A stretch of 64,000 nt of DNA from positions 53,176-117,175 of the forward strand of contig JAJPIM010000023.1 in assembly GCA_021324775.1 (NCBI GenBank), in the 5' to 3' direction. Positions 1-64,000 of the stretch are shown in pieces. Positions within the stretch are counted from its first letter, which is position 1. Each line of letters starts with the position of its first letter. This DNA comes from Gemmatimonadota bacterium (GTDB lineage Bacteria > Gemmatimonadota > Gemmatimonadetes > Gemmatimonadales > Gemmatimonadaceae). Below the pieces are notes generated by a model, which did no database searches, was not told the DNA's origin, and was given only the letters and a program-made list of their open reading frames with translations. The position numbers were made by a program, and so were the translations under genes.

Positions 1-444
1 CGTCTTCAGCGTATACACGAAATACTGCTCATCCCGGACCCACCCCAGAGACTCGTACAGCGCCTGTGCCGGCCGGTTGTCGCGCGCCGTCTGCAGCTCC
101 AGCCTGAACGCTCCGGTCTCCGCCGCAAACTCCCGTGCGCGTTCCATGAGCAGCCTGGCGACGCCGCGCCGACGCGCCCCACTCGCGACGTACAGATCAT
201 ACAGCACATAGTACGGTTTCGCGGCAACCGAGCAAAACGCCGGATACAGTTGTGTGAATCCCAGCGCCTTCGACCCATCGTCTTCGAGTGCCAGAAAGAC
301 GGTTGATTCACCCCGTCGTATCCGATCGCCGATGAACGACCGTGCAGCCGCGAGATCCGGCGGCTGCGTGTAGAACTGCCGGTACGCGTCGTACAGCGGC
401 GCGACCATGTCGAGATCGGCGGTGGTCGCCTGGCGAATGATCAT
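1..444 (-). CDS. GNAT family N-acetyltransferase (C-terminal end runs off the window start)
   Basis: Own translation of the minus strand from ATG 444..442: MIIRQATTADLDMVAPLYDAYRQFYTQ...LYVASGARRRGVARLLMERAREFAAETGAFRLELQTARDNRPAQALYESLGW. This is a GNAT acetyl-CoA-binding-type motif region. The frame is open to position 1, so it is absent from the track. Track ORF 6..311(-) is a different frame. Confidence 0.8.
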   Translation of the reverse strand, partial: MIIRQATTADLDMVAPLYDAYRQFYTQPPDLAAARSFIGDRIRRGESTVFLALEDDGSKALGFTQLYPAFCSVAAKPYYVLYDLYVASGARRRGVARLLMERAREFAAETGAFRLELQTARDNRPAQALYESLGWVRDEQYFVYTLKT

Positions 445-1907
445 GACTGAACGGCCGCGGTACCGCGCACCCGGCGGACTGCCGACGGGCGGCGGGAGTA
501 GACGAAAAAGAAGAATGCCGCCATCAGCAGAAAGAACAGCGTGCCTCCCACCATCTTCATCTCAAATCGTCCCGCGGGTTCTCCGCTTTCGGGCGGCACG
601 AAGGCCAGCACCACTCCGATCGCCGTCACCGCCAGACCGGAGATGCCTGCCGCCCAGAGCACTGGCCGCGAATACCGCGCGCGCACGAAATCGGGCCTGG
701 CCGCGAGCCGCATCAACGCCAGGAAGATGTACAGATACGGAATGAGTTGCAGGACGACCGCGAGTAGCAGGAGCACTTTGTAGCCCTGCTCGACGGTCGA
801 CCCCATGAAACTCATCGCCAGCACCGCACACGACACCGTGCCCTGGACAATCAGGGCGACGTACGGCGTGGCGAACCGCGGGTGCAGTTTCCCGAGGCCC
901 GCCGGCAGGTAGTTGTCGAGTCCCGCCACGAACGGGATGCGCGCAGAGCCGGCGAGCCACGCGGATGTCGTCCCCGCGATCGCGAGTGTCAGGAGCAGTG
1001 CGATCGGCGGAACGAGCCACCCGATCGAGATCGTGTTCGCCATGTGCGTCACGGCTTCGATGATCCCCTGAACGGCGCCGATGTCCTTCGAGGGAAGTGC
1101 GAGCAGCACCGCGATAGTCGCGCCGACGTACAGCGCACCTGAGATGACGCCGCCCCACACGACGGCCCCGGGCACGGTCCTCCGCGGATCCCGGATCTCA
1201 TCCCCCATCACCGATGCCAGCTCGAGCCCCACGAGCGCGAAGCAGACGACGCCGAAGGAGCTCACGAGGTGGTAATCCACTCCCGAGATCTTGAAATCAC
1301 TCGCGTGCAGGGAGCTTCCGTGTGCCTGCGACACCGCGATAGCGAGTCCGACCAATACCACGGCCGTGACCACGGACCCGATCCCACCGAGGTTGTTCAC
1401 CCATTTGCCGACGCCGAGGCCGAGGATGTTGAGCCCGGTCATCACCACGAGCAGCGACACCGCGGTGATGGAGACGAACAGCCTGTCGTTGCCCAAGGAC
1501 TGGAGTTGCGGGCCGCCAATGAAGACGGAGATTCCGACGATGTAGAGGAGCAGCGTCGGGATGTAGAAGATGTTGTTGGTCCAGTAGCACCACCCCGACA
1601 TGAACCCGTGGAAATCCCCGAAGATCTCCTTGGTCCACAAATACACGCCGCCCTCGTGCGGGTACCGGTCCGACAGCTCGATGACGGCCAGCCCTTGCGG
1701 CCAGAAGAAGAGCAGCAAGGCGAGGAGCCACATCCAGACCGTCACCGGCCCGCCCGCTGCGACCGGTGGTACCGTGTTCAGATTCAGCACCGCCACGACG
1801 AACAGCAGCACGAGATCGCGCTGTCCCAACGCGCGGCGGAGATGCGGCGTGCCCGCCTCCCGTTGCGCCTCTTCCCGCGCGAGGGCGACGTCCAGCCCTT
1901 CGGGCAT
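441..1907 (-). CDS. APC-superfamily amino acid permease
   Basis: Track ORF of 488 aa, multi-TM throughout. The N-terminal region (QRDLVLLFVVAVLNLN...WPQGLAVIELSDRYPHEGGVYLWT) is typical of APC amino-acid/polyamine transporters. Its stop overlaps the GNAT start (ATGA). Confidence 0.85.
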   Translation of the reverse strand: MPEGLDVALAREEAQREAGTPHLRRALGQRDLVLLFVVAVLNLNTVPPVAAGGPVTVWMWLLALLLFFWPQGLAVIELSDRYPHEGGVYLWTKEIFGDFHGFMSGWCYWTNNIFYIPTLLLYIVGISVFIGGPQLQSLGNDRLFVSITAVSLLVVMTGLNILGLGVGKWVNNLGGIGSVVTAVVLVGLAIAVSQAHGSSLHASDFKISGVDYHLVSSFGVVCFALVGLELASVMGDEIRDPRRTVPGAVVWGGVISGALYVGATIAVLLALPSKDIGAVQGIIEAVTHMANTISIGWLVPPIALLLTLAIAGTTSAWLAGSARIPFVAGLDNYLPAGLGKLHPRFATPYVALIVQGTVSCAVLAMSFMGSTVEQGYKVLLLLAVVLQLIPYLYIFLALMRLAARPDFVRARYSRPVLWAAGISGLAVTAIGVVLAFVPPESGEPAGRFEMKMVGGTLFFLLMAAFFFFVYSRRPSAVRRVRGTAAVQS

Positions 1908-3347
1908 CTAGCGAGCGGCTGGCGCGGGCTGGCTGCGTGATCCTGCGGGTGCTGCCGCGGGTTTCGCTGCGCCACCCGGCGCGCCCGAGCGGGCCCGGCG
2001 CTCCCGCTGGCCGGCGGCCACCGCGGGTGCGATTTCCGCGAACAGCTCGAGGTGCCGGTCGATGTCCGCCTCGGTGTGTGCCACCGACACCGTCCACTGC
2101 TCGTCCCACCAGTACGGCTGTGGAATCACCCCGCGATTGGTCATCGCGAACCAGTAGTGCCGCCAGCTCTCGCTGTCGATGTTCAGCCAGTCCCGATAGT
2201 TGTGGATCGGCTTCGGGGCAAACATGAGAGACCCGTTGGAGCCCGCGCCCACGACGTACGCTTCGAGTCCTGACTTGCCGATCTCCTCCCGGTACCCCTC
2301 GACGAGTTTGGCATTCAGGCGATTTACGCGCTCGTACGCGGCCGGCGTGAGCACCTCGCGCAGCGTGGCGAGGCCGGCCGCCATGGCGACCGGGTTGGTG
2401 TTGTACGTGCCGCCGTGAAACACCCGGTGATCGGTGATCAGGTTCATGATCGACCGCTTCGACGCGAACGCCGCGAGGGAGAAGCCACCGCCGATCGACT
2501 TCGCGAGGCAGATGATGTCCGGCTCGATGCCGAAATATTCGCACGCGCCGCCGCGTGCGAGCTTGGCCCCGGTCTTCACCTCGTCGAAGATCAGCAATGC
2601 GCCATGTTTCCGCGTGATCTCGCGCAACCCCTGATGGTAGCCGGGGTCGGGCATCAGGATCCCGACGTTCATGAGGATCGGCTCGACGATCACTGCCGCG
2701 ATCTCACCTGGGTACGCCGCAAACAACCGCTCGATCGCCGGCAAGTCGTTGAACTGCGCGATCAGCGTGTTGCTGAGCGTCGCCTTGGTGATCCCCTCGC
2801 CCCCGGGGACCGGTGTGGGCCGGTCCGGATCGCCCACCTGATTCGCCTTCGGCTTGACCGACACGAGCACGGAATCGTGGAGGCCGTGGTATCCGCCTTC
2901 CATCTTGATCACCCGCTCACGTCCGGTCGCCGCGCGCGCCAGCCGCATCGCGTGCATCGTGCACTCGGTGCCGCTGTTGCTGAACCGTACCATCTCCACC
3001 GGAAACCGTGCGCAGATCTCCTCGGCCAGCGCGTTCTCCGCGTCGTGCGGCATCCCGAACATCGTCCCGGTCTTGAGCTTCGCCGCGACGGCGTGCATCA
3101 CCGCGGGATGGCAGTGCCCCGCCATGAGCGCGCCGAAGCACATGTTGAAGTCGATGTACTCGTTCCCGTCGATGTCCCGGATGCGCGAGCCGTTGGCATC
3201 GCGGACGTGCAGGGGATAGGGCTCGTAGGAGCGATAGTTGCTCGCAACACCGAGCGGGAGCCGTGCCGCCGCCCTGGCGTGGGCAGCGCGCGAGGCGGGT
3301 GTCCGCCGCTCGTACGTCTCGAGTTCCGACTGCAAAGTGTCTGGCAT
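1908..3347 (-). CDS. class III (PLP-dependent) aminotransferase, glutamate-1-semialdehyde aminomutase-like
   Basis: Track ORF 1908..3503. The homology-like part starts near MPDTLQSEL (ATG 3347..3345). Motifs: DGNEYIDFNMCFGALMAGHCHP, FSNSGTECTMHAMRLARA, LIFDEVKTG. Its stop abuts the permease start (1907/1908). Confidence 0.8.
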   Translation of the reverse strand: MPDTLQSELETYERRTPASRAAHARAAARLPLGVASNYRSYEPYPLHVRDANGSRIRDIDGNEYIDFNMCFGALMAGHCHPAVMHAVAAKLKTGTMFGMPHDAENALAEEICARFPVEMVRFSNSGTECTMHAMRLARAATGRERVIKMEGGYHGLHDSVLVSVKPKANQVGDPDRPTPVPGGEGITKATLSNTLIAQFNDLPAIERLFAAYPGEIAAVIVEPILMNVGILMPDPGYHQGLREITRKHGALLIFDEVKTGAKLARGGACEYFGIEPDIICLAKSIGGGFSLAAFASKRSIMNLITDHRVFHGGTYNTNPVAMAAGLATLREVLTPAAYERVNRLNAKLVEGYREEIGKSGLEAYVVGAGSNGSLMFAPKPIHNYRDWLNIDSESWRHYWFAMTNRGVIPQPYWWDEQWTVSVAHTEADIDRHLELFAEIAPAVAAGQRERRARSGAPGGAAKPAAAPAGSRSQPAPAAR

Positions 3348-3565
3348 GGCCCCCCCAGGTCCGATCGGTCCGGCGTGTGCCGGAACATCAATGAGTATGT
3401 CAAACAGGTACCGCGCCGGACTGTCGCTGTCCACCCCCGGCGGCCGCAGTTCTACGAACGGCATCCACATCAACGTAGCGTCCGGGGCCTGGCACCATGA
3501 CACTTCTGGCCCGTTGACCGGGGGGCGCGTATTATCGACAAGCCGTATCCCCCACAGCCAGCCGA

Positions 3566-6439
3566 ATGACCATGGCAGACCTGACGGACCGGGTGCAATC
3601 GGTGCTGGGCGACGCCTACCGCGTCGAGCGGGAACTGCCTCCGGGCGGGATGAGCCGGTTGTTCCTGGCCACCGAGCGGTCGCTCGACCGCCGGGTTGTG
3701 ATCAAGGTGCTGCCGCCGGAGCTGGCCAGCGAGGTCAGCGCGGCCCGATTTCAGCGCGAGGTGACGCTCGCCGCGCACCTTCAGCACCCGCACATTCTCC
3801 CGGTCTTGTCGGCAGGCTCCCGCGACGGTCTCCTCTATTACATCACGCCGTTCGTCGAGGGCGAATCCCTGCGGCAACGCCTCGATCGCGAAACGAGACT
3901 CCCGGTCGCGACCGCCGTGCGGATCCTCACGGAGACCGCCGACGCACTCGCCCGCGCGCACGCTGCCGGAGTGGTGCATCGCGACATCAAGCCGGAAAAC
4001 ATCCTGCTCCAGGACCGGCACGCGCTGCTCGCGGATTTCGGCGTGGCGCGCGCCCTTCACGAGGCGACCGGCAGCGATCGTCTCACGGAGGCCGGCTCAG
4101 GAGTCGGAACGCCGGGGTATATGGCGCCCGAGCAGCTCGCGGGCGAACGGCACGTCGATGCCCGCGCCGATGTCTACGCGCTGGCGGTCGTCGGCTACGA
4201 GATGCTGGCCGGCCGCTCGCCGTTCACGGGTGCCACACCACAGGCGGTCGCCGCCGCGCATTTCACGAGCGCGCCGCCGCCATTGTCGCAGCTTCGTCCG
4301 GATGTCCCGCGCCCAATCAGTGATGCCATCGCCAAAGCTCTCGCCAAAGATCCGGACGGGCGCTTCGCGACGGCTGCGGAGTTCCGCGATGTCCTCGTCG
4401 CGACCGCGCCACCCCCGGCGTCACGCGCGCGACGAATAGCGGGATGGGCTGGTGCCGCCGCTCTCGTCATTGTGATAGTCACCGCGCTGGTCTGGCGCGC
4501 GCGCCCGCATGCGCCCGCCACCATCGACGAGAATCTCGTCGCCGTCGAGCCGTTTACCGTGCTGGACCCGGCACTCGACGTGTGGCGCGACGGCATGGTC
4601 GATGTCCTGGCGCACAACCTCGATGGCGCCGGCCCGCTGCGCACGGTCTCGCCGACGGTGATCGTCCACCGCGCGCACGATGCGGGGATGCCTCCAGCCG
4701 ATCTCGCTCGCCAGCTCGGCGCGGGTCTCGCTGTCACCGGCCGCATCGAGCGCTCCGGCACCGACTCGGTTCGCGTGTCCGCTAGCTTCATCGACGCCGC
4801 CACCGGCCGGCCGGGTGAAGAAGTGGCCTACCGCGGCCGCGTCGATCACATGGATGTCGTCACCGATACGCTGACGGTCGCTTTGCTCCGGTCGCTCGCC
4901 AGAACACAGACCGTCGGCGTCGCACGCGGCTCGCTCGCTGGCGCCAAATCACTCCCGGCGCTCAAGGCCCTGCTGGAAAGCGAGCAGGCGTTCCGCCGCG
5001 GCGCGTGGGACTCCGCCCAGAAGGCGGCCCAGGAGGCCATCCGGCTCGACAGCACATTTGCCCTCGCCTACTACTGGGGCAGCTTTGCCGAGGGTTGGGC
5101 CCATGGGACTGATACGAACGCCGTCGCGTACGCGAGGCTCGCCCAGGCCAACAACCACGGCCTGTCCCCGCGGGACAGTCTGCTGATCGCGTCGAATGCA
5201 CAACTGGATGACTACCAGTACTGGAACTACCACGATCAGGCGCAGATGTTCGCGCTGGCCGAAGCAGGGGTCAAACGCTATCCCGATGACCCACAGGTCT
5301 GGAACAACCTCGGCGAAGTCCGCGAACACGCTGGCCTGGGTCCGCGTGTGGGCGTGGCGCCGCGCGCCGTCCTCGATGCCTTCGCGCACGCGATCGCCCT
5401 CGACTCGAACTTTGCACCGGCGTATGTCCACGCGATCTCGCGATCGCTCCAGGTCATGGGAGCTGATTCCGGCCTGCGATACGCTCGCCGGTTCCTGGCG
5501 CTCAATCCGCCATCGGTCGATGCCGAGGCCACCCGGCTCCAGATCCTGCTCATCGGCCACTCGCGCGATACGCTTGCGGCGCACCACCTGATCGATTCCA
5601 CGAGCCCCGACGTCCTGGTTCGCGCCTATTTCAACCTTCACGCCATCCCGGACTCCGCCGAAAGCGATGTGTGGCTTGCGGCCGCGATAGTTCGCCGGTT
5701 TGGCCCGGAAACCTTGGTCGGCGGGCCACCGGCGGCTGCGCTCTTTGAGGTCGCGTCAGCCGACCGAGGTCACGTACGTGCAATGCGCCAGCGAATCAGA
5801 GCCACCACTACGCCGTTACCGCCGCGAATCGCGGCCGCTGTGGCCATCGTCGGCTCGCTGGGCATCTTCCCCGTAGCTGAGTTGGATAGTGCGCTGCATA
5901 TCCCAAGCAACATGCACAGCGGCTGGTCCTGGTTTGGTCTCCGATGGTGGGCGGAACGCGGCGATACCGCGGACATTCACGCATTCCTGGCCGCCCGGAC
6001 CACCACCGCACCGTTCGACCCGGCAAAGGATGCCCGGCCCCCTGTGTACGACACCGCTGTCGCTCGCGCCTACCTCTACCTCGCCCAGCACGACACCGCG
6101 GCCGCCATGCGACGTTTTGCCACATTGCCCGACACGCTATGCGGAGGCCGCTGTGAACTGGATACCGTGACATGGGGCGATCTCCTCACGACTCACGGCC
6201 ACGCCCCCGAAGCCGACTCGCTGCTACAACGCGGGGCTATAACGCCCTACTTCGATTTCCCGAAGCTGCTTCGCACGCTGGCACTCGCGCGCGCCGCGGA
6301 ACGCGCTGGCGACAAGAAAACAGCCATCGATGCCTACGCCAGGATCGAAGATACATGGGCCCACGCCGACGCGGAGCTTCAACCCGCGGTGAAAGAGGCG
6401 CGCGCCGCACTGACCCGGCTGTCGGGCGACCACAGATAG
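3566..6439 (+). CDS. Ser/Thr protein kinase with one TM segment and a large TPR-like C-terminal domain
   Basis: Track ORF of 957 aa with Hanks kinase motifs: VVIKVL, HRDIKPENILL, DFGVA, GTPGYMAPE. A TM segment (AGAAALVIVIVTALVW) is followed by a helical-repeat region. Confidence 0.9.
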   Translation: MTMADLTDRVQSVLGDAYRVERELPPGGMSRLFLATERSLDRRVVIKVLPPELASEVSAARFQREVTLAAHLQHPHILPVLSAGSRDGLLYYITPFVEGESLRQRLDRETRLPVATAVRILTETADALARAHAAGVVHRDIKPENILLQDRHALLADFGVARALHEATGSDRLTEAGSGVGTPGYMAPEQLAGERHVDARADVYALAVVGYEMLAGRSPFTGATPQAVAAAHFTSAPPPLSQLRPDVPRPISDAIAKALAKDPDGRFATAAEFRDVLVATAPPPASRARRIAGWAGAAALVIVIVTALVWRARPHAPATIDENLVAVEPFTVLDPALDVWRDGMVDVLAHNLDGAGPLRTVSPTVIVHRAHDAGMPPADLARQLGAGLAVTGRIERSGTDSVRVSASFIDAATGRPGEEVAYRGRVDHMDVVTDTLTVALLRSLARTQTVGVARGSLAGAKSLPALKALLESEQAFRRGAWDSAQKAAQEAIRLDSTFALAYYWGSFAEGWAHGTDTNAVAYARLAQANNHGLSPRDSLLIASNAQLDDYQYWNYHDQAQMFALAEAGVKRYPDDPQVWNNLGEVREHAGLGPRVGVAPRAVLDAFAHAIALDSNFAPAYVHAISRSLQVMGADSGLRYARRFLALNPPSVDAEATRLQILLIGHSRDTLAAHHLIDSTSPDVLVRAYFNLHAIPDSAESDVWLAAAIVRRFGPETLVGGPPAAALFEVASADRGHVRAMRQRIRATTTPLPPRIAAAVAIVGSLGIFPVAELDSALHIPSNMHSGWSWFGLRWWAERGDTADIHAFLAARTTTAPFDPAKDARPPVYDTAVARAYLYLAQHDTAAAMRRFATLPDTLCGGRCELDTVTWGDLLTTHGHAPEADSLLQRGAITPYFDFPKLLRTLALARAAERAGDKKTAIDAYARIEDTWAHADAELQPAVKEARAALTRLSGDHR

Positions 6440-6452
6440 ACGGCAGATCACC

Positions 6453-9314
6453 ATGTCTGAGCTGTCGGAGCGCGTTCAGGCCGTACTCGGTGACTCCTAT
6501 CGCATCGAGCGGGAGCTCACACCCGGCGGCATGAGCCGCCTCTTCCTTGCCACGGAGCCGTCGCTCGACCGGCAAGTGGTCGTCAAGATCCTGCCACCAG
6601 AGCTGGCGAGCGAGGTGAGCGCTGCCCGTTTTCAGCGCGAGGTGACACTCGCCGCGCACCTGCAGCATCCGCATATCCTTCCGGTACTCTCGGCGGGCTC
6701 GCGCGACGGGATCCTCTACTACATCACCCCGTACGTCGACGGGGAATCACTCCGCCAGCGGCTCGAGCGCGAGCCGAGGCTACCGGTCCGCACGGCGATT
6801 CAGATCCTGACCGAGGCGGCCGGCGCACTCGCCCGCGCGCACGTCGCGGGCGTCGTCCACCGCGATATCAAGCCGGAGAACATCCTCCTGCAGGACGACC
6901 ACGCATTGCTCGCCGATTTCGGTGTGGCGCGGGCGCTTCACGAGGCGACGGGCAGCGCCCGCCTCACGGATGCCGGCATCGGCATCGGCACGCCGGGTTA
7001 CATGGCGCCGGAACAGATCGCGGGCGAGCGTAATGTGGACGCCCGAGCCGACGTCTACGCACTGGCCGTGGTGGGCTACGAGATGTTGGCCGGGAAACCG
7101 CCCTTCGCCGGCGCGACGCCGCAAGCGACGGCAGCCGCGCAGTTCACGGGGACAGCCACGCCGCTGATCCAGTTACGTCCGGAAGTGCCACGCCCGGTCA
7201 GCGATGCTATTGCCAAGGCGCTTGCCAAAGATCCGGACAGCCGTTTCGCCTCGGCCGCTGAGTTCCGCGATCTCCTCGCCGCCGGCGCACCAACCTTCAC
7301 GCAGCCGTCCACACGCACTGTCGTCATGGTCCTCGCGGTCGTTCTCGCCGTCGCTATCGGCGGAGCGGCTCTCTGGCGGATGCGCACACACGTCCCGGCA
7401 CCACTCGACGACAATCTCATTGCCGTCGAGCCGTTCACCGTCCTCGATCCTGCTCTCGATGTGTGGCGCGAAGGAATGGTCGACGTCCTCGCGCAGAACT
7501 TCGACGGCGCTGGCCCGCTCCGAACGGTCTCGCCCACGCTGATCGTACACCGTGGACGCGACGGCACCACCACGCCCGCCGAACTCGCACGCCAACTCGG
7601 TGCGGGACTCGCCCTCACCGGCCGTGTCGAGCGCTCTGGTACGGACTCGGTCCGCGTGTCTGCAAGCTTCGTCGATGTGCACGACGGGCGGCCCGGCGAA
7701 GTGATGGAGTACCGCGGCCGAACAGACCACATGGATGTCGTCACGGATTCGCTGACTGTCGCGCTCTTACGCTCCCTCGCCCGGACACATACGGTCGGCG
7801 TCGCACGCGGCTCGCTCGCCGGCGCGAAGTCGCTGTCCGCTCTCAAAACACTCCTGGAGAGCGAGCAAGCCTACCGTCGCGGCCAGTGGGATTCCGCGAA
7901 GAAGGCAGCCCAGGAGGCCATCCACCTCGACACGACGTTTGCGCTCGCCTACTACTGGTATGGCTATGCCGCGGCGTGGGCGGAGGGCTACGATTCGCTC
8001 ACCGTCGCGTACGCCCGGCTCGCCCAGGTTCACAACCACGGGCTCAGCCCGCGGGATAGCCTGCTCATCGCGTCGAATGTCGATGACTACCTGGCCCGGA
8101 CCTACCACGATCAGGTGCAGTTGTTCGCGCTGGCAGCCGCTGGAATCCAGCGCTACCCCGACGACCCGCTGATCTGGACCAACCTCGGCGAGGTCCGCGA
8201 ACATGACGGCCTGGGCCAGCACGTGGGCGTGGCCCCGCGCGCCATCCTCGAGGCGTTTGCGCACGCCATCGCGCTCGATTCGAATTTCGCGCCGGCGTAT
8301 GTCCACGCTATCTCGAGAGCGCTCCAGGTCTTGGGCCCCGATTCCGGCCTTCGGTATGCCCGCCGCTTTCTGGCCCTAGGCCCGCCATCGGTCGATGCCG
8401 ACGCCATCCGGCTTCCGATCCTCCTCCTTGGCCATCCGCGCGATACACTCGCGGCACGCCGCCTGATCGACTCCACGAGCCCGGAGGCGCTGGATCGCGC
8501 GTATCTCAACCTTCACTACGTCCCCGACTCCGCCGAAAGCGACGTGTGGCTGGCCCGCGCGCTTGTTCGCCGGTTTGGGCCGGACACCCGAGTCGGCGGG
8601 ACGCCTGCTGCTGCTGACCTGGAGATCTCGCTGGGCGACCGTGGCCACCTGCGCGAATTGCGCCAGGGTGTCCGTGCCATGAAAATGCTCATTCCGCCGC
8701 CGCCAGCGGCCTCTCTGGCCATCGTGGGCTCGCTCGGTCTCTTCCCGGTAGCCGAGTTGGACAGCGTGCTGCGCATCCCGAGCAACATGCACTCCGGCTG
8801 GTCCTGGTTTGGTCTCCGATGGTGGGCGGAACGCGGCGACACCGCCGACATTCATGCATTCCTGGCTGCTCGAACCACCAACGTGCCATTCGATCCGAAC
8901 AGGGATGCCCGTCCCCCCGCTTACGACACGGCCGTCGCTCGCGCCTATCTCTACCTCGCCAGGCACGACACCGCGGCTGCCATGCGACAATTCGCTGCGC
9001 TGCCCGACACGCTGTGTCTCGGCCAGTGTGAGTTGGATACTGTAACCTGGGGAGATCTCCTCACGACGCACGGGCGTGCCGCCGAAGCCGACTCGCTGCT
9101 GCAACGCGACGAGACGACCCCCTGGTGGGACTTCGGGACCCTGTTGCGAACGCTGGCGCTCGCCCGCGCCGCGGACCGCGCAGGCGACAGGAAAACAGCG
9201 ATCGATGCCTACGCCAGGATCGAAGACACGTGGGTCCACGCCGACCCGGAGCTTCAGCCCGCTGTCAAAGAGGCACGTGCCGCACTGGCCCGCCTGTCAA
9301 GCGACCGTCGATAA
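6453..9314 (+). CDS. Ser/Thr protein kinase, tandem paralog of 3566..6439
   Basis: Track ORF of 953 aa with the same motifs and the same architecture. It aligns collinearly with the upstream kinase over the full length, with most residues identical by eye. The gap between them is 13 nt. Confidence 0.9.
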   Translation: MSELSERVQAVLGDSYRIERELTPGGMSRLFLATEPSLDRQVVVKILPPELASEVSAARFQREVTLAAHLQHPHILPVLSAGSRDGILYYITPYVDGESLRQRLEREPRLPVRTAIQILTEAAGALARAHVAGVVHRDIKPENILLQDDHALLADFGVARALHEATGSARLTDAGIGIGTPGYMAPEQIAGERNVDARADVYALAVVGYEMLAGKPPFAGATPQATAAAQFTGTATPLIQLRPEVPRPVSDAIAKALAKDPDSRFASAAEFRDLLAAGAPTFTQPSTRTVVMVLAVVLAVAIGGAALWRMRTHVPAPLDDNLIAVEPFTVLDPALDVWREGMVDVLAQNFDGAGPLRTVSPTLIVHRGRDGTTTPAELARQLGAGLALTGRVERSGTDSVRVSASFVDVHDGRPGEVMEYRGRTDHMDVVTDSLTVALLRSLARTHTVGVARGSLAGAKSLSALKTLLESEQAYRRGQWDSAKKAAQEAIHLDTTFALAYYWYGYAAAWAEGYDSLTVAYARLAQVHNHGLSPRDSLLIASNVDDYLARTYHDQVQLFALAAAGIQRYPDDPLIWTNLGEVREHDGLGQHVGVAPRAILEAFAHAIALDSNFAPAYVHAISRALQVLGPDSGLRYARRFLALGPPSVDADAIRLPILLLGHPRDTLAARRLIDSTSPEALDRAYLNLHYVPDSAESDVWLARALVRRFGPDTRVGGTPAAADLEISLGDRGHLRELRQGVRAMKMLIPPPPAASLAIVGSLGLFPVAELDSVLRIPSNMHSGWSWFGLRWWAERGDTADIHAFLAARTTNVPFDPNRDARPPAYDTAVARAYLYLARHDTAAAMRQFAALPDTLCLGQCELDTVTWGDLLTTHGRAAEADSLLQRDETTPWWDFGTLLRTLALARAADRAGDRKTAIDAYARIEDTWVHADPELQPAVKEARAALARLSSDRR

Positions 9315-9349
9315 AATCGAGTGAACCGACCCCCTGTGGTTGATGCGAA

Positions 9350-11194
9350 TTATTGCCCGGCAGCGGCGCGGGGAGCGGCCGCCAAGGGCATGAACAGACA
9401 ACTCGGATGCGCCGCGTCATGGAACACCTTGATAGTCGCCACGCGCGCATCTTCGATCCGCTCGTACCCGATGCGCCCGCCGGTGTTGTAGTTCTTCTGA
9501 TAACTCGGTGAGTTGAGCGGCGCGATCGTGAGCCGGAGCCGCGCCCCAGGGGGAATGCGGCGCGCCATCCAGTAGAACTCGAACGGGATTCCTGCGACCT
9601 GGCCAGGCTTGAGCAGCTCCTCCGTGAACGGACCATCCCGGAAGCGCGCGCGCCGGATATCCTCGCCAAGCCGGATCGTGGACCCGTCGGGCATCACCAT
9701 GAGCACCTGCGCCCAGAGATCGAAATCCGGCGTATTGGCTTCCGTCACCAACCGCAGTCGCATGTGCCCGGCCACCTCCATGTCGTGCGCCAACGGCTCG
9801 GAATGGAAGACGATCGCCCGCTTCTGATAGTCGCGGAACTGGCTCGTCAGGTCCTCATCCGGGACGTATTGCGCGAAGCTCAGCTCGGGAAGCTCGTGCG
9901 GATCGCTCACGATGATGGCGGGTGGCTGGACCCGCGGTGACGTCTGGACGAGTTCGCCAGCATGAAACACGTCTGGCGGTGTCCCCGCGGCGTCGGACAG
10001 ACAGAACGTCGCGTCGCTCCCCGATGATGCCGCCGCGAGCGATGGCGCATAGCGCCACTCGTTCGCTCCGAGCATGAAGTAGGCGACCTTGTCGCGGAAG
10101 AACCCGGGCTTGCCGCCCCGGCCAAGGATCCAGTCGTCCCAGTCCGCCTGAAAGCCGGGCATGTTCAGCACCGCGGCGTCAGGGATCGTGAGCCCCATGA
10201 TGGTCTTCGTTGGCCGCTGTGTTCCGCCATGGTCCCAGGGGCCGATGACCAGATAGGAGCGGTTCTCCGCCGGGGCGGGCGCGTGCGCCTCGTGGTTCCG
10301 GTAGTAGCGAAGCGCGCCCGGCTGATCGTCGTCGAAGTATCCGGTGGCGGTCAGCACAGGAAACGTCATCTGGGCGTAGTCCGCCGCCTTCGGCTCGGCA
10401 GCGAGATTGAACCCTTCATCTCCGACGTGATCCAGCCACACTTTGAACATCGACGCTTTTTGGCCCTGGCCGTCGAGCATCCACCAGTCGTCGGGCGCGA
10501 TGCCGATTGCGGAATCCAGCTCCCGGAATGGCTGGTACGCCGCGTATTGCTCGAGCATCTTGCCGTACCAGTAGTCCTGGCGCTGGATGAATCCCTCATT
10601 GAGCGACCGGCCAGCCGTGTAACCCAGGATGACGTTGGTCCACGCTTGCGGAATGCCATTGGTGTTCGGGATGTCCCACCCGGGATAGATCGGCACGTAC
10701 GGCGCGATCGCCGAGAGATGCGGGGGTATCTGTGCCGCGGTCCGCCACTGGGTCATGCCCACGTACGAGCCACCGTACATCACCACGTGCCCATCGCACC
10801 ACGGCTGCGCGGCGATCCACTCGACGGCATCGTGGCCATCGAGTCCCACCTGGAGTCCGAGGTTGTCGGTCTTCTCCCCGCCCGAGCGGCCGCGGCCACG
10901 CACGTACACCTGGACGAAGACATAGCCTCGCTTCACGAAGGTCGCGAACTCGCCCCGTCGCGCCCCATCGATGTCGTACTGCGTCAGTTCCAGCACGGCC
11001 GGCGCTTTGTCCGCCAGGTGCGCGGGTTTGAAGATCCAGGCTTCGAGCGACACGCCGTCGCGCATCGGAATCATCCGGCTCATCTCGATGTCGTAGTCCG
11101 GCCCGACGGCTGGTGCCTGTGCTCCGCTCGGCGTCGCGAGCACCAGCATCCCTGCCAGAGCGGCCAGCACGTTCGCGAAACCGGCACCGCGCAT
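9350..11194 (-). CDS. CocE/NonD family hydrolase (X-Pro dipeptidyl-peptidase S15-like), secreted
   Basis: Track ORF 9350..11257, trimmed to ATG 11194..11192, which follows AGGAGAA. Signal-like MRGAGFANVLAALAGMLVLATPSGAQA. Motifs: LTQYDIDG...GYVFVQVYVRGRGRSGG and GGSYVGMTQW. Confidence 0.8.
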   Translation of the reverse strand: MRGAGFANVLAALAGMLVLATPSGAQAPAVGPDYDIEMSRMIPMRDGVSLEAWIFKPAHLADKAPAVLELTQYDIDGARRGEFATFVKRGYVFVQVYVRGRGRSGGEKTDNLGLQVGLDGHDAVEWIAAQPWCDGHVVMYGGSYVGMTQWRTAAQIPPHLSAIAPYVPIYPGWDIPNTNGIPQAWTNVILGYTAGRSLNEGFIQRQDYWYGKMLEQYAAYQPFRELDSAIGIAPDDWWMLDGQGQKASMFKVWLDHVGDEGFNLAAEPKAADYAQMTFPVLTATGYFDDDQPGALRYYRNHEAHAPAPAENRSYLVIGPWDHGGTQRPTKTIMGLTIPDAAVLNMPGFQADWDDWILGRGGKPGFFRDKVAYFMLGANEWRYAPSLAAASSGSDATFCLSDAAGTPPDVFHAGELVQTSPRVQPPAIIVSDPHELPELSFAQYVPDEDLTSQFRDYQKRAIVFHSEPLAHDMEVAGHMRLRLVTEANTPDFDLWAQVLMVMPDGSTIRLGEDIRRARFRDGPFTEELLKPGQVAGIPFEFYWMARRIPPGARLRLTIAPLNSPSYQKNYNTGGRIGYERIEDARVATIKVFHDAAHPSCLFMPLAAAPRAAAGQ

Positions 11195-11394
11195 AAGTTC
11201 TCCTGTTAGTCCGTCCATACTGCCTGGGGTAGCGGCCATCGCCCTCGGCCGGGCCATGCCGCCAGCCTGCCGCTACCATTATCGAACTGACTTTGCCGCC
11301 GCGCTAGAACCTCCTCGGCGTGCTGCTGGCCGGAATCCGGAGGGCGGCGTATTATCGGATGCCGCACCCTCTCACTCGAGTTTCCGACATCGCC

Positions 11395-12903
11395 ATGCCA
11401 CAAATAGCTGCCAACGGCGCCCCTCCCACTCCTGCACGAGTGGTCCCGAATTATGTCGGCGGCCGATGGGCCGCTTCCGCGGCCACGGAGTTCGTGGATG
11501 TCGTCAATCCGGCGACGGCCGAAGTGATCGCTCGCACGCCGCTGTCGAGTGCGGCGGAGGTCGATGGCGCCGTCCAGGCCGCGCTGGCCGCGTTCCCCGC
11601 CTGGCGCCGGACCCCGCCGGGCGAACGCATCCAATTCCTGTTCAAGCTCAAGAATCTGCTCGACGAACACATCGATGAGCTGGCGCGGCTCATTACCGTC
11701 GAGAATGGCAAGACATTCGGGGAAGCCAAGGCGGAGATCCGGCGCGGGATCGAGAACGTCGAAGTCGCGTGCGGCATCCCGCTCATGATGCAGGGCTACA
11801 ACCTCGAAGACGTGACACCCGGCGTGGACGAGATGCAGATCCGCCAGCCACTGGGCGTCGTCGCCGCCATCACGCCGTTCAATTTCCCGGCGATGATCCC
11901 GTTCTGGTTCCTGCCCTACGCGATCGCCTGCGGCAATACACTGATCCTCAAGCCATCCGAGCGCGTTCCGCTCACGATGCGCCGAGCGTTCGAGTTGCTC
12001 GCGATGACCGGACTGCCGAACGGTGTGGTCAATCTCGTCAACGGCGGCCGCACCGTCGTGGACGCGCTGATCGATCACCCCGACGTCCGTGCGATCAGCT
12101 TCGTGGGATCCACACCGGTCGCGAAGCATGTCTACACACGTTCCGCGGCGAACGGCAAGCGCATGCAGTGCCAGGGCGGCGCCAAGAACCATGTCATCGT
12201 GCTCCCCGACGCCGACATGGACCTCGCGACGCAGATCATCGCCGACAGCGCCTTCGGGTGCGCGGGCCAGCGGTGCCTCGCGGTATCAGTCGCCGTGACG
12301 GTCGGCGATGCACAGCACACATTTCGTGATGCGATCGCCCGCGCAGCGTCCGGCATACGCATCGGGAATGGACTCGACACCGGCGTCCAGATGGGCCCCG
12401 TGATCACGCGAGAGAGCAAGGCGCGCATCGAGTCGCTGGTCGCCGCCGGCGTCCAGGAGGGCGCCAAGCCGGTGGTCGATGGCCGGAACGCACAGGTCGA
12501 TGGGTACGCGGAAGGCAACTTCGTCGCGCCGACCGTGCTCGACGGCCTGCCCGTAAGCAGCAGCCTCGCCCACACGGAGATCTTCGGCCCGGTGCTGAGT
12601 CTCGTGCATGCGAGCTCAATCGACGACGCCATGGAGTTCCTCCGCCGCAGTCCATTCGGCAACCAGGCGTCGCTCTTCACCACGAGTGGTGCGGCCGCCC
12701 GCCGCTTCCGCTACGAAGCCCCGGCGGGCAACATTGGCATCAACATCGGTGTTGCCGCACCCATGGCTTACTTCCCTTTCAGCGGCTGGAAGGAGAGCTT
12801 CTTCGGGATCCTGCATGGCCAGGGGCGCGACGCGGTCGAGTTCTATACAGAGTCGAAGGTCGTCATCGAGCGCTGGTCGCGGCAGGAGACTCGCAAGTTC
12901 TGA
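11395..12903 (+). CDS. mmsA: methylmalonate-semialdehyde dehydrogenase (CoA-acylating), aldehyde dehydrogenase family
   Basis: Track ORF 11320..12903; the likely start is MPQIAANG (ATG 11395). Contains NYVGGRW...[37 protein letters not shown] and the catalytic Cys context GCAGQRCLA. Confidence 0.8.
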
Positions 12904-12929
12904 CGTAACTTCAGACGCAAGGGGTCGAA

Positions 12930-13397
12930 ATGCGTGTGATTCCGGTATGGGCGGCAATGCTCGTCATCTCGGCCGCGCCCATGGCCCGCGCGCAGATGTC
13001 AGCCGCTGGTGACAGCGATGTCTCCACGATCCGCGACCGTGAAAATGTGTGGGCCATCGCCATCGCGGAACGCGACTCCGGAGCGCTCGCTCCCATGCTC
13101 GCCCCGGAATACACGGTGCTGGCGAACGCGGGAGCGCCCGCTCAGTCCCGCGCCCAGGCCCTGCACGAAACGGCGTACCCTGTTGACCCGGCGCACCACG
13201 TCACTCACGTGACGTTCGATACGTTGAACATCCGCATGACGGCCCGCGATCGTGCGGTCGCGGAAGGAGTCGTCAGCGAAGTGGGTACCAATGCGAAGGG
13301 CCCGATCACCGAGCGCATCCGGTTTGTCGATACCTGGGTGCGCCGCCAGCATCGCTGGCTCTGCATCTCGTCGCTGTTTACGCCGGTGAAGAGCTAA
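12930..13397 (+). CDS. secreted SnoaL-like / DUF4440-type (NTF2-fold) protein
   Basis: Track ORF of 155 aa. Signal peptide MRVIPVWAAMLVISAAPMARAQ. The pattern DRENVWAIAIAERDSGALAPMLAPEY...WVRRQHRWLCISS is typical of NTF2-like DUF4440 proteins. Confidence 0.65.
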   Translation: MRVIPVWAAMLVISAAPMARAQMSAAGDSDVSTIRDRENVWAIAIAERDSGALAPMLAPEYTVLANAGAPAQSRAQALHETAYPVDPAHHVTHVTFDTLNIRMTARDRAVAEGVVSEVGTNAKGPITERIRFVDTWVRRQHRWLCISSLFTPVKS

Positions 13398-13398
13398 C

Positions 13399-13425
13399 AG
13401 AAGGGAGAGAGGAGAAAGGAGAGAC
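13399..13425 (+). repeat. polypurine (GA) intergenic element, copy 1
   Basis: agaagggagagaggagaaaggagagac, between convergent stops at 13397 and 13441. Contains GGAGAGAGGAGAAAGG (13404..13419), identical to 54055..54070. Confidence 0.8.
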
Positions 13426-13440
13426 CCTGCTCTCTACTCG

Positions 13441-14274
13441 TCACCGTTCGGCGACAACGAACACGTAGTCTCCAAGCGGATCGTCGCCGGCGGGTAAGAC
13501 CTCCGCGATCCGCCCGGACGCCACGTCGCGCCGCAGCTCTGCGCACCCTGTTGCCTCCTCGCTCGGCGGCGCCAGGTTGGCAAAACTCCACATCCCCGCC
13601 CGGATTGCGGGGCTGAGATAGAGCGACGGCCGATGTTTGCCGCTGTAGAGGAAGAGATCCTCGAGATCGGGCTTCACCGCGTACGGTTCGGTGCGAACCG
13701 TCGAAAACCCCGCTGTGTGGAGCGCATCGGTGATTCGGCCGATGGAATACGCTTGTCCCGCCGTCCGCTCGACGGTCTGCGGGAAATAGGCGCGAAGCCA
13801 GTAGCGCCGGATCTGCTCGGGCGTGGCCGTGAACAGCACGATCGGTCCGGCGCCCACCACCCGGCCCAGCTCCGCGATTGCGGCATCCAGATCCGCGAAA
13901 TACCGGAGCGCGAGCGTGCACGATGCGCCCGCAAATGCTGCGGGGGGGAAGGGAAGGCGTGTCACGTCTGCGACTGCCCATTCCGGAGCGTCGGGTCTCG
14001 CCTCTCCCGTGCTGAACCCCGGCTCCTGCCCGGGCGGCGGCGACGCCTTCCGCGCGGCGGCGGCGATCATGCGCGGCGAGTTGTCGACGCCTACGACCCG
14101 CACGCCGGCCGACGCGAACGCCATCGTGTAGTTGCCGGTGCCGCACGCGACGTCGAGATACCGCCCGGACTCCTGCGGATTGAGATGCGCCAGCAGGCGG
14201 GCCACGATGTACGAGTCCGCCCGCCGCGTCGAGTCGTATGCGCCGCCAATCCGGTCGTAGGGGGCGGCCGGCAT
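13441..14274 (-). CDS. class I SAM-dependent methyltransferase
   Basis: Track ORF 13441..14385, trimmed to MPAAPYDRIGGAYD (ATG 14274..14272). SAM motif I: YLDVACGTGNYTMAFASAGVRVVGVDNSPRMI. Confidence 0.8.
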   Translation of the reverse strand: MPAAPYDRIGGAYDSTRRADSYIVARLLAHLNPQESGRYLDVACGTGNYTMAFASAGVRVVGVDNSPRMIAAAARKASPPPGQEPGFSTGEARPDAPEWAVADVTRLPFPPAAFAGASCTLALRYFADLDAAIAELGRVVGAGPIVLFTATPEQIRRYWLRAYFPQTVERTAGQAYSIGRITDALHTAGFSTVRTEPYAVKPDLEDLFLYSGKHRPSLYLSPAIRAGMWSFANLAPPSEEATGCAELRRDVASGRIAEVLPAGDDPLGDYVFVVAER

Positions 14275-14409
14275 GCTACCTCGCTCCGAGGGCCAGAACC
14301 TCACCCGGTTCGGCCCGAATGCGGTTCGCCGTGTATGGCGCCATGGGTGAAGTGTGTGCGGGTGCCAGTTACCGGGCAACTCCAATCGGCGATTCTATAC
14401 ATTTGGGCG

Positions 14410-15195
14410 ATGCCCCCGAGAACGCACGAGGATTCCAGCGACATCGGCATCGTCGGAACCGGCCGCTTCGGGTCCTACTTTGCCACCCAGCTCGAACGCG
14501 CCGGACACCGGGTCCACCGCGCCGATATACGGGAAGAGCCCGCTTCACGCCAGGCATCGATGGTGCGCGCGTGCCGTTCGCCCCTGGTCATCTACGCGGT
14601 CCCCATCCGCGAGTTGGAGCACGCGATTACCGGGACGCGGGATCTGCTGGCACCGGACGCCACGGTCATGGATGTCTCGTCGGTCAAGATCGTGCCCTGC
14701 GCGCTGCTCGAGCGCCTGCTCCCGGGAATGGCCACCGTGGGCACGCACCCCTTGTTCGGCCCTCAGTCGGCGCCCGACACCTGCGCTGGCCAGCGTGCCG
14801 CGGTCTGTGCGATCGCCACCGGCACGGCCGCCAGCCAGGTCGCGGCGGCGCGGGCTGGGGACTTATTCGCGAGCCTGGGCGTCACGGTCGTCCGGTGCAC
14901 GCCCGTGGAGCACGACACACAAGTCGCCCGCACTCAGTTCCTCACGCACTTTATCGGGCGTGGCGCCATCCGAGCGGGCATCGACCGCCTGCCACTGTCC
15001 ACGAAGAGCCACGATGCGCTGATGGATATCGTCGATGTCGTCGGCAGTGACTCTATGGAGTTGTTCGAGGACATGGCGGCGTTCAACCCAATGGTCCGGC
15101 CGGTTCGCGTGGAGTTCCTCGCCGCCCTTCTCGACATCGATCGGCAGCTCGCCGTCGGCGAACGCGACTCCGCCGACGGGCAGGCCGGTCACTAA
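14410..15195 (+). CDS. prephenate/arogenate dehydrogenase family protein
   Basis: C-terminal 261 aa of track ORF 13633..15195; the upstream part is antisense to the methyltransferase. Contains the Rossmann motif IGIVGTGRFGSYF, then SVKIVPC...GTHPLFGP...EHD. Confidence 0.7.
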   Translation: MPPRTHEDSSDIGIVGTGRFGSYFATQLERAGHRVHRADIREEPASRQASMVRACRSPLVIYAVPIRELEHAITGTRDLLAPDATVMDVSSVKIVPCALLERLLPGMATVGTHPLFGPQSAPDTCAGQRAAVCAIATGTAASQVAAARAGDLFASLGVTVVRCTPVEHDTQVARTQFLTHFIGRGAIRAGIDRLPLSTKSHDALMDIVDVVGSDSMELFEDMAAFNPMVRPVRVEFLAALLDIDRQLAVGERDSADGQAGH

Positions 15196-15228
15196 TCGAA
15201 AGCAATACGAATAGTGCAGGAGGATGAC

Positions 15229-15819
15229 ATGAAGCGGACGAGGCGTTCACACGGGAAGACGACCGGCGCGAAAGCGGAGGAACAGGCCTCTCAGCGTAAG
15301 ATTATCGTCTACATAGCGACGAGTGCGGATGGGTATATCGCTCGTCCCGACGGCGACGTAGACTGGCTGAATCGGCCGCTGCCGAAAGGCGGATATGGTA
15401 TGGAGACCTTTGGGCGTTCTATCGACACGGTGCTTTGGGGACGAAAGACCTACGATTTCGCAGTCAAGATGGGCGGACTCGGCGCCTTTGGCAGGCTCAA
15501 ACACTATGTGTTCTCCCGCCAACCGGTTTCAGATCCACTTCCAGAAGCCGTGTTTGTTTCGGAGCCTATTCCGGAATTCGTGGCCAAGCTTCGGGGGCGA
15601 GAGGGCAGAAACATCTGGATGATGGGCGGAGCATCGATCATTGCTTCATTTCTAGACTCGGGGGCGATTGACGAATTCTCGATCCATGTCATCCCTGTGA
15701 TGATTGGCGAGGGGATTCCGCTGGTCGCTCCTCGCCACCGGAATATCCAGCTCGACTTGATCTCCACCCGTTCCTTCCCGGACGGTGTGGTGCACTTGAA
15801 TTACACCGTTCGGCGTTAA
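15229..15819 (+). CDS. dihydrofolate reductase family protein (RibD C-terminal domain)
   Basis: Track ORF 15214..15819. ATG 15229 is preceded by AGGAGG. Contains IIVYIATSADGYIARPDGDVDWL...LWGRKTY...WMMGGASI. Confidence 0.8.
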   Translation: MKRTRRSHGKTTGAKAEEQASQRKIIVYIATSADGYIARPDGDVDWLNRPLPKGGYGMETFGRSIDTVLWGRKTYDFAVKMGGLGAFGRLKHYVFSRQPVSDPLPEAVFVSEPIPEFVAKLRGREGRNIWMMGGASIIASFLDSGAIDEFSIHVIPVMIGEGIPLVAPRHRNIQLDLISTRSFPDGVVHLNYTVRR

Positions 15820-15911
15820 CGGGCAGATCGTAGCCCGACTGCGCGCTCAGACGTGGGGCCAACCGTTTGGGGCACCATGCTGTCCATAGTGAAGCTCTGG
15901 ACGGAAAGCCC

Positions 15912-17036
15912 ATGCGCATTCGGTGTCGTCAAATCGGTCGTGTCCTTTTGTGGTTCATCGTGAGTATCGCACCCAGTAGAGCACCCGGGCAGGACCGACC
16001 TCCGAGGGACTCAAGTCGTTTTTTCGTTATCGGGAAGCGTTTCGCGTATACGAGCGATCTTCCGGAGACACTGCTGGCCGGCCCGACGCAATCACCGAGG
16101 CATCAACCCGTCGCGCCTCCGGGAGTCATCGTCGATATCGGCGGCCAGCGGATTCATATGAATTGTACCGGTGCCGGATCACCCACCGTGTTGCTCGAAA
16201 GCGGTTTGGGCGACGTGTCGGTGATTTGGGCGCTCGTGCAACCAGGTGTGAGCGTGTTTACGCGGGTGTGCAGCTACGATCGCGGGGGATATGCATGGAG
16301 CGACCCGGGGGCGCGACCGCGCACTTTCGTTCAACTTTCGCTCGAGTTGCACACGGCACTTGATCGCTTGCATGTCGCCGGCCCGTACGTACTCGTCGGC
16401 CAGTCCTACGGAGGACTTCTCGTTCGCGGATTTGCTGCACGGTATCGACGCGAAATAGCCGGTATGGTTTTGGTGGACGCGGTGCACGAGGATCAGCGCG
16501 TTGTCTACGGAGGACAGCCGCACCGAATCAGGGATGGCGCCACGGGGCGGAAGGCTCCGCCGCCGCTGATCGCGCTGGACACGGCGCTCATCCGGGAGGC
16601 GCAGAGTGCGCCGGCGCATCCGATGACGACAGCGCTGGAGGCTCCGTTGAACCGAATGCCCGCCAGTGCGCAAGCCGCATGGCGTTGGGCGGAAGCGCAA
16701 CCATTGATTGGTTTGGCACAGCAGGCCGAGACTGACTGGTCGCCAGAGGAACTGCAGCGCATGCACGACGGGCGACTTCACGATCGGGCATCGCTAGGGG
16801 ATCTGCCATTGATCGTTCTGGCACGCACACGCGGCGGCTACGACGATGGCATGAGCATCTCAGCCGACAGCTTGGAAGAGGAGCGGCACAATTTTGCGGC
16901 TGACCTCGCGCGGCTGTCGCGCCGTGGCCGGTTGGTCTTCGCCGACCACTCCGGACACAATATTCATCTGGAGGCGCCGGATCTGGTCATTGCCTCGATT
17001 CGAGAAGTCGTCGCCGGAGCGAGAACGGCGCGATGA
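15912..17036 (+). CDS. alpha/beta hydrolase, probably secreted
   Basis: Track ORF 15867..17036. The likely start is MRIRCRQIGRVLLWFIVSIAPS. The nucleophile elbow VLVGQSYGG and the fold pattern GSPTVLLESGLGD...HSGHNIHLE are present. Confidence 0.75.
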   Translation: MRIRCRQIGRVLLWFIVSIAPSRAPGQDRPPRDSSRFFVIGKRFAYTSDLPETLLAGPTQSPRHQPVAPPGVIVDIGGQRIHMNCTGAGSPTVLLESGLGDVSVIWALVQPGVSVFTRVCSYDRGGYAWSDPGARPRTFVQLSLELHTALDRLHVAGPYVLVGQSYGGLLVRGFAARYRREIAGMVLVDAVHEDQRVVYGGQPHRIRDGATGRKAPPPLIALDTALIREAQSAPAHPMTTALEAPLNRMPASAQAAWRWAEAQPLIGLAQQAETDWSPEELQRMHDGRLHDRASLGDLPLIVLARTRGGYDDGMSISADSLEEERHNFAADLARLSRRGRLVFADHSGHNIHLEAPDLVIASIREVVAGARTAR

Positions 17037-17186
17037 CCGGGCACCATAGGCCGAACTGTCATGAGAAGGTAATGAACAGATTGGCGAACGCTTGGAGTGC
17101 CTATCACCGCGCCATTGCGATCGCACACCGCGCGGGCCGGTGGAGCTGAAACGACATCATTGCAGTTACCGAATTATGGGCCAGCG

Positions 17187-17215
17187 TTGACACTGACATT
17201 GGCCGCCAATACATT
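17187..17215 (+). promoter_or_regulatory. sigma70-type promoter candidate: TTGACA-17 nt-TACATT
   Basis: TTGACA at 17187..17192, a 17-nt spacer, then TACATT at 17210..17215. The GTG of the His-rich ORF lies 7 nt after the -10 hexamer. Confidence 0.5.
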
Positions 17216-17221
17216 CGGGTC

Positions 17222-17311
17222 GTGCTCGCCATCCAGCGCCATCACCATCATGTGCATCACCACGGCCCTTCGGGTCGCGGCGCGACGCGCGTGCATCGGA
17301 TGATCAGCTAG
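17222..17311 (+). CDS. hisL: his operon leader peptide candidate (29 aa, 7 His in 8 consecutive codons)
   Basis: Own reading: GTG CTC GCC ATC CAG CGC CAT CAC CAT CAT GTG CAT CAC CAC GGC ... TAG = (M)LAIQRHHHHVHHHGPSGRGATRVHRMIS*. It lies directly upstream of an intrinsic terminator and hisG, and is too short for the track. Confidence 0.75.
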   Translation: MLAIQRHHHHVHHHGPSGRGATRVHRMIS

Positions 17312-17345
17312 CACACTTCACACTCCGACCGTACCGCAACCGCCC

Positions 17346-17378
17346 CGGCCCGTCTATTCGACGGGCCGTTTTTGTTTT
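17346..17378 (+). terminator. intrinsic terminator / attenuator between the His leader and hisG
   Basis: Perfect 9-bp stem CGGCCCGTC / GACGGGCCG with loop TATTC, followed by TTTTTGTTTT. It ends 31 nt before the hisG ATG. Confidence 0.8.
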
Positions 17379-17409
17379 GCGCCCATACCCCGGCACCCAC
17401 CACACCACC

Positions 17410-18288
17410 ATGCTCCGCGTCGCTCTACCCAATAAAGGCCGTCTCGCCGAAGCCACCCGCGACCTGTTTGCCGATGCCGGCCTCGAGGTCCGCGGCCGCG
17501 GCGAACGCGCTCTCACGGCATCGCTCGGCGGTGAGTTCGAAGCGCTCTTCGTTCGCGCGCAGGATGTCACCGAGTTCGTCGCCGACGGCGTCGCCGATGC
17601 CGGTGTCACCGGGTGGGACCTGGTCGCCGAGTCGGACCGGCCGGTCGATCCACTGCTCGACCTCGAGTTCGGTTACTGCCGGCTCGTCGTCGCGGCACGA
17701 GAGGACAGCGGGATCCACGCCGTCGCCGATCTGAGGCCCGGTCCGGAAGCGCCGCACCGTGTCGCCACGAGCTTCCCCCGCATCACGCGCCGCTTCTTCT
17801 CCGACGCAGGCCGCGCTGTCGATGTCGTCCCGGTCTCGGGGGCCGCCGAGGTCGCGCCACACCTGGGGATCGCCGACATCGTCGTCGACCTGACGTCCAC
17901 CGGCTCGACCCTCAAGGTCAACGGCCTCCGCGAAGTCGCCACGATCCTCGACTCCTCGGCGCGCCTGATCACCGCCACGGGCCGCGACGCCGGCAACCTT
18001 GGCGTCGCCGCGCCGCTGGATGAACTCGTCGCGGCCCTCGCCTCCGTCCTCCGCGCACGGGGACAGCGATACCTCATGGCCAATGTCCCGCGCAACGCGC
18101 TCGATCGGGTCAAACAGATCCTTCCCGGACTGAATGGCCCCACCGTCACCGACATCCTCAACGGCGGCGACCTCGTGGCCGTCCACGCGGTCGTACCCGC
18201 TGCTTCGGTCTATCGCACCATCGCCGCACTCAAGGCCCTGCAGGCCACCGGTGTTCTCGTGACGAGGATCGAGAGGTTGATGCCATGA
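17410..18288 (+). CDS. hisG: ATP phosphoribosyltransferase, long form
   Basis: Track ORF 17377..18288. ATG 17410 gives MLRVALPNKGRL...; DLTSTGSTLKVNGL is present, and there is a C-terminal regulatory domain. Confidence 0.9.
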   Translation: MLRVALPNKGRLAEATRDLFADAGLEVRGRGERALTASLGGEFEALFVRAQDVTEFVADGVADAGVTGWDLVAESDRPVDPLLDLEFGYCRLVVAAREDSGIHAVADLRPGPEAPHRVATSFPRITRRFFSDAGRAVDVVPVSGAAEVAPHLGIADIVVDLTSTGSTLKVNGLREVATILDSSARLITATGRDAGNLGVAAPLDELVAALASVLRARGQRYLMANVPRNALDRVKQILPGLNGPTVTDILNGGDLVAVHAVVPAASVYRTIAALKALQATGVLVTRIERLMP

Positions 18289-19616
18289 CGGCATCCCTCA
18301 CACCCGCCGTGCCGCAGACCCGGCAGGCCTTCCGCATCACCGGCACGATCGGGGGCCTCTCCGCGGCGGACCAGCGCCTGCTCTTCGATCGCGCGCAGAC
18401 GCTCGACGATCATATCCGCGCGCGTACATCGGAGATCATCCGGCGGGTACGGCAGGACGGCGACCGCGCACTCCGCGAGCTGGCGTACTCGCTCGACGGC
18501 GTCGCCCTCGATCAGCTCGAAGTGCCGTGCACCGCATGGCGTGATGCTGCCGCGATCGTTGCACCGGAGGTACGGTCCGCGCTCGAACGCGCGGCGCGCA
18601 ATATCCGCTGCGCCCACGAGGCCTGGCTGCCGTCCGCCACCGAGGTAGAAGTCGAACCAGGGGTGATCGTCGGCCGCCGGCCCGACCCACTCGTTCGGGC
18701 GGGCATCTACGCCCCTGGCGGCCGGGCGCTCTATCCGAGCAGCGTTCTCATGGGAGCGATCCCCGCGCGCGTGGCGGGCGTCGGTGAGGTGATCCTGTGC
18801 TCGCCGCCAGGACCATCCGGCATCCCGGCGCCGATCATGCTTGCCGCGGCCGAGATCGCGGGAGTGGACCGCGTCTTTTCCGTGGGCGGTGCGGGAGCGA
18901 TCGCCGCCATGGCCTACGGCACGCAGACCATCCCGCGGGTTGATCGGATCGCCGGTCCCGGCAACGCCTACGTGGCCGCCGCGAAACTGCAGGTGGCATC
19001 CGATACCGGCATCGATGCGCCAGCCGGCCCCAGCGAACTCCTGGTCATCGCCGACCACAGCGCCGCCGCCGAAACGATCGCGCGCGAGGTCCTCGCCCAG
19101 GCGGAACACGACCCGGATGCGGCCGTGGTCGTGATCGCGACGAGCCAGGAGATCGCCAGCGCTGTCGCTCGGGCCGTCCGCAGTCTCACCCCGTTCGAGA
19201 AGCGCGCCGATATCATCGCCGCGTCGCTGGCGGCCCGTGGCGCGCTCCTCGTCGCCCCGGATGTCGCCACCGCGATCCGTTTCAGTAACGACTGGGCGCC
19301 CGAACACCTCCTGCTCGCCGTCGGCGACCCGGACGCGGTACTGCGCGATGTCGTGAGCGCCGGTACGGTCTGCCTGGGAACGACGACGTCCGTGGTCTTT
19401 GGCGACTACATCACGGGCGCCAATCACATCCTGCCGACCGGCGGCGCCGCTCGCCGCTACTCCGGCCTCTCCACCCTGGATTTCGTTCGCTGGACGACGT
19501 ACCAGCGGGTCTCCGAAGCCGCCGCACTGTCGCTGGCCGGCGATGTCGCGATCCTTGCGACGGCGGAACGTCTCCCGGCGCACGCAGCCGCTGCACGGCG
19601 GCCGGTCTCACCATGA
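18285..19616 (+). CDS. hisD: histidinol dehydrogenase
   Basis: Track ORF of 443 aa with GPGNAYVAAAK and AQAEHD motifs. ATGA overlap with hisG. Confidence 0.9.
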   Translation: MTASLTPAVPQTRQAFRITGTIGGLSAADQRLLFDRAQTLDDHIRARTSEIIRRVRQDGDRALRELAYSLDGVALDQLEVPCTAWRDAAAIVAPEVRSALERAARNIRCAHEAWLPSATEVEVEPGVIVGRRPDPLVRAGIYAPGGRALYPSSVLMGAIPARVAGVGEVILCSPPGPSGIPAPIMLAAAEIAGVDRVFSVGGAGAIAAMAYGTQTIPRVDRIAGPGNAYVAAAKLQVASDTGIDAPAGPSELLVIADHSAAAETIAREVLAQAEHDPDAAVVVIATSQEIASAVARAVRSLTPFEKRADIIAASLAARGALLVAPDVATAIRFSNDWAPEHLLLAVGDPDAVLRDVVSAGTVCLGTTTSVVFGDYITGANHILPTGGAARRYSGLSTLDFVRWTTYQRVSEAAALSLAGDVAILATAERLPAHAAAARRPVSP

Positions 19617-20686
19617 TGGCCCCTCCGCTCACGCGGGATGCGTACCGAGATGTCGGGCGCTATGTCGTCGACCAGTCTGTCATAGCGATCGACCTCCGTG
19701 ACAACACGAATCTCTGGGGCGTCCCTCCGGCCGCTGGCCGAGCGATCGCCGCATCCGCGGCGGCGGTGAGCCGCTATCCCCGCATCTACGCGTCGGCGCT
19801 CAAGGATGCGCTGGCGGCTTATGCCGGTGTGACACCGGACATGATCGTCACCGGCTGCGGATCCGACGACGTGATCGACTCGGCGCTCCGGGCCGTCGCG
19901 GACCCGGGTCAGCGCATGGCTCACCTCGATCCGACCTTCCCGACGGCTCTCACGTTCGCGCAGATGAACGGCCTGATCCCGGCCGGGGTGCCGCTGACAG
20001 GAAGTTGGGATGCGGACGCCGACGCACTGATCGCCACCGGCGCCCGGGTGATCTATCTCTGCTCTCCCAACAACCCGACGGGCACGATGGTTTCCCGGGA
20101 ATCCCTGGAGCGGCTTGCCATGCACGCGCCAGGAGTCGTGATCGTCGACGAGGCCTACGCGGAATACGCGCGCACGAGTGCGGCCGATCTCACGGGACCG
20201 GGGAGCCGAGTGCTGGTGCTTCGCACGCTGTCGAAGGCTTTCGGACTCGCGGGTCTCCGGATCGGCTACGCCATCGGCGCGCCGGATCTCATCGCAGGGA
20301 TCGAGAAATCGAGAGGACCGTACAAAGTCAGTGTCGTGGCCGAGCATGCCGCGATCGCAGCTTTGACCACCGATGCGCCGTGGGTGCGCGCGCGGATCGC
20401 TGAGACGATCGCGAACCGCGGCCAGCTCGCGGGACGCCTGGCCGCGCTCGGCCTGCGCGCGCTCCCCTCGGGTGCCAATTTCCTCTTCGTCCCGACGCCA
20501 CAGGCGGCGCCGATCGAACGATGCCTCTGGGAATGCGGCGTCGGTGTCCGGCTCTACACGGGGCTGCGCGGGATCGGCGATGCCATCCGCATGACCGTCG
20601 GACCCTGGTATCTCATGGCGTCACTGATCCAGGCATTGGAGCGCGCCACCGGACGATCGGCTGCGATGGACGGACCGGCCGTATGA
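19613..20686 (+). CDS. hisC: histidinol-phosphate aminotransferase
   Basis: Track ORF of 357 aa: class II aminotransferase pattern (LCSPNNPTG, RTLSKAFGLAGLRIGY). Overlaps the hisD stop. Confidence 0.85.
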   Translation: MMAPPLTRDAYRDVGRYVVDQSVIAIDLRDNTNLWGVPPAAGRAIAASAAAVSRYPRIYASALKDALAAYAGVTPDMIVTGCGSDDVIDSALRAVADPGQRMAHLDPTFPTALTFAQMNGLIPAGVPLTGSWDADADALIATGARVIYLCSPNNPTGTMVSRESLERLAMHAPGVVIVDEAYAEYARTSAADLTGPGSRVLVLRTLSKAFGLAGLRIGYAIGAPDLIAGIEKSRGPYKVSVVAEHAAIAALTTDAPWVRARIAETIANRGQLAGRLAALGLRALPSGANFLFVPTPQAAPIERCLWECGVGVRLYTGLRGIGDAIRMTVGPWYLMASLIQALERATGRSAAMDGPAV

Positions 20687-21300
20687 TCCGCGCGACGATT
20701 CTCGACTACGGCGCCGGCAACCTCCACTCGCTCGCCAAGGCGCTGGCCATGCCGGACGTCTCGGTACACATCACGACGGATCCATTGTCGGCGATCGATA
20801 CCGAAGTCCTCATCCTCCCCGGCGTCGGGGCGTTCACCGGCGCGGCCGGCTGCCTCGCGCCTGCCCGCACCGCAATCCGCCGCGCACTCACCGATGGCCT
20901 CCCATGTCTCGCCATCTGCCTGGGCATGCAGCTCCTGTTCGATGCGAGTGAAGAGGGGCCGGGCGCAGGTCTGGGGTTCTTGGCGGGCCGCGTCCGCCGG
21001 TTGAAAGCGGCGCTCGTCCCGCATATGGGCTGGAACACACTGGAAGAGCCGGCCGATCCACTCGTCACGGGCGGCGCGCTCGAGACGGCCTATTACGCAC
21101 ACAGCTATGTGTGCCCGCCCGCAGATCCAGGTGTGACGACAGCGTGGACGATGGTGGACGGCGACCGTTTTCCAGCCATCGTCCGTCGCGAGCGCACAGT
21201 CGGTGTCCAGTTCCACCCCGAGAAGAGCTCGGCGCCCGGTGTGTCCTTCATTCACCGGTTCCTCGCGGACGTCGCGGGACCACGGACGGAGGTGTCATGA
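20683..21300 (+). CDS. hisH: imidazole glycerol phosphate synthase, glutaminase subunit
   Basis: In-frame ATG 20683 within track ORF 20521..21300: MIRATILDYGAGNLHSL..., catalytic CLGMQLL, and HSY. ATGA overlap with hisC. Confidence 0.9.
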   Translation: MIRATILDYGAGNLHSLAKALAMPDVSVHITTDPLSAIDTEVLILPGVGAFTGAAGCLAPARTAIRRALTDGLPCLAICLGMQLLFDASEEGPGAGLGFLAGRVRRLKAALVPHMGWNTLEEPADPLVTGGALETAYYAHSYVCPPADPGVTTAWTMVDGDRFPAIVRRERTVGVQFHPEKSSAPGVSFIHRFLADVAGPRTEVS

Positions 21301-22013
21301 TCGCGATCCCCGCGGTCGATCTCCGCGACGGCGCGTGCGTGCAGCTCGTCGGCGGGTCGTACGCCGATGAGCGGATCCGGCTGCCCGATCCTGCCAGTGT
21401 GGCCCAGCGCTGGGCGGAGCTGGGCTTCGCGCATCTCCACGTCGTCGATCTCGACGCGGCCACCGGATGTGGGTCGAATGCACCGATTGTCCGCCGCATC
21501 CTCCGGCGCGGCGCCGGTCCCGAGGTGCAGATCGGCGGTGGGATCACGAGCGAAGGGTGCATCCGTGCGCTCGTGCGCGACGGCGCCGCCCGGATCATCG
21601 TCGGAACCCGGGCGATCGAAGATCCGGCATGGATCGCCGAGATGGCCGCCCGATTCCCGAACCGGCTGATCGTCGCCGCCGATGCGCGCGGCGAGCAGGT
21701 CGTCACCCGCGGCTGGAACAGGGTGCTACCCGCACATGTTCTCGAGTCAATCGAGGCGCTCCATGGGCTGCCGCTCGCGGGGATCCTCGTCACTGCCGTA
21801 CATCGGGAAGGCCGGCTGCAGGGTCCCGACCTGCCGCTGATGGCATCAGTCGTCAATCGCGCCCCGGCACCCGTGTACGCCGCGGGCGGCATCGCCTCGC
21901 TTGCGGATCTCCGGGCGCTGGCCGCGATCGGTGTCACCGCGACAGTGATCGGGATGGCCCTCTACACTGGCGCGCTGGATCCGCGCGCCGTCGTCACGGA
22001 GTTCTCACAATGA
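21297..22013 (+). CDS. hisA: 1-(5-phosphoribosyl)-5-[(5-phosphoribosylamino)methylideneamino]imidazole-4-carboxamide isomerase
   Basis: In-frame ATG 21297 in track ORF 21111..22013: MIAIPAVDLRDGACVQLVGG... ATGA overlap with hisH. Confidence 0.9.
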   Translation: MIAIPAVDLRDGACVQLVGGSYADERIRLPDPASVAQRWAELGFAHLHVVDLDAATGCGSNAPIVRRILRRGAGPEVQIGGGITSEGCIRALVRDGAARIIVGTRAIEDPAWIAEMAARFPNRLIVAADARGEQVVTRGWNRVLPAHVLESIEALHGLPLAGILVTAVHREGRLQGPDLPLMASVVNRAPAPVYAAGGIASLADLRALAAIGVTATVIGMALYTGALDPRAVVTEFSQ

Positions 22014-22606
22014 CTGGACGAAATGGAGCCGAAGTGAACCCTACGGGAGCGCGCGGGCATGTGGTCGAGCGCGTCACGCGAGAGACGGATATCCGCGTCG
22101 AGATCGCTCGCGGCGCCGGCCGCGCGACCGCCGACACGACGCAGCCGTTTCTCGATCACATGCTAGTGACGCTCGCCCGGTATTCGGCCCTGGATCTCAC
22201 AGTCCAAGCGCGCGGCGATCTCAAGCACCATCTCATCGAGGATGTCGCGATTGTCGTCGGCACCGCGGTCGCCGGGCTCGCGACGCCCACAGCCGCCCGT
22301 TACGGAGATCGCACGATCCCCATGGATGATGCGCTCGTCCAGGCAGTTCTCGATGTGGGGGGACGTCCGTTCTATCAGGGGCCATTGCCGAGCCGGTTGT
22401 ACGATCACTGGATGCGATCGTTCGCCGACCACGCGCGCGCGACGCTGCATCTGAGAGTGCTCCGGGGCCAGGATCGTCACCACATCGTCGAAGCCGCGTT
22501 CAAGGCCCTCGGCCTCGCCATCCGTGATGCGCTCGTTGACGGCGGGGAGGTGTTCAGCACCAAAGGGCGTGTCGAGGTTGCACGCGTGCCGGGGCTCCCC
22601 ACATGA
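22010..22606 (+). CDS. hisB: imidazoleglycerol-phosphate dehydratase (monofunctional, 198 aa)
   Basis: In-frame ATG 22010 in track ORF 21467..22606: ...TRETDIRVEI...FLDHMLVTLARYS...DLKHHLIEDVAIVVG. There is no histidinol-phosphatase domain. ATGA overlap with hisA. Confidence 0.9.
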   Translation: MTGRNGAEVNPTGARGHVVERVTRETDIRVEIARGAGRATADTTQPFLDHMLVTLARYSALDLTVQARGDLKHHLIEDVAIVVGTAVAGLATPTAARYGDRTIPMDDALVQAVLDVGGRPFYQGPLPSRLYDHWMRSFADHARATLHLRVLRGQDRHHIVEAAFKALGLAIRDALVDGGEVFSTKGRVEVARVPGLPT

Positions 22607-23391
22607 CGCGGACCCGTCGCGTGATCGTGTGTCTCGATGCCGACGACGACCGTGTGGTCAAAGGCGTGCAATTTCGTGCCCTGCGTCCGATCGGCGACCC
22701 GGCGGAGATGGCGGCCCGCTACGAACGCGCCGGCGCCGACGAGATCGTGCTGCTCGACATCTCGGCCAGCGCGGAGGGACGGGAGACACGGTGGGACACG
22801 GTGCGCCGGACGGCGGAGCAACTGTTCATCCCTCTCACCTTTGGAGGCGGAGTGCGGTCGGTGGACGATGTTGGCCGTGCGCTTCGGGCTGGCGCGGACA
22901 AAGTCGCGGTCAACACCGCCGCGGTCACCCGCCCGGCCGTGATCAGCGAAGCGGCGGCCTGGTTCGGCGCCCAGTGCATCGTTGCGAGCATCGATGCGAG
23001 GCGGGACGAGAGCGCACCGTCCGGGTGGCGCGTGGTTATCCATGGCGGCCGCACCGAGACGCCGCTCGATGTCGCCGAGTGGGCGCGCGAGTGCGTAGAC
23101 AGTGGGGCGGGGGAGATTCTGCTTACGAGCATCGACTGCGACGGCGGGCGCTCGGGATATGATCTGGCGCTTACGCGCACCGTCGCTTCGCTGGTGACCG
23201 TGCCGGTGGTCGCCTCCGGCGGTGCGGGCTCGGCGGACCACGTCTGCGCGGTTCTGTGCGACGGCGGTGCCGACGCGGCGCTCGTGGCGGGGATCGTGCA
23301 CGACGGTGTGGTGACGGTCGGGTCGATCAAGGCAGCAATGGCCGCCCGAGGACTACCCGTCCGGGGAGAGATTATCAGAGGCGCTGCGTGA
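22603..23391 (+). CDS. hisF: imidazole glycerol phosphate synthase, cyclase subunit
   Basis: Track ORF of 262 aa: RVIVCLDADDDRVVKGVQF...GADEIVLLDISAS...GGGV. ATGA overlap with hisB. Confidence 0.9.
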   Translation: MTRTRRVIVCLDADDDRVVKGVQFRALRPIGDPAEMAARYERAGADEIVLLDISASAEGRETRWDTVRRTAEQLFIPLTFGGGVRSVDDVGRALRAGADKVAVNTAAVTRPAVISEAAAWFGAQCIVASIDARRDESAPSGWRVVIHGGRTETPLDVAEWARECVDSGAGEILLTSIDCDGGRSGYDLALTRTVASLVTVPVVASGGAGSADHVCAVLCDGGADAALVAGIVHDGVVTVGSIKAAMAARGLPVRGEIIRGAA

Positions 23392-24026
23392 TGCCGGGCG
23401 CTGGCGTGCTCGATCTCGATAAGCTGGACTTCGAGAAGGGCGATGGCCGCCTGACCGTCGTCACGCAGGACGCCGATACGGGCGCCGTCCTCATGGTGGC
23501 GCACGCGGACCGTGACGCGCTCGAACGCACGATCGCGACTGGCGAGATGTACTACACATCCCGGACTCGCGGGCTCTGGCACAAGGGCGCCACGAGTGGC
23601 AATCGTCAGAGCGTGGTGTCGCTGGCCGCGGACTGCGACGGCGATGCGGTCCTCGCCCGCGTGCGTCCCATGGGCCCGGCCTGCCACTCCGGCCAGACGT
23701 CCTGCTTCGGCGAGCCGGCGCTGGCGCCGGACGCGCTCGCCGTGCTCGACCGCATGATCGCCGGCCGGGCTGCTGATCCATCGGCAGCGGCGGGTGGTTA
23801 CACCCGGACGCTGCTTCGGGATCGCAATCTGAGACTCAAGAAGATTGGTGAAGAGGCTGCCGAGTTTGTGGTGGCGTGCACGGGGACGGATGCGGATCGC
23901 GTCGTGGCCGAAGCCAGCGATCTCGTCTATCACGCATTGGTTGCCATGCATGGGGCAGGCGTCGCGTGGCCAGCCGTCGTCGGTGAGCTGGCCGCGCGCG
24001 GGTCTCGTGGCAAGCCGGCCGAATAA
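23391..24026 (+). CDS. hisIE: bifunctional phosphoribosyl-AMP cyclohydrolase / phosphoribosyl-ATP diphosphatase
   Basis: In-frame ATG 23391 in track ORF 23256..24026: ...VVTQDADTGAVLMVAHADRDAL...YYTSRTRGLWHKGATSGN...CDGDAVL...CHSGQTSCF, then a PRA-PH helical part (LKKIGEEAAEFV). 1-nt overlap with the hisF stop. Confidence 0.85.
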   Translation: MPGAGVLDLDKLDFEKGDGRLTVVTQDADTGAVLMVAHADRDALERTIATGEMYYTSRTRGLWHKGATSGNRQSVVSLAADCDGDAVLARVRPMGPACHSGQTSCFGEPALAPDALAVLDRMIAGRAADPSAAAGGYTRTLLRDRNLRLKKIGEEAAEFVVACTGTDADRVVAEASDLVYHALVAMHGAGVAWPAVVGELAARGSRGKPAE

Positions 24027-24127
24027 GCCCGGCTGACGTCGCGATTCGCCGCTTGCGCGCGTCGTGGACGGCGGATAGCTTCGGCAGTACAACCGATTTC
24101 CACCGTATCCGTGGTCCTTGCCGCGTA

Positions 24128-24156
24128 TTGCAGCCACGTTAAACAAATGCTAAAAA
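24128..24156 (+). promoter_or_regulatory. promoter candidate TTGCAG-17 nt-TAAAAA in an AT-rich island
   Basis: TTGCAG at 24128..24133, a 17-nt spacer, TAAAAA at 24151..24156. It sits in a locally AT-rich stretch (gttaaacaaatgctaaaaag) within the 473-nt hisIE-to-sulfite-reductase intergenic region. Confidence 0.35.
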
Positions 24157-24201
24157 GCGTTCGCCCGCGGCCGCTGTCCGTGGGCGTTCGTGTTACACAC
24201 C

Positions 24202-24405
24202 ATGCCTCTTACCGTTCGCCCCACCTCCCGCTCACGGACCGCCGCGCCACGCCACTGGTGCGGCACCGCCGCGCGTTGCAGCGAGTGCTGCCGCGAGTGT
24301 TGTTGCAGCTGTTGCGGCTGTTGTTGGAGCCACGGATGTGCCGCCCCGCATGGGCGCGGTCGCCAGGCCAGGGTGCGAGCCGATCCTCACGATCGCCGCC
24401 GGTAG
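24202..24405 (+). CDS. Cys-rich upstream ORF (12 Cys within 27 codons); candidate Cys-sensing leader peptide
   Basis: Track ORF 24190..24405 (GTG) with an internal ATG at 24202: ...HWCGTAARCSECCRECCCSCCGCCWSHGC... (Cys codons 24259..24339, several of them TGT). It is followed by a terminator and the sulfite reductase gene. Confidence 0.5.
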   Translation: MPLTVRPTSRSRTAAPRHWCGTAARCSECCRECCCSCCGCCWSHGCAAPHGRGRQARVRADPHDRRR

Positions 24406-24440
24406 CGAGCAGCAAGCTCGTACCCCGAACCCCGACGCCT

Positions 24441-24479
24441 GGCCCGCTCCTCACTCCGAGTAGCGGGCCCTTTCGTTTT
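24441..24479 (+). terminator. intrinsic terminator / attenuator candidate upstream of the sulfite reductase
   Basis: GGCCCGCT(c)CTC-actcc-GAG(t)AGCGGGCC: 8+3 bp with one mismatch and a 5-nt loop, followed by CTTTCGTTTT. It ends 20 nt before ATG 24500. Confidence 0.6.
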
Positions 24480-24499
24480 CACGCCTCTCCTCCGCTCAG

Positions 24500-26155
24500 A
24501 TGCCTGTGTCCTCCACGTCGTCACCCAACCTCGTACCGCCGCTGCCGTCTCCACCCAAGGAGACTGCTGCCCAGCACATCGAACGCGTCAAGCGCGAGCG
24601 CCCATCCTGGTCGATACTCGATGACATCCGGCGCTACGCTCGCGAAGGCTTCGACAGTATCCCTGCGGACGATCTTGCGGTCCGGCTCCGCGCGTGGGGG
24701 CTCTATACGCAGGGCGACGGCGCGGGCGTGCGTGGCGACGCGATCCGGTACTTCATGATGCGCGTCCGCACGCCGAACGGCGTGCTGACATCGGCGATGT
24801 GCCGGACCATAGCGGATCTCGCGGATCGGTATGCCCGTGGCACGCTCGACATCACCAACCGGCAGAACTTTCAGTTGCACTGGCTCCGCATCGAAGACGT
24901 CCCTGCGGTGTGGGATGCTCTCGCAGAGGTCGGGTGGACGAGCCAGGGCGCCTGCGGCGACAACACTCGCACGGTCACCGGCTGCCCGCTCGCCGGCGTG
25001 GACGCCGGCGAGGTGGCCGACGCGTCGCCCCTCGCGGTCGCGATCGATCGCCACCTGAACGGTCACCCGGACTTCGCGAACCTGCCGCGGAAGTTCAAGA
25101 TCTCCGTCACTGGGTGCCGGCACTGGTGCACGTATCCCGAGATCAACGATATCGGCCTGACCGCGATCCGCCGCGGCGAGGAGATCGGATTTTCCCTGCG
25201 CGTCGGAGGTGGCCTCTCCACGCGCCCCCACATGGCGGTCCGCCTCGATGCTTTCGCCCGCTGGGATCAGGCGATCGCGGTCACCGAGGCGGTGGCCGGG
25301 ATCTTCCGCGACTCGGACGTGCTCCGCGTGCACCGTGCCAAGGCGCGCATGAAGTATCTCTTCCTCACGCAGGGCTGGACGGCCGATCGTTTTCTCGCGG
25401 AGGTCAACGACCGCCTCGGTTTCACGCTCGATCCTGGCGTCCCAGAAGACGCGCCAATCGAGCAGTTCCGCGACCACGTCGGTGTCCACCCTCAGCGGCA
25501 GGCGGGGCTCTCCTACGCCGGATTCTCGGTGGCCGCGGGCCGGATCCGCCCGGCGCTTCTTCGGCGGATCGCTGACTGGGCGGAGGAGTTCGGCGACGGC
25601 ACGCTCCGCACCACGGCTGCGCAGAACCTGGTGGTGCTCAATGTGCCCGATGCACACATGGGTGGCCTCGAGCACGCCGTAACGTCGTCAGGCATCGCTC
25701 CTGTCGCCTCACCGTTCCAGCGCGGCATCGTCGCCTGCACGGGATCGGAGTTCTGCAAGCTCGCGCTGGTCGAAACGAAGGCATTCAGCCTGAACCTCAT
25801 CCCCGATCTCGAACGCCGGCTCCCGAACTTCAGCCAGCATCTTCGGATACACGTCACCGGTTGCCCCAACGCGTGCGGCCAGCACTGGATCGCGGATGTC
25901 GGGCTGCAAGGCGTGCAAGTCGACGACGGCGGCCGACAGGTCGATGGCTTCGATCTCTTCGTCGGTGGCGGCTTGGGCCGGGGCGCGGACTTCGCGCATC
26001 GGGCCGGCGTGCGGCTCCCGGCGACACGAGTCGCTGGTGCGCTCGAGACGCTGCTACGCGCCTACCTCGCTACCCGTGAAGAAGGCGAGGTATTCCGCGC
26101 GTGGACCGCCCGAGTGACGGATACGTACCTCAAGGAGCTGCTTGCCGACGCGTAA
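24500..26155 (+). CDS. ferredoxin-dependent sulfite/nitrite reductase (NirA/Sir family, siroheme-4Fe4S)
   Basis: Track ORF of 551 aa. Cys clusters CTGSEFCKLALVETK and HVTGCPNACGQHWIADVGL; duplicated NIR_SIR-type halves; N-terminal WGLYTQGDG. Confidence 0.85.
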   Translation: MPVSSTSSPNLVPPLPSPPKETAAQHIERVKRERPSWSILDDIRRYAREGFDSIPADDLAVRLRAWGLYTQGDGAGVRGDAIRYFMMRVRTPNGVLTSAMCRTIADLADRYARGTLDITNRQNFQLHWLRIEDVPAVWDALAEVGWTSQGACGDNTRTVTGCPLAGVDAGEVADASPLAVAIDRHLNGHPDFANLPRKFKISVTGCRHWCTYPEINDIGLTAIRRGEEIGFSLRVGGGLSTRPHMAVRLDAFARWDQAIAVTEAVAGIFRDSDVLRVHRAKARMKYLFLTQGWTADRFLAEVNDRLGFTLDPGVPEDAPIEQFRDHVGVHPQRQAGLSYAGFSVAAGRIRPALLRRIADWAEEFGDGTLRTTAAQNLVVLNVPDAHMGGLEHAVTSSGIAPVASPFQRGIVACTGSEFCKLALVETKAFSLNLIPDLERRLPNFSQHLRIHVTGCPNACGQHWIADVGLQGVQVDDGGRQVDGFDLFVGGGLGRGADFAHRAGVRLPATRVAGALETLLRAYLATREEGEVFRAWTARVTDTYLKELLADA

Positions 26156-26164
26156 GGCGGCGAG

Positions 26165-26188
26165 AGGGGCCGTTCGCGAACGGCCCCT
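26165..26188. terminator. perfect 24-nt palindrome between convergent genes (bidirectional hairpin, no U-tract)
   Basis: AGGGGCCGTTCG|CGAACGGCCCCT, located 10 nt after the sulfite reductase stop and 75 nt after the stop of the minus-strand GNAT gene. Confidence 0.45.
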
Positions 26189-26262
26189 GCTGCGTTGGCC
26201 GCTGGCCCGAGCGGTACGACAACGACGTATCGCTAACACCTGTCAGGTGGGTTGAGCGGCCA

Positions 26263-26787
26263 TCAGTTCAAATATCGCGCGACGCAGATCTCCGGGCAGT
26301 CGAACCGCCGCGCGCACCCGTTGCAATCACGGGCGACTTTCTCCGGATACCGGGATTTCTCGACGACAGCGTAGCCCAGTGTCTCAAAAAACCGCGGCGT
26401 CATCGTGAGCGCCACGAGATGATTCACACCCCGGCACCCGGCCAGCTCCTCGACCCGGCGTACCAGCTCACGACCGATGCCTGTGCCATGGGCTCGCGCG
26501 ACGACCGCGACCGAGCCGACTTCTGCAACGGACGGCGAGTACTCCCGGATCGCCGCGCATCCCAGAAGCCGGCCGGTGTGGTCGGCCGCCACGATGAAGT
26601 CGTCGAGCGCCATCGCCACCGCATCGGGTGACTTGGGCAGCATCACGCCGCGCGCCGCATATTCGTTGATGAGCGCGACGATGGCTGGCACGTCCATCGC
26701 CCGCGCTGGACGATAGGTCACTGCGAGCCGGGCCGCAGGAGCCCGCGTGACGGTCTGGCGGCTGTGCCGCGCGAGTGTGGCGGTCAT
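26263..26787 (-). CDS. short GNAT N-acetyltransferase, putative N-acetylglutamate synthase of the arg operon
   Basis: C-terminal 174 aa of track ORF 26263..27357. ATG 26787..26785 overlaps the argD stop (ATGA). GNAT motif VVARAHGTGIGRELVRRVEELA, and a C-terminal Cys motif DCNGCARRFDCPEIC. Confidence 0.65.
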   Translation of the reverse strand: MTATLARHSRQTVTRAPAARLAVTYRPARAMDVPAIVALINEYAARGVMLPKSPDAVAMALDDFIVAADHTGRLLGCAAIREYSPSVAEVGSVAVVARAHGTGIGRELVRRVEELAGCRGVNHLVALTMTPRFFETLGYAVVEKSRYPEKVARDCNGCARRFDCPEICVARYLN

Positions 26788-28007
26788 ACGAGTACCGAGT
26801 AGAGGATGCCGATGCCGCGCTCGAGATCCGGGCGCGTGATCGTGAGTGGAGGCAGTAGCCGGAGCGTGTGGTCGCCTGCCGAGAGTATGAGCAGGCCCGT
26901 CTCGCGTGCCGCATCGATGATCGGTGCGGCCCGCATGGCGATGTCGATGCCCCAGATGAGCCCAACGCCGCGTATGCCGCGTACGTGAGGCGAGGCTTCC
27001 GCGAGGCGGTTCAGCGTCGCGCTCAGCCACTCGCCATGCTCCCGGACGGATTGGAGTAGCGCCGGTTCCGCGATCCGCTCGACGACGTACCGCGCGACGG
27101 CTGACACGAATGGGCCACCGCCGAAAGTCGAGCCGTGATCGCCCGCTTCGATCGAGGCGGCGATCTCGCCGTTGAGCAACACGGCCCCCATCGGCAGCCC
27201 GCCCGCGAGGGGTTTGGCCAATGCCAGCAGATCGGGCTCGATCCCGGCGCGCTCGTACGCGAACAGCCACCCGGTCCGTCCCAGCCCGCACTGCACTTCG
27301 TCCAGCATGAGCGCGATCCGCCGCTCGGCTGTCAGGCTCCGCAACTCGCGCAGCCACCCCGGGTCGAATACACGGACGCCGCCCTCGCCCTGCACGGGCT
27401 CCACGACCAGAGCCGCCGTCGTCTCCGGCACGAGTGTGTCCGCGAGGCGTCCGAGGTCACGCTCGGCGATCGTCACGCCTCCCGCGAGCGGCCGGAACGG
27501 CGCCCGGTAGCGTGGGCGGTCGGTTGCGGCGAGGCTCGCGAACAGCCGTCCGTGAAACGACCCGCGCAGGGCCACGATCTCGTGCTTCACCGGACCACCC
27601 ACGGCGCGGGCCCACCGCCGCGCGAACTTGAACGCGCCCTCGTTCGCCTCCGCACCGGAGTTGCAGAAGAAGACCTTGTCCGCGAACGAATGCATCACCA
27701 GCCACTGGGCCAGTTCTTCGGCGGGTTCGGTGCGGAACAGGTTGGAGACGTGGATGAGCCCCGACGCCGCGTCCTGCAACACCGATTGAAGCCCTGGGTC
27801 GCCGTAGCCGAGTGCATTGACGGCGATGCCGCTGGTGAAATCCAGATACCGGCGCCCATCGCTCGCGATCAACTCCGCGCCGTGGCCGTCCACGACAGTG
27901 AGCGGTGCCCGGGCGTAGGTCCCGAGGATCGCCGAGGGCGTTTCGGTGGGTGGTAGCGATGGGGCGACGCCGGCGTCCGGCATCACGGGCAGCGCGAGCC
28001 CGCTCAT
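26784..28007 (-). CDS. argD: acetylornithine aminotransferase
   Basis: Track ORF of 407 aa: class III aminotransferase (FFCNSGAEANEGAFKFAR, LMLDEVQCGLGRTG) in an arg operon context. Confidence 0.85.
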   Translation of the reverse strand: MSGLALPVMPDAGVAPSLPPTETPSAILGTYARAPLTVVDGHGAELIASDGRRYLDFTSGIAVNALGYGDPGLQSVLQDAASGLIHVSNLFRTEPAEELAQWLVMHSFADKVFFCNSGAEANEGAFKFARRWARAVGGPVKHEIVALRGSFHGRLFASLAATDRPRYRAPFRPLAGGVTIAERDLGRLADTLVPETTAALVVEPVQGEGGVRVFDPGWLRELRSLTAERRIALMLDEVQCGLGRTGWLFAYERAGIEPDLLALAKPLAGGLPMGAVLLNGEIAASIEAGDHGSTFGGGPFVSAVARYVVERIAEPALLQSVREHGEWLSATLNRLAEASPHVRGIRGVGLIWGIDIAMRAAPIIDAARETGLLILSAGDHTLRLLPPLTITRPDLERGIGILYSVLV

Positions 28008-28843
28008 GACAGCCCTCCATCGGCGACGATCGACGTACCGGTGCTGTCGCCGGCGATCATGGCGACATCGCCGATGCGTGCCCGGGGGACGCCGCGGGCG
28101 ACCGCGCCGACCGCCGCGCGGACCTTCACCAGCATCCCGTCCTTGATGTCGCCCGCGGCGATCGCCGCTTCGGCCGCGCTCTCGCTCAATTCGGTGACGT
28201 TGTGTCCGTGTGCTCTCACGTGCGCGACGTCGGCGACGAGCAGCAACTCTCGCGCACCGAGTGCCGTGGCGATGGCGGCTGCCGCATCGTCGGCGTTGAT
28301 GTTGAGCGCGGCGGTCGCCGGCACGGGGTGTCCGGGCACCCGGGCAGCACGCGCCAATGGCGAGATCACGGGGACGTAGCCGCTTGCGAGCAGCAGCTCG
28401 AGGAGCGGGGTGTGCACCGCGACGACGGACCCGGTGGCGCCGAGGGCACTGTCACCCGAGGGCTCGGCGACGAGGATGGAGGCATCCTCACCCGAGAGGC
28501 CGATCGCGGTGATCCCGGCGCCGATCAGCGCCGCGGTGAGCCGCTTGTTGGCGAGCCCGGAGCACGCCATCCGGATCCGGTCGATGTCGCCGGGCGACGT
28601 CACGCGGAGCCCATTCACAAACTCCGGCTTGACCCCGAACGTGCGTTGGAGAGCGGAGACCTCGTCCGCGGCTCCGTGCACGATCACGACCCGTTGGCCG
28701 GCCTGTGCGAGGCGAAGCGCCAGCGCCGCGGGGAGACGCGGATCGGTGAGCACGCGACCGCCGATTTTCACGACGAGTGGCGGCGCGGTCACATTGTCCA
28801 CTCCGGAGTCTGCGGCCATCAGTGCCGATGCCATCGCGCTCAC
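28004..28843 (-). CDS. argB: acetylglutamate kinase
   Basis: Track ORF of 279 aa: VVKIGGRVL..., VIVHGA, NINADDAAAAIA. Overlaps both argC and argD (ATGA). Confidence 0.85.
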   Translation of the reverse strand: MSAMASALMAADSGVDNVTAPPLVVKIGGRVLTDPRLPAALALRLAQAGQRVVIVHGAADEVSALQRTFGVKPEFVNGLRVTSPGDIDRIRMACSGLANKRLTAALIGAGITAIGLSGEDASILVAEPSGDSALGATGSVVAVHTPLLELLLASGYVPVISPLARAARVPGHPVPATAALNINADDAAAAIATALGARELLLVADVAHVRAHGHNVTELSESAAEAAIAAGDIKDGMLVKVRAAVGAVARGVPRARIGDVAMIAGDSTGTSIVADGGLS

Positions 28844-29850
28844 GCGGGCAGCCCCATTGTCTCCTCGAATCCCAGCAGGAGGTTGGCGTTTTGAAGGGCT
28901 TGTCCAGCGGCGCCCTTGAGCAGGTTGTCGATCGCGACGGTCGCGATCAGCGTCGGCCGGCGCACGCCTGCCGCGGCCGCGACCGAGATGCGGGCCGAGT
29001 TGCGGTGCACGACATCACGCAGCGATGGCGGTTCCGCGCTGATCTCGACGAACGGCTCCTCCGCGTAGTGCGCCTTCCAGAACCCCAGCGGATCAGTGAG
29101 CGGCTCGGCGAGCGGGATGGTCACCGTCGCGAGGATCCCGCGGGCGACCGGCAGCAGATGGGGCACGAACACGAGATCCGCGTCCGTCCCGAACCGCTCG
29201 AACACGGCGCGCATCTCGTTCAGGTGCCGGTGGTCGTTTCCCGCGGCGTAGGCGCGGCAGTTTTCGGTCACCTCCGCGAACAGCAGTTCCCGGCGGGGAG
29301 AATTCCCCGCGCCTGTGACCCCGCTCGCGGCACACACGGACACCGTTCCCCCTGGCGCGACGAGACCGGTAGCCAGCACCGGGAGGACCGCGAGCAGCAC
29401 CGCCGTGGCATAACATCCCGGATTTGCAACGACCCCGGCGACCCGCACGGCCTCGCGATCCAGCTCCGGAAGCCCATAGATCCCGGCGACCGGAGCGGTG
29501 CCGGTGGTCCCGGTCGTGGTCCGATGTGCGGCCCCGTTGCCGGGGCGGAGATCCGCGGACAGGTCAATGACCCGGGCGCCCACCGCATGGGCCTGGCTGA
29601 CCCAGCCGGCCGAAGTTCCATGCGGGAGCGCACTGAATACCAAGGCTGCGTCCTCGAGCGGGGCCTCGGCCGTCCCGACGAACCGCATCGCGTCATCCCG
29701 TCCTGGCACTGGCGCCCCATGCTGCTCGTTGGCAGTCGCCCACACCAAACCGAGCCGTGGGTGGCGGCCGATCAGTGCGCACAACTCCCTCCCGGCGTAC
29801 CCACTCGCCCCCAGTACGCCAACGGGCAACCGGCTGCCGAATGTCCTCAT
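28840..29850 (-). CDS. argC: N-acetyl-gamma-glutamyl-phosphate reductase
   Basis: Track ORF 28840..29871, trimmed to MRTFGSRLPVGVLGASGYAGRE (ATG 29850..29848). The active-site context NPGCYATA is present. Confidence 0.85.
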   Translation of the reverse strand: MRTFGSRLPVGVLGASGYAGRELCALIGRHPRLGLVWATANEQHGAPVPGRDDAMRFVGTAEAPLEDAALVFSALPHGTSAGWVSQAHAVGARVIDLSADLRPGNGAAHRTTTGTTGTAPVAGIYGLPELDREAVRVAGVVANPGCYATAVLLAVLPVLATGLVAPGGTVSVCAASGVTGAGNSPRRELLFAEVTENCRAYAAGNDHRHLNEMRAVFERFGTDADLVFVPHLLPVARGILATVTIPLAEPLTDPLGFWKAHYAEEPFVEISAEPPSLRDVVHRNSARISVAAAAGVRRPTLIATVAIDNLLKGAAGQALQNANLLLGFEETMGLPA

Positions 29851-29878
29851 ATTTATGCAATAATAATGCACATCTATG
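29851..29878 (-). promoter_or_regulatory. AT-rich element abutting the argC start; ARG-box-like (TGCAT-type half sites) operator/promoter candidate
   Basis: The minus strand reads cgcATAGATGTGCATTATTATTGCATAAAT-ATG. Two TGCA cores are spaced about one helical turn apart in an otherwise GC-rich context. No argR gene is present in the window. Confidence 0.35.
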
Positions 29879-29926
29879 CGGACGACTAGTGGGGTCGTCA
29901 GGTACGGCCAGGGGCCCCTTTCCTAT

Positions 29927-29952
29927 AGAAGGGGCGTCCAGAAGGGGCGTCC
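29927..29952. repeat. perfect 13-bp tandem direct repeat (AGAAGGGGCGTCC x2)
   Basis: 29927..29939 is identical to 29940..29952, in the divergent argC / histidine kinase intergenic region. The 10-nt palindrome AGGGGCCCCT lies just upstream. Confidence 0.9.
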
Positions 29953-30131
29953 CGCGGCGTGTATCTCTGGACGGGCGAACCTCCGAATTGCCCTTCGGCG
30001 AGCCGGATGAGAGGCCCTCGCCGGGCGCCAGGACTGCCCGGGTCCCGCGACCTCTGGCACGGCCGGTCGTCTGCCCCTAGGAAACTCGTAACTGTTTGAT
30101 CCGCCTTCGCCTCCGGGGCTTCTCCTCAAGC

Positions 30132-32495
30132 ATGAATCCATCGTCGGCCGGCAGCATGCGTGATGGGCGCAACGTACTCGCGGCCGTGCGCCTCGAGAGG
30201 CGGGTGGCCGCGATAGTGGTGCTTGCCATCGTCGTGGTGGTTGGGTCGCTCGATGTCGCCCACGCGCATAACCGTACGCGTGTCGCGCAGAGCCTTACGA
30301 TGGTCCGTCTGGCGCACCGGCTCATGTCGCGCATCAAGGACGAGCAAGTCGTGGTCGGCAGCCCTGGCCTGATGGATGATGCGATGCGGAGGGCTGGTGA
30401 CGCCGCGACGCGCGCCGAGCTGTCCGCGGCGGTCGATTCGCTGGTCACGCAGAGCGTCGACGACTCGACGCAACATGCACGGGCCCGTGATATCCAGGTC
30501 GCGGTCGCGATCTGGATGAGCCACGTGGTCGCCCCGGTTGTCTCGGGCAGACAGTTGATCGTCGGGACACCCCTCGCGGCGGCGGCGCGGGAGAGTCAGG
30601 CTGATGCCGAGCTGGAGGCGATTCGTGGAGCCGTGCAGCAGTTGCGTGACGCGCAGGATCTCCTCTTCGCTGAACGATCCGCGGCGGAGCGGTGGTCGGA
30701 CAACTCGGCGACCATCGCGCTCGCGTTTGGATTAACGGTGCTCGCCTTCATCGTCTGGCTCTTCGGCCGGCGGATCATGAGCCAGACGACCAATCTCGTG
30801 AGCCAGCAGGAGCATCTCGAGCTTCAGGCCACCGAGCTTGAAGAGCAGGCGGCGGCGGTCGAGCGGCAAGCACAGGAATCGCAGGCACTCGCGCAGCAGC
30901 TCACGGCGGCCAACGAGATGCTGGGCGACCTCGTGACGCGGGCGGAGCGGGCGCAGGGTGACCTGACAGTCGAGCGGCGTTTTTTGCGACAGATCATCGA
31001 CGTCAATCCGCACTTCATCTTCGCCAAGGACCGGTCGGGGCGTCTCACTCTGGTCAACCAGGCAGTGGCGAAACTGTATGGGACGTCGATCGAGAACCTG
31101 ATCGGACAGTTCCCTCCTGATTTCAATTCCGGCTCGTCCGAAGTGGCGGCCTTTCGGCGGGCGGACCTTCAGGTCATGGACACGTTGCGGCCGTTGTACA
31201 TCGCCGAAGAGCAGATCACCGACTTCCGTGGCGTGGTGCACACCGTTCAAACCGTGAAGTGCCCGATCGTCGGCGCCGATGGCCGCGCCGAACAGGTGCT
31301 TGGTGTCGCCACCGACATCACGGAGCGCAAGCGGCTGGAGACGGAGCTTGTTCACGCGCACAAGCTGGAAGCGGTCGGTCGTCTGGCCGGCGGAGTCGCC
31401 CACGACTTCAACAACATGCTGACCGCGATCAAGTCGTACAGCGAGTTGCTGCGTGATGCGCTGGAGCCGGGTGACGAGCGGCGGAGCGATGCGGAGGAGA
31501 TCACCAAGGCGGCGGATCGCGCTGCCGTGCTGACTCGCCAGTTGCTGGCGTTCGGGCGGCGGCAGATCCTCGAGCCGCGGGTCCTCGATGTGAACCGTAC
31601 GGTGGTCGAGGTCCAGCAGATGTTGCGGCGGCTGCTCGTCGGCGATGTGGTGTTCGTCACGGATCTTTCACCTGGTCTGTGGCCCGTCATGGCCGATGCT
31701 GGCCAGTTGGAGCAGGTGCTGATCAATCTCGTGGTCAACTCGCGCGACGCGATGCCGGAGGGTGGCACGCTGACGATCCGCACGGAGAACGCCGAGGTGC
31801 GCGAGCGGCGGGCGGGTGGCGGGCCCGATGCGATGCCGCCGGGGTGTTACGTCCGCCTCTCGGTGAGCGACACGGGCATGGGCATCGATGCGGAGACTCG
31901 CGGCCGGATCTTCGAGCCGTTCTTCACGACCAAGGAGAGTGGGAAGGGCACTGGTCTGGGATTGGCCACCGTTTACGGCATCGTGCGGCAGTCAGCCGGA
32001 TACGTGGAAGTCGAGAGTACGATCGGCGAGGGGACGACCTTCTCGGTGTACCTGCCGAAGACCGCGGTGGCAGGTGAGGTGCGGCCGGCGCCCGCGGTGC
32101 TGGGAGTCCGGCGCACGGGCACTGAGACGATCCTCGTCGTGGACGACGATGTCGCGGTCCGGGGTGTCGTCCGGCGCATCCTCGAGAGTGGCGGGTATCG
32201 GGTGGTGGAGGCCGAGAGCGGTGCGGCCGCGATCGAGGCGGCGGAATCCGGTCCGGCGATCGGCGCCGTCGTGACCGATATGGTGATGCCGGAGATGGGT
32301 GGCCGGGAGCTGGCGCTGACGCTTCGTGGCTCGTTCCCGGATATCGCGGTCCTGCTGATGTCGGGTTACGCCAATGCGCCGATGCTACGCACCGAGATCG
32401 AGGACACGGGCTTCGCCTTCATCGAGAAGCCGTTCACGGCGAACGCGCTGCTGCAGGCCGTCGCCGAGCTGCTCACCGAGCCAGCGACGATCTGA
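30132..32495 (+). CDS. hybrid sensor histidine kinase (N-terminal TM/CHASE3-like, coiled coil, PAS, HisKA, HATPase_c, receiver)
   Basis: Track ORF 30096..32495; the first ATG is at 30132. H-box [15 protein letters not shown]; N/G boxes [12 protein letters not shown] and [15 protein letters not shown]; C-terminal receiver ILVVDDD...DMVMPEMGG. Confidence 0.85.
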
Positions 32496-32533
32496 CGGCG
32501 GGGCATCGGCTGGGCGGGTGCGTGCTCAGCGCG

Positions 32534-33838
32534 CTAGCCAGACTGGTCAGTCGGAGTCTGACAGGAGCCGAGCGGGAGAGACCTTGAGGACCCGGGCGAT
32601 GCGTTCGATGATGTCCAGGGTAGCGTTGGCCTTGCCGCGTTCGATGAGGCCCATGTAGGTGCGGTGGATCTTGACCGCGTGTGCGAGCGACTCCTGGGAG
32701 TAGCGGGACTCCGTCTTCCGGATGTGCACCACTGTCCGGCCAAAGCGCACGCGCAAGGACGCCATGTGGCAATGGTGCAGTCCAATTCACCAGTGTGCCA
32801 CAGCATCAACAGGCCCAGCATATATAGTGCTATTTGCCGGGGGCTCGCATCCCGGACGGACCCCGGGAACGGGGGCGCTCGCGGGTTCACCTCGCCGGTC
32901 GCGGCGCCGCCTGGCTCGTCGACGTCGTCCGCGTGTGGTGAGAGAGGAACGCCGGTACCGCTGGCCGGTCCGCCCGCCTGGCGCGCAGTGGGCGGCCGGG
33001 TCAGGCGGTTCGCCACCAGCGCCACGAGTGCATCCGGCCCGACGGTGCGGACCAGCGCGCTCGGCCGGCACCCTGTCACGTCACGGGTGTCTCGGGCCAG
33101 TGCATCCGGGGTGCCATATCCCAGCCGGGCCGCGATATCCGCGACGCGGTCGGACCCGCCCCTCAGGTAGTGGTAGGCCCGGATCACTCGCGCGGCCCGC
33201 ACGAACAGGAGCGCTGACGAGAGCCCTGCCCGTTGCAGGGCACGCGAGCACGTCCGTGGCGGCATGGCGGCCAGTCGTGCGAGCGCCGCGGACCCGCGCA
33301 CGGTGTGAGGTGCCCGGAACAGGATCGTGATTGCCGCATCGAGGGGTCCTGGGAGCTTGGCGCGGGCAGGTGCGAGACGTTCGAGGAGGCTCGCGCTTAC
33401 CGTATCTGCGCGGGCCCGGTCGACGATTGCGCGGAACGCAGCTGGCTGATCGTCGTAGCCGCGAAGCGCCACGTGTCGCACCCCAAACGCGGCCAGCGCG
33501 AGCGATCCGCGCATCCCTTCGACTGACACCGACACATACGCGATCACGGGTAGCGCCTGGTACTTCGCGAGCAGGGTGCCGAGCGCCGGGATGTTCGTGG
33601 GCCCCAGTGCTTGCGGATCCACGACGACGACATCGATCGGCCGCGTCCGGATGACGATCTCCAGATCGGCGACACTTGCGACATCGTGGATCGCGTGATC
33701 GGCACCGGCGAGCACGCGAAAGCGCGCGAGGTCGGAGGGATTGAGGTACGTCGCGAAGTCCACGCAGCGAGCGAGTCGGAGGAAGCGAGACAGAACGGAT
33801 ACGTGGCGATGCGCGACGGGTCGAGACGGAGTGCTCAA
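32534..33838 (-). CDS. pseudo-receiver + AraC-like HTH regulator (paralog A); the ORF has an anomalous stop-free tail
   Basis: Track ORF of 434 aa. Residues 1 to about 280 align in architecture with paralogs 35897..36736 and 47664..48575, and end at ...LVALVANRL (about 33000). The remaining roughly 150 codons are low-complexity and overlap the XRE gene in another frame. Confidence 0.6.
   Translation of the reverse strand: MSTPSRPVAHRHVSVLSRFLRLARCVDFATYLNPSDLARFRVLAGADHAIHDVASVADLEIVIRTRPIDVVVVDPQALGPTNIPALGTLLAKYQALPVIAYVSVSVEGMRGSLALAAFGVRHVALRGYDDQPAAFRAIVDRARADTVSASLLERLAPARAKLPGPLDAAITILFRAPHTVRGSAALARLAAMPPRTCSRALQRAGLSSALLFVRAARVIRAYHYLRGGSDRVADIAARLGYGTPDALARDTRDVTGCRPSALVRTVGPDALVALVANRLTRPPTARQAGGPASGTGVPLSPHADDVDEPGGAATGEVNPRAPPFPGSVRDASPRQIALYMLGLLMLWHTGELDCTIATWRPCACALAGQWCTSGRRSPATPRSRSHTRSRSTAPTWASSNAARPTLPWTSSNASPGSSRSLPLGSCQTPTDQSG
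32547..32765 (-). CDS. XRE-family helix-turn-helix transcriptional regulator (72 aa)
   Basis: Track ORF: ...IRKTESRYSQESLAHAVKIHRTYMGLIERGKANATLDIIERIARVLKVSPARLL, a classic HTH_3/XRE signature. Confidence 0.8.
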   Translation of the reverse strand: MASLRVRFGRTVVHIRKTESRYSQESLAHAVKIHRTYMGLIERGKANATLDIIERIARVLKVSPARLLSDSD

Positions 33839-33956
33839 ACGGTGGCATCATGGCCCGGGTGTGCGAGGCGAGTTGTGATCTCGAACGGTAAGGTGGCACC
33901 GCTCAGAGCAGGCCTTGCGTGGGCTTGCCGGCATTCACCGTTACCGAGGGTCTCTC

Positions 33957-34160
33957 ATGACACAGCGTCACCTCCTCGCTCGCGCCGCTCGCAAATCCAT
34001 CTTCGCCGCAACTGCCGCTGTTCTCGTCGCACTGGCTGCGGCGTGCTCGTCACCGACATCACCCACGGCGGACAACAACAGCTCCGCTGCTATTCGCAGC
34101 GGACCAACTCCCGTGGCACACAACGCCTGCGGCGTCTACGCAGGCAGTGATCAGTGCTAG
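33957..34160 (+). CDS. small putative lipoprotein (67 aa)
   Basis: In-frame ATG 33957 in track ORF 33915..34160, preceded by GAGGG. Signal plus lipobox-like ...AAVLVALAAAC. The mature part is Ser/Thr/Pro-rich and ends in C-x9-C (ACGVYAGSDQC). Confidence 0.4.
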   Translation: MTQRHLLARAARKSIFAATAAVLVALAAACSSPTSPTADNNSSAAIRSGPTPVAHNACGVYAGSDQC

Positions 34161-34226
34161 TCTGAGGGTCCAATGTTGGCTGGGGCGTGAACGATGCGTC
34201 ATCGCCCAGGCGGTGCCGTACCGCGG

Positions 34227-35840
34227 TCATCCGTGGTGCGGCGCTTCCGCCCGGCGGCGAACGCGACGCACAGCGCGCGTGATCCGTTGGACAGATCGTG
34301 ACATCGTCACAGGAGTTATCGGCGGGAACCAATCGTGTACTGCGCGCTCTGACCTGAGCGCCGCTATCGCCTCGTCGGCGCGAATGGTGACTTCGTGGAC
34401 TCGATTGAGTGCGGCCAGCTCGAGGGCCCGCTCAAAAGCCGTCGCGGCAGCGACTGGTCGTCCAAACCGGACCTCTCCGCGTCCCTCGTACAGCGCGAAC
34501 TTCGCAGCCACTTCGGCCGGGAGTACTCCGGCACGCTCCGCTTGGTGTAGCGTTCGCCGATAGGATTCAAAGAGGTCCTCTCGGTGTTCGAGCACCGCGA
34601 GTTCGAGAAGGTTCGTGGCTGCAATGAGCCGTATTTCGCGACGATGCGCACCTGTGTATAACAACAAGAGTGGATCACGTGCGGCGTCGTACAATCCCAT
34701 CTCCGCGAGGCTCTGAGCGAAGTCAGCGCACGCACGCTCCCGGCGATCTGGATCGCGATAGCCTCGCCAAGCGGCATAATAGTGCTCCGCCGCAACGTTG
34801 AAATCACCCTGGCGGCTCGCGACGACCCCTCGATCATGATGCGCAAGGGCTAGAATGTTGAGAAAGTCAGATGGGTCGCCGGAGCCAGCGTCCAGGTTAT
34901 CACCCGTATACGTCGGCCGCACACGAGGGGTGCTGTTCTTTGCGGCTCTCGCGTCCCGGATAATCGCGTCGAGCGCGGCTGCCGCAGCAGGCAGGTTTCC
35001 GAGATGCATCAGCATTTTCGTCTGGGAGATGCGCATGAGTCGCTCTGCGTGTTCATCGCCCAGCATATCGGCGGCTCTACACCCCGCGTCATAGGCCGCT
35101 CTCGCCCCGTCGAGATCACCGACCATGCGGAGCGACCGCCCAAGCCGATCATACGTGTGCGGCACAAACGCTTGAAGAACAGACACGCCGTCCGCCTGTG
35201 GGGCCGCCGCAACCCGCAGCACCGTGCGATACACGTCGGCGGCGAGCGGCCACCGCGAATCAGCGTGCAGCGCGTGGGCGTAGGCCAGTAGCCGCTCCGG
35301 CAGATTATTGGCGATGACGGCACTCGCCGACTGGACGAGCTCACGGAGCGGTCCGGCGACGGAGTCATGATCGTCCACGGCACCGGTCGCGGCGTGTGCG
35401 GCTTCGATGACCTCCGCTGGCACGTCTGCCGTGAATCCGCTCTCCGGCACCAGTTGCAGCCTATGGCGAATCCCATACTCCGCGCTGGCGATTCGCCGGT
35501 CGGCCAATCGCAGCGTCACAAGTCCCGCGATCAGCGCACGCCACTCGCTCCCGCCCTCCTGTCCTTCGAGTGCCGCGAGGGCCCGGAAGAACGGCTCGTG
35601 CAACAGCTCCGCGCGGGCCGTTTCGTGTCCCCCGGTGAGCACCGCAACCTCGGTTTCGTCGGACGCAGGCATGAGTTCCAAGGTGCTGGCGATCCCGTGG
35701 ACCCGAAAGGGTTCTGTCGCGTAGCAGCATGACGGGCGCTTGACGCGCTCGGTGAGCAGGCGTACGCTGGAGAGGACACCCTCGGTGCAGGGAAATCGTG
35801 ATGTTTCAACGGAGTACGCACCGGTGACATTGGATACCAT
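34227..35840 (-). CDS. TPR-like helical-repeat protein (start uncertain)
   Basis: Track ORF 34227..35912 overlaps the divergent gene start, so it is trimmed to MVSNVTG (35840); a later ATG at 35672 is also possible. The C-terminal two thirds show repeated TPR-like patterns (LGRSLRMVGDLDGARAAYDAG..., ALAHHDRGVVASRQGDFNVAAEHYYAA...). Confidence 0.6.
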   Translation of the reverse strand: MVSNVTGAYSVETSRFPCTEGVLSSVRLLTERVKRPSCCYATEPFRVHGIASTLELMPASDETEVAVLTGGHETARAELLHEPFFRALAALEGQEGGSEWRALIAGLVTLRLADRRIASAEYGIRHRLQLVPESGFTADVPAEVIEAAHAATGAVDDHDSVAGPLRELVQSASAVIANNLPERLLAYAHALHADSRWPLAADVYRTVLRVAAAPQADGVSVLQAFVPHTYDRLGRSLRMVGDLDGARAAYDAGCRAADMLGDEHAERLMRISQTKMLMHLGNLPAAAAALDAIIRDARAAKNSTPRVRPTYTGDNLDAGSGDPSDFLNILALAHHDRGVVASRQGDFNVAAEHYYAAWRGYRDPDRRERACADFAQSLAEMGLYDAARDPLLLLYTGAHRREIRLIAATNLLELAVLEHREDLFESYRRTLHQAERAGVLPAEVAAKFALYEGRGEVRFGRPVAAATAFERALELAALNRVHEVTIRADEAIAALRSERAVHDWFPPITPVTMSRSVQRITRAVRRVRRRAEAPHHG

Positions 35841-35896
35841 CGGCGTAACGGTGTTCCCCGGACGAAACGCGTGACGGCCCTGCCGGGCCTCCGTCC

Positions 35897-36736
35897 ATGA
35901 TCGCCGCCGCATGGGTGACGGACCCGCTCGCTCGCGAGCGACTCGCGGCCGCGATCACTGGGGAGCGCCGCCCGCGCCGGAGCAGACGTCCCGCCATTCT
36001 GTGGTGTGATTCCGGGCAAGACGTGATGGTCGCGGTCACCACCCGCGGGGCAAACGCTGTCATCATCGAACTCGCTGGCTTCGGCCCATCTGATCTCGCG
36101 TCCGCGACCGGCAGCGACATATCGCACATCGAGGAGGTGACGCGAGCGGTGCGCGGCCAGCACCCAGCCGTGCCGGTGCTCGTGTATGCGCCCCTCACCG
36201 CCGCGGCGTCGCGCGCCATTGTCACGCTGGCCCGCGCTGGCGTCGCCAACGTGATCATCGCCGGCCACGACGATCTCAATCACGCCGTCGGTCCGATCCT
36301 GGCCCGGGCGGCCTCGGCGTGTGCGGCGGAGGATGCGTACCGGATACTGTCCGCAGTCGCGTCGCCTGGAGTGGCAGCGATCCTGAACTACGGGCTGCGA
36401 TACGGAGCACGTGCCCCGACAGTCGCTGATGCGGCGGCCGCCCTGCATGTGCACCGGAAAACTCTGGCCGCGTGGTGCCACGCGGGCGGCGCGCCCTCAC
36501 CCCGTGTGCTCGTCACGTGGTGCCGTCTCATCATCGCTACGGAGCGACTCGCCGACGCACGCTGGCCCGCTGAGCGGGTCGCTCGCGTCCTCGGATTTGG
36601 GTCCGGGTCCGCGCTTGCCGGTTTGATCCGGCGCCACATAGGTCTTAGTCGCGCCGAACTCCGCGAGCGGGGCAGCAGCGTCGTCGTGGAGATGCTGGCT
36701 CGGAGGCTGGCCGATGGCCGTGAGCGGGTAACCTGA
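35897..36736 (+). CDS. pseudo-receiver + AraC-like HTH regulator (paralog B)
   Basis: Track ORF of 279 aa. N-terminal CheY-like layout lacking an obvious phospho-acceptor context. C-terminal HTH: TVADAAAALHVHRKTLAAW...ERVARVLGFGSGSALAGLIRRHIGLS. Confidence 0.7.
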   Translation: MIAAAWVTDPLARERLAAAITGERRPRRSRRPAILWCDSGQDVMVAVTTRGANAVIIELAGFGPSDLASATGSDISHIEEVTRAVRGQHPAVPVLVYAPLTAAASRAIVTLARAGVANVIIAGHDDLNHAVGPILARAASACAAEDAYRILSAVASPGVAAILNYGLRYGARAPTVADAAAALHVHRKTLAAWCHAGGAPSPRVLVTWCRLIIATERLADARWPAERVARVLGFGSGSALAGLIRRHIGLSRAELRERGSSVVVEMLARRLADGRERVT

Positions 36737-36821
36737 ACGGGCCGCTTTAGACAATCACCTCGCACTCGCAAGCCTCCGTGCCGAGCGGAGTGAGTTGTGC
36801 CGGGCCTGTTTCGCGAGGTGC

Positions 36822-37073
36822 CTATGGCCGCGGCTTGCGTCTGCGCGAAGGCCTAGGTGTGAGCAGGACACAACGCTCACGGGGCGCATCCGGCACATCG
36901 AGCGGCTGCGTGATCCACGCTCCCATGTCCGGGCGGTCATCGATCGGGGCGAACGCCGTGGTCCGCCTGACCGCGCGCGCGAGATCGGCCCAGCCCCATT
37001 CCTGTCCGGGCACCAGGACGCGCATTTCAGGATCCAGCTTCGACAGGATGTCCAGCAGGTGGCCGACAGTCAT
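36822..37073 (-). CDS. small hypothetical protein (83 aa)
   Basis: In-frame ATG 37073 in track ORF 36822..37226: MTVGHLLDILSKLDPEMRVLVPGQEWGWADL... I recognise no family. Palindromic operators lie upstream. Confidence 0.4.
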   Translation of the reverse strand: MTVGHLLDILSKLDPEMRVLVPGQEWGWADLARAVRRTTAFAPIDDRPDMGAWITQPLDVPDAPRERCVLLTPRPSRRRKPRP

Positions 37074-37164
37074 GGGGTAGGTGGGGGGCAAGAGACGACG
37101 CCGCCGCCACGCCGTTTCCCCCCGGGCTCTGCTGATTATGTCGCACGGTGGCCCATGGAGGGAG

Positions 37165-37190
37165 GCACTATAAATAGTGCTTTCGCGAAA
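37165..37190. promoter_or_regulatory. two adjacent perfect palindromes (GCACTAT-AA-ATAGTGC and TTTCGCGAAA): operator candidates
   Basis: The 37165..37180 inverted repeat is 7+2+7, and 37181..37190 is a 10-bp palindrome. Both sit in the divergent region between the small ORF (36822..37073) and the ECF sigma gene. Confidence 0.5.
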
Positions 37191-37454
37191 TTCGGCCGCG
37201 CATGCTATGCCTCCGGAGCTATCCACGGCGTGACTATCCGCACCTCACTTTTGCACCCGATCACGGATCCTCTGACGGCCCGCTGACGGCTGGCACCCAC
37301 TGTCTCACACATGCGGTTGGCCGGATAGCAGCGAGTGGGACGCTCGCGGCGTGCCCAAGCGACTGGCTCGGCGCTCTGGACGGCGCTGCCGAGTCTTGTG
37401 CTGGCGCGGGCGGCACGCGCGTGGGACGCGCTGGTGGCTGAATCGGCGCGGCGC

Positions 37455-38105
37455 GTGTCGGAGGACAAGGGAAAGCCTGCTGAGGAAGCCGACCGCACGC
37501 TGCTCAAGCGGCTTGCGGCCGGCGATGAAGAGGCGCTCGAGCGTCTCTTTCTTGCCCACGCCGGCGCACTGCACCGGGTAGCCTACCGGTACCTCCACTC
37601 ATCGTGGGCCGCGCGCGCCGTCGTGCAGGACGTGTTCACCGCCGTGTGGTGGCGGCGTACTACGCTTGCTGTGCGCGGACCGATCGGCGCGTATCTCACG
37701 GTGGCCGTCCGGAACCGTGCGCGCACCGTCCTGCGCGAAGAGTTGCGCCGCCGAGAGCGTGACGCACGGTGGGTCGAGGACAGCGGGAAGCCGGAGAGCG
37801 AGAACAGCAAGCGTGCCGCCGCGGCCGAAGAGGCGGGAGGAACCCGAGGGCGGATGGCCCCCGGCGATCTCGCGGACGCACGAGCCGCCGTGCAGGCCGC
37901 GCTCGCCGCACTCCCCGATCGCCAGCGCACCGTCTTCCGGCTGCGCGTCGAAGAACAGATGTCCAACGCCGAAGTGCGGGCCGCGATTGGTGCGGTCTCG
38001 GTCAAGGCGGTCGAACGGATATTCTCCCGCGCGGTTCGCGCCTTGCGCGCGCGGCTCCTGCCGCCGGACGGCGGCCGAAGCCAACCCAGGCGCCGCGGCC
38101 GGTAA
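37455..38105 (+). CDS. ECF (sigma-70 family) RNA polymerase sigma factor, FecI-like
   Basis: Track ORF 37335..38105. A GTG at 37455 gives a typical ECF length. Region 2: LLKRLAAGDEEALERLFLAHAGALHRVAYRYL. Region 4: LPDRQRTVFRLRVEEQMSNAEVRAAIGAVSVKAVERIFSRA. Confidence 0.8.
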   Translation: MSEDKGKPAEEADRTLLKRLAAGDEEALERLFLAHAGALHRVAYRYLHSSWAARAVVQDVFTAVWWRRTTLAVRGPIGAYLTVAVRNRARTVLREELRRRERDARWVEDSGKPESENSKRAAAAEEAGGTRGRMAPGDLADARAAVQAALAALPDRQRTVFRLRVEEQMSNAEVRAAIGAVSVKAVERIFSRAVRALRARLLPPDGGRSQPRRRGR

Positions 38106-38111
38106 GGCGCG

Positions 38112-39338
38112 ATGCCGACGCCTCCCGAGCGTGCTTCGATCCTCGCCGCGATTCGAGCGGGGGTTTTGGCCTTGCGGCGGCGTCTACATGTCGTGAGGTA
38201 CACACTCCGCCCGGCGCGCCCCTGGCGTTTTCCGGTCACCACTCGCCGTACGCAGGCAGACTCGGCCGGCGATCCGGGCGTTTTGCTGGAAGGCTATCTG
38301 GTGAGCGAGCTGGGTGCTGTGGAGCGGGAGCTGTTCGAGTCCTGGGTCGCGATGGACAGCGACCGAGGGCTGACCATCGAGGCGCTTCGCCATTCGTATG
38401 ACGAGCCGTATGACGAGCCGGATGCGGGGGAGTGGTGGGCCGAGTGCCGGAAGCGGATACGTATGCCCTGGAGCGGGCGGTTGGGTGACACGGTCGACCT
38501 CACGGTGACCGGCTCTGACCTTCGGATTGTCAGGCCGGTCATTGCGACTACCGGCCGGTGGCTGTCGCCCGGATGGTTCGGTCTCGCGGCGTCGATTCTG
38601 TGTGTTTCGCTGGGCGTTTGGGCTTTCCACTCCAGGAGAGACTCCGCGGCTAGCGCCATGCATCTCGCCGAACACTCGTACGCGACGGCCCGTGGCGAGC
38701 GTGCGGTGCTCACGCTCGGTGGCGCGACTGTGGTCCTGGGTCCGGAAAGTGTGCTTCGGATTTCGGGCAGCTACGGCGTCCGTGATCGCACGGTCTCGCT
38801 CACGGGGCACGCCTACTTCGATGTCGCTCATGATGCTGGCCATCCATTCCGGGTGTGGGCCGGTGGAGTTCTGGCTGAGGACATCGGCACACGGTTCGAT
38901 ATCCGTGCGTACGGGCGCGATTCGGTGATGCGGCTCGTGGTCGCGGACGGCGCGGTCGTGATGCACACCCGGCGTGTCCCGGCGGACGGATCGCACGACA
39001 GCGCAGTGCCGATCTCGTCGGTGGTCGTCACCCGCGGGATGATGGCGACGGCCGGTGTGGACGACGTCGTGCGGGTGCGGTCCGGGCTCGCCGCGGACCG
39101 CTATCTGTCCTGGAGTGATGGGCGGCTGGCGTTCGACGACACGCCGCTACCTGAGGTCGTGGCGGAGCTCAGCCGGTGGTACGACCTCGACATTCGGCTC
39201 GGCGATGCTCGGCTCGCATCGAGGACATTGACCGCGTCCTTCGACGACCCAGCCGCCGATGTGCTGGTGGCACTCGAAGGCGCACTCGGCATACGCGCAA
39301 CCCGTGTGGGGCGTGTCGTGACGCTGTATCCGCCCTGA
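38112..39338 (+). CDS. FecR-family anti-sigma / transmembrane sensor
   Basis: Track ORF of 408 aa. One TM segment (WFGLAASILCVSLGVWAF). FecR domain, and a C-terminal signature: LAFDDTPLPEVVAELSRWYDLDIRLGD...LTASFDD. It starts 6 nt after the sigma gene. Confidence 0.85.
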   Translation: MPTPPERASILAAIRAGVLALRRRLHVVRYTLRPARPWRFPVTTRRTQADSAGDPGVLLEGYLVSELGAVERELFESWVAMDSDRGLTIEALRHSYDEPYDEPDAGEWWAECRKRIRMPWSGRLGDTVDLTVTGSDLRIVRPVIATTGRWLSPGWFGLAASILCVSLGVWAFHSRRDSAASAMHLAEHSYATARGERAVLTLGGATVVLGPESVLRISGSYGVRDRTVSLTGHAYFDVAHDAGHPFRVWAGGVLAEDIGTRFDIRAYGRDSVMRLVVADGAVVMHTRRVPADGSHDSAVPISSVVVTRGMMATAGVDDVVRVRSGLAADRYLSWSDGRLAFDDTPLPEVVAELSRWYDLDIRLGDARLASRTLTASFDDPAADVLVALEGALGIRATRVGRVVTLYPP

Positions 39339-39429
39339 GATCCGTCCCGCGGGGATAGGCCGCGAGACCGTCTGCCCATCCGAAGTCTGTTTCTCACCGT
39401 GCAGCCATCCACGACCGTGGGGGGGAGCT

Positions 39430-42171
39430 ATGGATCGTCCTCGAGTCCGCCGAAGCACATCCGGTAACGTATGGCGAGTGCTGGTTTCGCTTGCCGCCAT
39501 GATGGTCGCCGTAAGCAGTGGTGCCGAGAATGCGGCGCCAGTGCCCGATCAAGTTCCGGCGTTCTACGCGGCGCCGGTGGATGCTGGCGGCAAGCTCCAG
39601 CGCCTCGACACGGCGCGAACCGCGATCCTCAGCCGGCGCATCACGATCGCTGTGCGTGATGCGACGATCCCGGAAGCACTGGCGGCGATCTCGGAGCAGT
39701 CGGGGCTGCGGTTTACCTACGACCATGCGGTATTGCCGGCCCGCACACGAGTGACGCTCTCCCGCCAATCAGTGACCGTCGCGGCGGCGCTGACCCACGT
39801 CCTGCGTGGCGCGAACGTGGACGTGGAGCTGACGCCAGACGGATTGGCGTCGGTTGTCGCACATCGTGCAGTTCAGGATAGCGGCGCGATCACGGGGCGC
39901 GTGACGGACAGCAAGACAGGGCAGGGGATCGCGCACGCCACGCTGCTGGTGGAGGGTATTGCGCGTGGCGCCACGACCGACGACAGCGGCGCATACCGGA
40001 TCGCGGACGTGGCACCAGGCACGTACACGCTTGGCGTGCGGTTCCTGGGGTACGTCGAGGCGCGGCGGACCGTGACGGTGGTCGCGGGCCAGTCGCTGGT
40101 GGTCAATGTGGCGCTCGTGCAATCAGTCAATCAGCTCGATCAGGTTGTCGTGGCCGGGACGGTTGTGCCGACCGAGGTCAAGGCAATTCCCACGCCGGTT
40201 TCGGTAATCACCGCGACCGACATCGATCTGCAACGGCCACAAACAGTCGCACAGCTCTTTCGGCAGGCAGTGCCGAGTGCGGTCGCATGGGATATTGCGA
40301 CGGATCCTCAGCAAACGAGCTTCGCCGTTCGCGGTGGCAGCACGCTCAATATCGGAGCTGGCTCGATGAAGGTGTACCTGGACGGCATCGAGGTCACCGA
40401 CCGTACGTTTGCTGCAGTCGACCCGGCAAGCATCGACCGGATCGAAGTAATTCGCGGCCCAGAAGCAGGGACGATCTACGGCTCCGACGCGATCTCTGGT
40501 GTCCTTCTGGTTACGACGCGACATGGCTCTCCCAACTCAACCCGTCCCGAGGTGAACCTCCAGGCAGCCGCCGGCGTGGTGCAAGGGCCGTATGCTGACC
40601 AGGGAGGAGGCAACGTGGCTCGGCAAGAGTACTCCGGGTCGGTCAATGGCGGCACACAGTCCGCCAGCTATTCTCTCGGCGGCGGCTATGCAAGCACCGG
40701 CAACTGGGTGGCCCAGGGTGCCACGTCAATCCCGAGTGGGTTCGGCAGTGTTCATATCGCGCAGGACCGTATCACGGTCGATATCACTGGCCGGGACTAC
40801 ATCCAGCAGGTGGGCGAGGCGTTTCCGCCGGACTTTGCGTCAACTGGCATTCCGACCTACACCAAGCCGACCAATCAGTTTCTGACTTCACAAGAGCAGA
40901 CGGTTGGCGCTAGCATCGGCTTCACGCCAGCCAGTTGGTGGCATCACTCGCTCACGATCGGAGTCGATCGCACTCTGAACGATCTCCGTTCGAGCGCTCC
41001 GGCTTTGACAACTCCCGCGGACACTTTTCTCACAGTCGACGAGCAGAACGAAAGCAGGCTGACCTTGGCGTACAACACGTCGGTTCTGCTACAGATCAAC
41101 AGGATGGTTTCAGCCAACGTGACGGCCGGCGTAGATCACTACGATCTCGGCAACGATTCGTATTTCACAAGCGGTGCGACCAACACCACAGGCACGATCG
41201 AGACCGATCCTGGCCAGCCGTTCACCGTCTCACGGGCACCGTTGACGAACACCGGCGTTTTTGTTCAGACGCAGGTGGGCGTGGCGGACCAATTGTTTTT
41301 CACGGCTGGAGTACGAGCGGAACAAAACTCGGCATTCGGGCAGCAGCTCGGGACACCGGTATCTCCTCGATTTGGGATTGCCTATGCCCCATCTCTTGGG
41401 TCGCTGACGCTGAAATTGAGGGCGTCGTACGGGCAAGCCATCCGGCCGCCCGATCCGGGCGAAGAGGAAGCGATCCTGACGCCGTCGACGCTCCAACTCG
41501 CCAATCCGCGGTTGAGTCCAGAGCGGCAGAGCGGTTGGGACACCGGGATAGATGCGGCGTTCGGCGGCCGCGGTTCGGTCGGGGTCACGTACTACGACCA
41601 AGTCGCCAGCGATCTGATTGATGGCGTGACAATCAACGCCGACACGAATCCTCAGGTCCAGCAATTCCAGAACCTCGGCCGGGTTCAAAACCGGGGTGTC
41701 GAGCTGGAAGGCACCGTGCGATTGGGGTTCGGCCAAATCGCCGCGCAATACGCCATCACGAGCAGCCGCGTCGAGTCGCTGGGCCCTTTGTACGGCGGCG
41801 ATCTCAAGGTGGGTGATCAACTGCTTGTCGTGCCGCAACATACTGGCGGCCTGTCGCTGGCGATGTTGCCGCTGCGCAGGACGACGGTCACGGTCGGACT
41901 ATCCTATGTGGGTACCTGGACGAACTACGACGTCCTCGCTGAACTGAGTTGCTTCGGCGGCACGGGACCCTGTGCGGCTACGTCCCGCGGATACATCCGG
42001 CCCTATCCGGGGTTTGCCAAGGCAAATCTGGCTGTTACGCAACAACTCACGTCTTTGGTCTCTGCATTCGTGACGGTAAAGAATGTCACCAACAACGACA
42101 CGTATGAATTCTTCAACGCTGAACCGATTCAGGGACGCGTAACGGTTGCGGGCGTCCGTGTCCGCTACTAA
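39430..42171 (+). CDS. TonB-dependent receptor/transducer with N-terminal STN signalling domain and CarboxypepD_reg domain
   Basis: Track ORF of 913 aa. Signal peptide. STN-like RITIAVRDATIPEALAAISEQSGLRFTYD. GRVTDSKTGQGIAHATLLVEG...GAYRIADVAPGTYTL. Plug (IDRIEVIRGPEAGTIYGSDAISGV), and a beta-barrel ending ...VRVRY. Confidence 0.85.
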   Translation: MDRPRVRRSTSGNVWRVLVSLAAMMVAVSSGAENAAPVPDQVPAFYAAPVDAGGKLQRLDTARTAILSRRITIAVRDATIPEALAAISEQSGLRFTYDHAVLPARTRVTLSRQSVTVAAALTHVLRGANVDVELTPDGLASVVAHRAVQDSGAITGRVTDSKTGQGIAHATLLVEGIARGATTDDSGAYRIADVAPGTYTLGVRFLGYVEARRTVTVVAGQSLVVNVALVQSVNQLDQVVVAGTVVPTEVKAIPTPVSVITATDIDLQRPQTVAQLFRQAVPSAVAWDIATDPQQTSFAVRGGSTLNIGAGSMKVYLDGIEVTDRTFAAVDPASIDRIEVIRGPEAGTIYGSDAISGVLLVTTRHGSPNSTRPEVNLQAAAGVVQGPYADQGGGNVARQEYSGSVNGGTQSASYSLGGGYASTGNWVAQGATSIPSGFGSVHIAQDRITVDITGRDYIQQVGEAFPPDFASTGIPTYTKPTNQFLTSQEQTVGASIGFTPASWWHHSLTIGVDRTLNDLRSSAPALTTPADTFLTVDEQNESRLTLAYNTSVLLQINRMVSANVTAGVDHYDLGNDSYFTSGATNTTGTIETDPGQPFTVSRAPLTNTGVFVQTQVGVADQLFFTAGVRAEQNSAFGQQLGTPVSPRFGIAYAPSLGSLTLKLRASYGQAIRPPDPGEEEAILTPSTLQLANPRLSPERQSGWDTGIDAAFGGRGSVGVTYYDQVASDLIDGVTINADTNPQVQQFQNLGRVQNRGVELEGTVRLGFGQIAAQYAITSSRVESLGPLYGGDLKVGDQLLVVPQHTGGLSLAMLPLRRTTVTVGLSYVGTWTNYDVLAELSCFGGTGPCAATSRGYIRPYPGFAKANLAVTQQLTSLVSAFVTVKNVTNNDTYEFFNAEPIQGRVTVAGVRVRY

Positions 42172-42186
42172 CCCCACACCGTCCAG

Positions 42187-44553
42187 ATGAACTTCACCGT
42201 GCGACCAATAGTGACATGGGGTGTCGCTGTGCTCGAGGCTCTCCTCGCCTCCAGCGGTGCACTCGCGCAGGCGTCCGATTCGTTATCCATCAGCGCCGCG
42301 CTATCTCAGCCCTTGTTCCTCGACTACATGCCAGTGTCGATGTCGCCCGACGGTCACGCGGTCGCCTATACGATCTGCTCCGTAGACCGCGTGAACAGCG
42401 ACACACTGATTGCCGGCTATACCCGAACGGGTGCTACGGGATCGGCGCGAGGCTGCGAGGTGTGGATCGCGGAGTTGAAGCGCAACGTGGCGGTTCGTCT
42501 CAATGACAGGCCAGGTGTGAACGCCTGGGCGCCTCAATGGTCGCCCGATGGAACGAGGGTCGCCTACTACTGTGATGCCAATGGTGTCGCGCGCCTGTGG
42601 ATCTGGGACGCGGCCGTCGGAACAAGTCATCCGGTTTCAGATGCGATCGTACGGCCTTACACGCCGCTCGAGGTCCCTCGGTGGACGCCGGACAGCCGCG
42701 ACGTGGTCACGCGGATCCTGCGGTATGGCACCACCCTGGATGCGACGAGAGGCAGCGAGCATCTCATCGGGATGTCCTGGGATACTGTGGGCCGAGTGCC
42801 TGGTTCGACGGTGGCCCTGTATCGAACTGACTCAACTTGGCGTACCCAGACTCGGCTCATACCCTCGACAGTAAGCCTATCCGAATCCTTCTATGCCGGT
42901 GACCTGGCGCTGATCCGCGTCGCCACGGGAAAGGTGACCGTGCTTGCGCACGGCTATAGGCCATTTGCGTACTGGGTATCGCCTGACGGCCGCTTTGTCG
43001 CATTTACTTCAATGCACGGTATAACGAATGCGACGGCCACCATCGCCGAGTACCGAGACGACTTGGTGGTGGTTCCACTCAACGACCGTGTGCCGCCTTC
43101 GCCGAGGCTGGTCGCAGACCGCGCAGTCATCTCGCCATATGGGACCGGGGTCGCCTGGTCGCCCCGGGGTAGCGCCCTCGCGTATGCGATCGCTGAGCCT
43201 GACGGAACTGAATCGTACAATATCCTTCACACAAACGACTGGAGCATCAAACACTATCTGGCGCCTGACAGCATCGGTCACAGGCTTAGAAGCCGGGACG
43301 GAGCTCAGCCGCTCCGATGGGATTCAGCCGGCCAAGTGCTGCTGATCGTATCCGACTCCACTGTGGCTCAACTCACCATTGATAGCAACTCGTTCCGCGT
43401 GGTGGCCCAGCCGCCCCGCGGGACGTCGATCGTCTCGTTCATCGGCCCGAGTACCGGCAATACGGCATGGGACGATGGCGGCAAAGGCCTTGTGGTTGTA
43501 TCTCGCAATGACTCGACCAAGCGGATGGGTTTTGCGAGGATCGACTGTCGCACCGGTGTGTGGACCCAGGTAACGGACGAGGAACAGTACATCGGGTCGA
43601 GACAATTCACCGCAAGCGACGTATCGGCCGATGGGCGGAGTCTCGTGTACGCATCAGAGGGAGCGGCGAGCCCCCGAGATCTATGGATTGCAGACACAAG
43701 CCTCGTCCACTCCAGGCGGCTGACCAATGTTGCTCCGTCGCTCGTCGGCAAATCTTTTGGCAAAACGCGGCTGGTCCATTGGAAAGCGGTCACCGGCGAG
43801 CCGGTCAGCGGTGCGCTGTTGTTGCCGTCCGATTATGTGCCCGGGCATCGGTATCCTTTGATCGTCTATCCATACCCGCGGGAGCACCGCTCCAACAATG
43901 TCTTCCGCTTCGGGCTTCAAGGGGAAGGCACTGAGAACATGCAACTGTTGGCGACGCGTGGGTTTGCGGTGCTGGCTCCTGACGCGCCAATCCGATTGAG
44001 CGATCAGATGCGGAGCTTGGCGGACGCTATCATGCCGGGTGTTGACCAGGTCATTGCCATGGGGATCGCTGACTCCGCACGCATTGGTCTGATCGGCCAT
44101 AGCTGGGGCGGTTACACGGTGTTGGCGCTGCTGGTACAAACTCACCGGTTCAGGGCCGCGATCATGAGGGGTGGATACGGCGATCTCTTTGCCGACTATG
44201 GCGAAATGCAAGGTACTGGCGCGACGTTCGGCCAGTTACGCCTCGAGTCGTGGCTGGGTACCACTCCGTGGAAGGACCTGGCGCGATACATCGACAACTC
44301 ACCCGTGTTCTTTCTCGACCGGGTGGATACGCCGCTACTGATCATCGAGGGTGGAGCGGAGACCACGGTTCCTCCGCACGAGGCGGCAGAGGTGTTCGTC
44401 GATCTGCGGCGGCTTGGGAAGGAGGTCGAGTACGCTCTCTACGGGGGCGAGAATCACGGAGAGATCGGATGGCGGTACGCGAATCAACAGGACTACCTGG
44501 CGCGGACGATTCAATGGTTCCAGAGATTTCTCGGAGACGCCGGGTCGAACTAG
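42187..44553 (+). CDS. secreted S9 (prolyl oligopeptidase family) serine peptidase; candidate lasso-peptide isopeptidase
   Basis: Track ORF of 788 aa. Signal peptide ...SSGALAQA. N-terminal beta-propeller-like repeats (WSPDG x several). C-terminal alpha/beta hydrolase with GHSWGGY. Sits 15 nt after the TonB receptor gene and is convergent with the lasso operon. Confidence 0.75.
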   Translation: MNFTVRPIVTWGVAVLEALLASSGALAQASDSLSISAALSQPLFLDYMPVSMSPDGHAVAYTICSVDRVNSDTLIAGYTRTGATGSARGCEVWIAELKRNVAVRLNDRPGVNAWAPQWSPDGTRVAYYCDANGVARLWIWDAAVGTSHPVSDAIVRPYTPLEVPRWTPDSRDVVTRILRYGTTLDATRGSEHLIGMSWDTVGRVPGSTVALYRTDSTWRTQTRLIPSTVSLSESFYAGDLALIRVATGKVTVLAHGYRPFAYWVSPDGRFVAFTSMHGITNATATIAEYRDDLVVVPLNDRVPPSPRLVADRAVISPYGTGVAWSPRGSALAYAIAEPDGTESYNILHTNDWSIKHYLAPDSIGHRLRSRDGAQPLRWDSAGQVLLIVSDSTVAQLTIDSNSFRVVAQPPRGTSIVSFIGPSTGNTAWDDGGKGLVVVSRNDSTKRMGFARIDCRTGVWTQVTDEEQYIGSRQFTASDVSADGRSLVYASEGAASPRDLWIADTSLVHSRRLTNVAPSLVGKSFGKTRLVHWKAVTGEPVSGALLLPSDYVPGHRYPLIVYPYPREHRSNNVFRFGLQGEGTENMQLLATRGFAVLAPDAPIRLSDQMRSLADAIMPGVDQVIAMGIADSARIGLIGHSWGGYTVLALLVQTHRFRAAIMRGGYGDLFADYGEMQGTGATFGQLRLESWLGTTPWKDLARYIDNSPVFFLDRVDTPLLIIEGGAETTVPPHEAAEVFVDLRRLGKEVEYALYGGENHGEIGWRYANQQDYLARTIQWFQRFLGDAGSN

Positions 44554-44626
44554 CCGATCAAGAACGCCGAGCCGACAGAGCCGGCGGAAGTCAAGAGCCA
44601 GTGGGGACTGAGGCCGCTCACGTCGG

Positions 44627-44770
44627 CTAGAGTTGGAACCCTACGCTGCCAGGTGCCATCCCCAAAAGGTGAATCCGGTCCACGGGATCTTTGGTGCCAG
44701 CAACAAACTGCTTCGTGGTCTCGACGAGACGGCCCGCGTTGGTGAGCTGCGGTGTGGTATAGCTCTTCAT
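44627..44770 (-). CDS. lasso peptide precursor (47 aa), not in the ORF track
   Basis: Own translation: MKSYTTPQLTNAGRLVETTKQFVAGTKDPVDRIHLLGMAPGSVGFQL*. AGGAGA/GGAGAT lies 4 nt upstream of the ATG, which is 26 nt downstream of the cyclase stop. The leader fits YxxPxLxxxGxxxxxTx. Confidence 0.8.
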   Translation of the reverse strand: MKSYTTPQLTNAGRLVETTKQFVAGTKDPVDRIHLLGMAPGSVGFQL

Positions 44771-44796
44771 TGTTATCTCCTGGACTGTGTGTCCGG

Positions 44797-46713
44797 TCAG
44801 GCGTGTTTGGAATGCAACTTCTGAGTCCTGCTAACGTTGTACTGATCTCTAGCAACTCGTGCGACCTCCGGTCCCCACCGGCCCGAGCGTACCTGCAACC
44901 ACAACTCGACATCGACAACCGACTCCACCATCCCACTCACGACTTCCGCATCCTCCGTATCCCGTCTATTTGCGTCTAGTTCGGCCTTTAGGCGCTCAGG
45001 GTCGATGACGCCCAGCGCACCCAGCATCGATTCGTTCAAAAGCGCGCGAATGAACCTGCTCTCCTTCAGTAGGGAGTGTACCGTCAGGCCTCCCGCGTTT
45101 CCTTTTCCTACTCGGGTGCGCACAACCTCCGGCACAATGCCGCGCATCGATTCGCGCAGCACCCATTTCCGCGCGTGAGGTCGAACACACATGGCCGCTG
45201 GCAGATGCAACGCGAATTCGACCAGCGGCCGGTGTAGGTATGGATGGCGGATGTCGAGCGCGTCTCGGTCTACACCGCTGCCGAGAATGGAGGGAATGGC
45301 GCCGACTGCCGATGCCAGCGCGAATTCGTATTTGGAGCCCGCGGGTCCCGAATACAGGAGACCCGAGCCGACTCGCTGGTTGAGGCGGTACTGTCGCACA
45401 AGACCAGCACTCACCCACGGCGGTACAGACGATTCCAGCCCGCGCACCACTAGTTGGCGGAGGCGACTCGGTATCAATGGCAATACGACGTTCTGATAGG
45501 CCAGATCCCAGAACGAGACGCGACCGATCGCTGCCCGGTGTACCATCTCCCGAAGTGCGTCCCTGACTCGTCCGCGGGCGACCCAATCTGCAAAGAAGAA
45601 CATCGTCCCGAGGAAGAGATTGTCGCCGCCGCTGCCCGTCAGCAGAGTTGAGCCGCCCGCAGCTGTCACCGCATCGACGACACCCCCGTCGCGGGCCGCA
45701 ACCGTGTAAGAGCAAACACAGGGCTGATCGAACCGGGGCAGATCATCGAGGATCGCCCACCGGTCCAGTTGATGCGGAATTAGCACATTTCGAATGCCGT
45801 AGTGCGCCACGACCGCATCGGAATACCAGCGTTCATCTGCGGCCGTGCCGATCGGATCCACGAATGAGACCGTGCCCCCAACACCGTCCGGGAGAGCGCC
45901 TTTCGATGCCATCCATTGGGCCGTGCTGACAACTGATGACGAGTCGAGCCCGCCCGACAGATGCGCCCACGTGCGCGGTCCGTCTGTAACACAATTCCTG
46001 ACTGCGTCAGTAAGGAGCTGGCGTACAGCATCGACTTGGTCCGTCTCAGACCGCAGATCGACGCCTTGGGCTTGCGCGTCGCTCACGTTCCAGTAACTCG
46101 CCACCCGCGGCAGCCCGTGCTCGAACCGCAGCACGCTCGCCGCCGGCAATGCCGACACACGCGGATACACGGTGCTCGCGGGATCAGGGGCGCAGTACGA
46201 CACCCACGCCGCCAGATATTCGATGTTGTAGTCGTCCCCTTGTGCCAGCAATTCCGCCCGGGAGGAGAACGTCACTACTCCAGGGCTGGGTGTCGCGTAA
46301 TACAACTGCTTTACCCCGAACGTGTCGCGCGCCGCAATCAGGGTCCGCGTATCCGCCTCCCACACGACAAAGGCGAAATCGCCCAGGAGACGCGCCACTC
46401 CCGCCGTCCCGCGCCGGAGCGCCACCTCGCCGGCAAGCCCGAGATCGCCAATCCCCGGATCGGCATCGCCCAGCAGCTCGAGCATCTCCGCCCGGTTATC
46501 GATGCGGGCCACGCCCACCACCGTCACTGGCCCCGATCGCACGATCGCCGGCGGACACGCACCGTGTTCCGGCCCCACGACCGCGATGAGTCCGTCCGCG
46601 GTCACCCAGTGGAGTGGATGATCCCGGCAGTACGGCGCTCCACGTATTACCGTGCGAAACGACAACGGTGGCGGGCCGCCATCGAGGCGCACCGCTCCCG
46701 CAAACATTCTCAC
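44797..46713 (-). CDS. lasso peptide cyclase (asparagine synthetase B homolog, McjC-like)
   Basis: Track ORF of 638 aa. The N-terminus MRMFAGAV lacks the Cys-2 glutaminase nucleophile. The ATP-pyrophosphatase motif HLSGGLDSS is present. 4-nt overlap with the B2 gene. Confidence 0.85.
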   Translation of the reverse strand: MRMFAGAVRLDGGPPPLSFRTVIRGAPYCRDHPLHWVTADGLIAVVGPEHGACPPAIVRSGPVTVVGVARIDNRAEMLELLGDADPGIGDLGLAGEVALRRGTAGVARLLGDFAFVVWEADTRTLIAARDTFGVKQLYYATPSPGVVTFSSRAELLAQGDDYNIEYLAAWVSYCAPDPASTVYPRVSALPAASVLRFEHGLPRVASYWNVSDAQAQGVDLRSETDQVDAVRQLLTDAVRNCVTDGPRTWAHLSGGLDSSSVVSTAQWMASKGALPDGVGGTVSFVDPIGTAADERWYSDAVVAHYGIRNVLIPHQLDRWAILDDLPRFDQPCVCSYTVAARDGGVVDAVTAAGGSTLLTGSGGDNLFLGTMFFFADWVARGRVRDALREMVHRAAIGRVSFWDLAYQNVVLPLIPSRLRQLVVRGLESSVPPWVSAGLVRQYRLNQRVGSGLLYSGPAGSKYEFALASAVGAIPSILGSGVDRDALDIRHPYLHRPLVEFALHLPAAMCVRPHARKWVLRESMRGIVPEVVRTRVGKGNAGGLTVHSLLKESRFIRALLNESMLGALGVIDPERLKAELDANRRDTEDAEVVSGMVESVVDVELWLQVRSGRWGPEVARVARDQYNVSRTQKLHSKHA

Positions 46714-47141
46714 GGCGCCATCCCCGCCCGACGCACCGCCGCGTCGAACGCCGTGAAGATCCGCACGTGCTCCGGGACGTCGTTGATCGGCTCACCGCGA
46801 TACTCGACCCACGCGTGTGCCATGAACGGGTACCGCTGGATCCCGAGCCGCATCTGCGCGGCGATGCCGCGGCACCGGAGATAGTCATACAACACCAGCG
46901 ACCGCTCGAGGCACTGCGCCCGGCCCGGGAAGAGCGCCGCTCCCATCGCCACCGCATACTCGATCGCGGCCACCACCCGCGGGTCGCCATCACCAACGAC
47001 CTCCACCCGAGCGATCCGGCGCTCGATCCGCTGCCGGGTCCGATCGTAGCCCGCGAGCTTGAGCGCCCAGCGCACGATCGTCACCCGCGCCAGACACTCC
47101 GCGGCGGACGGGACACGCAAGGCGCGGCGGTCAGCTCTCAT
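46710..47141 (-). CDS. lasso peptide biosynthesis B2 protein (transglutaminase-like leader peptidase)
   Basis: Track ORF of 143 aa: ...FPGRAQCLERSLVLYDYLRCRGIAAQMRLGI...FMAHAWVEYRGEPIND, the Cys/His/Asp arrangement of McjB-type proteases. Confidence 0.85.
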   Translation of the reverse strand: MRADRRALRVPSAAECLARVTIVRWALKLAGYDRTRQRIERRIARVEVVGDGDPRVVAAIEYAVAMGAALFPGRAQCLERSLVLYDYLRCRGIAAQMRLGIQRYPFMAHAWVEYRGEPINDVPEHVRIFTAFDAAVRRAGMAP

Positions 47142-47493
47142 GAGCGGCGCCCGATGTCTCCTGGATCAGTAAACCCGCCGCCCGCAGATGCCGAAGCAGA
47201 GTCGTGACGTCCTGCTCGACGGGATCCACGTCACCCACCAGTGGGACGTCGTACTCCGCCCGGATGGTCCCGACGATGGCCTCGAGCGTCGTCCCGTCCG
47301 CGAGCAGCTCCCACACCCGCGCTCCGACGTCATTCAGCGTGTGGTACCGGCCGCGAACTGGATCAAGCAGCACCGTCTCACCGGCGCGCGTGGCCGACAT
47401 CACGTGCAGCGGACGCACCAGCCGGCCACGAAACTCCGCGTCTCGTGCAGCACCAGGCGCGGCCCGGCGGATGAAACGCTCCACAAACCGCAT
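47131..47493 (-). CDS. lasso peptide biosynthesis B1 protein (PqqD-like RiPP recognition element)
   Basis: Track ORF of 120 aa: ...GETVLLDPVRGRYHTLNDVGARVWELLADGTTLEAIVGTIRAEYDV...DVTTLLRHLRAAGLL. GAGAGGA lies 7 nt upstream of the ATG. 11-nt overlap with the B2 gene. Confidence 0.85.
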   Translation of the reverse strand: MRFVERFIRRAAPGAARDAEFRGRLVRPLHVMSATRAGETVLLDPVRGRYHTLNDVGARVWELLADGTTLEAIVGTIRAEYDVPLVGDVDPVEQDVTTLLRHLRAAGLLIQETSGAAHES

Positions 47494-47663
47494 GACGCCA
47501 TCCTCTCGAAGAGTCGCCAGCCGGCAGGCACGCGTTCTGGCTCGCCGATCGGTGCTCGCGAGAGTTAGGGTCTAGATGCGGGCTCGCCTATCGCCGCAGC
47601 ACGCCAGAGTTGCGGCCGCGCGACGATCTTGCTCCGGCGCGACAGCCGCGCTCAACTCGACGC

Positions 47664-48575
47664 TCACTCCAGTGCTGTCATCGGTCGCGATCGGGGCCGC
47701 GCGACCTGGCCGGCGCGTGTTTCCAGCACCGGGTGAACGAGTGCGTTGCACGCGTACTCGAGCGCGGTCTCGAACTCCGCGCCCTCCCGCACGCGCGCCG
47801 GGGTCAGGCCGCCCAGATATTGCTGCATGAGACGGGTGATGGAGCTCGCGTGCGCGAAATGCCGGAGCCGCTGGATCCGCCGGGCCGGCCACCCATGCTC
47901 CGACATCAGCCACACGGCGTCCAGCGCCCGCACGGTCTGCAACACCACCCGCGCCGTCGCCCACCCCGATCGCACGAGCCGCCGCTCCACTGTCCTCGGC
48001 GACACCCGGCTCCATCGCGCGAGTTGATCCACTCCACGCCCACTCGTCGCCTTGAGCACCGCGATCGCGAGGAAAACCCGGAGCGGCGATGGCGCCAGCG
48101 GCAGTAGCCGCCGCAGAATCACCGGCACCGCACTCGATGGCTGCCCGCCCGTCATCACTCGGCGCAGCGCCGGCGGCAGCGGCTCCGCGGGCCGTACCAC
48201 GAACTCGATCCGTAACCCCGGGACCATCAACGCGGGCAACGCGTCGATCGTCAACCGGTCGGCGCGATCGTACACCACGATCGGCACTCTGCCCAAACCG
48301 CTCCCCGCTGCTCTCTGCCGCCATCCCACAATTCCGGCACGCAGGGCGTCGGCATCGGCCACCACGACGTCGATTGGCCCGCCCGCCATCGCTTCACCAA
48401 CCGCGTCCATCGAATCGAGGTATCGCAACACCGTCGCGTGCGCGAGCTGCTCGCCGATCATGCTCCGGTCGCCACCCCCGCGCAGCACCACACCGACTAC
48501 CGGTTTCGGCGGCCGGTCCAACACACTTGGCTCCGTACTCCTCACGGCATTCCCCTCGTCCTGCGATATTGGCAT
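47664..48575 (-). CDS. pseudo-receiver + AraC-like HTH regulator (paralog C), immediately upstream of the lasso operon
   Basis: Track ORF 47664..48593; the first ATG is at 48575. It has the same two-domain layout as 35897..36736. HTH: GVDQLARWSRVSPRTVERRL...RIQRLRHFAHASSITRLMQQYLGGLTP. Confidence 0.7.
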   Translation of the reverse strand: MPISQDEGNAVRSTEPSVLDRPPKPVVGVVLRGGGDRSMIGEQLAHATVLRYLDSMDAVGEAMAGGPIDVVVADADALRAGIVGWRQRAAGSGLGRVPIVVYDRADRLTIDALPALMVPGLRIEFVVRPAEPLPPALRRVMTGGQPSSAVPVILRRLLPLAPSPLRVFLAIAVLKATSGRGVDQLARWSRVSPRTVERRLVRSGWATARVVLQTVRALDAVWLMSEHGWPARRIQRLRHFAHASSITRLMQQYLGGLTPARVREGAEFETALEYACNALVHPVLETRAGQVARPRSRPMTALE

Positions 48576-49100
48576 GACGCGACCTCGGTCCACACGAGCC
48601 GGCTACGGCTTGCTCCGTATTGAATGCATGGACAAGCTCCACCGCGCTGACAAGAGGCGCACGCGTCCGCACTTGCAATTATTTCGTCGCACCGGCGTGT
48701 GTCTGCCAAAAACCGTTTACCGCGTTACGCGAACAGTTGGTGTGTCACCCGCCGGCGATATGTTCTCGCTCCGTCTTTACCGAGATCACACACGCGTCGG
48801 GGAACGCGACATCACGCGGGCTCGGGATGACGGCCGGATGACACCGCCACCAATGGGAATGGCAGCAGATATTGTGGCCGCATGACGCAGGCATGACGGT
48901 GGAACGACGACCGCTTGACGCTGCTGCGCCACGCACGGCCGGTATGATCGGATGCAACAATCCGCCACCTTCCGATGCTGCTGTGCCGTTTTGGCGCGCG
49001 GCTCGTACGCGGACCCCTTTCCCCGGGCGGTGCCTCCGGCTCCCGAATCCTGCCTCTTCTATAGTGGTGACCCCCGTCGCCGCGGATTCGTCCACCTTCC

Positions 49101-51500
49101 GTGGATAGGGATCGCCGCGGTCGGCCCGCACCCTGGGCGTCGCTTATCACGCTGCTCACCGCAGCTTATGTCGCGGCCTACCTCATCTACCTGGTCTGGA
49201 GCGAAAGCCCGGGTTGGGAGACGAGGCCTCTCGTGCACGGCATCGTCACTGACCTGGGGTACCTCCCGGTCAATCTTCTCATCGCCGCCGTCTTCTGGTG
49301 GGCCGCGCGCCGTGCCGCACAATATCCCGGATCGGCGCCCTCCCGCGACGCCATCAGTGACGCCGCGCCGAGCCAGACGCTCGCCCGCGCGCTCCGGCTC
49401 GTCGCCCTGCAATCCGCCCTCACCGCTGTTGGCGACATCGCCTGGTGGTATGTCGACATCGTCCAGGGCCGCGACCCCGTCAACTCCTGGGCAAATGGCA
49501 TCTACCTCGCCAGCTACGTGGTCATGCTGGCCGCCCTCGCCAGCATGCCCCGCGGGCGCCGCGCCAGACTCGAATGGTGGAAGTTCGCCCTCGATGCCGC
49601 CACGGTCCTCCTCGGCGGCGCCATCGTCATCGGGGTTGTCGTCCTCTGGCCACGTGCCTCCGCTCAACCTGCCGGCGGGACGCTCTCGTTCGAACTCGCC
49701 TACCCGCTCGCCGACCTCCTCATACTTCTGGGCATCACGACGGTCGCGCTCCGCCCCACCGGCCATCCGCCCGCCCCTCTCATCGTCCTGCTCGTCAGCC
49801 AGATCGCCTGTATCGCGAGCGATGTCCTCTACACGATCGTGTTTCTGCGCGGGACAGGCCCCGAAATCCCGTCCACTCCGGTCTGGAGCACGGCGCTACT
49901 CGGCGTCAGTTATGTCCTCCTCGCCGCGAGCGGCGAATGGTATCGCCGAGTGCCCGAACCGGAACCTGGTCCTGGCGGGGCGGCCGCGGCCGGCGAGCTG
50001 GCGGCCGATGACGCCATCGAGACGATGCACACCGCCAGCCCGCTTCCCTACATCGCCGCCGGCGCCGCCGCCACTCTCCTCATCTTCCTTGCCTGGCAAA
50101 GCTGGCCCGCGCCGCTCAGCGTCCTCGTCATCGCCGCCGTACCGGTCTTCGCCCTGATCGCTGTACGCGGAGTCCTCTCCAGTCATCAGAACGTGAGGCT
50201 CCTCACCGAGAACGCCGCTCGCACCGCGGAATCCCGCACTCGCTCACAACTCCACGCGCAACTCGTCAACGCCCAACGGATGGAGGCGGTCGGGCAACTC
50301 GCTGGCGGAGTCGCCCACGACTTCAACAACATCCTGACAGCCATCAGCGGCAACGCGGAACTGGCGATGGAGTCGCTCCCGCTCGACTCCTCCGCCCGCG
50401 ATGACCTACATGAGATCCGTGCCGGTGTCACTCGCGCCTCGGCCCTCACCCGCCAACTCCTGGCCTTCAGCCGCCGGCAAACGCTCCACCCACGCGTGGT
50501 CGATCTCAACACGGTGGTCGCAGGCTGCGAACCGATGCTCGCCCGCCTCATCGGCGAACACGTCCACCTCGAAACACATCTCGCTCGCAACGTCTCCTCG
50601 ATTCTCGCCGACCCTGGCCAGATCGAACAGGTACTGGTCAATCTCGTCGTCAACGCCCGTGACGCCATGCCCGGCGGCGGTCGCGTTCAGATCGAAACCG
50701 GAGAAGTAGTCATCACGCAGCCGGATCCGGTGAGGTGGCCCGGTCTCGTGCCCGGCCGTCATGTCCGCCTCTCCGTCCGCGACACGGGATGCGGCATGGA
50801 TCGCGAAACGCGCAAACGTGCCTTCGAACCGTTCTACACGACGAAGCCCCAGGGCAAAGGCACCGGACTCGGGCTCGCCACCGTCTACGGCATCGTCACG
50901 CAATCCGAAGGCTTGATCTTCATCGACAGCGAGCCCGGACTCGGCACGACCGTCGCCGCATACTTCCGCCCGACGGCGGCCAGGTCGCCATCGCCTCCAC
51001 TGCCCGCATCCTCCGCCGGCGCGCGACCGGCCGCCGGCAAAGGCGAGACGATTCTCGTCGTGGAGGACGAGCCGGCCGTCCGCCAACCAATAGCCCGCGC
51101 CCTCCGGCAGCAAGGCTACGTCGTACTGGAAGCAGAAGACGGCATGCATGGTCTCGATGTCAGCGCCCGGCACGCGAACGCGATCGATCTCGTGATCAGC
51201 GATGTCCGCATGCCACGCCTCATCGGCCCAGCGATGGTCGATCGGCTCCGCAGTGAACGCCCAGGGCTCCGCGCCATGTTCGTGTCGGGGCACACGTCGG
51301 CCGATCGCGGCGTTCCACCATCCCTCATCGCCGCGCAGCTCCTCGAGAAGCCGTTCACACTTCCTACGCTCTTTCGAAGAGTGCGGGCCGCGCTCGACAG
51401 TCCGCCTCCCCAAAGCGGGGAATCACCCGCGGGACCGGAGGCTGCCGCCACCGTCGGCGCGGCCGCAGGCGACCCCGATGAGGACTCCGGCGGGCTCTGA
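49101..51500 (+). CDS. hybrid sensor histidine kinase with polytopic membrane sensor domain and C-terminal receiver
   Basis: Track ORF of 799 aa (GTG start). About 10 hydrophobic segments. H-box [42 protein letters not shown]. Receiver: ILVVEDE...DVRMPRL. Confidence 0.85.
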   Translation: MDRDRRGRPAPWASLITLLTAAYVAAYLIYLVWSESPGWETRPLVHGIVTDLGYLPVNLLIAAVFWWAARRAAQYPGSAPSRDAISDAAPSQTLARALRLVALQSALTAVGDIAWWYVDIVQGRDPVNSWANGIYLASYVVMLAALASMPRGRRARLEWWKFALDAATVLLGGAIVIGVVVLWPRASAQPAGGTLSFELAYPLADLLILLGITTVALRPTGHPPAPLIVLLVSQIACIASDVLYTIVFLRGTGPEIPSTPVWSTALLGVSYVLLAASGEWYRRVPEPEPGPGGAAAAGELAADDAIETMHTASPLPYIAAGAAATLLIFLAWQSWPAPLSVLVIAAVPVFALIAVRGVLSSHQNVRLLTENAARTAESRTRSQLHAQLVNAQRMEAVGQLAGGVAHDFNNILTAISGNAELAMESLPLDSSARDDLHEIRAGVTRASALTRQLLAFSRRQTLHPRVVDLNTVVAGCEPMLARLIGEHVHLETHLARNVSSILADPGQIEQVLVNLVVNARDAMPGGGRVQIETGEVVITQPDPVRWPGLVPGRHVRLSVRDTGCGMDRETRKRAFEPFYTTKPQGKGTGLGLATVYGIVTQSEGLIFIDSEPGLGTTVAAYFRPTAARSPSPPLPASSAGARPAAGKGETILVVEDEPAVRQPIARALRQQGYVVLEAEDGMHGLDVSARHANAIDLVISDVRMPRLIGPAMVDRLRSERPGLRAMFVSGHTSADRGVPPSLIAAQLLEKPFTLPTLFRRVRAALDSPPPQSGESPAGPEAAATVGAAAGDPDEDSGGL

Positions 51501-51557
51501 GCCCTTTGGCGACCGCTAACCCCGCATGGTCCGGTCCGTGCGTTAGCTCGCTTTCAT

Positions 51558-52766
51558 ATGGCGAGCATCCTCAATGAGTTAGGACCTTCGTACCCGCCTG
51601 GTCCAGCGATCGGCGACGTCGCCTGGCTTCCGCCGCGACACGCGCGGTCATCACGTTCGCTCTCGCTCGCCCTCGCGGGCGGTGTCCCGCTGTCGGTCGC
51701 GGTGATGCTGATCGCATTCAACGGCTACGCGGGCCCTGCCGCGGCCTCGCTCGGGGCACCAGCCACCGCACCAGTCGCTGCCTCACGGGGCCACACCGCA
51801 TCGCAATCGCAGACCACCGCGCCGTCTCACCAATCCGCCGCCGCATCGAGTGATGCGCCCGGCAACTCCACCGCACCGGCCGCCCGCCAATGGGTCGACA
51901 TCCACAATGTCGATCTCGGTGTCACGGACCGGGTCGCGATCCGCGTGCGAACGCTGCACGGCGAAGTGCTGCGCACGTCGCCCGCAAGACCGGCTGCGCT
52001 CGATGACCCGCACTCGTTCAAGATCCGCGTCACGAGCGCCACAGTCGGCCTCACCGGCACGGACCTCGGCGCCATCCTGAACACCGTGGTCTTCGCCTAC
52101 CCGAACGCTCCACTCCGGGACCTGCAGGTGCGAACGGACGGCGACCAGATCATCGAGACGGGCATCCTCCGCAAAGGCGTCGATCTCCGGTTCCGGTTGC
52201 ACGGGACCCTCTCGCTCATGCCTGACGGCCGCATACGCATCCGCCCCACGGCGATGCGCATCCTGGGCATCAACGGCGAAAAGATGCTCAGCGTGGCCGG
52301 CCTGCATCTCGACAACATCCTCGACATGAAAGGCGCCAAAGGCGCCACGGTCAAAGGCGACGATCTCTTTCTCGACCCCGCGCTGATCCTGCCACCACCC
52401 GAGATCGACGGCCGTCTCGCATCGATCCGCATCGAAGGCGCCGAAGTGGTGCAGGATTTCGTCCGCTCGCCCGATGATTCGGTATTCGGCCGATACGTGA
52501 AGTCCGACACCACGGGTCACAATTTTATCTACTTCCGTGGGGGCGAACTCCGCTTCGGCAAGCTCCTGATGAGTGACACGGATCTCCGCATCCTGGGCCC
52601 CCACTCGACATCGCCGTTCGACGTGAACCTTCCGCACTACAGCAAGCAGCTCGTGGCCGGCCGGTCCCAGACCCTCGCGAACCAGGGCCTCGTGGTCTAT
52701 ATGCCGGACTACGCAACCCTCGGGAGATCAGACCTCGGGCGGACTACGGACGCGTCGATCAAATGA
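51558..52766 (+). CDS. membrane-anchored hypothetical protein
   Basis: Track ORF of 402 aa with an N-terminal TM segment (LALAGGVPLSVAVMLIAF), an Ala/Ser/Thr-rich linker, then a globular region. I recognise no family with confidence. Confidence 0.6.
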   Translation: MASILNELGPSYPPGPAIGDVAWLPPRHARSSRSLSLALAGGVPLSVAVMLIAFNGYAGPAAASLGAPATAPVAASRGHTASQSQTTAPSHQSAAASSDAPGNSTAPAARQWVDIHNVDLGVTDRVAIRVRTLHGEVLRTSPARPAALDDPHSFKIRVTSATVGLTGTDLGAILNTVVFAYPNAPLRDLQVRTDGDQIIETGILRKGVDLRFRLHGTLSLMPDGRIRIRPTAMRILGINGEKMLSVAGLHLDNILDMKGAKGATVKGDDLFLDPALILPPPEIDGRLASIRIEGAEVVQDFVRSPDDSVFGRYVKSDTTGHNFIYFRGGELRFGKLLMSDTDLRILGPHSTSPFDVNLPHYSKQLVAGRSQTLANQGLVVYMPDYATLGRSDLGRTTDASIK

Positions 52767-52807
52767 GAGAAAGGGGAGAGGAGAGAGCAGAGAGGAGACA
52801 GGAGAAC
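52765..52807 (+). repeat. polypurine (GA) intergenic element, copy 2 (degenerate)
   Basis: gagagaaaggggagaggagagagcagagaggagacaggagaac, between convergent stops at 52766 and 52816. Confidence 0.7.
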
Positions 52808-52815
52808 AATCGCTC

Positions 52816-53493
52816 TCAGCAGCCGCGGCTCCCAGCCGCCGGCGCATTCACAGTTACCATGGCCCTCACGGATGACGATGGCGGGTCTGTCGCCACGGAC
52901 TGCACCTGAATCTGCGACGGCTCGACACACGACACGCCGGGTAGCCGTGGCGGTGGCAGCTTCGGATTCTTCGCCGACATCGCAAGATACTGTGCGAGAT
53001 CCAGCGTCCCCTTGTCGTTCAGCAACTGTTCGAGCTGGCCGTGTACCGTCTGCACGAATCCCTGAAAGACGATATCGCTCGTGGGCCCTGCCTGCACGAC
53101 CGATTGCGTCACGTGAATCAACCCGTCGCGGGCGACCGGCACCGCCGACACGACCAGATCCCCCGCGATCGATGGCGCAAACATCGCGTTGATGGCGTAG
53201 GTCCCCGACACGTGCACCGTAAACACCAGCCGCGGGCCATCGATCTTCACGCCCGGCGCGCTGAGCGCGAGATCATGTCCCCACGACGAGCACGCGGGAT
53301 TCCCGCGGCACGGATACAGCCGCCCGCTGTCCGTGAACAACTCGGTCCTGAGCACCGATACCATCTGTGCGGTCGGCATCGCCAGCGTATAGCTACGAGG
53401 GTCGGGCGCCGTCGCGGCCACCACCGCCCCCCGATGACCGCCGCCAACTGGCATCCACACCATCAACCAGCTGGACAGGAACGCGTATATCAT
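52816..53493 (-). CDS. hypothetical secreted protein
   Basis: Track ORF 52816..53772, trimmed to MIYAFLSSWLMVWMPVGG (ATG 53493). The upstream part would overlap the divergent DksA-like gene region. No family recognised. Confidence 0.5.
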   Translation of the reverse strand: MIYAFLSSWLMVWMPVGGGHRGAVVAATAPDPRSYTLAMPTAQMVSVLRTELFTDSGRLYPCRGNPACSSWGHDLALSAPGVKIDGPRLVFTVHVSGTYAINAMFAPSIAGDLVVSAVPVARDGLIHVTQSVVQAGPTSDIVFQGFVQTVHGQLEQLLNDKGTLDLAQYLAMSAKNPKLPPPRLPGVSCVEPSQIQVQSVATDPPSSSVRAMVTVNAPAAGSRGC

Positions 53494-53695
53494 TGGCACG
53501 GCTGTAGATCTCCTTCGAGTCGGTATCAGGATGATACTCGCTCCCCCAATACCACCGCGACCGAGTCCCCGTTCCAACCAGCTCCTGGCGCGGACCGTGC
53601 TTGTGAGGGACTTCCCGAGAGCTGCCCGCCGGCGCCACCGCGGTGCAGTATTCATGGCGAGGCAAGTATCGCAGTTAACCGCCGGAGGACGCACG

Positions 53696-54028
53696 ATGCT
53701 GACCGATGCCCAACTGAACCATATCCGTGAACGACTTCTGGAGGAACGCGCGCGGGCTCTCGGTGAGGTCAACCGATCGCAGGCCGACGCCGCCGAAGGG
53801 GAGTTCGAGAGCGCGGGCGATATCTCCGGTGCGGACGGCGGCTCCGAAAAGGATCATCAGGACCTCTCCGCTACTCTGGCGGAACGGGAGATCGACGAAG
53901 TCGCGGAGATCGACGCGGCACTCGAGCGTCTCTACAAACATCCGCGAGATTTCGGACGATGCGAGCGAACGGGGAAGGATATCCCTCTCGCACGCCTCGA
54001 ACTGGTCCCATGGGCTCGCACGTGCTAG
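53696..54028 (+). CDS. DksA/TraR family protein (2-Cys variant)
   Basis: In-frame ATG 53696 (GGAGGA 8 nt upstream) in track ORF 53531..54028: MLTDAQLNHIRERLLEER...EIDEVAEIDAALERL...FGRCERTGKDIPLARLELVPWARTC. Confidence 0.7.
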   Translation: MLTDAQLNHIRERLLEERARALGEVNRSQADAAEGEFESAGDISGADGGSEKDHQDLSATLAEREIDEVAEIDAALERLYKHPRDFGRCERTGKDIPLARLELVPWARTC

Positions 54029-54043
54029 ACCGGCGGGGACTGA

Positions 54044-54075
54044 CAGACGAGAGAGGAGAGAGGAGAAAGGGGAAC
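54044..54075 (+). repeat. polypurine (GA) intergenic element, copy 3
   Basis: cagacgagagaggagagaggagaaaggggaac, between convergent stops at 54028 and 54078. It shares the 16-mer with copy 1. Confidence 0.8.
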
Positions 54076-54077
54076 GA

Positions 54078-56951
54078 CTACCTCGGCACCGCGATGGGTT
54101 GAACGACGAGCTGCGCAATTGAACAGCCCGCGATCTGTGCCGGTTCGAAGCGAAGTGACGACAATACCTGATCCGCACGCGTGGTGAAGGCGGCTTCGCT
54201 AACGTCCGTCGTCGGGAGCGCCGGTGCCCGTACCGCGTCCGTCGCGGGCAATGATCGCATCATCCGGGTCGTGGTCATCTCCACTCGCCCCCGCGCATCG
54301 ACGACCCCCTCGATCATAACGGTATCGGCCCGTGGCGCGCTCGCAGGAGCAGAGGTTACATCACCACGTCGCGGCGTCCGCGCCAACCGGGCGGCCCTGG
54401 ACAGGTGCCACACCGGAACCGCGACTCGCCCAACGGCCACCGCCGGCGCGCCCGGCGCCACCCCGCCCGACGAGATCAGAAGGTCGAATCGTGCCGGCCC
54501 TCCGCCGGCCGGTGAAGCCGGAACCGGTGGGAAGTCATGAGCGGCTGCTGCCTCCGCCAGCATCACGAGCATGCTGGTATCAGCGGCACCGGACAATGAC
54601 GATGCCGCCACGTGCGCCTCCGTCAGCGCTCCCGCCGAATCGAGCGTGAAGCTGATGACCCCGGACAGTGCCGGCGCAACGTCCCGCAGTTGACGCGTCC
54701 GCCGCAGCCCAATGCTGTCAACCACGTCGAAGGCCGGCAATGTGAGTTCCGTCGGCAGCACGGCCCACCGGCGCACGGCACGCAACAGTTGCCCCTCGTA
54801 GTCAGTCCACACGCTGTCGGTTACTGGCCGGGACGGCGTCCCCTGGAGCGTCGCGTAGATGGTCAGGCCGATTGTCGAATGGACCGGGAGCGTCGTGCAC
54901 GCGGAATCATCTCCGAACACTGCGTCCACGCGCGTCTCGTCGCCGGCCACCGCGCGGGTCGCTACACTCTTCGCCGGGGTGCCGCCGGTCGAGACGCCGA
55001 GGCGGCTCCGTGTCCATACGACAACGAGCGCGCACTGTTGCCGGTCGAGCCCAACCCTTGGCACCGGGGCTCCGGGCAGCATCGGATGCTCTTGCGATCC
55101 TTGAAATTCGGCAGGCCGCTCCGACGAGCTATAGACCTCGATGGCGCCAACCTGCGACACGTCGATCAGGTTGTCAGGAGTTTCGCCGCCGATCACCCCA
55201 CCGTCGACAGTGTGCTCCATCAACTGCAGCTGCGGGACACCGTCGACGAAGTACGACACGCAGCTCCCAGGCCCCCGGCTGCCGTTGGTGGCCCCGCCCG
55301 GCTGCATGGAATTGGCCATCAACGATATGCCGGCGAGGGATTGCAGTAGTTGCGTGAAGGCCGTGGCCTGCTTGCTCTGGATCTGATCGTAGGTCAGGAA
55401 TTGGCCAATACCCATCGCCTTTCGCTTGTCGAATCCGGTCTGCCCGGAGAGTGTGCGGTCAGGGGTCGTCGTCACAGTCGCCAGAACGGGAACCGATCGG
55501 TCCATGCTGATCAGGAGATCACGTCCCGGCTGTTGCGCCAGGGTCGCCACGAAGCGTTCCGGCCGAAGGCCGAGCCCGCGGACGCTCACCATGTACGTGC
55601 CTGGTGTCGCTGTGCGCAGGACGAAGTGGCCGTCGCTGCTCGTCATCGTGCTGTCTTTGGTGCCCAGGAGCGCCACGACGGCGTGTCCGACCGGTATGCC
55701 ATCGGATTGCAGCACTCGGCCAGCCACGACGCCGCCTGCCGGCACGCCGCGGGATGCATTGGTCTCCATCACCGGTGTCCCCGCACCCAGCGGTGGCCCA
55801 TCGGCCGCCCTCGGTTCGAACACGTAGTCGAGAAGGCGAGCCTGTTCGATAGCCGTGCGGTGTATCAGCGCGGACGAGAACGATTGTGTCCGTGCTGGCA
55901 TCGGCTGGTCGGTGATGAGCGAGTCGACCACGGGGATGAGCGGCGCAACCTCGCGGTACGTTGCCGTGACGGTGAGGCCCAGGATCGGCACATTCGCCGC
56001 TTCCGGTTTCGTCATGCGGAAGACAGCACGCCGTACGATGAGGCGTGCCGAGTCGAGGTAGATCGACCCTGCTACATCAGGGAGGGCGATCGACTCTTGC
56101 GGGCGGAAGTCGATCCGCAGCACCCGATTGCCGCCGATCGACTCCGTGCCGCCGTAGCTGAAACAATGCACCGCGAGAAAACTCGAGTCGGCGAGATCCC
56201 GAAACGCCGGGAGGTACATGTACTGGCGGCGGCGTCCCCCATCATCGAGAGCGTCATAGATCACGCCGCCCAGGTGATAGGCCCGTCGCGAACGCGATTC
56301 GTACGAGACCGTGTCGGTCGACGTCGTGCTGTCGCCGCCCGGATCCGATCGCAGGACATTTCTCTCGACGCGCCGGTAGCGATAGGGGTAGGCGTCCGCG
56401 AGCAGGCGAAACCGGTCGACGTTTTCGCTGACCTGCGTGAAAATCCTCGCGAGCGGCAAATTGATTGTGGAGTCCGGGATACCGGTGTTGTTCACGCAGC
56501 GCCCCGATCGGCGTCCCTCGACTCTCACGACCTTGAGCAGCGCTGGAATGCGATGCATGCGGATGGCCAGCGTCGTGACCGTCGGGGCAGGACCGATCAC
56601 CATCGTAGTGTCCTTGGGTGCGTATCCGATCTGGCGGGCCCGTACGATGTAAGTTCCGATGGGGAGCCCGCCCAGCCGAAACGCGCCATTCGCATCGGCA
56701 AACGCCCCCCAGTCGGTCCCGGGCAGCGTCACCGTGCCATACGGAACCGGGCGATCGCCATCGGCGTCGACCAGCGTGCCGGCGAGAACACCGGACGAGT
56801 CGGCATTCGCGCCGGCCCGGCGAGACGCGAGGTGGGTATCCGCACGACGGATATCGGCACGACGGATATCGGCACGACGGATATCGGCAGGGACGCGAGC
56901 CGCCGCGATCAGTGACAGCACGCCGATGATCACGGAGCGGCTATGTCCCAT
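54078..56951 (-). CDS. large envelope protein with two CarboxypepD_reg domains, a plug-like segment and a TonB-C-terminal-like end
   Basis: Track ORF of 957 aa. Signal peptide. GTLVDADGDRPVPYGTVTL...GAFRLGGLPIGTYIV, and again GRVLQSDGIPVGHAVVALLG...GHFVLRTATPGTYMV. C-terminus: VVDARGRVEM...RFEPAQIAGCSIAQLVVQPIAV. Confidence 0.75.
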   Translation of the reverse strand: MGHSRSVIIGVLSLIAAARVPADIRRADIRRADIRRADTHLASRRAGANADSSGVLAGTLVDADGDRPVPYGTVTLPGTDWGAFADANGAFRLGGLPIGTYIVRARQIGYAPKDTTMVIGPAPTVTTLAIRMHRIPALLKVVRVEGRRSGRCVNNTGIPDSTINLPLARIFTQVSENVDRFRLLADAYPYRYRRVERNVLRSDPGGDSTTSTDTVSYESRSRRAYHLGGVIYDALDDGGRRRQYMYLPAFRDLADSSFLAVHCFSYGGTESIGGNRVLRIDFRPQESIALPDVAGSIYLDSARLIVRRAVFRMTKPEAANVPILGLTVTATYREVAPLIPVVDSLITDQPMPARTQSFSSALIHRTAIEQARLLDYVFEPRAADGPPLGAGTPVMETNASRGVPAGGVVAGRVLQSDGIPVGHAVVALLGTKDSTMTSSDGHFVLRTATPGTYMVSVRGLGLRPERFVATLAQQPGRDLLISMDRSVPVLATVTTTPDRTLSGQTGFDKRKAMGIGQFLTYDQIQSKQATAFTQLLQSLAGISLMANSMQPGGATNGSRGPGSCVSYFVDGVPQLQLMEHTVDGGVIGGETPDNLIDVSQVGAIEVYSSSERPAEFQGSQEHPMLPGAPVPRVGLDRQQCALVVVWTRSRLGVSTGGTPAKSVATRAVAGDETRVDAVFGDDSACTTLPVHSTIGLTIYATLQGTPSRPVTDSVWTDYEGQLLRAVRRWAVLPTELTLPAFDVVDSIGLRRTRQLRDVAPALSGVISFTLDSAGALTEAHVAASSLSGAADTSMLVMLAEAAAAHDFPPVPASPAGGGPARFDLLISSGGVAPGAPAVAVGRVAVPVWHLSRAARLARTPRRGDVTSAPASAPRADTVMIEGVVDARGRVEMTTTRMMRSLPATDAVRAPALPTTDVSEAAFTTRADQVLSSLRFEPAQIAGCSIAQLVVQPIAVPR
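56836..56889 (-). repeat. in-frame 15-nt tandem repeat (about 3.6 copies) encoding (ADIRR)3
   Basis: Forward strand reads gtatccgcacgacgg / atatcggcacgacgg / atatcggcacgacgg / atatcggca. It lies just after the signal peptide of the 957-aa protein. Confidence 0.9.
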
Positions 56952-57073
56952 GCGAACGCGCTCCCGCCGAAGGATGGACCACCGGCCTCTGCATGGCGGA
57001 GACGAGTCTCTGCCGCCAGCATGCCCGGGACGAGTCCGATGCGACCTAGCAACCAGATATCGTTACCGGGACC

Positions 57074-58321
57074 CTATAGCGCGCCCCCGGCCAATATTCG
57101 TTGGGGTGAATGGCGCGCCGGTACCGGTTGCCGCGGTGCCTGGTCACGCGGGGGACGCGCGCTCGTCTCGCCTTTCCCATTGTGGCGCGCGCTCACCTTG
57201 TTCAGGAATTCGTCCACGCGGGCAAGGCCGGCCAGTGTCTTCTTGATGTCGTAGCCGTAGCCGATGCGGATGTATTTCCCGATGCCGAAATGCGCACCCG
57301 GTGTGATAAGCACCGAATGCTCGACGCGGAGCCGTTCGAAGAGGCGTGCCGACGGAATCGGCAGCCGGTACTTCACCAGCACGATCGCGCCCGCGAGGGG
57401 ACGGATGAAGCTGAAGATGTCGTCGTGGGTGTGGATCCAGCGCTCGAGCTGCGGGAGATTCGTGCGGAGGATCGATCGGGTACGCGCGAGAATCTGCTCG
57501 CGGCGTACCGGCTCGGTGGCGATACGCGCGAGGCGGTCTGACAGCACTGACGGCGTGAGAGTCGTGTAGTCCTGATAGGACCAGAGATGCGCCACTGTGC
57601 GCTCCGGCCCGACGATCCACCCGACGCGCACGCCCGGCATCCCGAACGCCTTCGAGAGCCCAGCGGTCACGATCACTTTGGGGTACCGTCCCCAGAACGT
57701 CGGCGTCGGCCGGTCACTGGCTACTTCAGCACCGCGGTAGACTTCGTCCGCCACGATCCACGCGCCCGCCTGCCGCGCCAGCCTGATGATCTCATCCATC
57801 TCGGCAGCAGTCAGTACTCCGCCGGTCGGATTGTTCGGATTGGTCACGAGGATGAGCTTCGTGCGCTTGGTGACCGCTTTCCGGAGACTCTCGATGTCGA
57901 GAGCCCAGCGCCGTACGCCGTTCTCCTCACGTTCCACGAGCCGGTACGCATCGGCCCGAGCGGCGTAGGCCCTCGCCAGCCCCCACGCCTGCAGGTAGTT
58001 GGGGATCATGATGGCGGCGCGCCCTGTCCTGTCGAGCAGCCCCCACAGCGTACTGAAGTTCGCTTCGGACGTACCGGTAGTCACCAGCACGTTGCTGGCG
58101 GTCGCCCCGGGATAAAGGGACGCGATGTGCTCGCGCAGCTCCGGCGAACCATTGGACTGCGGGTATTTCAGCCCCGCATCGAGAAATGCCTCTCGCCCGG
58201 CGTCCGTCGTCAGTAGCTCGCGAGCGGTCAGCGGCTGGACGCCACTCTCGGAGAGATTGAATTCGACTTCGTTCTCATAGAGACACTGCGTCCGCTCCAT
58301 CTGAAACCGATCGATCCGCAT
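57074..58321 (-). CDS. class I/II PLP-dependent aminotransferase
   Basis: Track ORF of 415 aa: ...FNLSESGVQPLT..., LILVTNPNNPTGGVL, ADEVYRG, AGLSKAFGMPGVRVGW. The C-terminal ~35 aa form a low-complexity tail. Confidence 0.8.
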   Translation of the reverse strand: MRIDRFQMERTQCLYENEVEFNLSESGVQPLTARELLTTDAGREAFLDAGLKYPQSNGSPELREHIASLYPGATASNVLVTTGTSEANFSTLWGLLDRTGRAAIMIPNYLQAWGLARAYAARADAYRLVEREENGVRRWALDIESLRKAVTKRTKLILVTNPNNPTGGVLTAAEMDEIIRLARQAGAWIVADEVYRGAEVASDRPTPTFWGRYPKVIVTAGLSKAFGMPGVRVGWIVGPERTVAHLWSYQDYTTLTPSVLSDRLARIATEPVRREQILARTRSILRTNLPQLERWIHTHDDIFSFIRPLAGAIVLVKYRLPIPSARLFERLRVEHSVLITPGAHFGIGKYIRIGYGYDIKKTLAGLARVDEFLNKVSARHNGKGETSARPPRDQAPRQPVPARHSPQRILAGGAL

Positions 58322-58699
58322 ATCGGGCCCTACCTCGGAGGTGATCGCTGATTGACCGCAGCAAAGTCTATAGTCTTCGGCTGCGGCTGTTAGGATCTGG
58401 CCGGTTCGAGTGACTCAAGTCGCCTCAAGGCGCACCGATGTTTCTTGGGCACCCAGTCACATGATAGCCCCGCTCGGACACATAGACATAGGTCACCAAC
58501 CTATGCCGAGGTGTTTCCGCCCAGCAACCTGCCGTCATGAGAGAACCATGACAATGCTCTAATGTGCGCGGTCCGTCCTTTCTTCATGCCGTTCCAACTC
58601 TAACATTGACCCCTGGCGGCCGTTGCGCGCCATGCGCCTCGATCCCATCGCTGTACTCCACTCGGAATGACTTCTTGGCAGCGAGACCTTACAGGAGGA

Positions 58700-59278
58700 A
58701 TGATGCGAGTGTTCTCTGTGGCAATGCTGATCGGCCTGACGGCGTCTCCCCTGGCGGCGCAGCAAGCGACATCGTCGGGTGCACCAGTGGCTGACGCGGT
58801 CCGCACTATCATGCAGCGGCTGTCGGTGGCCCTGGTCGCGGCAGGTGACGACATGCCGGTTGCCAAATTTGGATTCCGGCCCACGCCCGCGCAGCTCAGC
58901 TTCGGCGGCGTGCTGGTTCATTCGGCGGAGTTCAACGAAACCGTCTGCTCATGGGTCTCCGGGATGAAGCCGCCCATGGAGCCCAAGCCCGAGCCCAGCG
59001 ACACCACCGAGGCAGGGTGGACGACCTACGGACCCAAGGCGACTGCGCACCTCAAGCGCTCGTTCGAGTACTGCGCCGCCGCGCTCGCCAACCTGGATGA
59101 CTCCAAGCTGGATGAACAGGTGCCATGGTTCGGCGGGCCAAATGCAAAGGCCTCCCGCGCCCGCGACCTGATCGTGCTCCCCATGGACTGGCAAGACCAC
59201 TATGCCCAGCTTGCGATGTATCTCCGGATGAACGGGATCCTTCCGCCGAGCGCGAGACCGAAACCGAAAACGGCATAG
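58700..59278 (+). CDS. DinB-family protein, secreted
   Basis: In-frame ATG 58700 (AGGAGG just upstream) in track ORF 58667..59278. Signal peptide MMRVFSVAMLIGLTASPLAAQ. DinB-like four-helix pattern, ending ...DHYAQLAMYLRMNGI. Confidence 0.65.
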   Translation: MMRVFSVAMLIGLTASPLAAQQATSSGAPVADAVRTIMQRLSVALVAAGDDMPVAKFGFRPTPAQLSFGGVLVHSAEFNETVCSWVSGMKPPMEPKPEPSDTTEAGWTTYGPKATAHLKRSFEYCAAALANLDDSKLDEQVPWFGGPNAKASRARDLIVLPMDWQDHYAQLAMYLRMNGILPPSARPKPKTA

Positions 59279-59382
59279 GGGGAGCCGCATCGATCGCTCG
59301 AAGTAGCCCGACAGAGTCCTTCAAATAGCGAGCATGGAAAGGAAGCAAACCGGGACCGTGCTGGACCCGCGTGTCTAGCCGT

Positions 59383-59919
59383 TCACCGATGCGGCTTGGC
59401 ATGCCACTCGGTGTCCACCGCCGGCGGCAAAGAGTCCAGGTGCTTGAGTAGCGTCACGACGGTCCAGATTCTCTCGTCTGTGAGGTCGCGTCCCGCGGAA
59501 TCCTTCCCCCACTGTTTATCCCACGCGAACATCGCCGAATAACGCACCCCGTATTTCACGAACCAATAGAGCTGCCAATCGGGCTCGGTCGGCGGGTACC
59601 CCGCGAAGTACGGCGCGTCAGGGTACAGGTTGACAGTGGTGCTGATCTTCGCGTCCGGCAGACCGTGGCACCCGGCGCAACCGTCCTTGAAGAGTTTCAC
59701 GCCGGCAAGCAGGTTGGCCTCGGTCGGCGCCACGGGATTGGTGACGCGCGGCGCCCGCCTCGCTGCCGCCGCATCGAGCGCCCGATGCGCGAACGCAATC
59801 TCCCAGGCCGGAGCCGCCACGTTCGCGGTCGTGGACAGGAGGCCAAACCACCCACACACGAAAATGGCGATTGGCACCGCCACCACACCGGCGACCATAC
59901 CAAGCAGAAATCGTCGCAT
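59383..59919 (-). CDS. membrane-anchored c-type cytochrome
   Basis: Track ORF of 178 aa with an N-terminal TM segment and the heme-binding motif CAGCHG. Confidence 0.75.
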   Translation of the reverse strand: MRRFLLGMVAGVVAVPIAIFVCGWFGLLSTTANVAAPAWEIAFAHRALDAAAARRAPRVTNPVAPTEANLLAGVKLFKDGCAGCHGLPDAKISTTVNLYPDAPYFAGYPPTEPDWQLYWFVKYGVRYSAMFAWDKQWGKDSAGRDLTDERIWTVVTLLKHLDSLPPAVDTEWHAKPHR

Positions 59920-60124
59920 GCCGCTACCGCCTCCGCTTGCCGGTAAGGGAGCGCCAACATAAAGGCGGACAACGGGTTCGCGAAGACGCGGCGCGCTGAT
60001 TTATTCCTGAGGATTCGGTGAGCGCGGCGGCGGAAACCCCGCGCACACGCTCCGGTCTCTAATTTCTTCGCTGTCACCCGTTCAGACGTTCCGGCCGGCC
60101 GCCACCTCCGCCACCCCGCCACCG

Positions 60125-60982
60125 ATGTCCTCGAGCTCACGCTTTCACTTTGGCGGCGTCACCTTCGACGTGGCGAGTGGCGACCTGACACGCGGCGGCG
60201 CTCGCACCCGCCTTCAACCGCAGGTCGCCGCGCTACTCCTCGTCCTGCTCGAGAATGCCGGGTCGGTCGTGACACGAAGCGACCTCCAGGCGCGGCTCTG
60301 GCCCGACACCACCGTCGAATTCGACGAAGGCATCAATTTCTGCGTGCGCCAGCTCCGCGTCGCACTCGGCGACGATTCGAGCGCGCCACGCTTCATCGAG
60401 ACGCTGCCCAAGCGAGGGTACCGCTTTCTGGCACCTGTCACCGCCGACACCGCCGCCGGCGAGGCAAGTCCGCGAGAGCCGGCACCACCGGCGCCGACGG
60501 CCGCGGCCGGCGAAACGGTCACGAGATCACGTGCGATGGCGCCCATTCTGCTGTCGGCCGCCGCCCTGGCGCTGGCTGCCGGCCTGACCGCCCTCGCCCG
60601 CGGTCGCTGGCTCGCGCGCGACGCGACGCCGGCTCGCGATCCCGTCATCCTCGAGATCCTGCCCTTTGCCGCCGACACGACCGACTCGATGGCGGTGGCA
60701 TATCGCCGGCGCCTCACGAGCCAGATTCTCGCCGACGCCCGCACCGAACACGGATGGAAGACCGTGACGGAGACGTCGCCCGGGACCACGCACGTGTTGT
60801 CGGGATCCCTCACCCGGCACGGCAACTCGGTCCAGATATTCGCAGAGCTGGTCCTCGCCGGGACACGCCAGCACGTGTGGGCCGACGATATCACCGACTC
60901 ATACGCATTCAGCGGAAACTCCGCCGTCACGGCCGGGCGCATCGAACAAAGCGTCGCACGCGTGCTCGGCATCCGCCGCTGA
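60125..60982 (+). CDS. winged-helix (OmpR/CadC-type) transcriptional regulator with a TM segment
   Basis: Track ORF of 285 aa: F.GVTFDVASGDLTRGG..TRLQPQVAALLLVLLENAGSVVTRSDLQARLW...INFCVRQLRVALGD...IETLPKRGYRF, then a TM segment (MAPILLSAAALALAAGLTAL). Confidence 0.75.
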   Translation: MSSSSRFHFGGVTFDVASGDLTRGGARTRLQPQVAALLLVLLENAGSVVTRSDLQARLWPDTTVEFDEGINFCVRQLRVALGDDSSAPRFIETLPKRGYRFLAPVTADTAAGEASPREPAPPAPTAAAGETVTRSRAMAPILLSAAALALAAGLTALARGRWLARDATPARDPVILEILPFAADTTDSMAVAYRRRLTSQILADARTEHGWKTVTETSPGTTHVLSGSLTRHGNSVQIFAELVLAGTRQHVWADDITDSYAFSGNSAVTAGRIEQSVARVLGIRR

Positions 60983-61099
60983 CGCGATCTGCCAGGTAGC
61001 GCGTCGCCTCCTTCTGCGCGCGCAATCTGTCCCGTGTAGGGGCTAGGCAGTTTCGAGAGCGCGGAGGCAGATTCTATTGGTCGCGTTTACCCTACCACC

Positions 61100-62068
61100 A
61101 TGCCAACCCAACTCGGCGCCGCTCTCGTCCTCACCGAGCCCGAAATCCGGGAACTCCTCACCCCCGCCGCCTGCATCGCCGCCGTCGAACGTGCCTTCAC
61201 GTCGTACGCGATCGGTGCGGCCGAACTCCCGGGCGTGATCCACCTCGACATCCCGGACGCGCGCGGCGAAATCCACATCAAGGCCGGCTACCTGCACACC
61301 GCGCCGTGGTACGCCGTGAAGTTCGCATCGGGCTTCCCCGGCAACTCCGTCGCCGGCCTACCCGTGAACGGGGGCATCGTCGTCGTATTCGACGCCCGCA
61401 CCGGCGCACTCGCCGCGATTCTCCTCGACAACGGCTACATCACCGACCTCCGCACCGCAGCCGCGGGCGCAGTCGCGGCAAAGTATCTCGCTCGTGAATC
61501 GATTGGTACGGTGGGAGTGATCGGCACGGGCGCGCAGGCGCGGTACCAGGTCCAGCTCCTCGCACACGTGCGCGCATTCGACACGGTCAAGGTGTGGGGC
61601 CGGCGGCAGGAGGGAGCCGCGGCATGTGTCGCGGACATCGCGGCAACTGGCATGCACGCCGTCGTCGCCGAAACACTCGAGCAGGCAGTCGCGGATTCGG
61701 ATGTCGTCATCACAGTCACGGCCAGCCGCACGCCACTCGTCCGGGCCGCGTGGGTGAAGCCGGGGGCCTTGATCATCGCTGTCGGCTCCGACGGCCCCGA
61801 CAAACGCGAGCTGGAAGTCGATGTCCTGGCGCTCGCCGATCGCGTCGTCGCAGACAGCCTTCCCCAATGCCGGCGCCTTGGCGAAATCCACCACGCACTC
61901 GAGGCAGGCGTATTGCAGGAGTCCCGCGTCACCGAGCTCGGGCAAATTACCGGCGGCCAATCCCCCGGCCGCATATCTGATGCGGAAATCATTGTCTGCG
62001 ACCTCACCGGTGTCGGCGTCCAGGACGTCGCAGCCGCGGCGGTCGTGATGGAAGCAGTTCGTCCTTGA
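61100..62068 (+). CDS. ornithine cyclodeaminase / mu-crystallin family protein
   Basis: Track ORF of 322 aa: ...YITDLRTAAAGAVAAKYLARE...VGVIGTGAQARYQ...; Rossmann fold and the family-typical layout. Confidence 0.8.
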   Translation: MPTQLGAALVLTEPEIRELLTPAACIAAVERAFTSYAIGAAELPGVIHLDIPDARGEIHIKAGYLHTAPWYAVKFASGFPGNSVAGLPVNGGIVVVFDARTGALAAILLDNGYITDLRTAAAGAVAAKYLARESIGTVGVIGTGAQARYQVQLLAHVRAFDTVKVWGRRQEGAAACVADIAATGMHAVVAETLEQAVADSDVVITVTASRTPLVRAAWVKPGALIIAVGSDGPDKRELEVDVLALADRVVADSLPQCRRLGEIHHALEAGVLQESRVTELGQITGGQSPGRISDAEIIVCDLTGVGVQDVAAAAVVMEAVRP

Positions 62069-62240
62069 GCCGGGGCGAAGATGAAACCCGACGGTCGTCG
62101 TGGCGCCATTCTTACCGGGCCGGTCGCGACCGGCCCCTACCAGGGCTAAGGTCCTAATGGGGCGTCGAGGCGCATCGTCCTTGACTCCCCACCACTCCCC
62201 GGCAGAATTATAGGCAGGGTAGCCGAAGGAGAAGCGACCC

Positions 62241-63113
62241 ATGGACAAAGCACGGACTCACGGCGCCTTCGTCTGGGCGCTGAGCGTACTCCTCGCGTGC
62301 GTGTTCCTGCTGGCCGGGATCCCCAAGATCACCGGCAGCGACCCGGTCTGGCTCCAGGCCGCCGCCATGCGCGGTTTCCCGGCGTGGCTGCGCATCGTCG
62401 TGGGCGTCGTCGAAGTGATCAGCGGCGTGGCGCTTCTCATCCCTGGCGTCGCCATCTACGCTGCACTGGGCCTCTCTCTCCTCATGGTACCCGCTGCCAT
62501 CACGCAGCAAATGAGCGGCGAGCCTGGTGTGCTGATCCCGCTCGTCCTCCTCGTGCTGCTGCTCACCGTCGCATGGCGCCGCGATCCCGCCACCACCCGT
62601 GCGCTTTATCGCTCGATCACCGCCGGTCCCCACCCGGTACTCCGCGAAGGCATCATCGCCGGCATCATCGGCGCCACCTGTGTCGCGGTGTGGTTCTTCT
62701 TCGTTGACCTGCTGGGCGGGCGCCCTCTCTTCACACCCACGACGCTCGGACGGGCACTCATCACAGTGTTCCACCCCGCGCCACTCAGCGAGGCGCCGAT
62801 CCTGTACGTCGCCAGTTACACGGTATTCCACTATGTCGCGTTCGCGTGCGTCGGCATCGCCGCGGCCGCGATCGTCGCATGGGCGAGCGAGGAGCCCGCG
62901 GTGCTGCTGGGATTCGCGATGCTGTTCGCGGCGTTCGAGGTCGGCTTCTATGGGTTCGTCGCGCTGCTCCAGCACGCGAGTCCTCTGGGCGCCCTCGCCT
63001 GGTATCAGGTGATGATCGGGAACATCATCGCTGCGCTCGCGATGGGCACGTATATCTGGCGCGCCCACCCCAAACTCCACGAGCAGTTCGTCCACGCGCT
63101 GGACCCGGGCTGA
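62241..63113 (+). CDS. DoxX-family integral membrane protein with an additional C-terminal membrane domain
   Basis: Track ORF of 290 aa. GAAGGAG lies upstream. The N-terminal ~110 aa are DoxX-like (LLACVFLLAGIPKI...VVGVVEVISGVALLIPG), followed by 4-5 more TM segments. Confidence 0.7.
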   Translation: MDKARTHGAFVWALSVLLACVFLLAGIPKITGSDPVWLQAAAMRGFPAWLRIVVGVVEVISGVALLIPGVAIYAALGLSLLMVPAAITQQMSGEPGVLIPLVLLVLLLTVAWRRDPATTRALYRSITAGPHPVLREGIIAGIIGATCVAVWFFFVDLLGGRPLFTPTTLGRALITVFHPAPLSEAPILYVASYTVFHYVAFACVGIAAAAIVAWASEEPAVLLGFAMLFAAFEVGFYGFVALLQHASPLGALAWYQVMIGNIIAALAMGTYIWRAHPKLHEQFVHALDPG

Positions 63114-63220
63114 CGACGGGCTGGCCTGGCTATGGTTTGCCCGCGCGCGCTCCGCGGGCTAGCGTTTTACCGCTGAGGCCGTTTGCGAATCCGTCATCAC
63201 CTCACCCGAGAGCGTCCACC

Positions 63221-64000
63221 GTGACATCGAAACGGAGCCTGACTGCCCGCGCGCTTCTCATCGGCGCGGTCCTTGTCCCGTCGGTGGCTGCCGTCGATGG
63301 CGCGCCGCCCCGCTACTTCCACATGAAAGCCGTGCAGATCATCGACCGGGGCGGCTTCGCGAAGCCAACGCCCGCGATGGATCTCCTGATTCCCGCCGGT
63401 TGGACGTTCGACAGCAAGGTGGAATGGGCGAACCGGGGATGTTTCACCGACCTTGCTGCCATCTCGTTCCACATGCAGAGCCCCGACGGCAAGATCGTCA
63501 TCGAGGGCTACCCGTCGTTCAGTTGGCAGTTCGTCGACAACCCGTCGGTGCAGCGCTACCTCGTCGCAGAAAATCAGCAGGGTCTCAAGGTCGGCCTCAA
63601 ACCCTGCCCGGTCAACCAACCGGTGCCTGCCGCGACGGTGCTCACGAAGGTCGTCGTCCCCCGTCTTCGGCCCGGCAAGGATATCGCCGCGATGGAAACG
63701 TCCCCCGATCTCGATCAATACATCAAGGATCGCACGGCCGCTCTCCAGGCGCAGGTCGCAAAGACTGGCCAGAACATCCAGCTCCAGGCCGACGCAGCGC
63801 GCGCACGCCTCAAATACGAAGTCGATGGCGCGCCTGTCGAGGAATGGATCACCGCCGTCAGCATGGCGCAGACCTCACCGTCGGGCGATGGGCACGGTGG
63901 CCGCCGCTACGACAACCGCGCGATCATGCTGATGTCGATGCGCGCACCGGCCGGCCAGCTCGAAGCGAATGAAAGACTCCTCACCGCCGTCCGTGGCAGT
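63221..64000 (+). CDS. hypothetical secreted protein (3' end beyond the window)
   Basis: Own translation from GTG 63221: (M)TSKRSLTARALLIGAVLVPSVAAVDGAPPRYFHMKAVQIIDRGGFAKPTPAMDLLIPAGWTFDSKVEW... The frame is open for 260 codons to the window end. Absent from the track because there is no stop. Confidence 0.6.
   Translation, partial: MTSKRSLTARALLIGAVLVPSVAAVDGAPPRYFHMKAVQIIDRGGFAKPTPAMDLLIPAGWTFDSKVEWANRGCFTDLAAISFHMQSPDGKIVIEGYPSFSWQFVDNPSVQRYLVAENQQGLKVGLKPCPVNQPVPAATVLTKVVVPRLRPGKDIAAMETSPDLDQYIKDRTAALQAQVAKTGQNIQLQADAARARLKYEVDGAPVEEWITAVSMAQTSPSGDGHGGRRYDNRAIMLMSMRAPAGQLEANERLLTAVRGS

Follow-up and report, generated by a model that had tools for sequence, protein, structure and literature searches.

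The minus-strand genes at 44627..47493 of the stretch of DNA analysed here (64 kb from an uncultured member of the Gemmatimonadales, in the soil phylum Gemmatimonadota; hereafter the window) form a genuine lasso peptide biosynthetic gene cluster. The genes that face them on the plus strand suggest what becomes of its product: we put at about 0.78 the probability that the locus pairs lasso peptide biosynthesis with re-uptake and degradation, and not with an ABC exporter. The evidence lies in gene content, family matches, the motifs and conservation of the precursor, and synteny, all read at the sequence level from the window (Table 1) and from a comparison set of about 50 related loci, almost all of which come from Gemmatimonadota metagenome-assembled genomes (MAGs).

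Table 1. Features of the lasso peptide operon and of the convergent module, in window coordinates.
Feature	Position	Strand	Characteristics
ECF-type sigma-70 factor	37335..38105	+	Sigma70_r2 and Sigma70_r4_2 (regions 2 and 4) above cutoff
FecR-type anti-sigma factor / signal transducer	38112..39338	+	Pfam FecR and FecR_C, both above cutoff
TonB-dependent receptor with N-terminal STN and CarboxypepD_reg	39430..42171	+	Plug and barrel above Pfam cutoff
E, secreted S9 serine peptidase (beta-propeller and alpha/beta hydrolase), candidate lasso isopeptidase	42187..44553	+	Convergent with A
A core, codons 21-47 and stop: QFVAGTKDPVDRIHLLGMAPGSVGFQL	44627..44710	-	Predicted Gln1-Asp8 ring, long variable loop, G-S-V-G-F-Q-L tail
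A leader, codons 1-20: MKSYTTPQLTNAGRLVETTK	44711..44770	-	YxxPxL, Gly13, Thr19 at -2
C, Asn-synthetase-like ATP-dependent macrolactam synthetase, lasso cyclase	44797..46713	-	Pfam Asn_synthase and GATase_7; 638 aa
B2, transglutaminase-core Cys protease, leader peptidase	46710..47141	-	NF033537, PF13471; 143 aa
B1, PqqD-like RiPP recognition element, leader-binding chaperone	47131..47493	-	PF05402, E=4e-20; 120 aa
Conserved non-coding stretch between regulator and B1	47494..47663	-	Invariant blocks
AraC-like HTH regulator, directly upstream of B1	47664..48593	-	HTH_18 weak, 22 bits

The lasso peptide operon

Four ORFs follow one another in the order B1-B2-C-A, with B1 and B2 overlapping by 11 nt and B2 and C by 4 nt. 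The first-pass annotation had read them as an RRE, a leader peptidase, a lactam synthetase and a precursor. All four ORFs were recovered with the same coordinates and strand, and the proposed functions are supported by the family matches and the precursor motifs. In profile-HMM searches, B1 matched Pfam PqqD (PF05402) with 72.3 bits against a cutoff of 23.4; the highest-ranking NCBIfam models for it are those of lasso PqqD chaperones, with scores short of the cutoff (58.8 versus 70). The best PDB matches of B1 are lasso RREs, namely TbiB1 (E=4.6e-7), 9x90_B (a lasso PqqD chaperone) and TfuB1. B2 scored 75.4 bits with the NCBIfam model lasso_biosyn_B2 (NF033537), above the curated cutoff of 33, and 75.5 bits with PF13471 (cutoff 26; E=4e-21). 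It contains a candidate catalytic triad, Cys77/His109/Asp120, in which Cys77 lies within QCLERS and His109 within AHAWVE.

C scored 111.6 bits with Pfam Asn_synthase. Among NCBIfam models, the lasso cyclase NF033535 ranks first (176.9 bits, below the cutoff of 525), with asparagine synthase behind at 122. C had been described as an Asn-synthetase homolog that lacks the N-terminal Cys and keeps SGGLDSS; indeed, the protein begins with MRMFAG, without the glutaminase nucleophile Cys2, and its PP-loop LSGGLDSSS (SGGxDSS) is invariant across 28 homologues. Conceivably, C could be a true amidotransferase and the ORF that follows it non-coding, so that the genes would not make a lasso peptide at all. 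Such a reading fits the sub-cutoff scores with the NCBIfam lasso-cyclase models, the fact that a sequence search with C found no solved lasso cyclase, and the 47-aa precursor ORF, which matches no Pfam or NCBIfam family. We give it next to no credence, however, given that C lacks Cys2 and is translationally coupled to an RRE and to a protein above the curated B2 cutoff, and that the precursor ORF recurs with lasso-specific motifs and shows the marks of purifying selection described below.

The regulator gene upstream of B1 is syntenic in many related loci, and its ortholog in one of them, L017, reaches the Pfam cutoff and matches HTH_AraC too. The non-coding stretch that separates it from B1 contains long invariant blocks common to six related loci, such as CTGTCGC and GCGGCGATAGG, the latter located ∼93 nt upstream of the B1 ATG. 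This stretch is a probable promoter/operator.

The precursor and its relatives

The precursor ORF (44627..44770) has 47 codons, starts 26 nt past the C stop codon and is preceded by a Shine-Dalgarno sequence, all as first described; the latter reads AGGAG. The gene had been called invisible to the ORF track, but this does not extend to standard gene callers: it is already called, as P0121, on the public contig. Its placement after C was also correctly noted but is no oddity of this locus, since B1-B2-C-A is the rule in the related Gemmatimonadota loci; of the 46 loci with sequence beyond C, 44 have between one and four precursor copies there. The host had been called a member of a poorly explored lineage, which is factually right for the Gemmatimonadales, although lasso clusters in the phylum have already been counted by antiSMASH surveys (PMC11316326).

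At the predicted leader-core junction, MKSYTTPQLTNAGRLVETTK is followed by QFVAGTKDPVD…, which places Thr19 at position -2 and an Asp at core position 8. YxxPxL has been described from the leaders of actinobacterial (split-B) lasso clusters (PMC6784204). Its Tyr and Pro are present in all 66 unique related precursors, and a Thr is found at Y+15 in 61 of the 66. Nearly all of the 67 related precursors have an acidic residue at core position 8, nine positions past the -2 Thr. Within the window, no ORF other than A has both the leader motif and the C-terminal motif described below. A comparison of A with its counterpart in L057 (86% identical) revealed eight synonymous and five non-synonymous codon changes, and only synonymous ones in the last 23 codons. 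Judged from these codon changes, A is under purifying selection. The unique pairing of motifs, the pattern of changes relative to L057 and the equivalents in 44/46 loci together indicate that A is not a chance ORF.

The predicted product is a 27-residue lasso peptide with a computed monoisotopic mass of 2834.490 Da (core mass minus 18 Da). Its predicted core position 1 is Gln, which is outside the residues listed by the metanodin authors as experimentally observed there (Gly, Cys, Ser and Ala), and the first report of Asn at this position dates from 2025 (PMC12670498). This means that the true cleavage site may lie one residue away from the predicted one. Ring residue 1 is unusually free across the family, being Gly, Ala, Asn, Met, Gln, Ile, Phe, His or others. 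The cyclase family may tolerate N-terminal residues that are as yet unreported there, and such tolerance would be an asset in lasso engineering.

The convergent receptor and peptidase module

Immediately downstream of the lasso operon and convergent with it lies a plus-strand module (37335..44553), absent from the first-pass annotation, that encodes the sigma factor, the FecR-type protein, the TonB-dependent receptor and the S9 peptidase. The STN domain of the receptor scored 26.2 bits, slightly below the cutoff, and exceeds the cutoff in the orthologs of L011, L017 and L007. The sigma gene is syntenic with FecR and receptor genes in related loci. The module as a whole is syntenic with the lasso genes and convergent to the precursor in 27 of the 33 loci whose flanking sequence is long enough; they come from Gemmatimonadota genomes and their cyclases are 35-80% identical. 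The S9 peptidase gene is syntenic in 22 loci. Two related loci have a propeller-amidohydrolase fusion in place of the S9 peptidase.

No ABC transporter ORF is detectable anywhere in the 64-kb window, as had been noted for an exporter. A clade of lasso clusters has been defined by an isopeptidase together with a TonB transporter and a sigma/anti-sigma pair, and by having no ABC exporter (PMC9266682). The locus presents the same set, with a TonB receptor and a sigma/anti-sigma pair adjoining the peptidase and no ABC transporter, and this isopeptidase-type architecture explains why an exporter is missing.

The C-terminal motif of the precursors co-occurs with the module. G-x-V-G-F-x-L ends 45 of the 53 precursors of module-carrying loci, the most conserved columns being the two Gly (51/53 and 49/53), Phe (48/53) and Leu (45/53). 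The other eight have mostly near-variant ends such as SFGL. The motif is absent from the 11 precursors of the Longimicrobiales-type loci, which themselves are without the module. Judged by this distribution, the motif tracks the presence of the peptidase and receptor genes.

The plus-strand genes might instead be an unrelated nutrient or peptide uptake operon that happens to neighbour an ordinary antimicrobial lasso whose exporter is encoded elsewhere. This part of the genome abounds in TonB receptors, ECF sigma factors, AraC-like regulators and S9 peptidases, and an in-line ABC exporter is located between B1 and B2 in 15 related loci, so export by an ABC pump is within the repertoire of the family. 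However, in 14 loci a McjD-type exporter occurs together with the module, and neither the convergent arrangement in 27/33 loci across such divergent cyclases nor the tail motif that follows the module would be expected of a mere neighbour. We consider an unrelated operon highly improbable.

Sec-type signal peptides are found throughout the peptidase family. The best NCBIfam model for the peptidase is the Atxe2 lasso isopeptidase NF033523 with 161.7 bits, far under the curated cutoff of 400; the same model is the top curated one for 14 of the 14 family members tested, all of them below the cutoff. The best single-sequence PDB match is AtxE2. Ser639, Glu725 and His757 align with Ser527, Glu610 and His638 of AtxE2 (chain numbering), which we take to be its catalytic residues. 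Every family member has the Ser and the His, and the acidic position is occupied by either Glu or Asp; a Ser-His-Glu/Asp triad is described for isopeptidases (PMC9266682). An AF2 model of the peptidase (pLDDT 84) contains a propeller and a hydrolase domain. The triad and this fold are common to all S9 peptidases and hence are not diagnostic of an isopeptidase.

When the family profile was compared with solved structures, the S9 carboxypeptidase 8wt1 scored 218 bits and AtxE2 112. The S9 carboxypeptidases 8wt1, 5yzo and 7ep9 also lead the predicted-fold search, in which SpI-IsoP ranks 22nd and AtxE2 falls outside the top 50. Because the nearest solved relatives are S9 carboxypeptidases and the Atxe2 score is below its cutoff, we regard the peptidase as a putative isopeptidase. 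It could be, within a true lasso cluster, a carboxypeptidase-type enzyme that recognises the free C-terminus G-x-V-G-F-x-L and either trims the tail for maturation or removes the plug, leading to unthreading and degradation; the distribution of the tail motif between loci with and without the module would suit such an enzyme. This alternative is unlikely. The isopeptidase model beats Dpp5 by 68 bits for the locus peptidase, and a genuine S9 carboxypeptidase used as a control shows the opposite preference. The fold ranking discriminates poorly, since all S9 enzymes have one fold in common, and the accompanying TonB receptor, FecR and sigma factor are exactly the known module of isopeptidase clusters. 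Moreover, L019 and L028 contain two or three tandem peptidase paralogues beside two different precursors with the same tail, an arrangement more in keeping with an enzyme that reads the variable loop than with one that reads the shared tail.

A further proposal, which we hold to be quite doubtful, is that the G-x-V-G-F-x-L heptapeptide is an 'address tag' read by one receptor/peptidase/signalling module, and that the peptidase trims the tail and thereby unplugs the lasso. If true, a single module would serve a lasso family with hypervariable rings and loops, and the peptides would be secreted and re-imported signals or cargo carriers sensed via the TonB receptor, FecR and the ECF sigma factor. 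C-terminal trimming in place of isopeptide cleavage would then be a catabolic route not previously described for lasso peptides.

Under the preferred reading of biosynthesis coupled to re-uptake and isopeptidase-type degradation, the minus-strand operon, from the AraC-like regulator through B1, B2 and C to A, would be co-transcribed, as suggested by the overlapping genes and the 26-nt spacer. The 47-aa precursor would be bound by B1 through its YxxPxL leader and handed to B2 for cleavage, presumably after Thr19-Lys20. C would adenylate the side chain of Asp8 and then link it to the freed alpha-amine of Gln1, closing a predicted 8-residue macrolactam around the C-terminal segment. The steric plug is probably Phe25, with or without Leu27, of the GSVGFQL tail, which leaves a long variable loop. 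The plus-strand operon probably re-imports the peptide across the outer membrane, and the occupied receptor may signal through FecR to the sigma factor. In the periplasm, the lasso would be opened or destroyed by the peptidase, which, like AtxE2, would most likely hydrolyse the isopeptide bond.

Significance and comparison with known lasso systems

The biological function of lasso peptides of the isopeptidase type is still described as enigmatic (PMC9266682), the puzzle being why one cell makes a very stable peptide together with its receptor and its destroyer. The gene content of the locus shows an accessory module known mainly from proteobacteria joined to a split-B, YxxPxL-type core in another phylum. 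The related loci offer about 50 natural variants for comparison, with or without an in-line ABC exporter and with one to four precursors and one to three peptidase copies. The tail that tracks the module and the free ring residue 1 provide testable handles on recognition by receptor, peptidase and cyclase.

The proteobacterial isopeptidase clusters, those of the astexins (AtxE1-E2), sphingopyxin I (SpI-IsoP), benenodin (BenE) and metanodin, share with the locus an S9 peptidase, a TonB transporter and a sigma/anti-sigma pair and have no ABC exporter (PMC9266682). The GntR-like regulator ahead of the precursor gene, the precursor-first order and the fused B that likewise characterise them are absent here; the locus instead has an AraC-like regulator, the precursor last in B1-B2-C-A, and B split into B1 and B2. 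Its leader carries YxxPxL, whereas the proteobacterial leaders carry I/V/LxxxA (PMC6784204), and its precursors, unlike theirs, form a family with a conserved C-terminus. The locus peptidase is only distantly related to AtxE2, scoring under the family cutoff, with an aligned Ser-Glu-His triad. The host is a member of the Gemmatimonadota, whereas isopeptidase genes have been described as 'primarily alpha-proteobacteria' (PMC13352647).

The rubrinodin cluster of Rubrivivax combines an ABC exporter with an isopeptidase/TonB/FecIR module, as do the 14 relatives of the locus with both. Clusters of this kind have been termed 'intermediate' in architecture (PMC9266682). The window, in contrast to the rubrinodin cluster, is without an ABC transporter, and the exporter-bearing relatives place theirs between B1 and B2.

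The biosynthetic core resembles that of the actinobacterial split-B clusters, such as those of fusilassin/fuscanodin in Thermobifida fusca and of TbiB1 in Thermobaculum, which have separate B1 and B2, YxxPxL and a Thr at -2. The nearest solved relatives of the locus B1, TbiB1 and TfuB1, are from such clusters. The gene order in actinobacterial split-B clusters is either A-C-B1-B2 or A-B1-B2-C, with genes for exporters or tailoring enzymes alongside; these clusters are not known to have a TonB receptor, FecR/sigma pair or S9 peptidase.

Microcin J25 combines a ring of eight residues with a long loop and a very short tail, has aromatic plugs close to the C-terminus and enters cells by way of a TonB-dependent receptor. 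It is made with a fused McjB, exported by McjD, and hijacks a foreign siderophore receptor of its target cells. That receptor is FhuA (PMC11006600). The locus peptide is similar to microcin J25 in its predicted ring, loop and tail topology and in its probable TonB-dependent uptake, and the locus differs in that the receptor is encoded in the producer's own cluster.

The lasso operon and its precursor

Four minus-strand open reading frames lie at exactly the positions proposed by the first-pass annotation, which had read them as a lasso peptide operon in the order B1 (PqqD-like RRE), B2 (leader peptidase), C (cyclase) and A (precursor). B1 and B2 overlap by 11 nt and B2 and C by 4 nt, and the A gene, preceded by AGGAG, starts 26 nt past the stop codon of C. 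The overlaps, the spacing and the AGGAG suggest that B1-B2-C-A form a single translationally coupled operon. The family assignments held in profile searches: B1 matched Pfam PqqD with 72 bits, and B2 scored 75.4 against the curated NCBIfam lasso B2 cutoff of 33. The nearest solved relatives of B1 are three lasso RREs (TbiB1, 9x90_B and TfuB1); by sequence, no solved structure was matched for B2 and no solved lasso cyclase structure for C. C, which contains the Pfam domains Asn_synthase and GATase_7, had been described as an asparagine synthetase homologue devoid of Cys2, and its N-terminus (MRMFAG) and its LSGGLDSSS motif bear this out; the top NCBIfam model is the lasso cyclase (176.9 bits, against 122 for asparagine synthase), both scores being under the cutoffs. 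The PP-loop of C is invariant in 28 homologues. The GC content is 0.661 on average in the window, 0.645 in the operon, 0.62 in the receptor gene, 0.61 in the peptidase gene and 0.576 in the precursor gene.

The A product consists of the leader MKSYTTPQLTNAGRLVETTK followed by the core QFVAGTKDPVDRIHLLGMAPGSVGFQL. No family match to the 47-residue product was found in the Pfam and NCBIfam libraries. Its gene had been described as invisible to the ORF track, but standard gene calling does pick it up: the public contig, ENA ERZ27279683 k141_1341176, already carries it as a called gene (protein record P0121), and P0122 is a homologue with 89% identity. Compared with this relative, whose operon is ∼86% identical in nucleotides, A shows eight synonymous and five non-synonymous codon changes, with synonymous changes only in the last 23 codons. 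Judged from its sequence, precursor A is real. No further precursors were found elsewhere in the 64-kb window.

Among 66 unique precursors, the Tyr and Pro of a YxxPxL motif are invariant, Thr occupies position Y+15 in 61, and nearly all have an acidic residue nine positions past the Thr, at core position 8, usually with Pro next. The Thr and the acidic residue together place a predicted cleavage after Thr19-Lys20 and a predicted 8-residue ring between Gln1 and Asp8. YxxPxL has been described for the leaders of actinobacterial (split-B) lasso precursors and I/V/LxxxA for those of proteobacterial ones (PMC6784204). Across the family, the predicted ring residue 1 is unusually free (G 19, A 9, N 7, M 6, Q 5, S 4 and I 4, and also T, V, L, R, H, E and C); metanodin, published in 2025, was presented as the first case of Asn at this position (PMC12670498). 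An exhaustive search with the 47-residue precursor added just 10 more precursor clusters, Phe being found as predicted ring residue 1 among these ten extra precursors, and one artefact. The latter, P0243, is a 1124-aa tandem-repeat protein encoded outside the window that ranked at the top by summing over its repeats, and was rejected as a precursor relative.

Coordinates of features in the window and in related loci (L-numbers, loci found through the cyclase)
Feature	Position	Strand	Remarks
B1	47131..47493	-	120 aa
B2	46710..47141	-	143 aa; QCLERS and AHAWVE
C	44797..46713	-	638 aa
A	44627..44770	-	47-codon ORF
ECF sigma factor	37335..38105	+	
FecR	38112..39338	+	
TonB-dependent receptor	39430..42171	+	CarboxypepD_reg, Plug, barrel; STN near threshold
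S9 peptidase	42187..44553	+	788 aa
GCGGSGATAGGC, receptor-side copy	39349..39360	+	
Regulator-B1 intergenic region	47494..47663	-	
Regulator-rich neighbours and second receptor-like gene	30096..32495 (+), 49101..51500 (+), 32534..33838 (-), 35897..36736 (+), 54078..56951 (-)		
Loci with McjD-type ABC transporter between B1 and B2	L007, L010, L016-L019, L021, L023-L025, L027, L028, L031, L032, L051		
Longimicrobiales-type loci	L038, L041-L045, L047, L048, L050		
Tandem precursors	L031:11866-12719		four
Tandem S9 peptidase paralogues	L019:7920-15374		three
Tandem S9 peptidase paralogues	L028:12230-16979		two
PD40-Amidohydro_1 protein	L007:12149-15544	-	
PD40-Amidohydro_1 protein	L010:11946-15473	-	
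BNR/sialidase-like propeller protein	L029:3251-5197	-	in peptidase slot
BNR/sialidase-like propeller protein	L023:14620-16638, L024:6296-8305, L027:14619-16631		between peptidase and receptor

The convergent module and candidate regulatory sequences

A plus-strand operon, overlooked in the first-pass annotation, encodes an ECF sigma factor, FecR, a TonB-dependent receptor and an S9 peptidase and is convergent with A at a distance of 73 nt. Sec-type signal peptides occur in the peptidase family, and in orthologous receptors the STN domain exceeds the Pfam cutoff. The missing exporter had been listed as an unusual feature. There is indeed no ABC transporter ORF in the 64 kb, but this is not anomalous because isopeptidase-type lasso clusters, which are defined by a peptidase, a TonB-dependent transporter and a sigma/anti-sigma pair, lack an ABC exporter (PMC9266682). 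Such clusters have been reported primarily from alpha-proteobacteria (PMC13352647). The neighbourhood of the lasso locus is dense in regulators, with two hybrid histidine kinase/response-regulator genes and two further AraC-type HTH genes, and holds a second CarboxypepD_reg/Plug receptor-like gene.

Several regulatory candidates were rejected. A terminator between A and the convergent module was dismissed, as just a weak 5-bp hairpin is present and the fold of 44540..44640 is no better than shuffles (z = -1.1). Within the window the 12-mer GCGGSGATAGGC has exactly two copies, one preceding B1 and the other preceding the receptor gene. As a shared promoter motif it fails, since five occurrences against 1.8 expected with one mismatch allowed are not significant; nor do relatives conserve the copy in front of the receptor gene. 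The regulator-B1 intergenic region contains long blocks that are invariant in six loci. The conserved TGGCG…GC block ahead of B1 was also considered as a sigma-54 element and discarded by inspection, its spacing being off consensus. The whole window gave no Rfam matches and contains no tRNA.

Activity of the S9 peptidase

The window peptidase and all 14 family members tested have the Atxe2 isopeptidase model as their best NCBIfam match, and the best single-sequence PDB match of the window peptidase is the lasso isopeptidase AtxE2. Ser639, Glu725 and His757 align with AtxE2 residues counting to Ser527, Glu610 and His638, which we take to be its catalytic residues. Across the family neither the Ser nor the His column varies, and the acid is Glu in 17/30 and Asp in 13/30; isopeptidases use a Ser-His-Glu/Asp triad (PMC9266682). 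The window peptidase was nonetheless not assigned to the AtxE2 family: its 161.7 bits are far under the curated cutoff of 400, and S9 carboxypeptidases rank first among solved structures by both family profile and predicted fold. A C-terminal, carboxypeptidase-type activity is a live rival. The family profile gives 218 bits for the solved S9 carboxypeptidase 8wt1, 112 for AtxE2 and 44 for SpI-IsoP, and a confident AF2 model (pLDDT 84) brings up S9 carboxypeptidases first in Foldseek, with SpI-IsoP 22nd and AtxE2 outside the top 50, a search that cannot tell isopeptidases from other S9 enzymes. A control on the same C-terminal region speaks against the rival: 8wt1 favours the Dpp5 over the Atxe2 model (193 versus 95 bits), whereas the window peptidase favours Atxe2 over Dpp5 (112 versus 44). 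No relative of the peptidase is named an isopeptidase in public sources. Because of the cluster context, isopeptide hydrolysis is kept as the most likely activity.

The peptidase position varies among related loci. In L007 and L010, the place of the S9 peptidase, between the precursor and TonB receptor genes, is taken by a ∼1130-aa protein in which a PD40 beta-propeller is joined to a metal-dependent Amidohydro_1 domain; the propeller scaffold is retained and the catalytic part exchanged. This swap suggests that what the slot requires is an amide-bond hydrolase with a propeller as its gate. In one locus the slot holds a BNR/sialidase-like propeller protein, which in three others lies between peptidase and receptor. 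Tandem S9 peptidase paralogues in L019 and L028 stand beside two different precursors, which could mean that each peptide has a peptidase of its own, as has been reported for AtxE1 and AtxE2.

Related loci, the precursor tail and known clusters

About 600 homologues of the cyclase were found. Scanning one genome per species gave 53 related loci, nearly all in MAGs from Gemmatimonadota (Gemmatimonadales, Gemmatimonadaceae and Longimicrobiales). Of the 46 loci that extend 250 nt or more beyond C, 44 have between one and four precursor-like ORFs behind the cyclase; of the 33 that extend 6 kb or more, 27 have the module in synteny with the lasso genes. In 15 relatives an McjD-type ABC transporter (ABC_membrane and ABC_tran, about 610 aa) sits between B1 and B2. 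Fourteen of these also retain the peptidase/receptor module, the same arrangement as in rubrinodin, where the combination of ABC exporter and module was termed intermediate (PMC9266682).

In module-bearing loci the precursors end in G-x-[VIL]-G-F-x-L, with ring and loop varying freely (column counts G 51/53, G 49/53, F 48/53 and L 45/53). Of the 53 precursors of these loci, 45 carry the full motif, and most of the other eight end in near-variants such as SFGL. L031 is the clear exception, having peptidase and receptor and precursors without the GFxL tail; its four tandem precursors share the family leader and have short, unrelated cores. The motif occurs in 0/11 Longimicrobiales-type precursors, whose loci have no module and a [WYF]-E-x-[YW]-G signature of their own. 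These loci form a sister B1-B2-C-A set, with a common Gly1, ring closure at that signature and Pro-rich acidic tails. Most simply read, the Phe, alone or together with the final Leu, would plug a lasso whose loop is long and whose tail is very short; the receptor or the peptidase could also recognise the peptide by this tail. Mimicry of the BamA beta-signal was rejected: the beta-signal consensus has its Gly at other positions than the tail motif, and a threaded tail cannot form the required strand. No description of this tail was found in the searchable literature.

We propose a working model in which gene content, motifs and synteny are observed and every biochemical step is drawn from established lasso biosynthesis, FecIRA-type cell-surface signalling and AtxE2. 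B1 would bind the leader, B2 would cleave past Lys20, and C would activate Asp8 so that the ring closes on Gln1 around the tail, giving a 27-residue lasso of 2834.49 Da. Once released from the cell, the lasso would be taken up by the STN-type receptor. FecR would relay the receptor's signal to the ECF sigma factor, and in the periplasm the peptidase would open or trim the peptide.

Gemmatimonadota lasso clusters have so far just been counted by antiSMASH (PMC11316326), and neither a characterised member nor a prior description of this architecture was found. The locus probably works like an isopeptidase-type lasso cluster, with an architecture that departs from the described clade. It has split B1/B2 proteins with a YxxPxL leader, an AraC-like regulator rather than GntR, the precursor gene in last position, a divergent peptidase together with a conserved precursor tail, and a host from a different phylum, Gemmatimonadota. 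Although the locus is unlikely to astonish a lasso specialist, the family provides a rich set of natural variants to compare when asking what purpose isopeptidase-type lasso peptides serve.

Follow-up and report, generated by a model that had tools for sequence, protein, structure and literature searches.

A predicted class II lasso peptide with glutamine at ring position 1 from an uncultured Gemmatimonadales bacterium

In a 64,000-nucleotide stretch of a Gemmatimonadota genome assembly (hereafter, the window), we identified a 47-codon open reading frame (ORF) on the minus strand (44770..44627), which translates as MKSYTTPQLTNAGRLVETTKQFVAGTKDPVDRIHLLGMAPGSVGFQL followed by a stop codon. We estimate a probability of roughly 0.8 that this ORF is the A gene of an uncultured soil member of the Gemmatimonadales and specifies the precursor of a class II lasso peptide, in which the proteins B1, B2 and C would close a ring between Gln1 and Asp8. 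The precursor divides into a 20-aa leader, MKSYTTPQLTNAGRLVETTK, and a 27-aa core, QFVAGTKDPVDRIHLLGMAPGSVGFQL, which contains no cysteine, as expected of the disulfide-free class II. Numbered from Gln21, the leader carries Tyr4 at −17, Pro7 at −14, Leu9 at −12, Gly13 at −8 and Thr19 at −2, and the acidic residues of the core are Asp28 (core position 8) and Asp31 (core position 11). Cleavage and cyclisation of the precursor are predicted from these features. The coordinates 44627–44770 given in a preliminary description of this DNA were correct; the coding strand is the minus strand, read as the reverse complement, and the plus-strand translation of the interval is meaningless.

The precursor gene is the last of an operon that reads B1-B2-C-A in the 5'-to-3' direction of the minus strand, with overlapping or closely spaced genes, so that the lasso enzyme set B1, B2 and C lies directly upstream of the precursor on the same strand (Table 1). 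The best solved relatives of B1 are the lasso B1 proteins TbiB1 (5v1u, 4.6e-7) and TfuB1 (6jx3). B2 matches the NCBIfam equivalog-domain model lasso_biosyn_B2 (NF033537) at 5.1e-21 and 75.4 bits, above its cut-off of 33, and Pfam Transglut_core3 at 4e-21, with candidate catalytic residues Cys (AQCLERS), His (AHAWVE) and Asp (INDV); a sequence search of solved structures returned no informative relative of B2. The cyclase probably starts at the ATG at 46707, giving 636 aa, has the PP-loop HLSGGLDSSS and matches the NCBIfam lasso cyclase model NF033535 at 6.8e-52, under the curated cut-off. A profile search with the cyclase among solved structures found only asparagine synthetases and a beta-lactam synthetase and no lasso cyclase. 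The putative regulator upstream of B1 is conserved in this position in 25 related loci, and its match to Pfam HTH_18 (E = 2e-4, 22 bits) falls under the cut-off. Scans for terminators and promoters found no signal exceeding that of shuffled sequence.

Table 1 Predicted features of the lasso peptide locus and its neighbourhood in the window.
Feature	Coordinates	Strand	Support
Lasso precursor gene A	44627..44770	-	Translation, RBS, 89%-identical orthologue, family register tests
Lasso cyclase C, asparagine-synthetase homologue	44797..46713	-	Pfam Asn_synthase 8.5e-32, GATase_7; gene call in duplicate locus L002
B2 leader peptidase, transglutaminase-like Cys protease	46710..47141	-	NF033537, Transglut_core3
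B1 RiPP recognition element, PqqD-like	47131..47493	-	Pfam PqqD 4.2e-20
Putative regulator upstream of B1, 303-309 aa	47664..48593	-	Weak AraC-type HTH in C-terminal half
Exported S9 serine peptidase (beta-propeller + alpha/beta hydrolase), 788 aa	42187..44553	+	Pfam Peptidase_S9
TonB-dependent receptor (STN, CarboxypepD_reg, plug, barrel)	39430..42171	+	Pfam; alternative start 39499
FecR-type anti-sigma factor	38112..39338	+	Pfam FecR, FecR_C
ECF-type sigma-70 factor	37335..38105	+	Pfam Sigma70_r2, r4_2; gene call in duplicate locus L002

For comparison, an alignment of 44 cyclase homologues was used to fetch 80 genome and 80 metagenome loci. The named genome loci are nearly all from Gemmatimonadota, with one locus labelled Acidobacteria and another Pseudomonas. 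Cyclase identity to the nearest genome relatives, which are metagenome-assembled genomes of uncultured Gemmatimonadales, is 63-78%, and an identical stretch occurs in a 265-kb metagenome contig. We scanned the window and the 160 related loci in six frames, excluding the duplicate locus L002, with the strict leader pattern Y..P.[LIVM]...G.....T., which occurred 165 times in 2.9 million residues. On the cyclase strand and with a 10-60 residue tail, there were 162 matches in related loci plus the window's own precursor, the only such match in the window; all those among the matches listed begin just 3' of the cyclase match. This yielded 148 unique precursors, a set that is circular with respect to the leader, as the scan required the spacing under test. 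We therefore also assembled a non-circular set of 186 unique candidates, defined by Met, 1-8 residues and YxxP in an ORF up to 1.1 kb downstream of the cyclase. In both sets, the counts describe phylogenetically related sequences and not independent events.

On the evidence of its context and conservation, the ORF is a real gene. Spurious ORFs are numerous here on both strands, and a chance open frame in GC-rich DNA could be suspected, but we regard this as barely conceivable. A Shine-Dalgarno sequence, AGGAGA, lies 6 nt 5' of the ATG, which itself follows the stop codon of the cyclase by 26 nt, and this placement downstream of C recurs in more than 110 loci, with the leader motif and acceptor kept across relatives. 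The closest orthologue (P0002, locus L001; 89% identity), whose core begins QFVPGTKDP, shows 8 synonymous and 5 non-synonymous codon differences, a bias towards synonymous sites that marks this frame as the one under selection; loss or frame disruption in orthologous clusters would be expected of a chance ORF, and the opposite was observed. With the 47-aa precursor as query, a word-indexed search recovered only itself and this orthologue, and a full phmmer scan against 1.84 billion representatives yielded 9 further short relatives at E <= 1e-3; a 1124-aa repetitive protein from the same scan (P0194) was discarded as spurious. The NCBIfam model lasso_leader_L3 matches the precursor at E = 0.024 and 14.7 bits, under its cut-off of 19, and a Pfam search of the precursor gave no match; this lineage is evidently not represented in the sequences behind the curated lasso-leader models.

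The family register supports cleavage before Gln21 and a predicted Gln1-Asp8 ring, as the preliminary description had proposed. With YxxPxL occupying −17 to −12 and Thr(−2), which is known to determine cleavage, the leader has exactly the documented lasso spacing (PMC10368454), alongside Gly(−8); the spacing given in the preliminary description matches this motif. Among the 186 non-circular candidates, 167 have Thr at Y+15 and 16 have it one residue earlier, at Y+14, which places Tyr at −16; the 3 that lack it are all spurious-looking ORFs. Asp or Glu follows at core position 7-9 in 180 of the 183 Thr-bearing candidates, as Asp8 does in the window. The Y/P/L spacing, on whose conservation the proposal had been staked, thus holds in about 90% of relatives and slips by one residue in about 9%, with Thr(−2) essentially universal. 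The alignment of precursors from homologous clusters that had been suggested as a check points the same way: in the strict set, a cut right after T-x (the Gln21 start) places Asp/Glu at 7-9 in 147 of 148 precursors and G/A/S/C at position 1 in 100. Shifting the cut by +1 gives 142/148 and 45, respectively. Two other starts yield allowed ring sizes in the window sequence: Lys20, with a 9-residue Lys-Asp28 ring, and Gly25, with a 7-residue Gly25-Asp31 ring. The Gly25 start would keep the canonical Gly at position 1, and the corresponding core Gly5 is conserved in the closest subclade and in 37 of 78 precursors of the wider clade. We rejected both and consider such alternative registers very unlikely: starting at Lys20 (shift −1) leaves an acceptor at 7-9 in only 127/148 relatives and turns position 1 into R/K/L/Q/M, with G/A/S/C in 5, whereas starting at Gly25 (shift +4) leaves an acceptor in only 27/148, with G/A/S/C in 71, and would move the invariant Thr to −6, a position that no precedent supports. 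In the closest subclade, whose cores end in GFQL, Gly5-x-x-Asp8-Pro9 is conserved with Asp8 invariant, but position 11 alternates between Asp and Asn, the latter in about half, which excludes the Gly25-Asp31 ring. Thr(−2) is not infallible in this Gemmatimonadota family, because L039 and L131 have Glu at position 10 unless their Thr is placed at −3, and L143 has no acceptor.

Starting the core at Gln departs from the canonical G/A/S/C, but Gln1 is no lone exception and reflects a family-wide lack of constraint on the first ring residue. In the 180 acceptor-bearing precursors, the first residue is G in 80, A in 24, S in 14, M in 11, N in 10, Q in 8, I in 8, L in 6, T in 5, R and V in 3 each, K and F in 2 each, and H, E, D and C once each, that is, 17 residue types, with G/A/S/C in 119 and Pro, Trp and Tyr never seen. 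The window's subclade has Q, M, T, H, F, A or S at this position and never Gly, and Gln1 also occurs in unrelated cores (QSPVGPFEP, QRLAKNIESD and QIGQKVAES). At 20 of the 41 distinct multi-precursor loci, one cyclase is accompanied by precursors with different first residues (for example, I/Q, as in the pair at locus L028, M/I, S/A and E/T). The window's Gln1 is thus one case of a relaxed first position, given the 17 residues seen there and the mixed loci, and this variation, even under one cyclase, suggests that the leader peptidases and cyclases naturally tolerate a broad range of first residues. Helix 18 of the cyclase FusC reportedly bears position-1 determinants. Leu1 in citrulassin and Trp1 in fusilassin were earlier exceptions to a G/A/S/C start. 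The statement that characterised lasso peptides almost always begin with these four residues agrees with the list of observed residues in the metanodin paper (PMC12670498) but overstates the rarity of others, as products with Asn1, Phe1 and Glu1 have been reported. A large-scale survey, as far as it is cited in PMC13632552, found every residue but Pro at position 1 of predicted precursors, and with the cyclase PalC all 19 non-Pro position-1 variants of one scaffold were made, Gln included (PMC13632552). The novelty of Gln1 is lowered by metanodin (Asn1, 2025) and the palassoptides (Phe1/Glu1, 2026). In a literature search with poor coverage of subscription journals, we encountered neither a natural Gln1 lasso peptide nor an experimentally characterised lasso peptide from Gemmatimonadota.

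At the other end of the core, 78 of the 148 strict-motif precursors terminate in G[FYH]x[LIV]; among these, Gly is at −7 in 73, Ser at −6 in 46 and Val at −5 in 59, giving the consensus G-S-V-G-F-x-L, which the window core matches with GSVGFQL. The 12-16 residues that separate the acceptor from the aromatic residue are variable. Phe25, the aromatic residue at −3 from the C-terminus, may serve as the lower steric plug, leaving a long loop and a 2-residue tail, with the V-G-F segment possibly sitting in the ring; alternatively, the C-terminal motif may be a recognition handle for a receptor or peptidase. If Phe at −3 is the plug, the 8-residue ring, loop of about 15-16 residues and 2-residue tail would resemble microcin J25 and ubonodin, whose topology combines an 8-residue ring, a long loop and a tail of 1-2 residues but whose sequences show no similarity to the window precursor. 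The GSVGF motif was nowhere mentioned in connection with lasso peptides in our literature search, in which subscription journals were poorly covered. Among loci with enough downstream DNA, the motif was present in 46 of the 53 that carry a convergent gene for an S9 peptidase or a TonB-dependent receptor and in 2 of 18 without these genes (absent in 16 of 18), an association confounded by phylogeny. Gly1 was found in 21 of 71 precursors from loci with S9/TonB-receptor genes versus 27 of 29 from loci without them.

In the window, the S9 peptidase gene is convergent with the precursor gene, their stop codons 73 nt apart, and the RNA fold of this intergenic region was not significant (z = −1.66). 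The peptidase has a signal-peptide-like N-terminus, and its Ser639 (in GHSWGG) and His757 are invariant among relatives. We regard it as a candidate lasso isopeptidase at about even odds, a reading made likelier than carboxypeptidase by the genomic context. The receptor matches NCBIfam SusC/RagA and TonB families, in every case under the cut-off, and a TonB-dependent receptor gene lies 3' of the cyclase in 63 related loci. A receptor and a sigma/anti-sigma pair beside the peptidase, with no ABC-transporter domain in any gene called up to about 10 kb from the precursor in either direction, correspond to the astexin-type arrangement; a GntR regulator before the precursor and a fused B in A-C-B order, which also belong to that type, are not present.

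Under the proposed route, B1 would bind the leader through Tyr(−17)xxPro(−14)xLeu(−12), the B2 cysteine protease, guided by Thr(−2), would cleave between Lys20 and Gln21, and the ATP-dependent cyclase C would activate the Asp8 side chain and couple it to the alpha-amine of Gln1. The outcome would be an 8-residue macrolactam with the 19-residue tail threaded through it, predicted as QFVAGTKDPVDRIHLLGMAPGSVGFQL minus H2O with a monoisotopic M of 2834.490. By analogy with astexin-type clusters, the peptide might later be imported by the adjacent TonB-dependent receptor, with FecR and the ECF sigma factor serving in signalling, and be processed in the periplasm by the S9 peptidase. Whether Gln is present as pyroGlu, a question raised in the preliminary description, is ill-posed for the lasso product, in which Gln1 cannot be pyroGlu because its alpha-amine is already in the isopeptide bond; pyroGlu could arise only on an uncyclised dead-end product. 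The computed mass of such a linear core, 2835.474, lies 0.984 Da above that of the lasso, and high-resolution MS/MS is therefore required to distinguish the two.

Two departures from this route bear on the product. The precursor might be cut but poorly or never cyclised, either through conversion of Gln1 to pyroGlu or through a cyclase that disfavours Gln1, so that little or no lasso would form. A free N-terminal Gln cyclises to pyroGlu spontaneously, a reaction that competes if cleavage and cyclisation are loosely coupled. Most PalA2 position-1 variants also gave less signal than the wild type (PMC13632552). We nevertheless think this outcome unlikely, as Gln1 is retained in the 89%-identical orthologue, where core changes are mostly synonymous, and recurs in at least three other sublineages, and the biosynthetic genes are all intact. 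Alternatively, the mature product could fall short of the full 27-mer if the S9 enzyme were a carboxypeptidase that trims the GSVGFQL tail and not a ring-opening isopeptidase. A profile built from 35 sequences ranks the Geobacillus S9 carboxypeptidase 8wt1 best (4.5e-87), AtxE2 next (2e-64) and SpI-IsoP sixth, and with an AF2 model (pLDDT 85.9) Foldseek also lists S9 carboxypeptidases first (8wt1, 3.7e-40; 5yzo is likewise among the nearest solved relatives) and SpI-IsoP 19th. A tail-trimming enzyme would also fit the conserved C-terminus and its co-occurrence with the S9/TonB-receptor genes, but that association carries the phylogenetic confounding described above. Foldseek did not separate isopeptidases from S9 carboxypeptidases or DPP IV, and we abandoned structure as a basis for assigning the role. 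Among the curated NCBIfam families, the Atxe2 lasso isopeptidase matches best by far (3.1e-47, 161.7 bits against a cut-off of 400; next family 1.2e-16), AtxE2 heads the single-sequence PDB search (5.5e-19), and the synteny with a TonB-dependent receptor and sigma/anti-sigma pair is that of known isopeptidase clusters (PMC9266682). Trimming is a real alternative that we rate below the isopeptidase reading.

The standard class II lasso pathway remains the best-supported account of the window precursor, and several known systems share parts of it. Fusilassin/fuscanodin, with the Trp1 core WYTAEWGLELIFVFPRFI (consistent with variants shown in the literature), and citrulassin (Leu1) likewise have split B1/B2 proteins and a bulky first residue outside G/A/S/C, but are of the actinobacterial A-C-B1-B2 type, with unrelated cores and no peptidase/TonB-receptor module. 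Astexin precursors have acidic tails, whereas the precursors here end in GSVGFxL. The astexin-type clusters of AtxE2 and SpI-IsoP resemble the window in lacking an ABC exporter and in their convergent S9 peptidase, TonB-dependent receptor and sigma/anti-sigma pair; in the window, however, B is split, A lies downstream of C, a weak AraC-like ORF takes the place of the GntR regulator, and the S9 peptidase scores well short of the isopeptidase cut-off and resembles S9 carboxypeptidases at least as closely in structure. Isopeptidase clusters, in which an S9 peptidase accompanies a TonB-dependent receptor and a sigma/anti-sigma pair (PMC9266682), have been reported mainly from alpha-proteobacteria (PMC13352647). 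Metanodin, the first proven Asn1 lasso peptide, was confirmed by MS/MS from a soil metagenome (Steroidobacterales), and antiSMASH missed its precursor gene (PMC12670498). Like the window peptide, it starts with a carboxamide residue (Asn, against Gln in the window) deduced from Thr(−2) and the size of the ring, and comes from an uncultured soil bacterium with an inversely oriented peptidase gene and no ABC exporter. The two differ in that metanodin has a fused B, a proteobacterial A-B-C order and a confirmed product, with nine linear ring-opened forms in its fragmentation, whereas the window peptide, with split B1/B2, B1-B2-C-A order and a predicted 8-residue ring, belongs to another phylum and is itself a prediction. 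Palassoptides A1/A2 from oral Actinomyces (Phe1/Glu1, cyclase PalC; PMC13632552) are also class II with an 8-residue ring and non-canonical first residues, and PalC, with its broad position-1 tolerance, serves two precursors with unlike first residues. They come from Actinomycetota, and the parts of their description available to us mention no peptidase or TonB-dependent receptor genes; moreover, tolerance in PalC is known from mutagenesis, whereas that of the Gemmatimonadota enzymes is deduced from natural variation (17 types, 20/41 loci).

Although the overall novelty of the window precursor is modest, a natural Gln1 lasso would extend the short list of proven ring starters, and it would do so from an almost unstudied phylum whose lasso clusters show a first residue drifting between close orthologues. 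Genome-mining rules under which position 1 must be G/A/S/C, or A must precede C, would overlook this precursor. More speculatively, and in our view doubtful, the Gemmatimonadota clusters could form a distinct lasso subclass that combines a C-terminal handle for the receptor or S9 peptidase, a diversifying ring, signal or scavenger peptides and position-1-agnostic cyclases. If so, the invariant G-S-V-G-F-x-L would be recognised by the cognate TonB-dependent receptor, the S9 peptidase or both, and diversifying selection would act on the ring, first residue included. The peptides would then be strain-specific extracellular signals or scavengers, sensed via the TonB receptor, FecR and ECF sigma factor and dismantled in the periplasm, and the cyclases would be natural, nearly position-1-agnostic enzymes. 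Broad tolerance at position 1 would be useful for lasso engineering, and a second, phylogenetically independent set of peptidase/TonB-receptor/sigma-factor clusters bears on the purpose of isopeptidase-type lasso peptides, a question that goes back to astexin. The part most worth following up is the conjunction of a free position 1, a conserved C-terminal motif and a peptidase/TonB-receptor/sigma-factor module with a B1-B2-C-A operon in a new phylum.

Conservation across precursors was higher in the C-terminal motif G-S-V-G-F-x-L than in the ring. The motif also ends 78 related precursors, such as those at L003:7944 and L085:7930 (L-numbers denote related loci fetched through cyclase homologues, followed by the position in the locus), and is separated from the ring acceptor, the acidic residue (Asp/Glu) at core positions 7-9, by 12-16 variable residues. 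Of 53 loci that have an S9 peptidase or a TonB-dependent receptor gene downstream, 46 carry the motif, in contrast to 2 of the 18 loci lacking these genes; a text search of the available literature returned no instance of it. Longimicrobiales-type loci (L065:7868-10773, L060, L062, L067 and L142) can hold as many as six Gly1 precursors in an array, which end in another conserved tail, LE[LF]IN[WF]R..., and these loci have no S9/TonB-receptor module.

Features of the lasso cluster and its surroundings in the window
Feature	Position	Strand	Placement
Conserved C-terminal G-S-V-G-F-x-L	44627-44650	-	last 7 precursor codons
S9 peptidase	42187-44553	+	adjoins lasso cluster
ORF, 303-309 aa	47664-48593	-	upstream of B1
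Hybrid histidine kinase/response regulator	49101-51500	+	divergent from lasso operon

Approximately 9% of relatives (L013, L036, L042, L048 and L052 among them) place the leader Tyr at -16, not -17, one residue having been lost from the stretch between Leu(-12) and Gly(-8), and Ala stands in for Gly(-8) in many of the sequences; leader spacing within the precursor family is thus not rigid. The rule applied in our register analysis, cleavage one residue past the leader Thr (T(-2)), meets an exception in the four tandem precursors at L039:7935-8560, for example with ...DVVRATE before the cleavage site and KGLFSKTVPETG after it. Counted from the T(-2) cleavage site, Glu here is the tenth core residue. 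The ring would then comprise 10 residues, unless cleavage leaves Thr at -3 and gives Gly1-Glu9; the L131 sequence is the same as that of L039. A precursor-like ORF at L143:7950, YSAPVVITNNVITETK followed after the cleavage site by SGTPVGVKAVGIPESVNVHIFRV, has neither Asp nor Glu at core positions 7-9. The top phmmer match of the precursor search, the 1,124-aa protein P0194, is highly repetitive (with repeats such as ...ATYTPVQRTHEYGKLCGSD...) and was rejected as a compositional false positive.

By profile search and fold, the S9 peptidase lies nearest to the S9 carboxypeptidases 8wt1 and 5yzo. Among curated families, the AtxE2 lasso isopeptidase scored best, far under the cut-off. The usual S9 acid position holds Glu (AETTVP) in the close clade and Asp in wider relatives.

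The ORF upstream of B1 is kept there in 25 related loci; no family matched it significantly, and the sole signal, an AraC-type HTH, was weak (E = 2e-4). Proteobacterial isopeptidase clusters have a GntR regulator at this site. In the closest related loci (L003, L005 and L084) the hybrid histidine kinase/response regulator has been kept, with 74-88% identity, and it may contribute to regulation of the lasso cluster.
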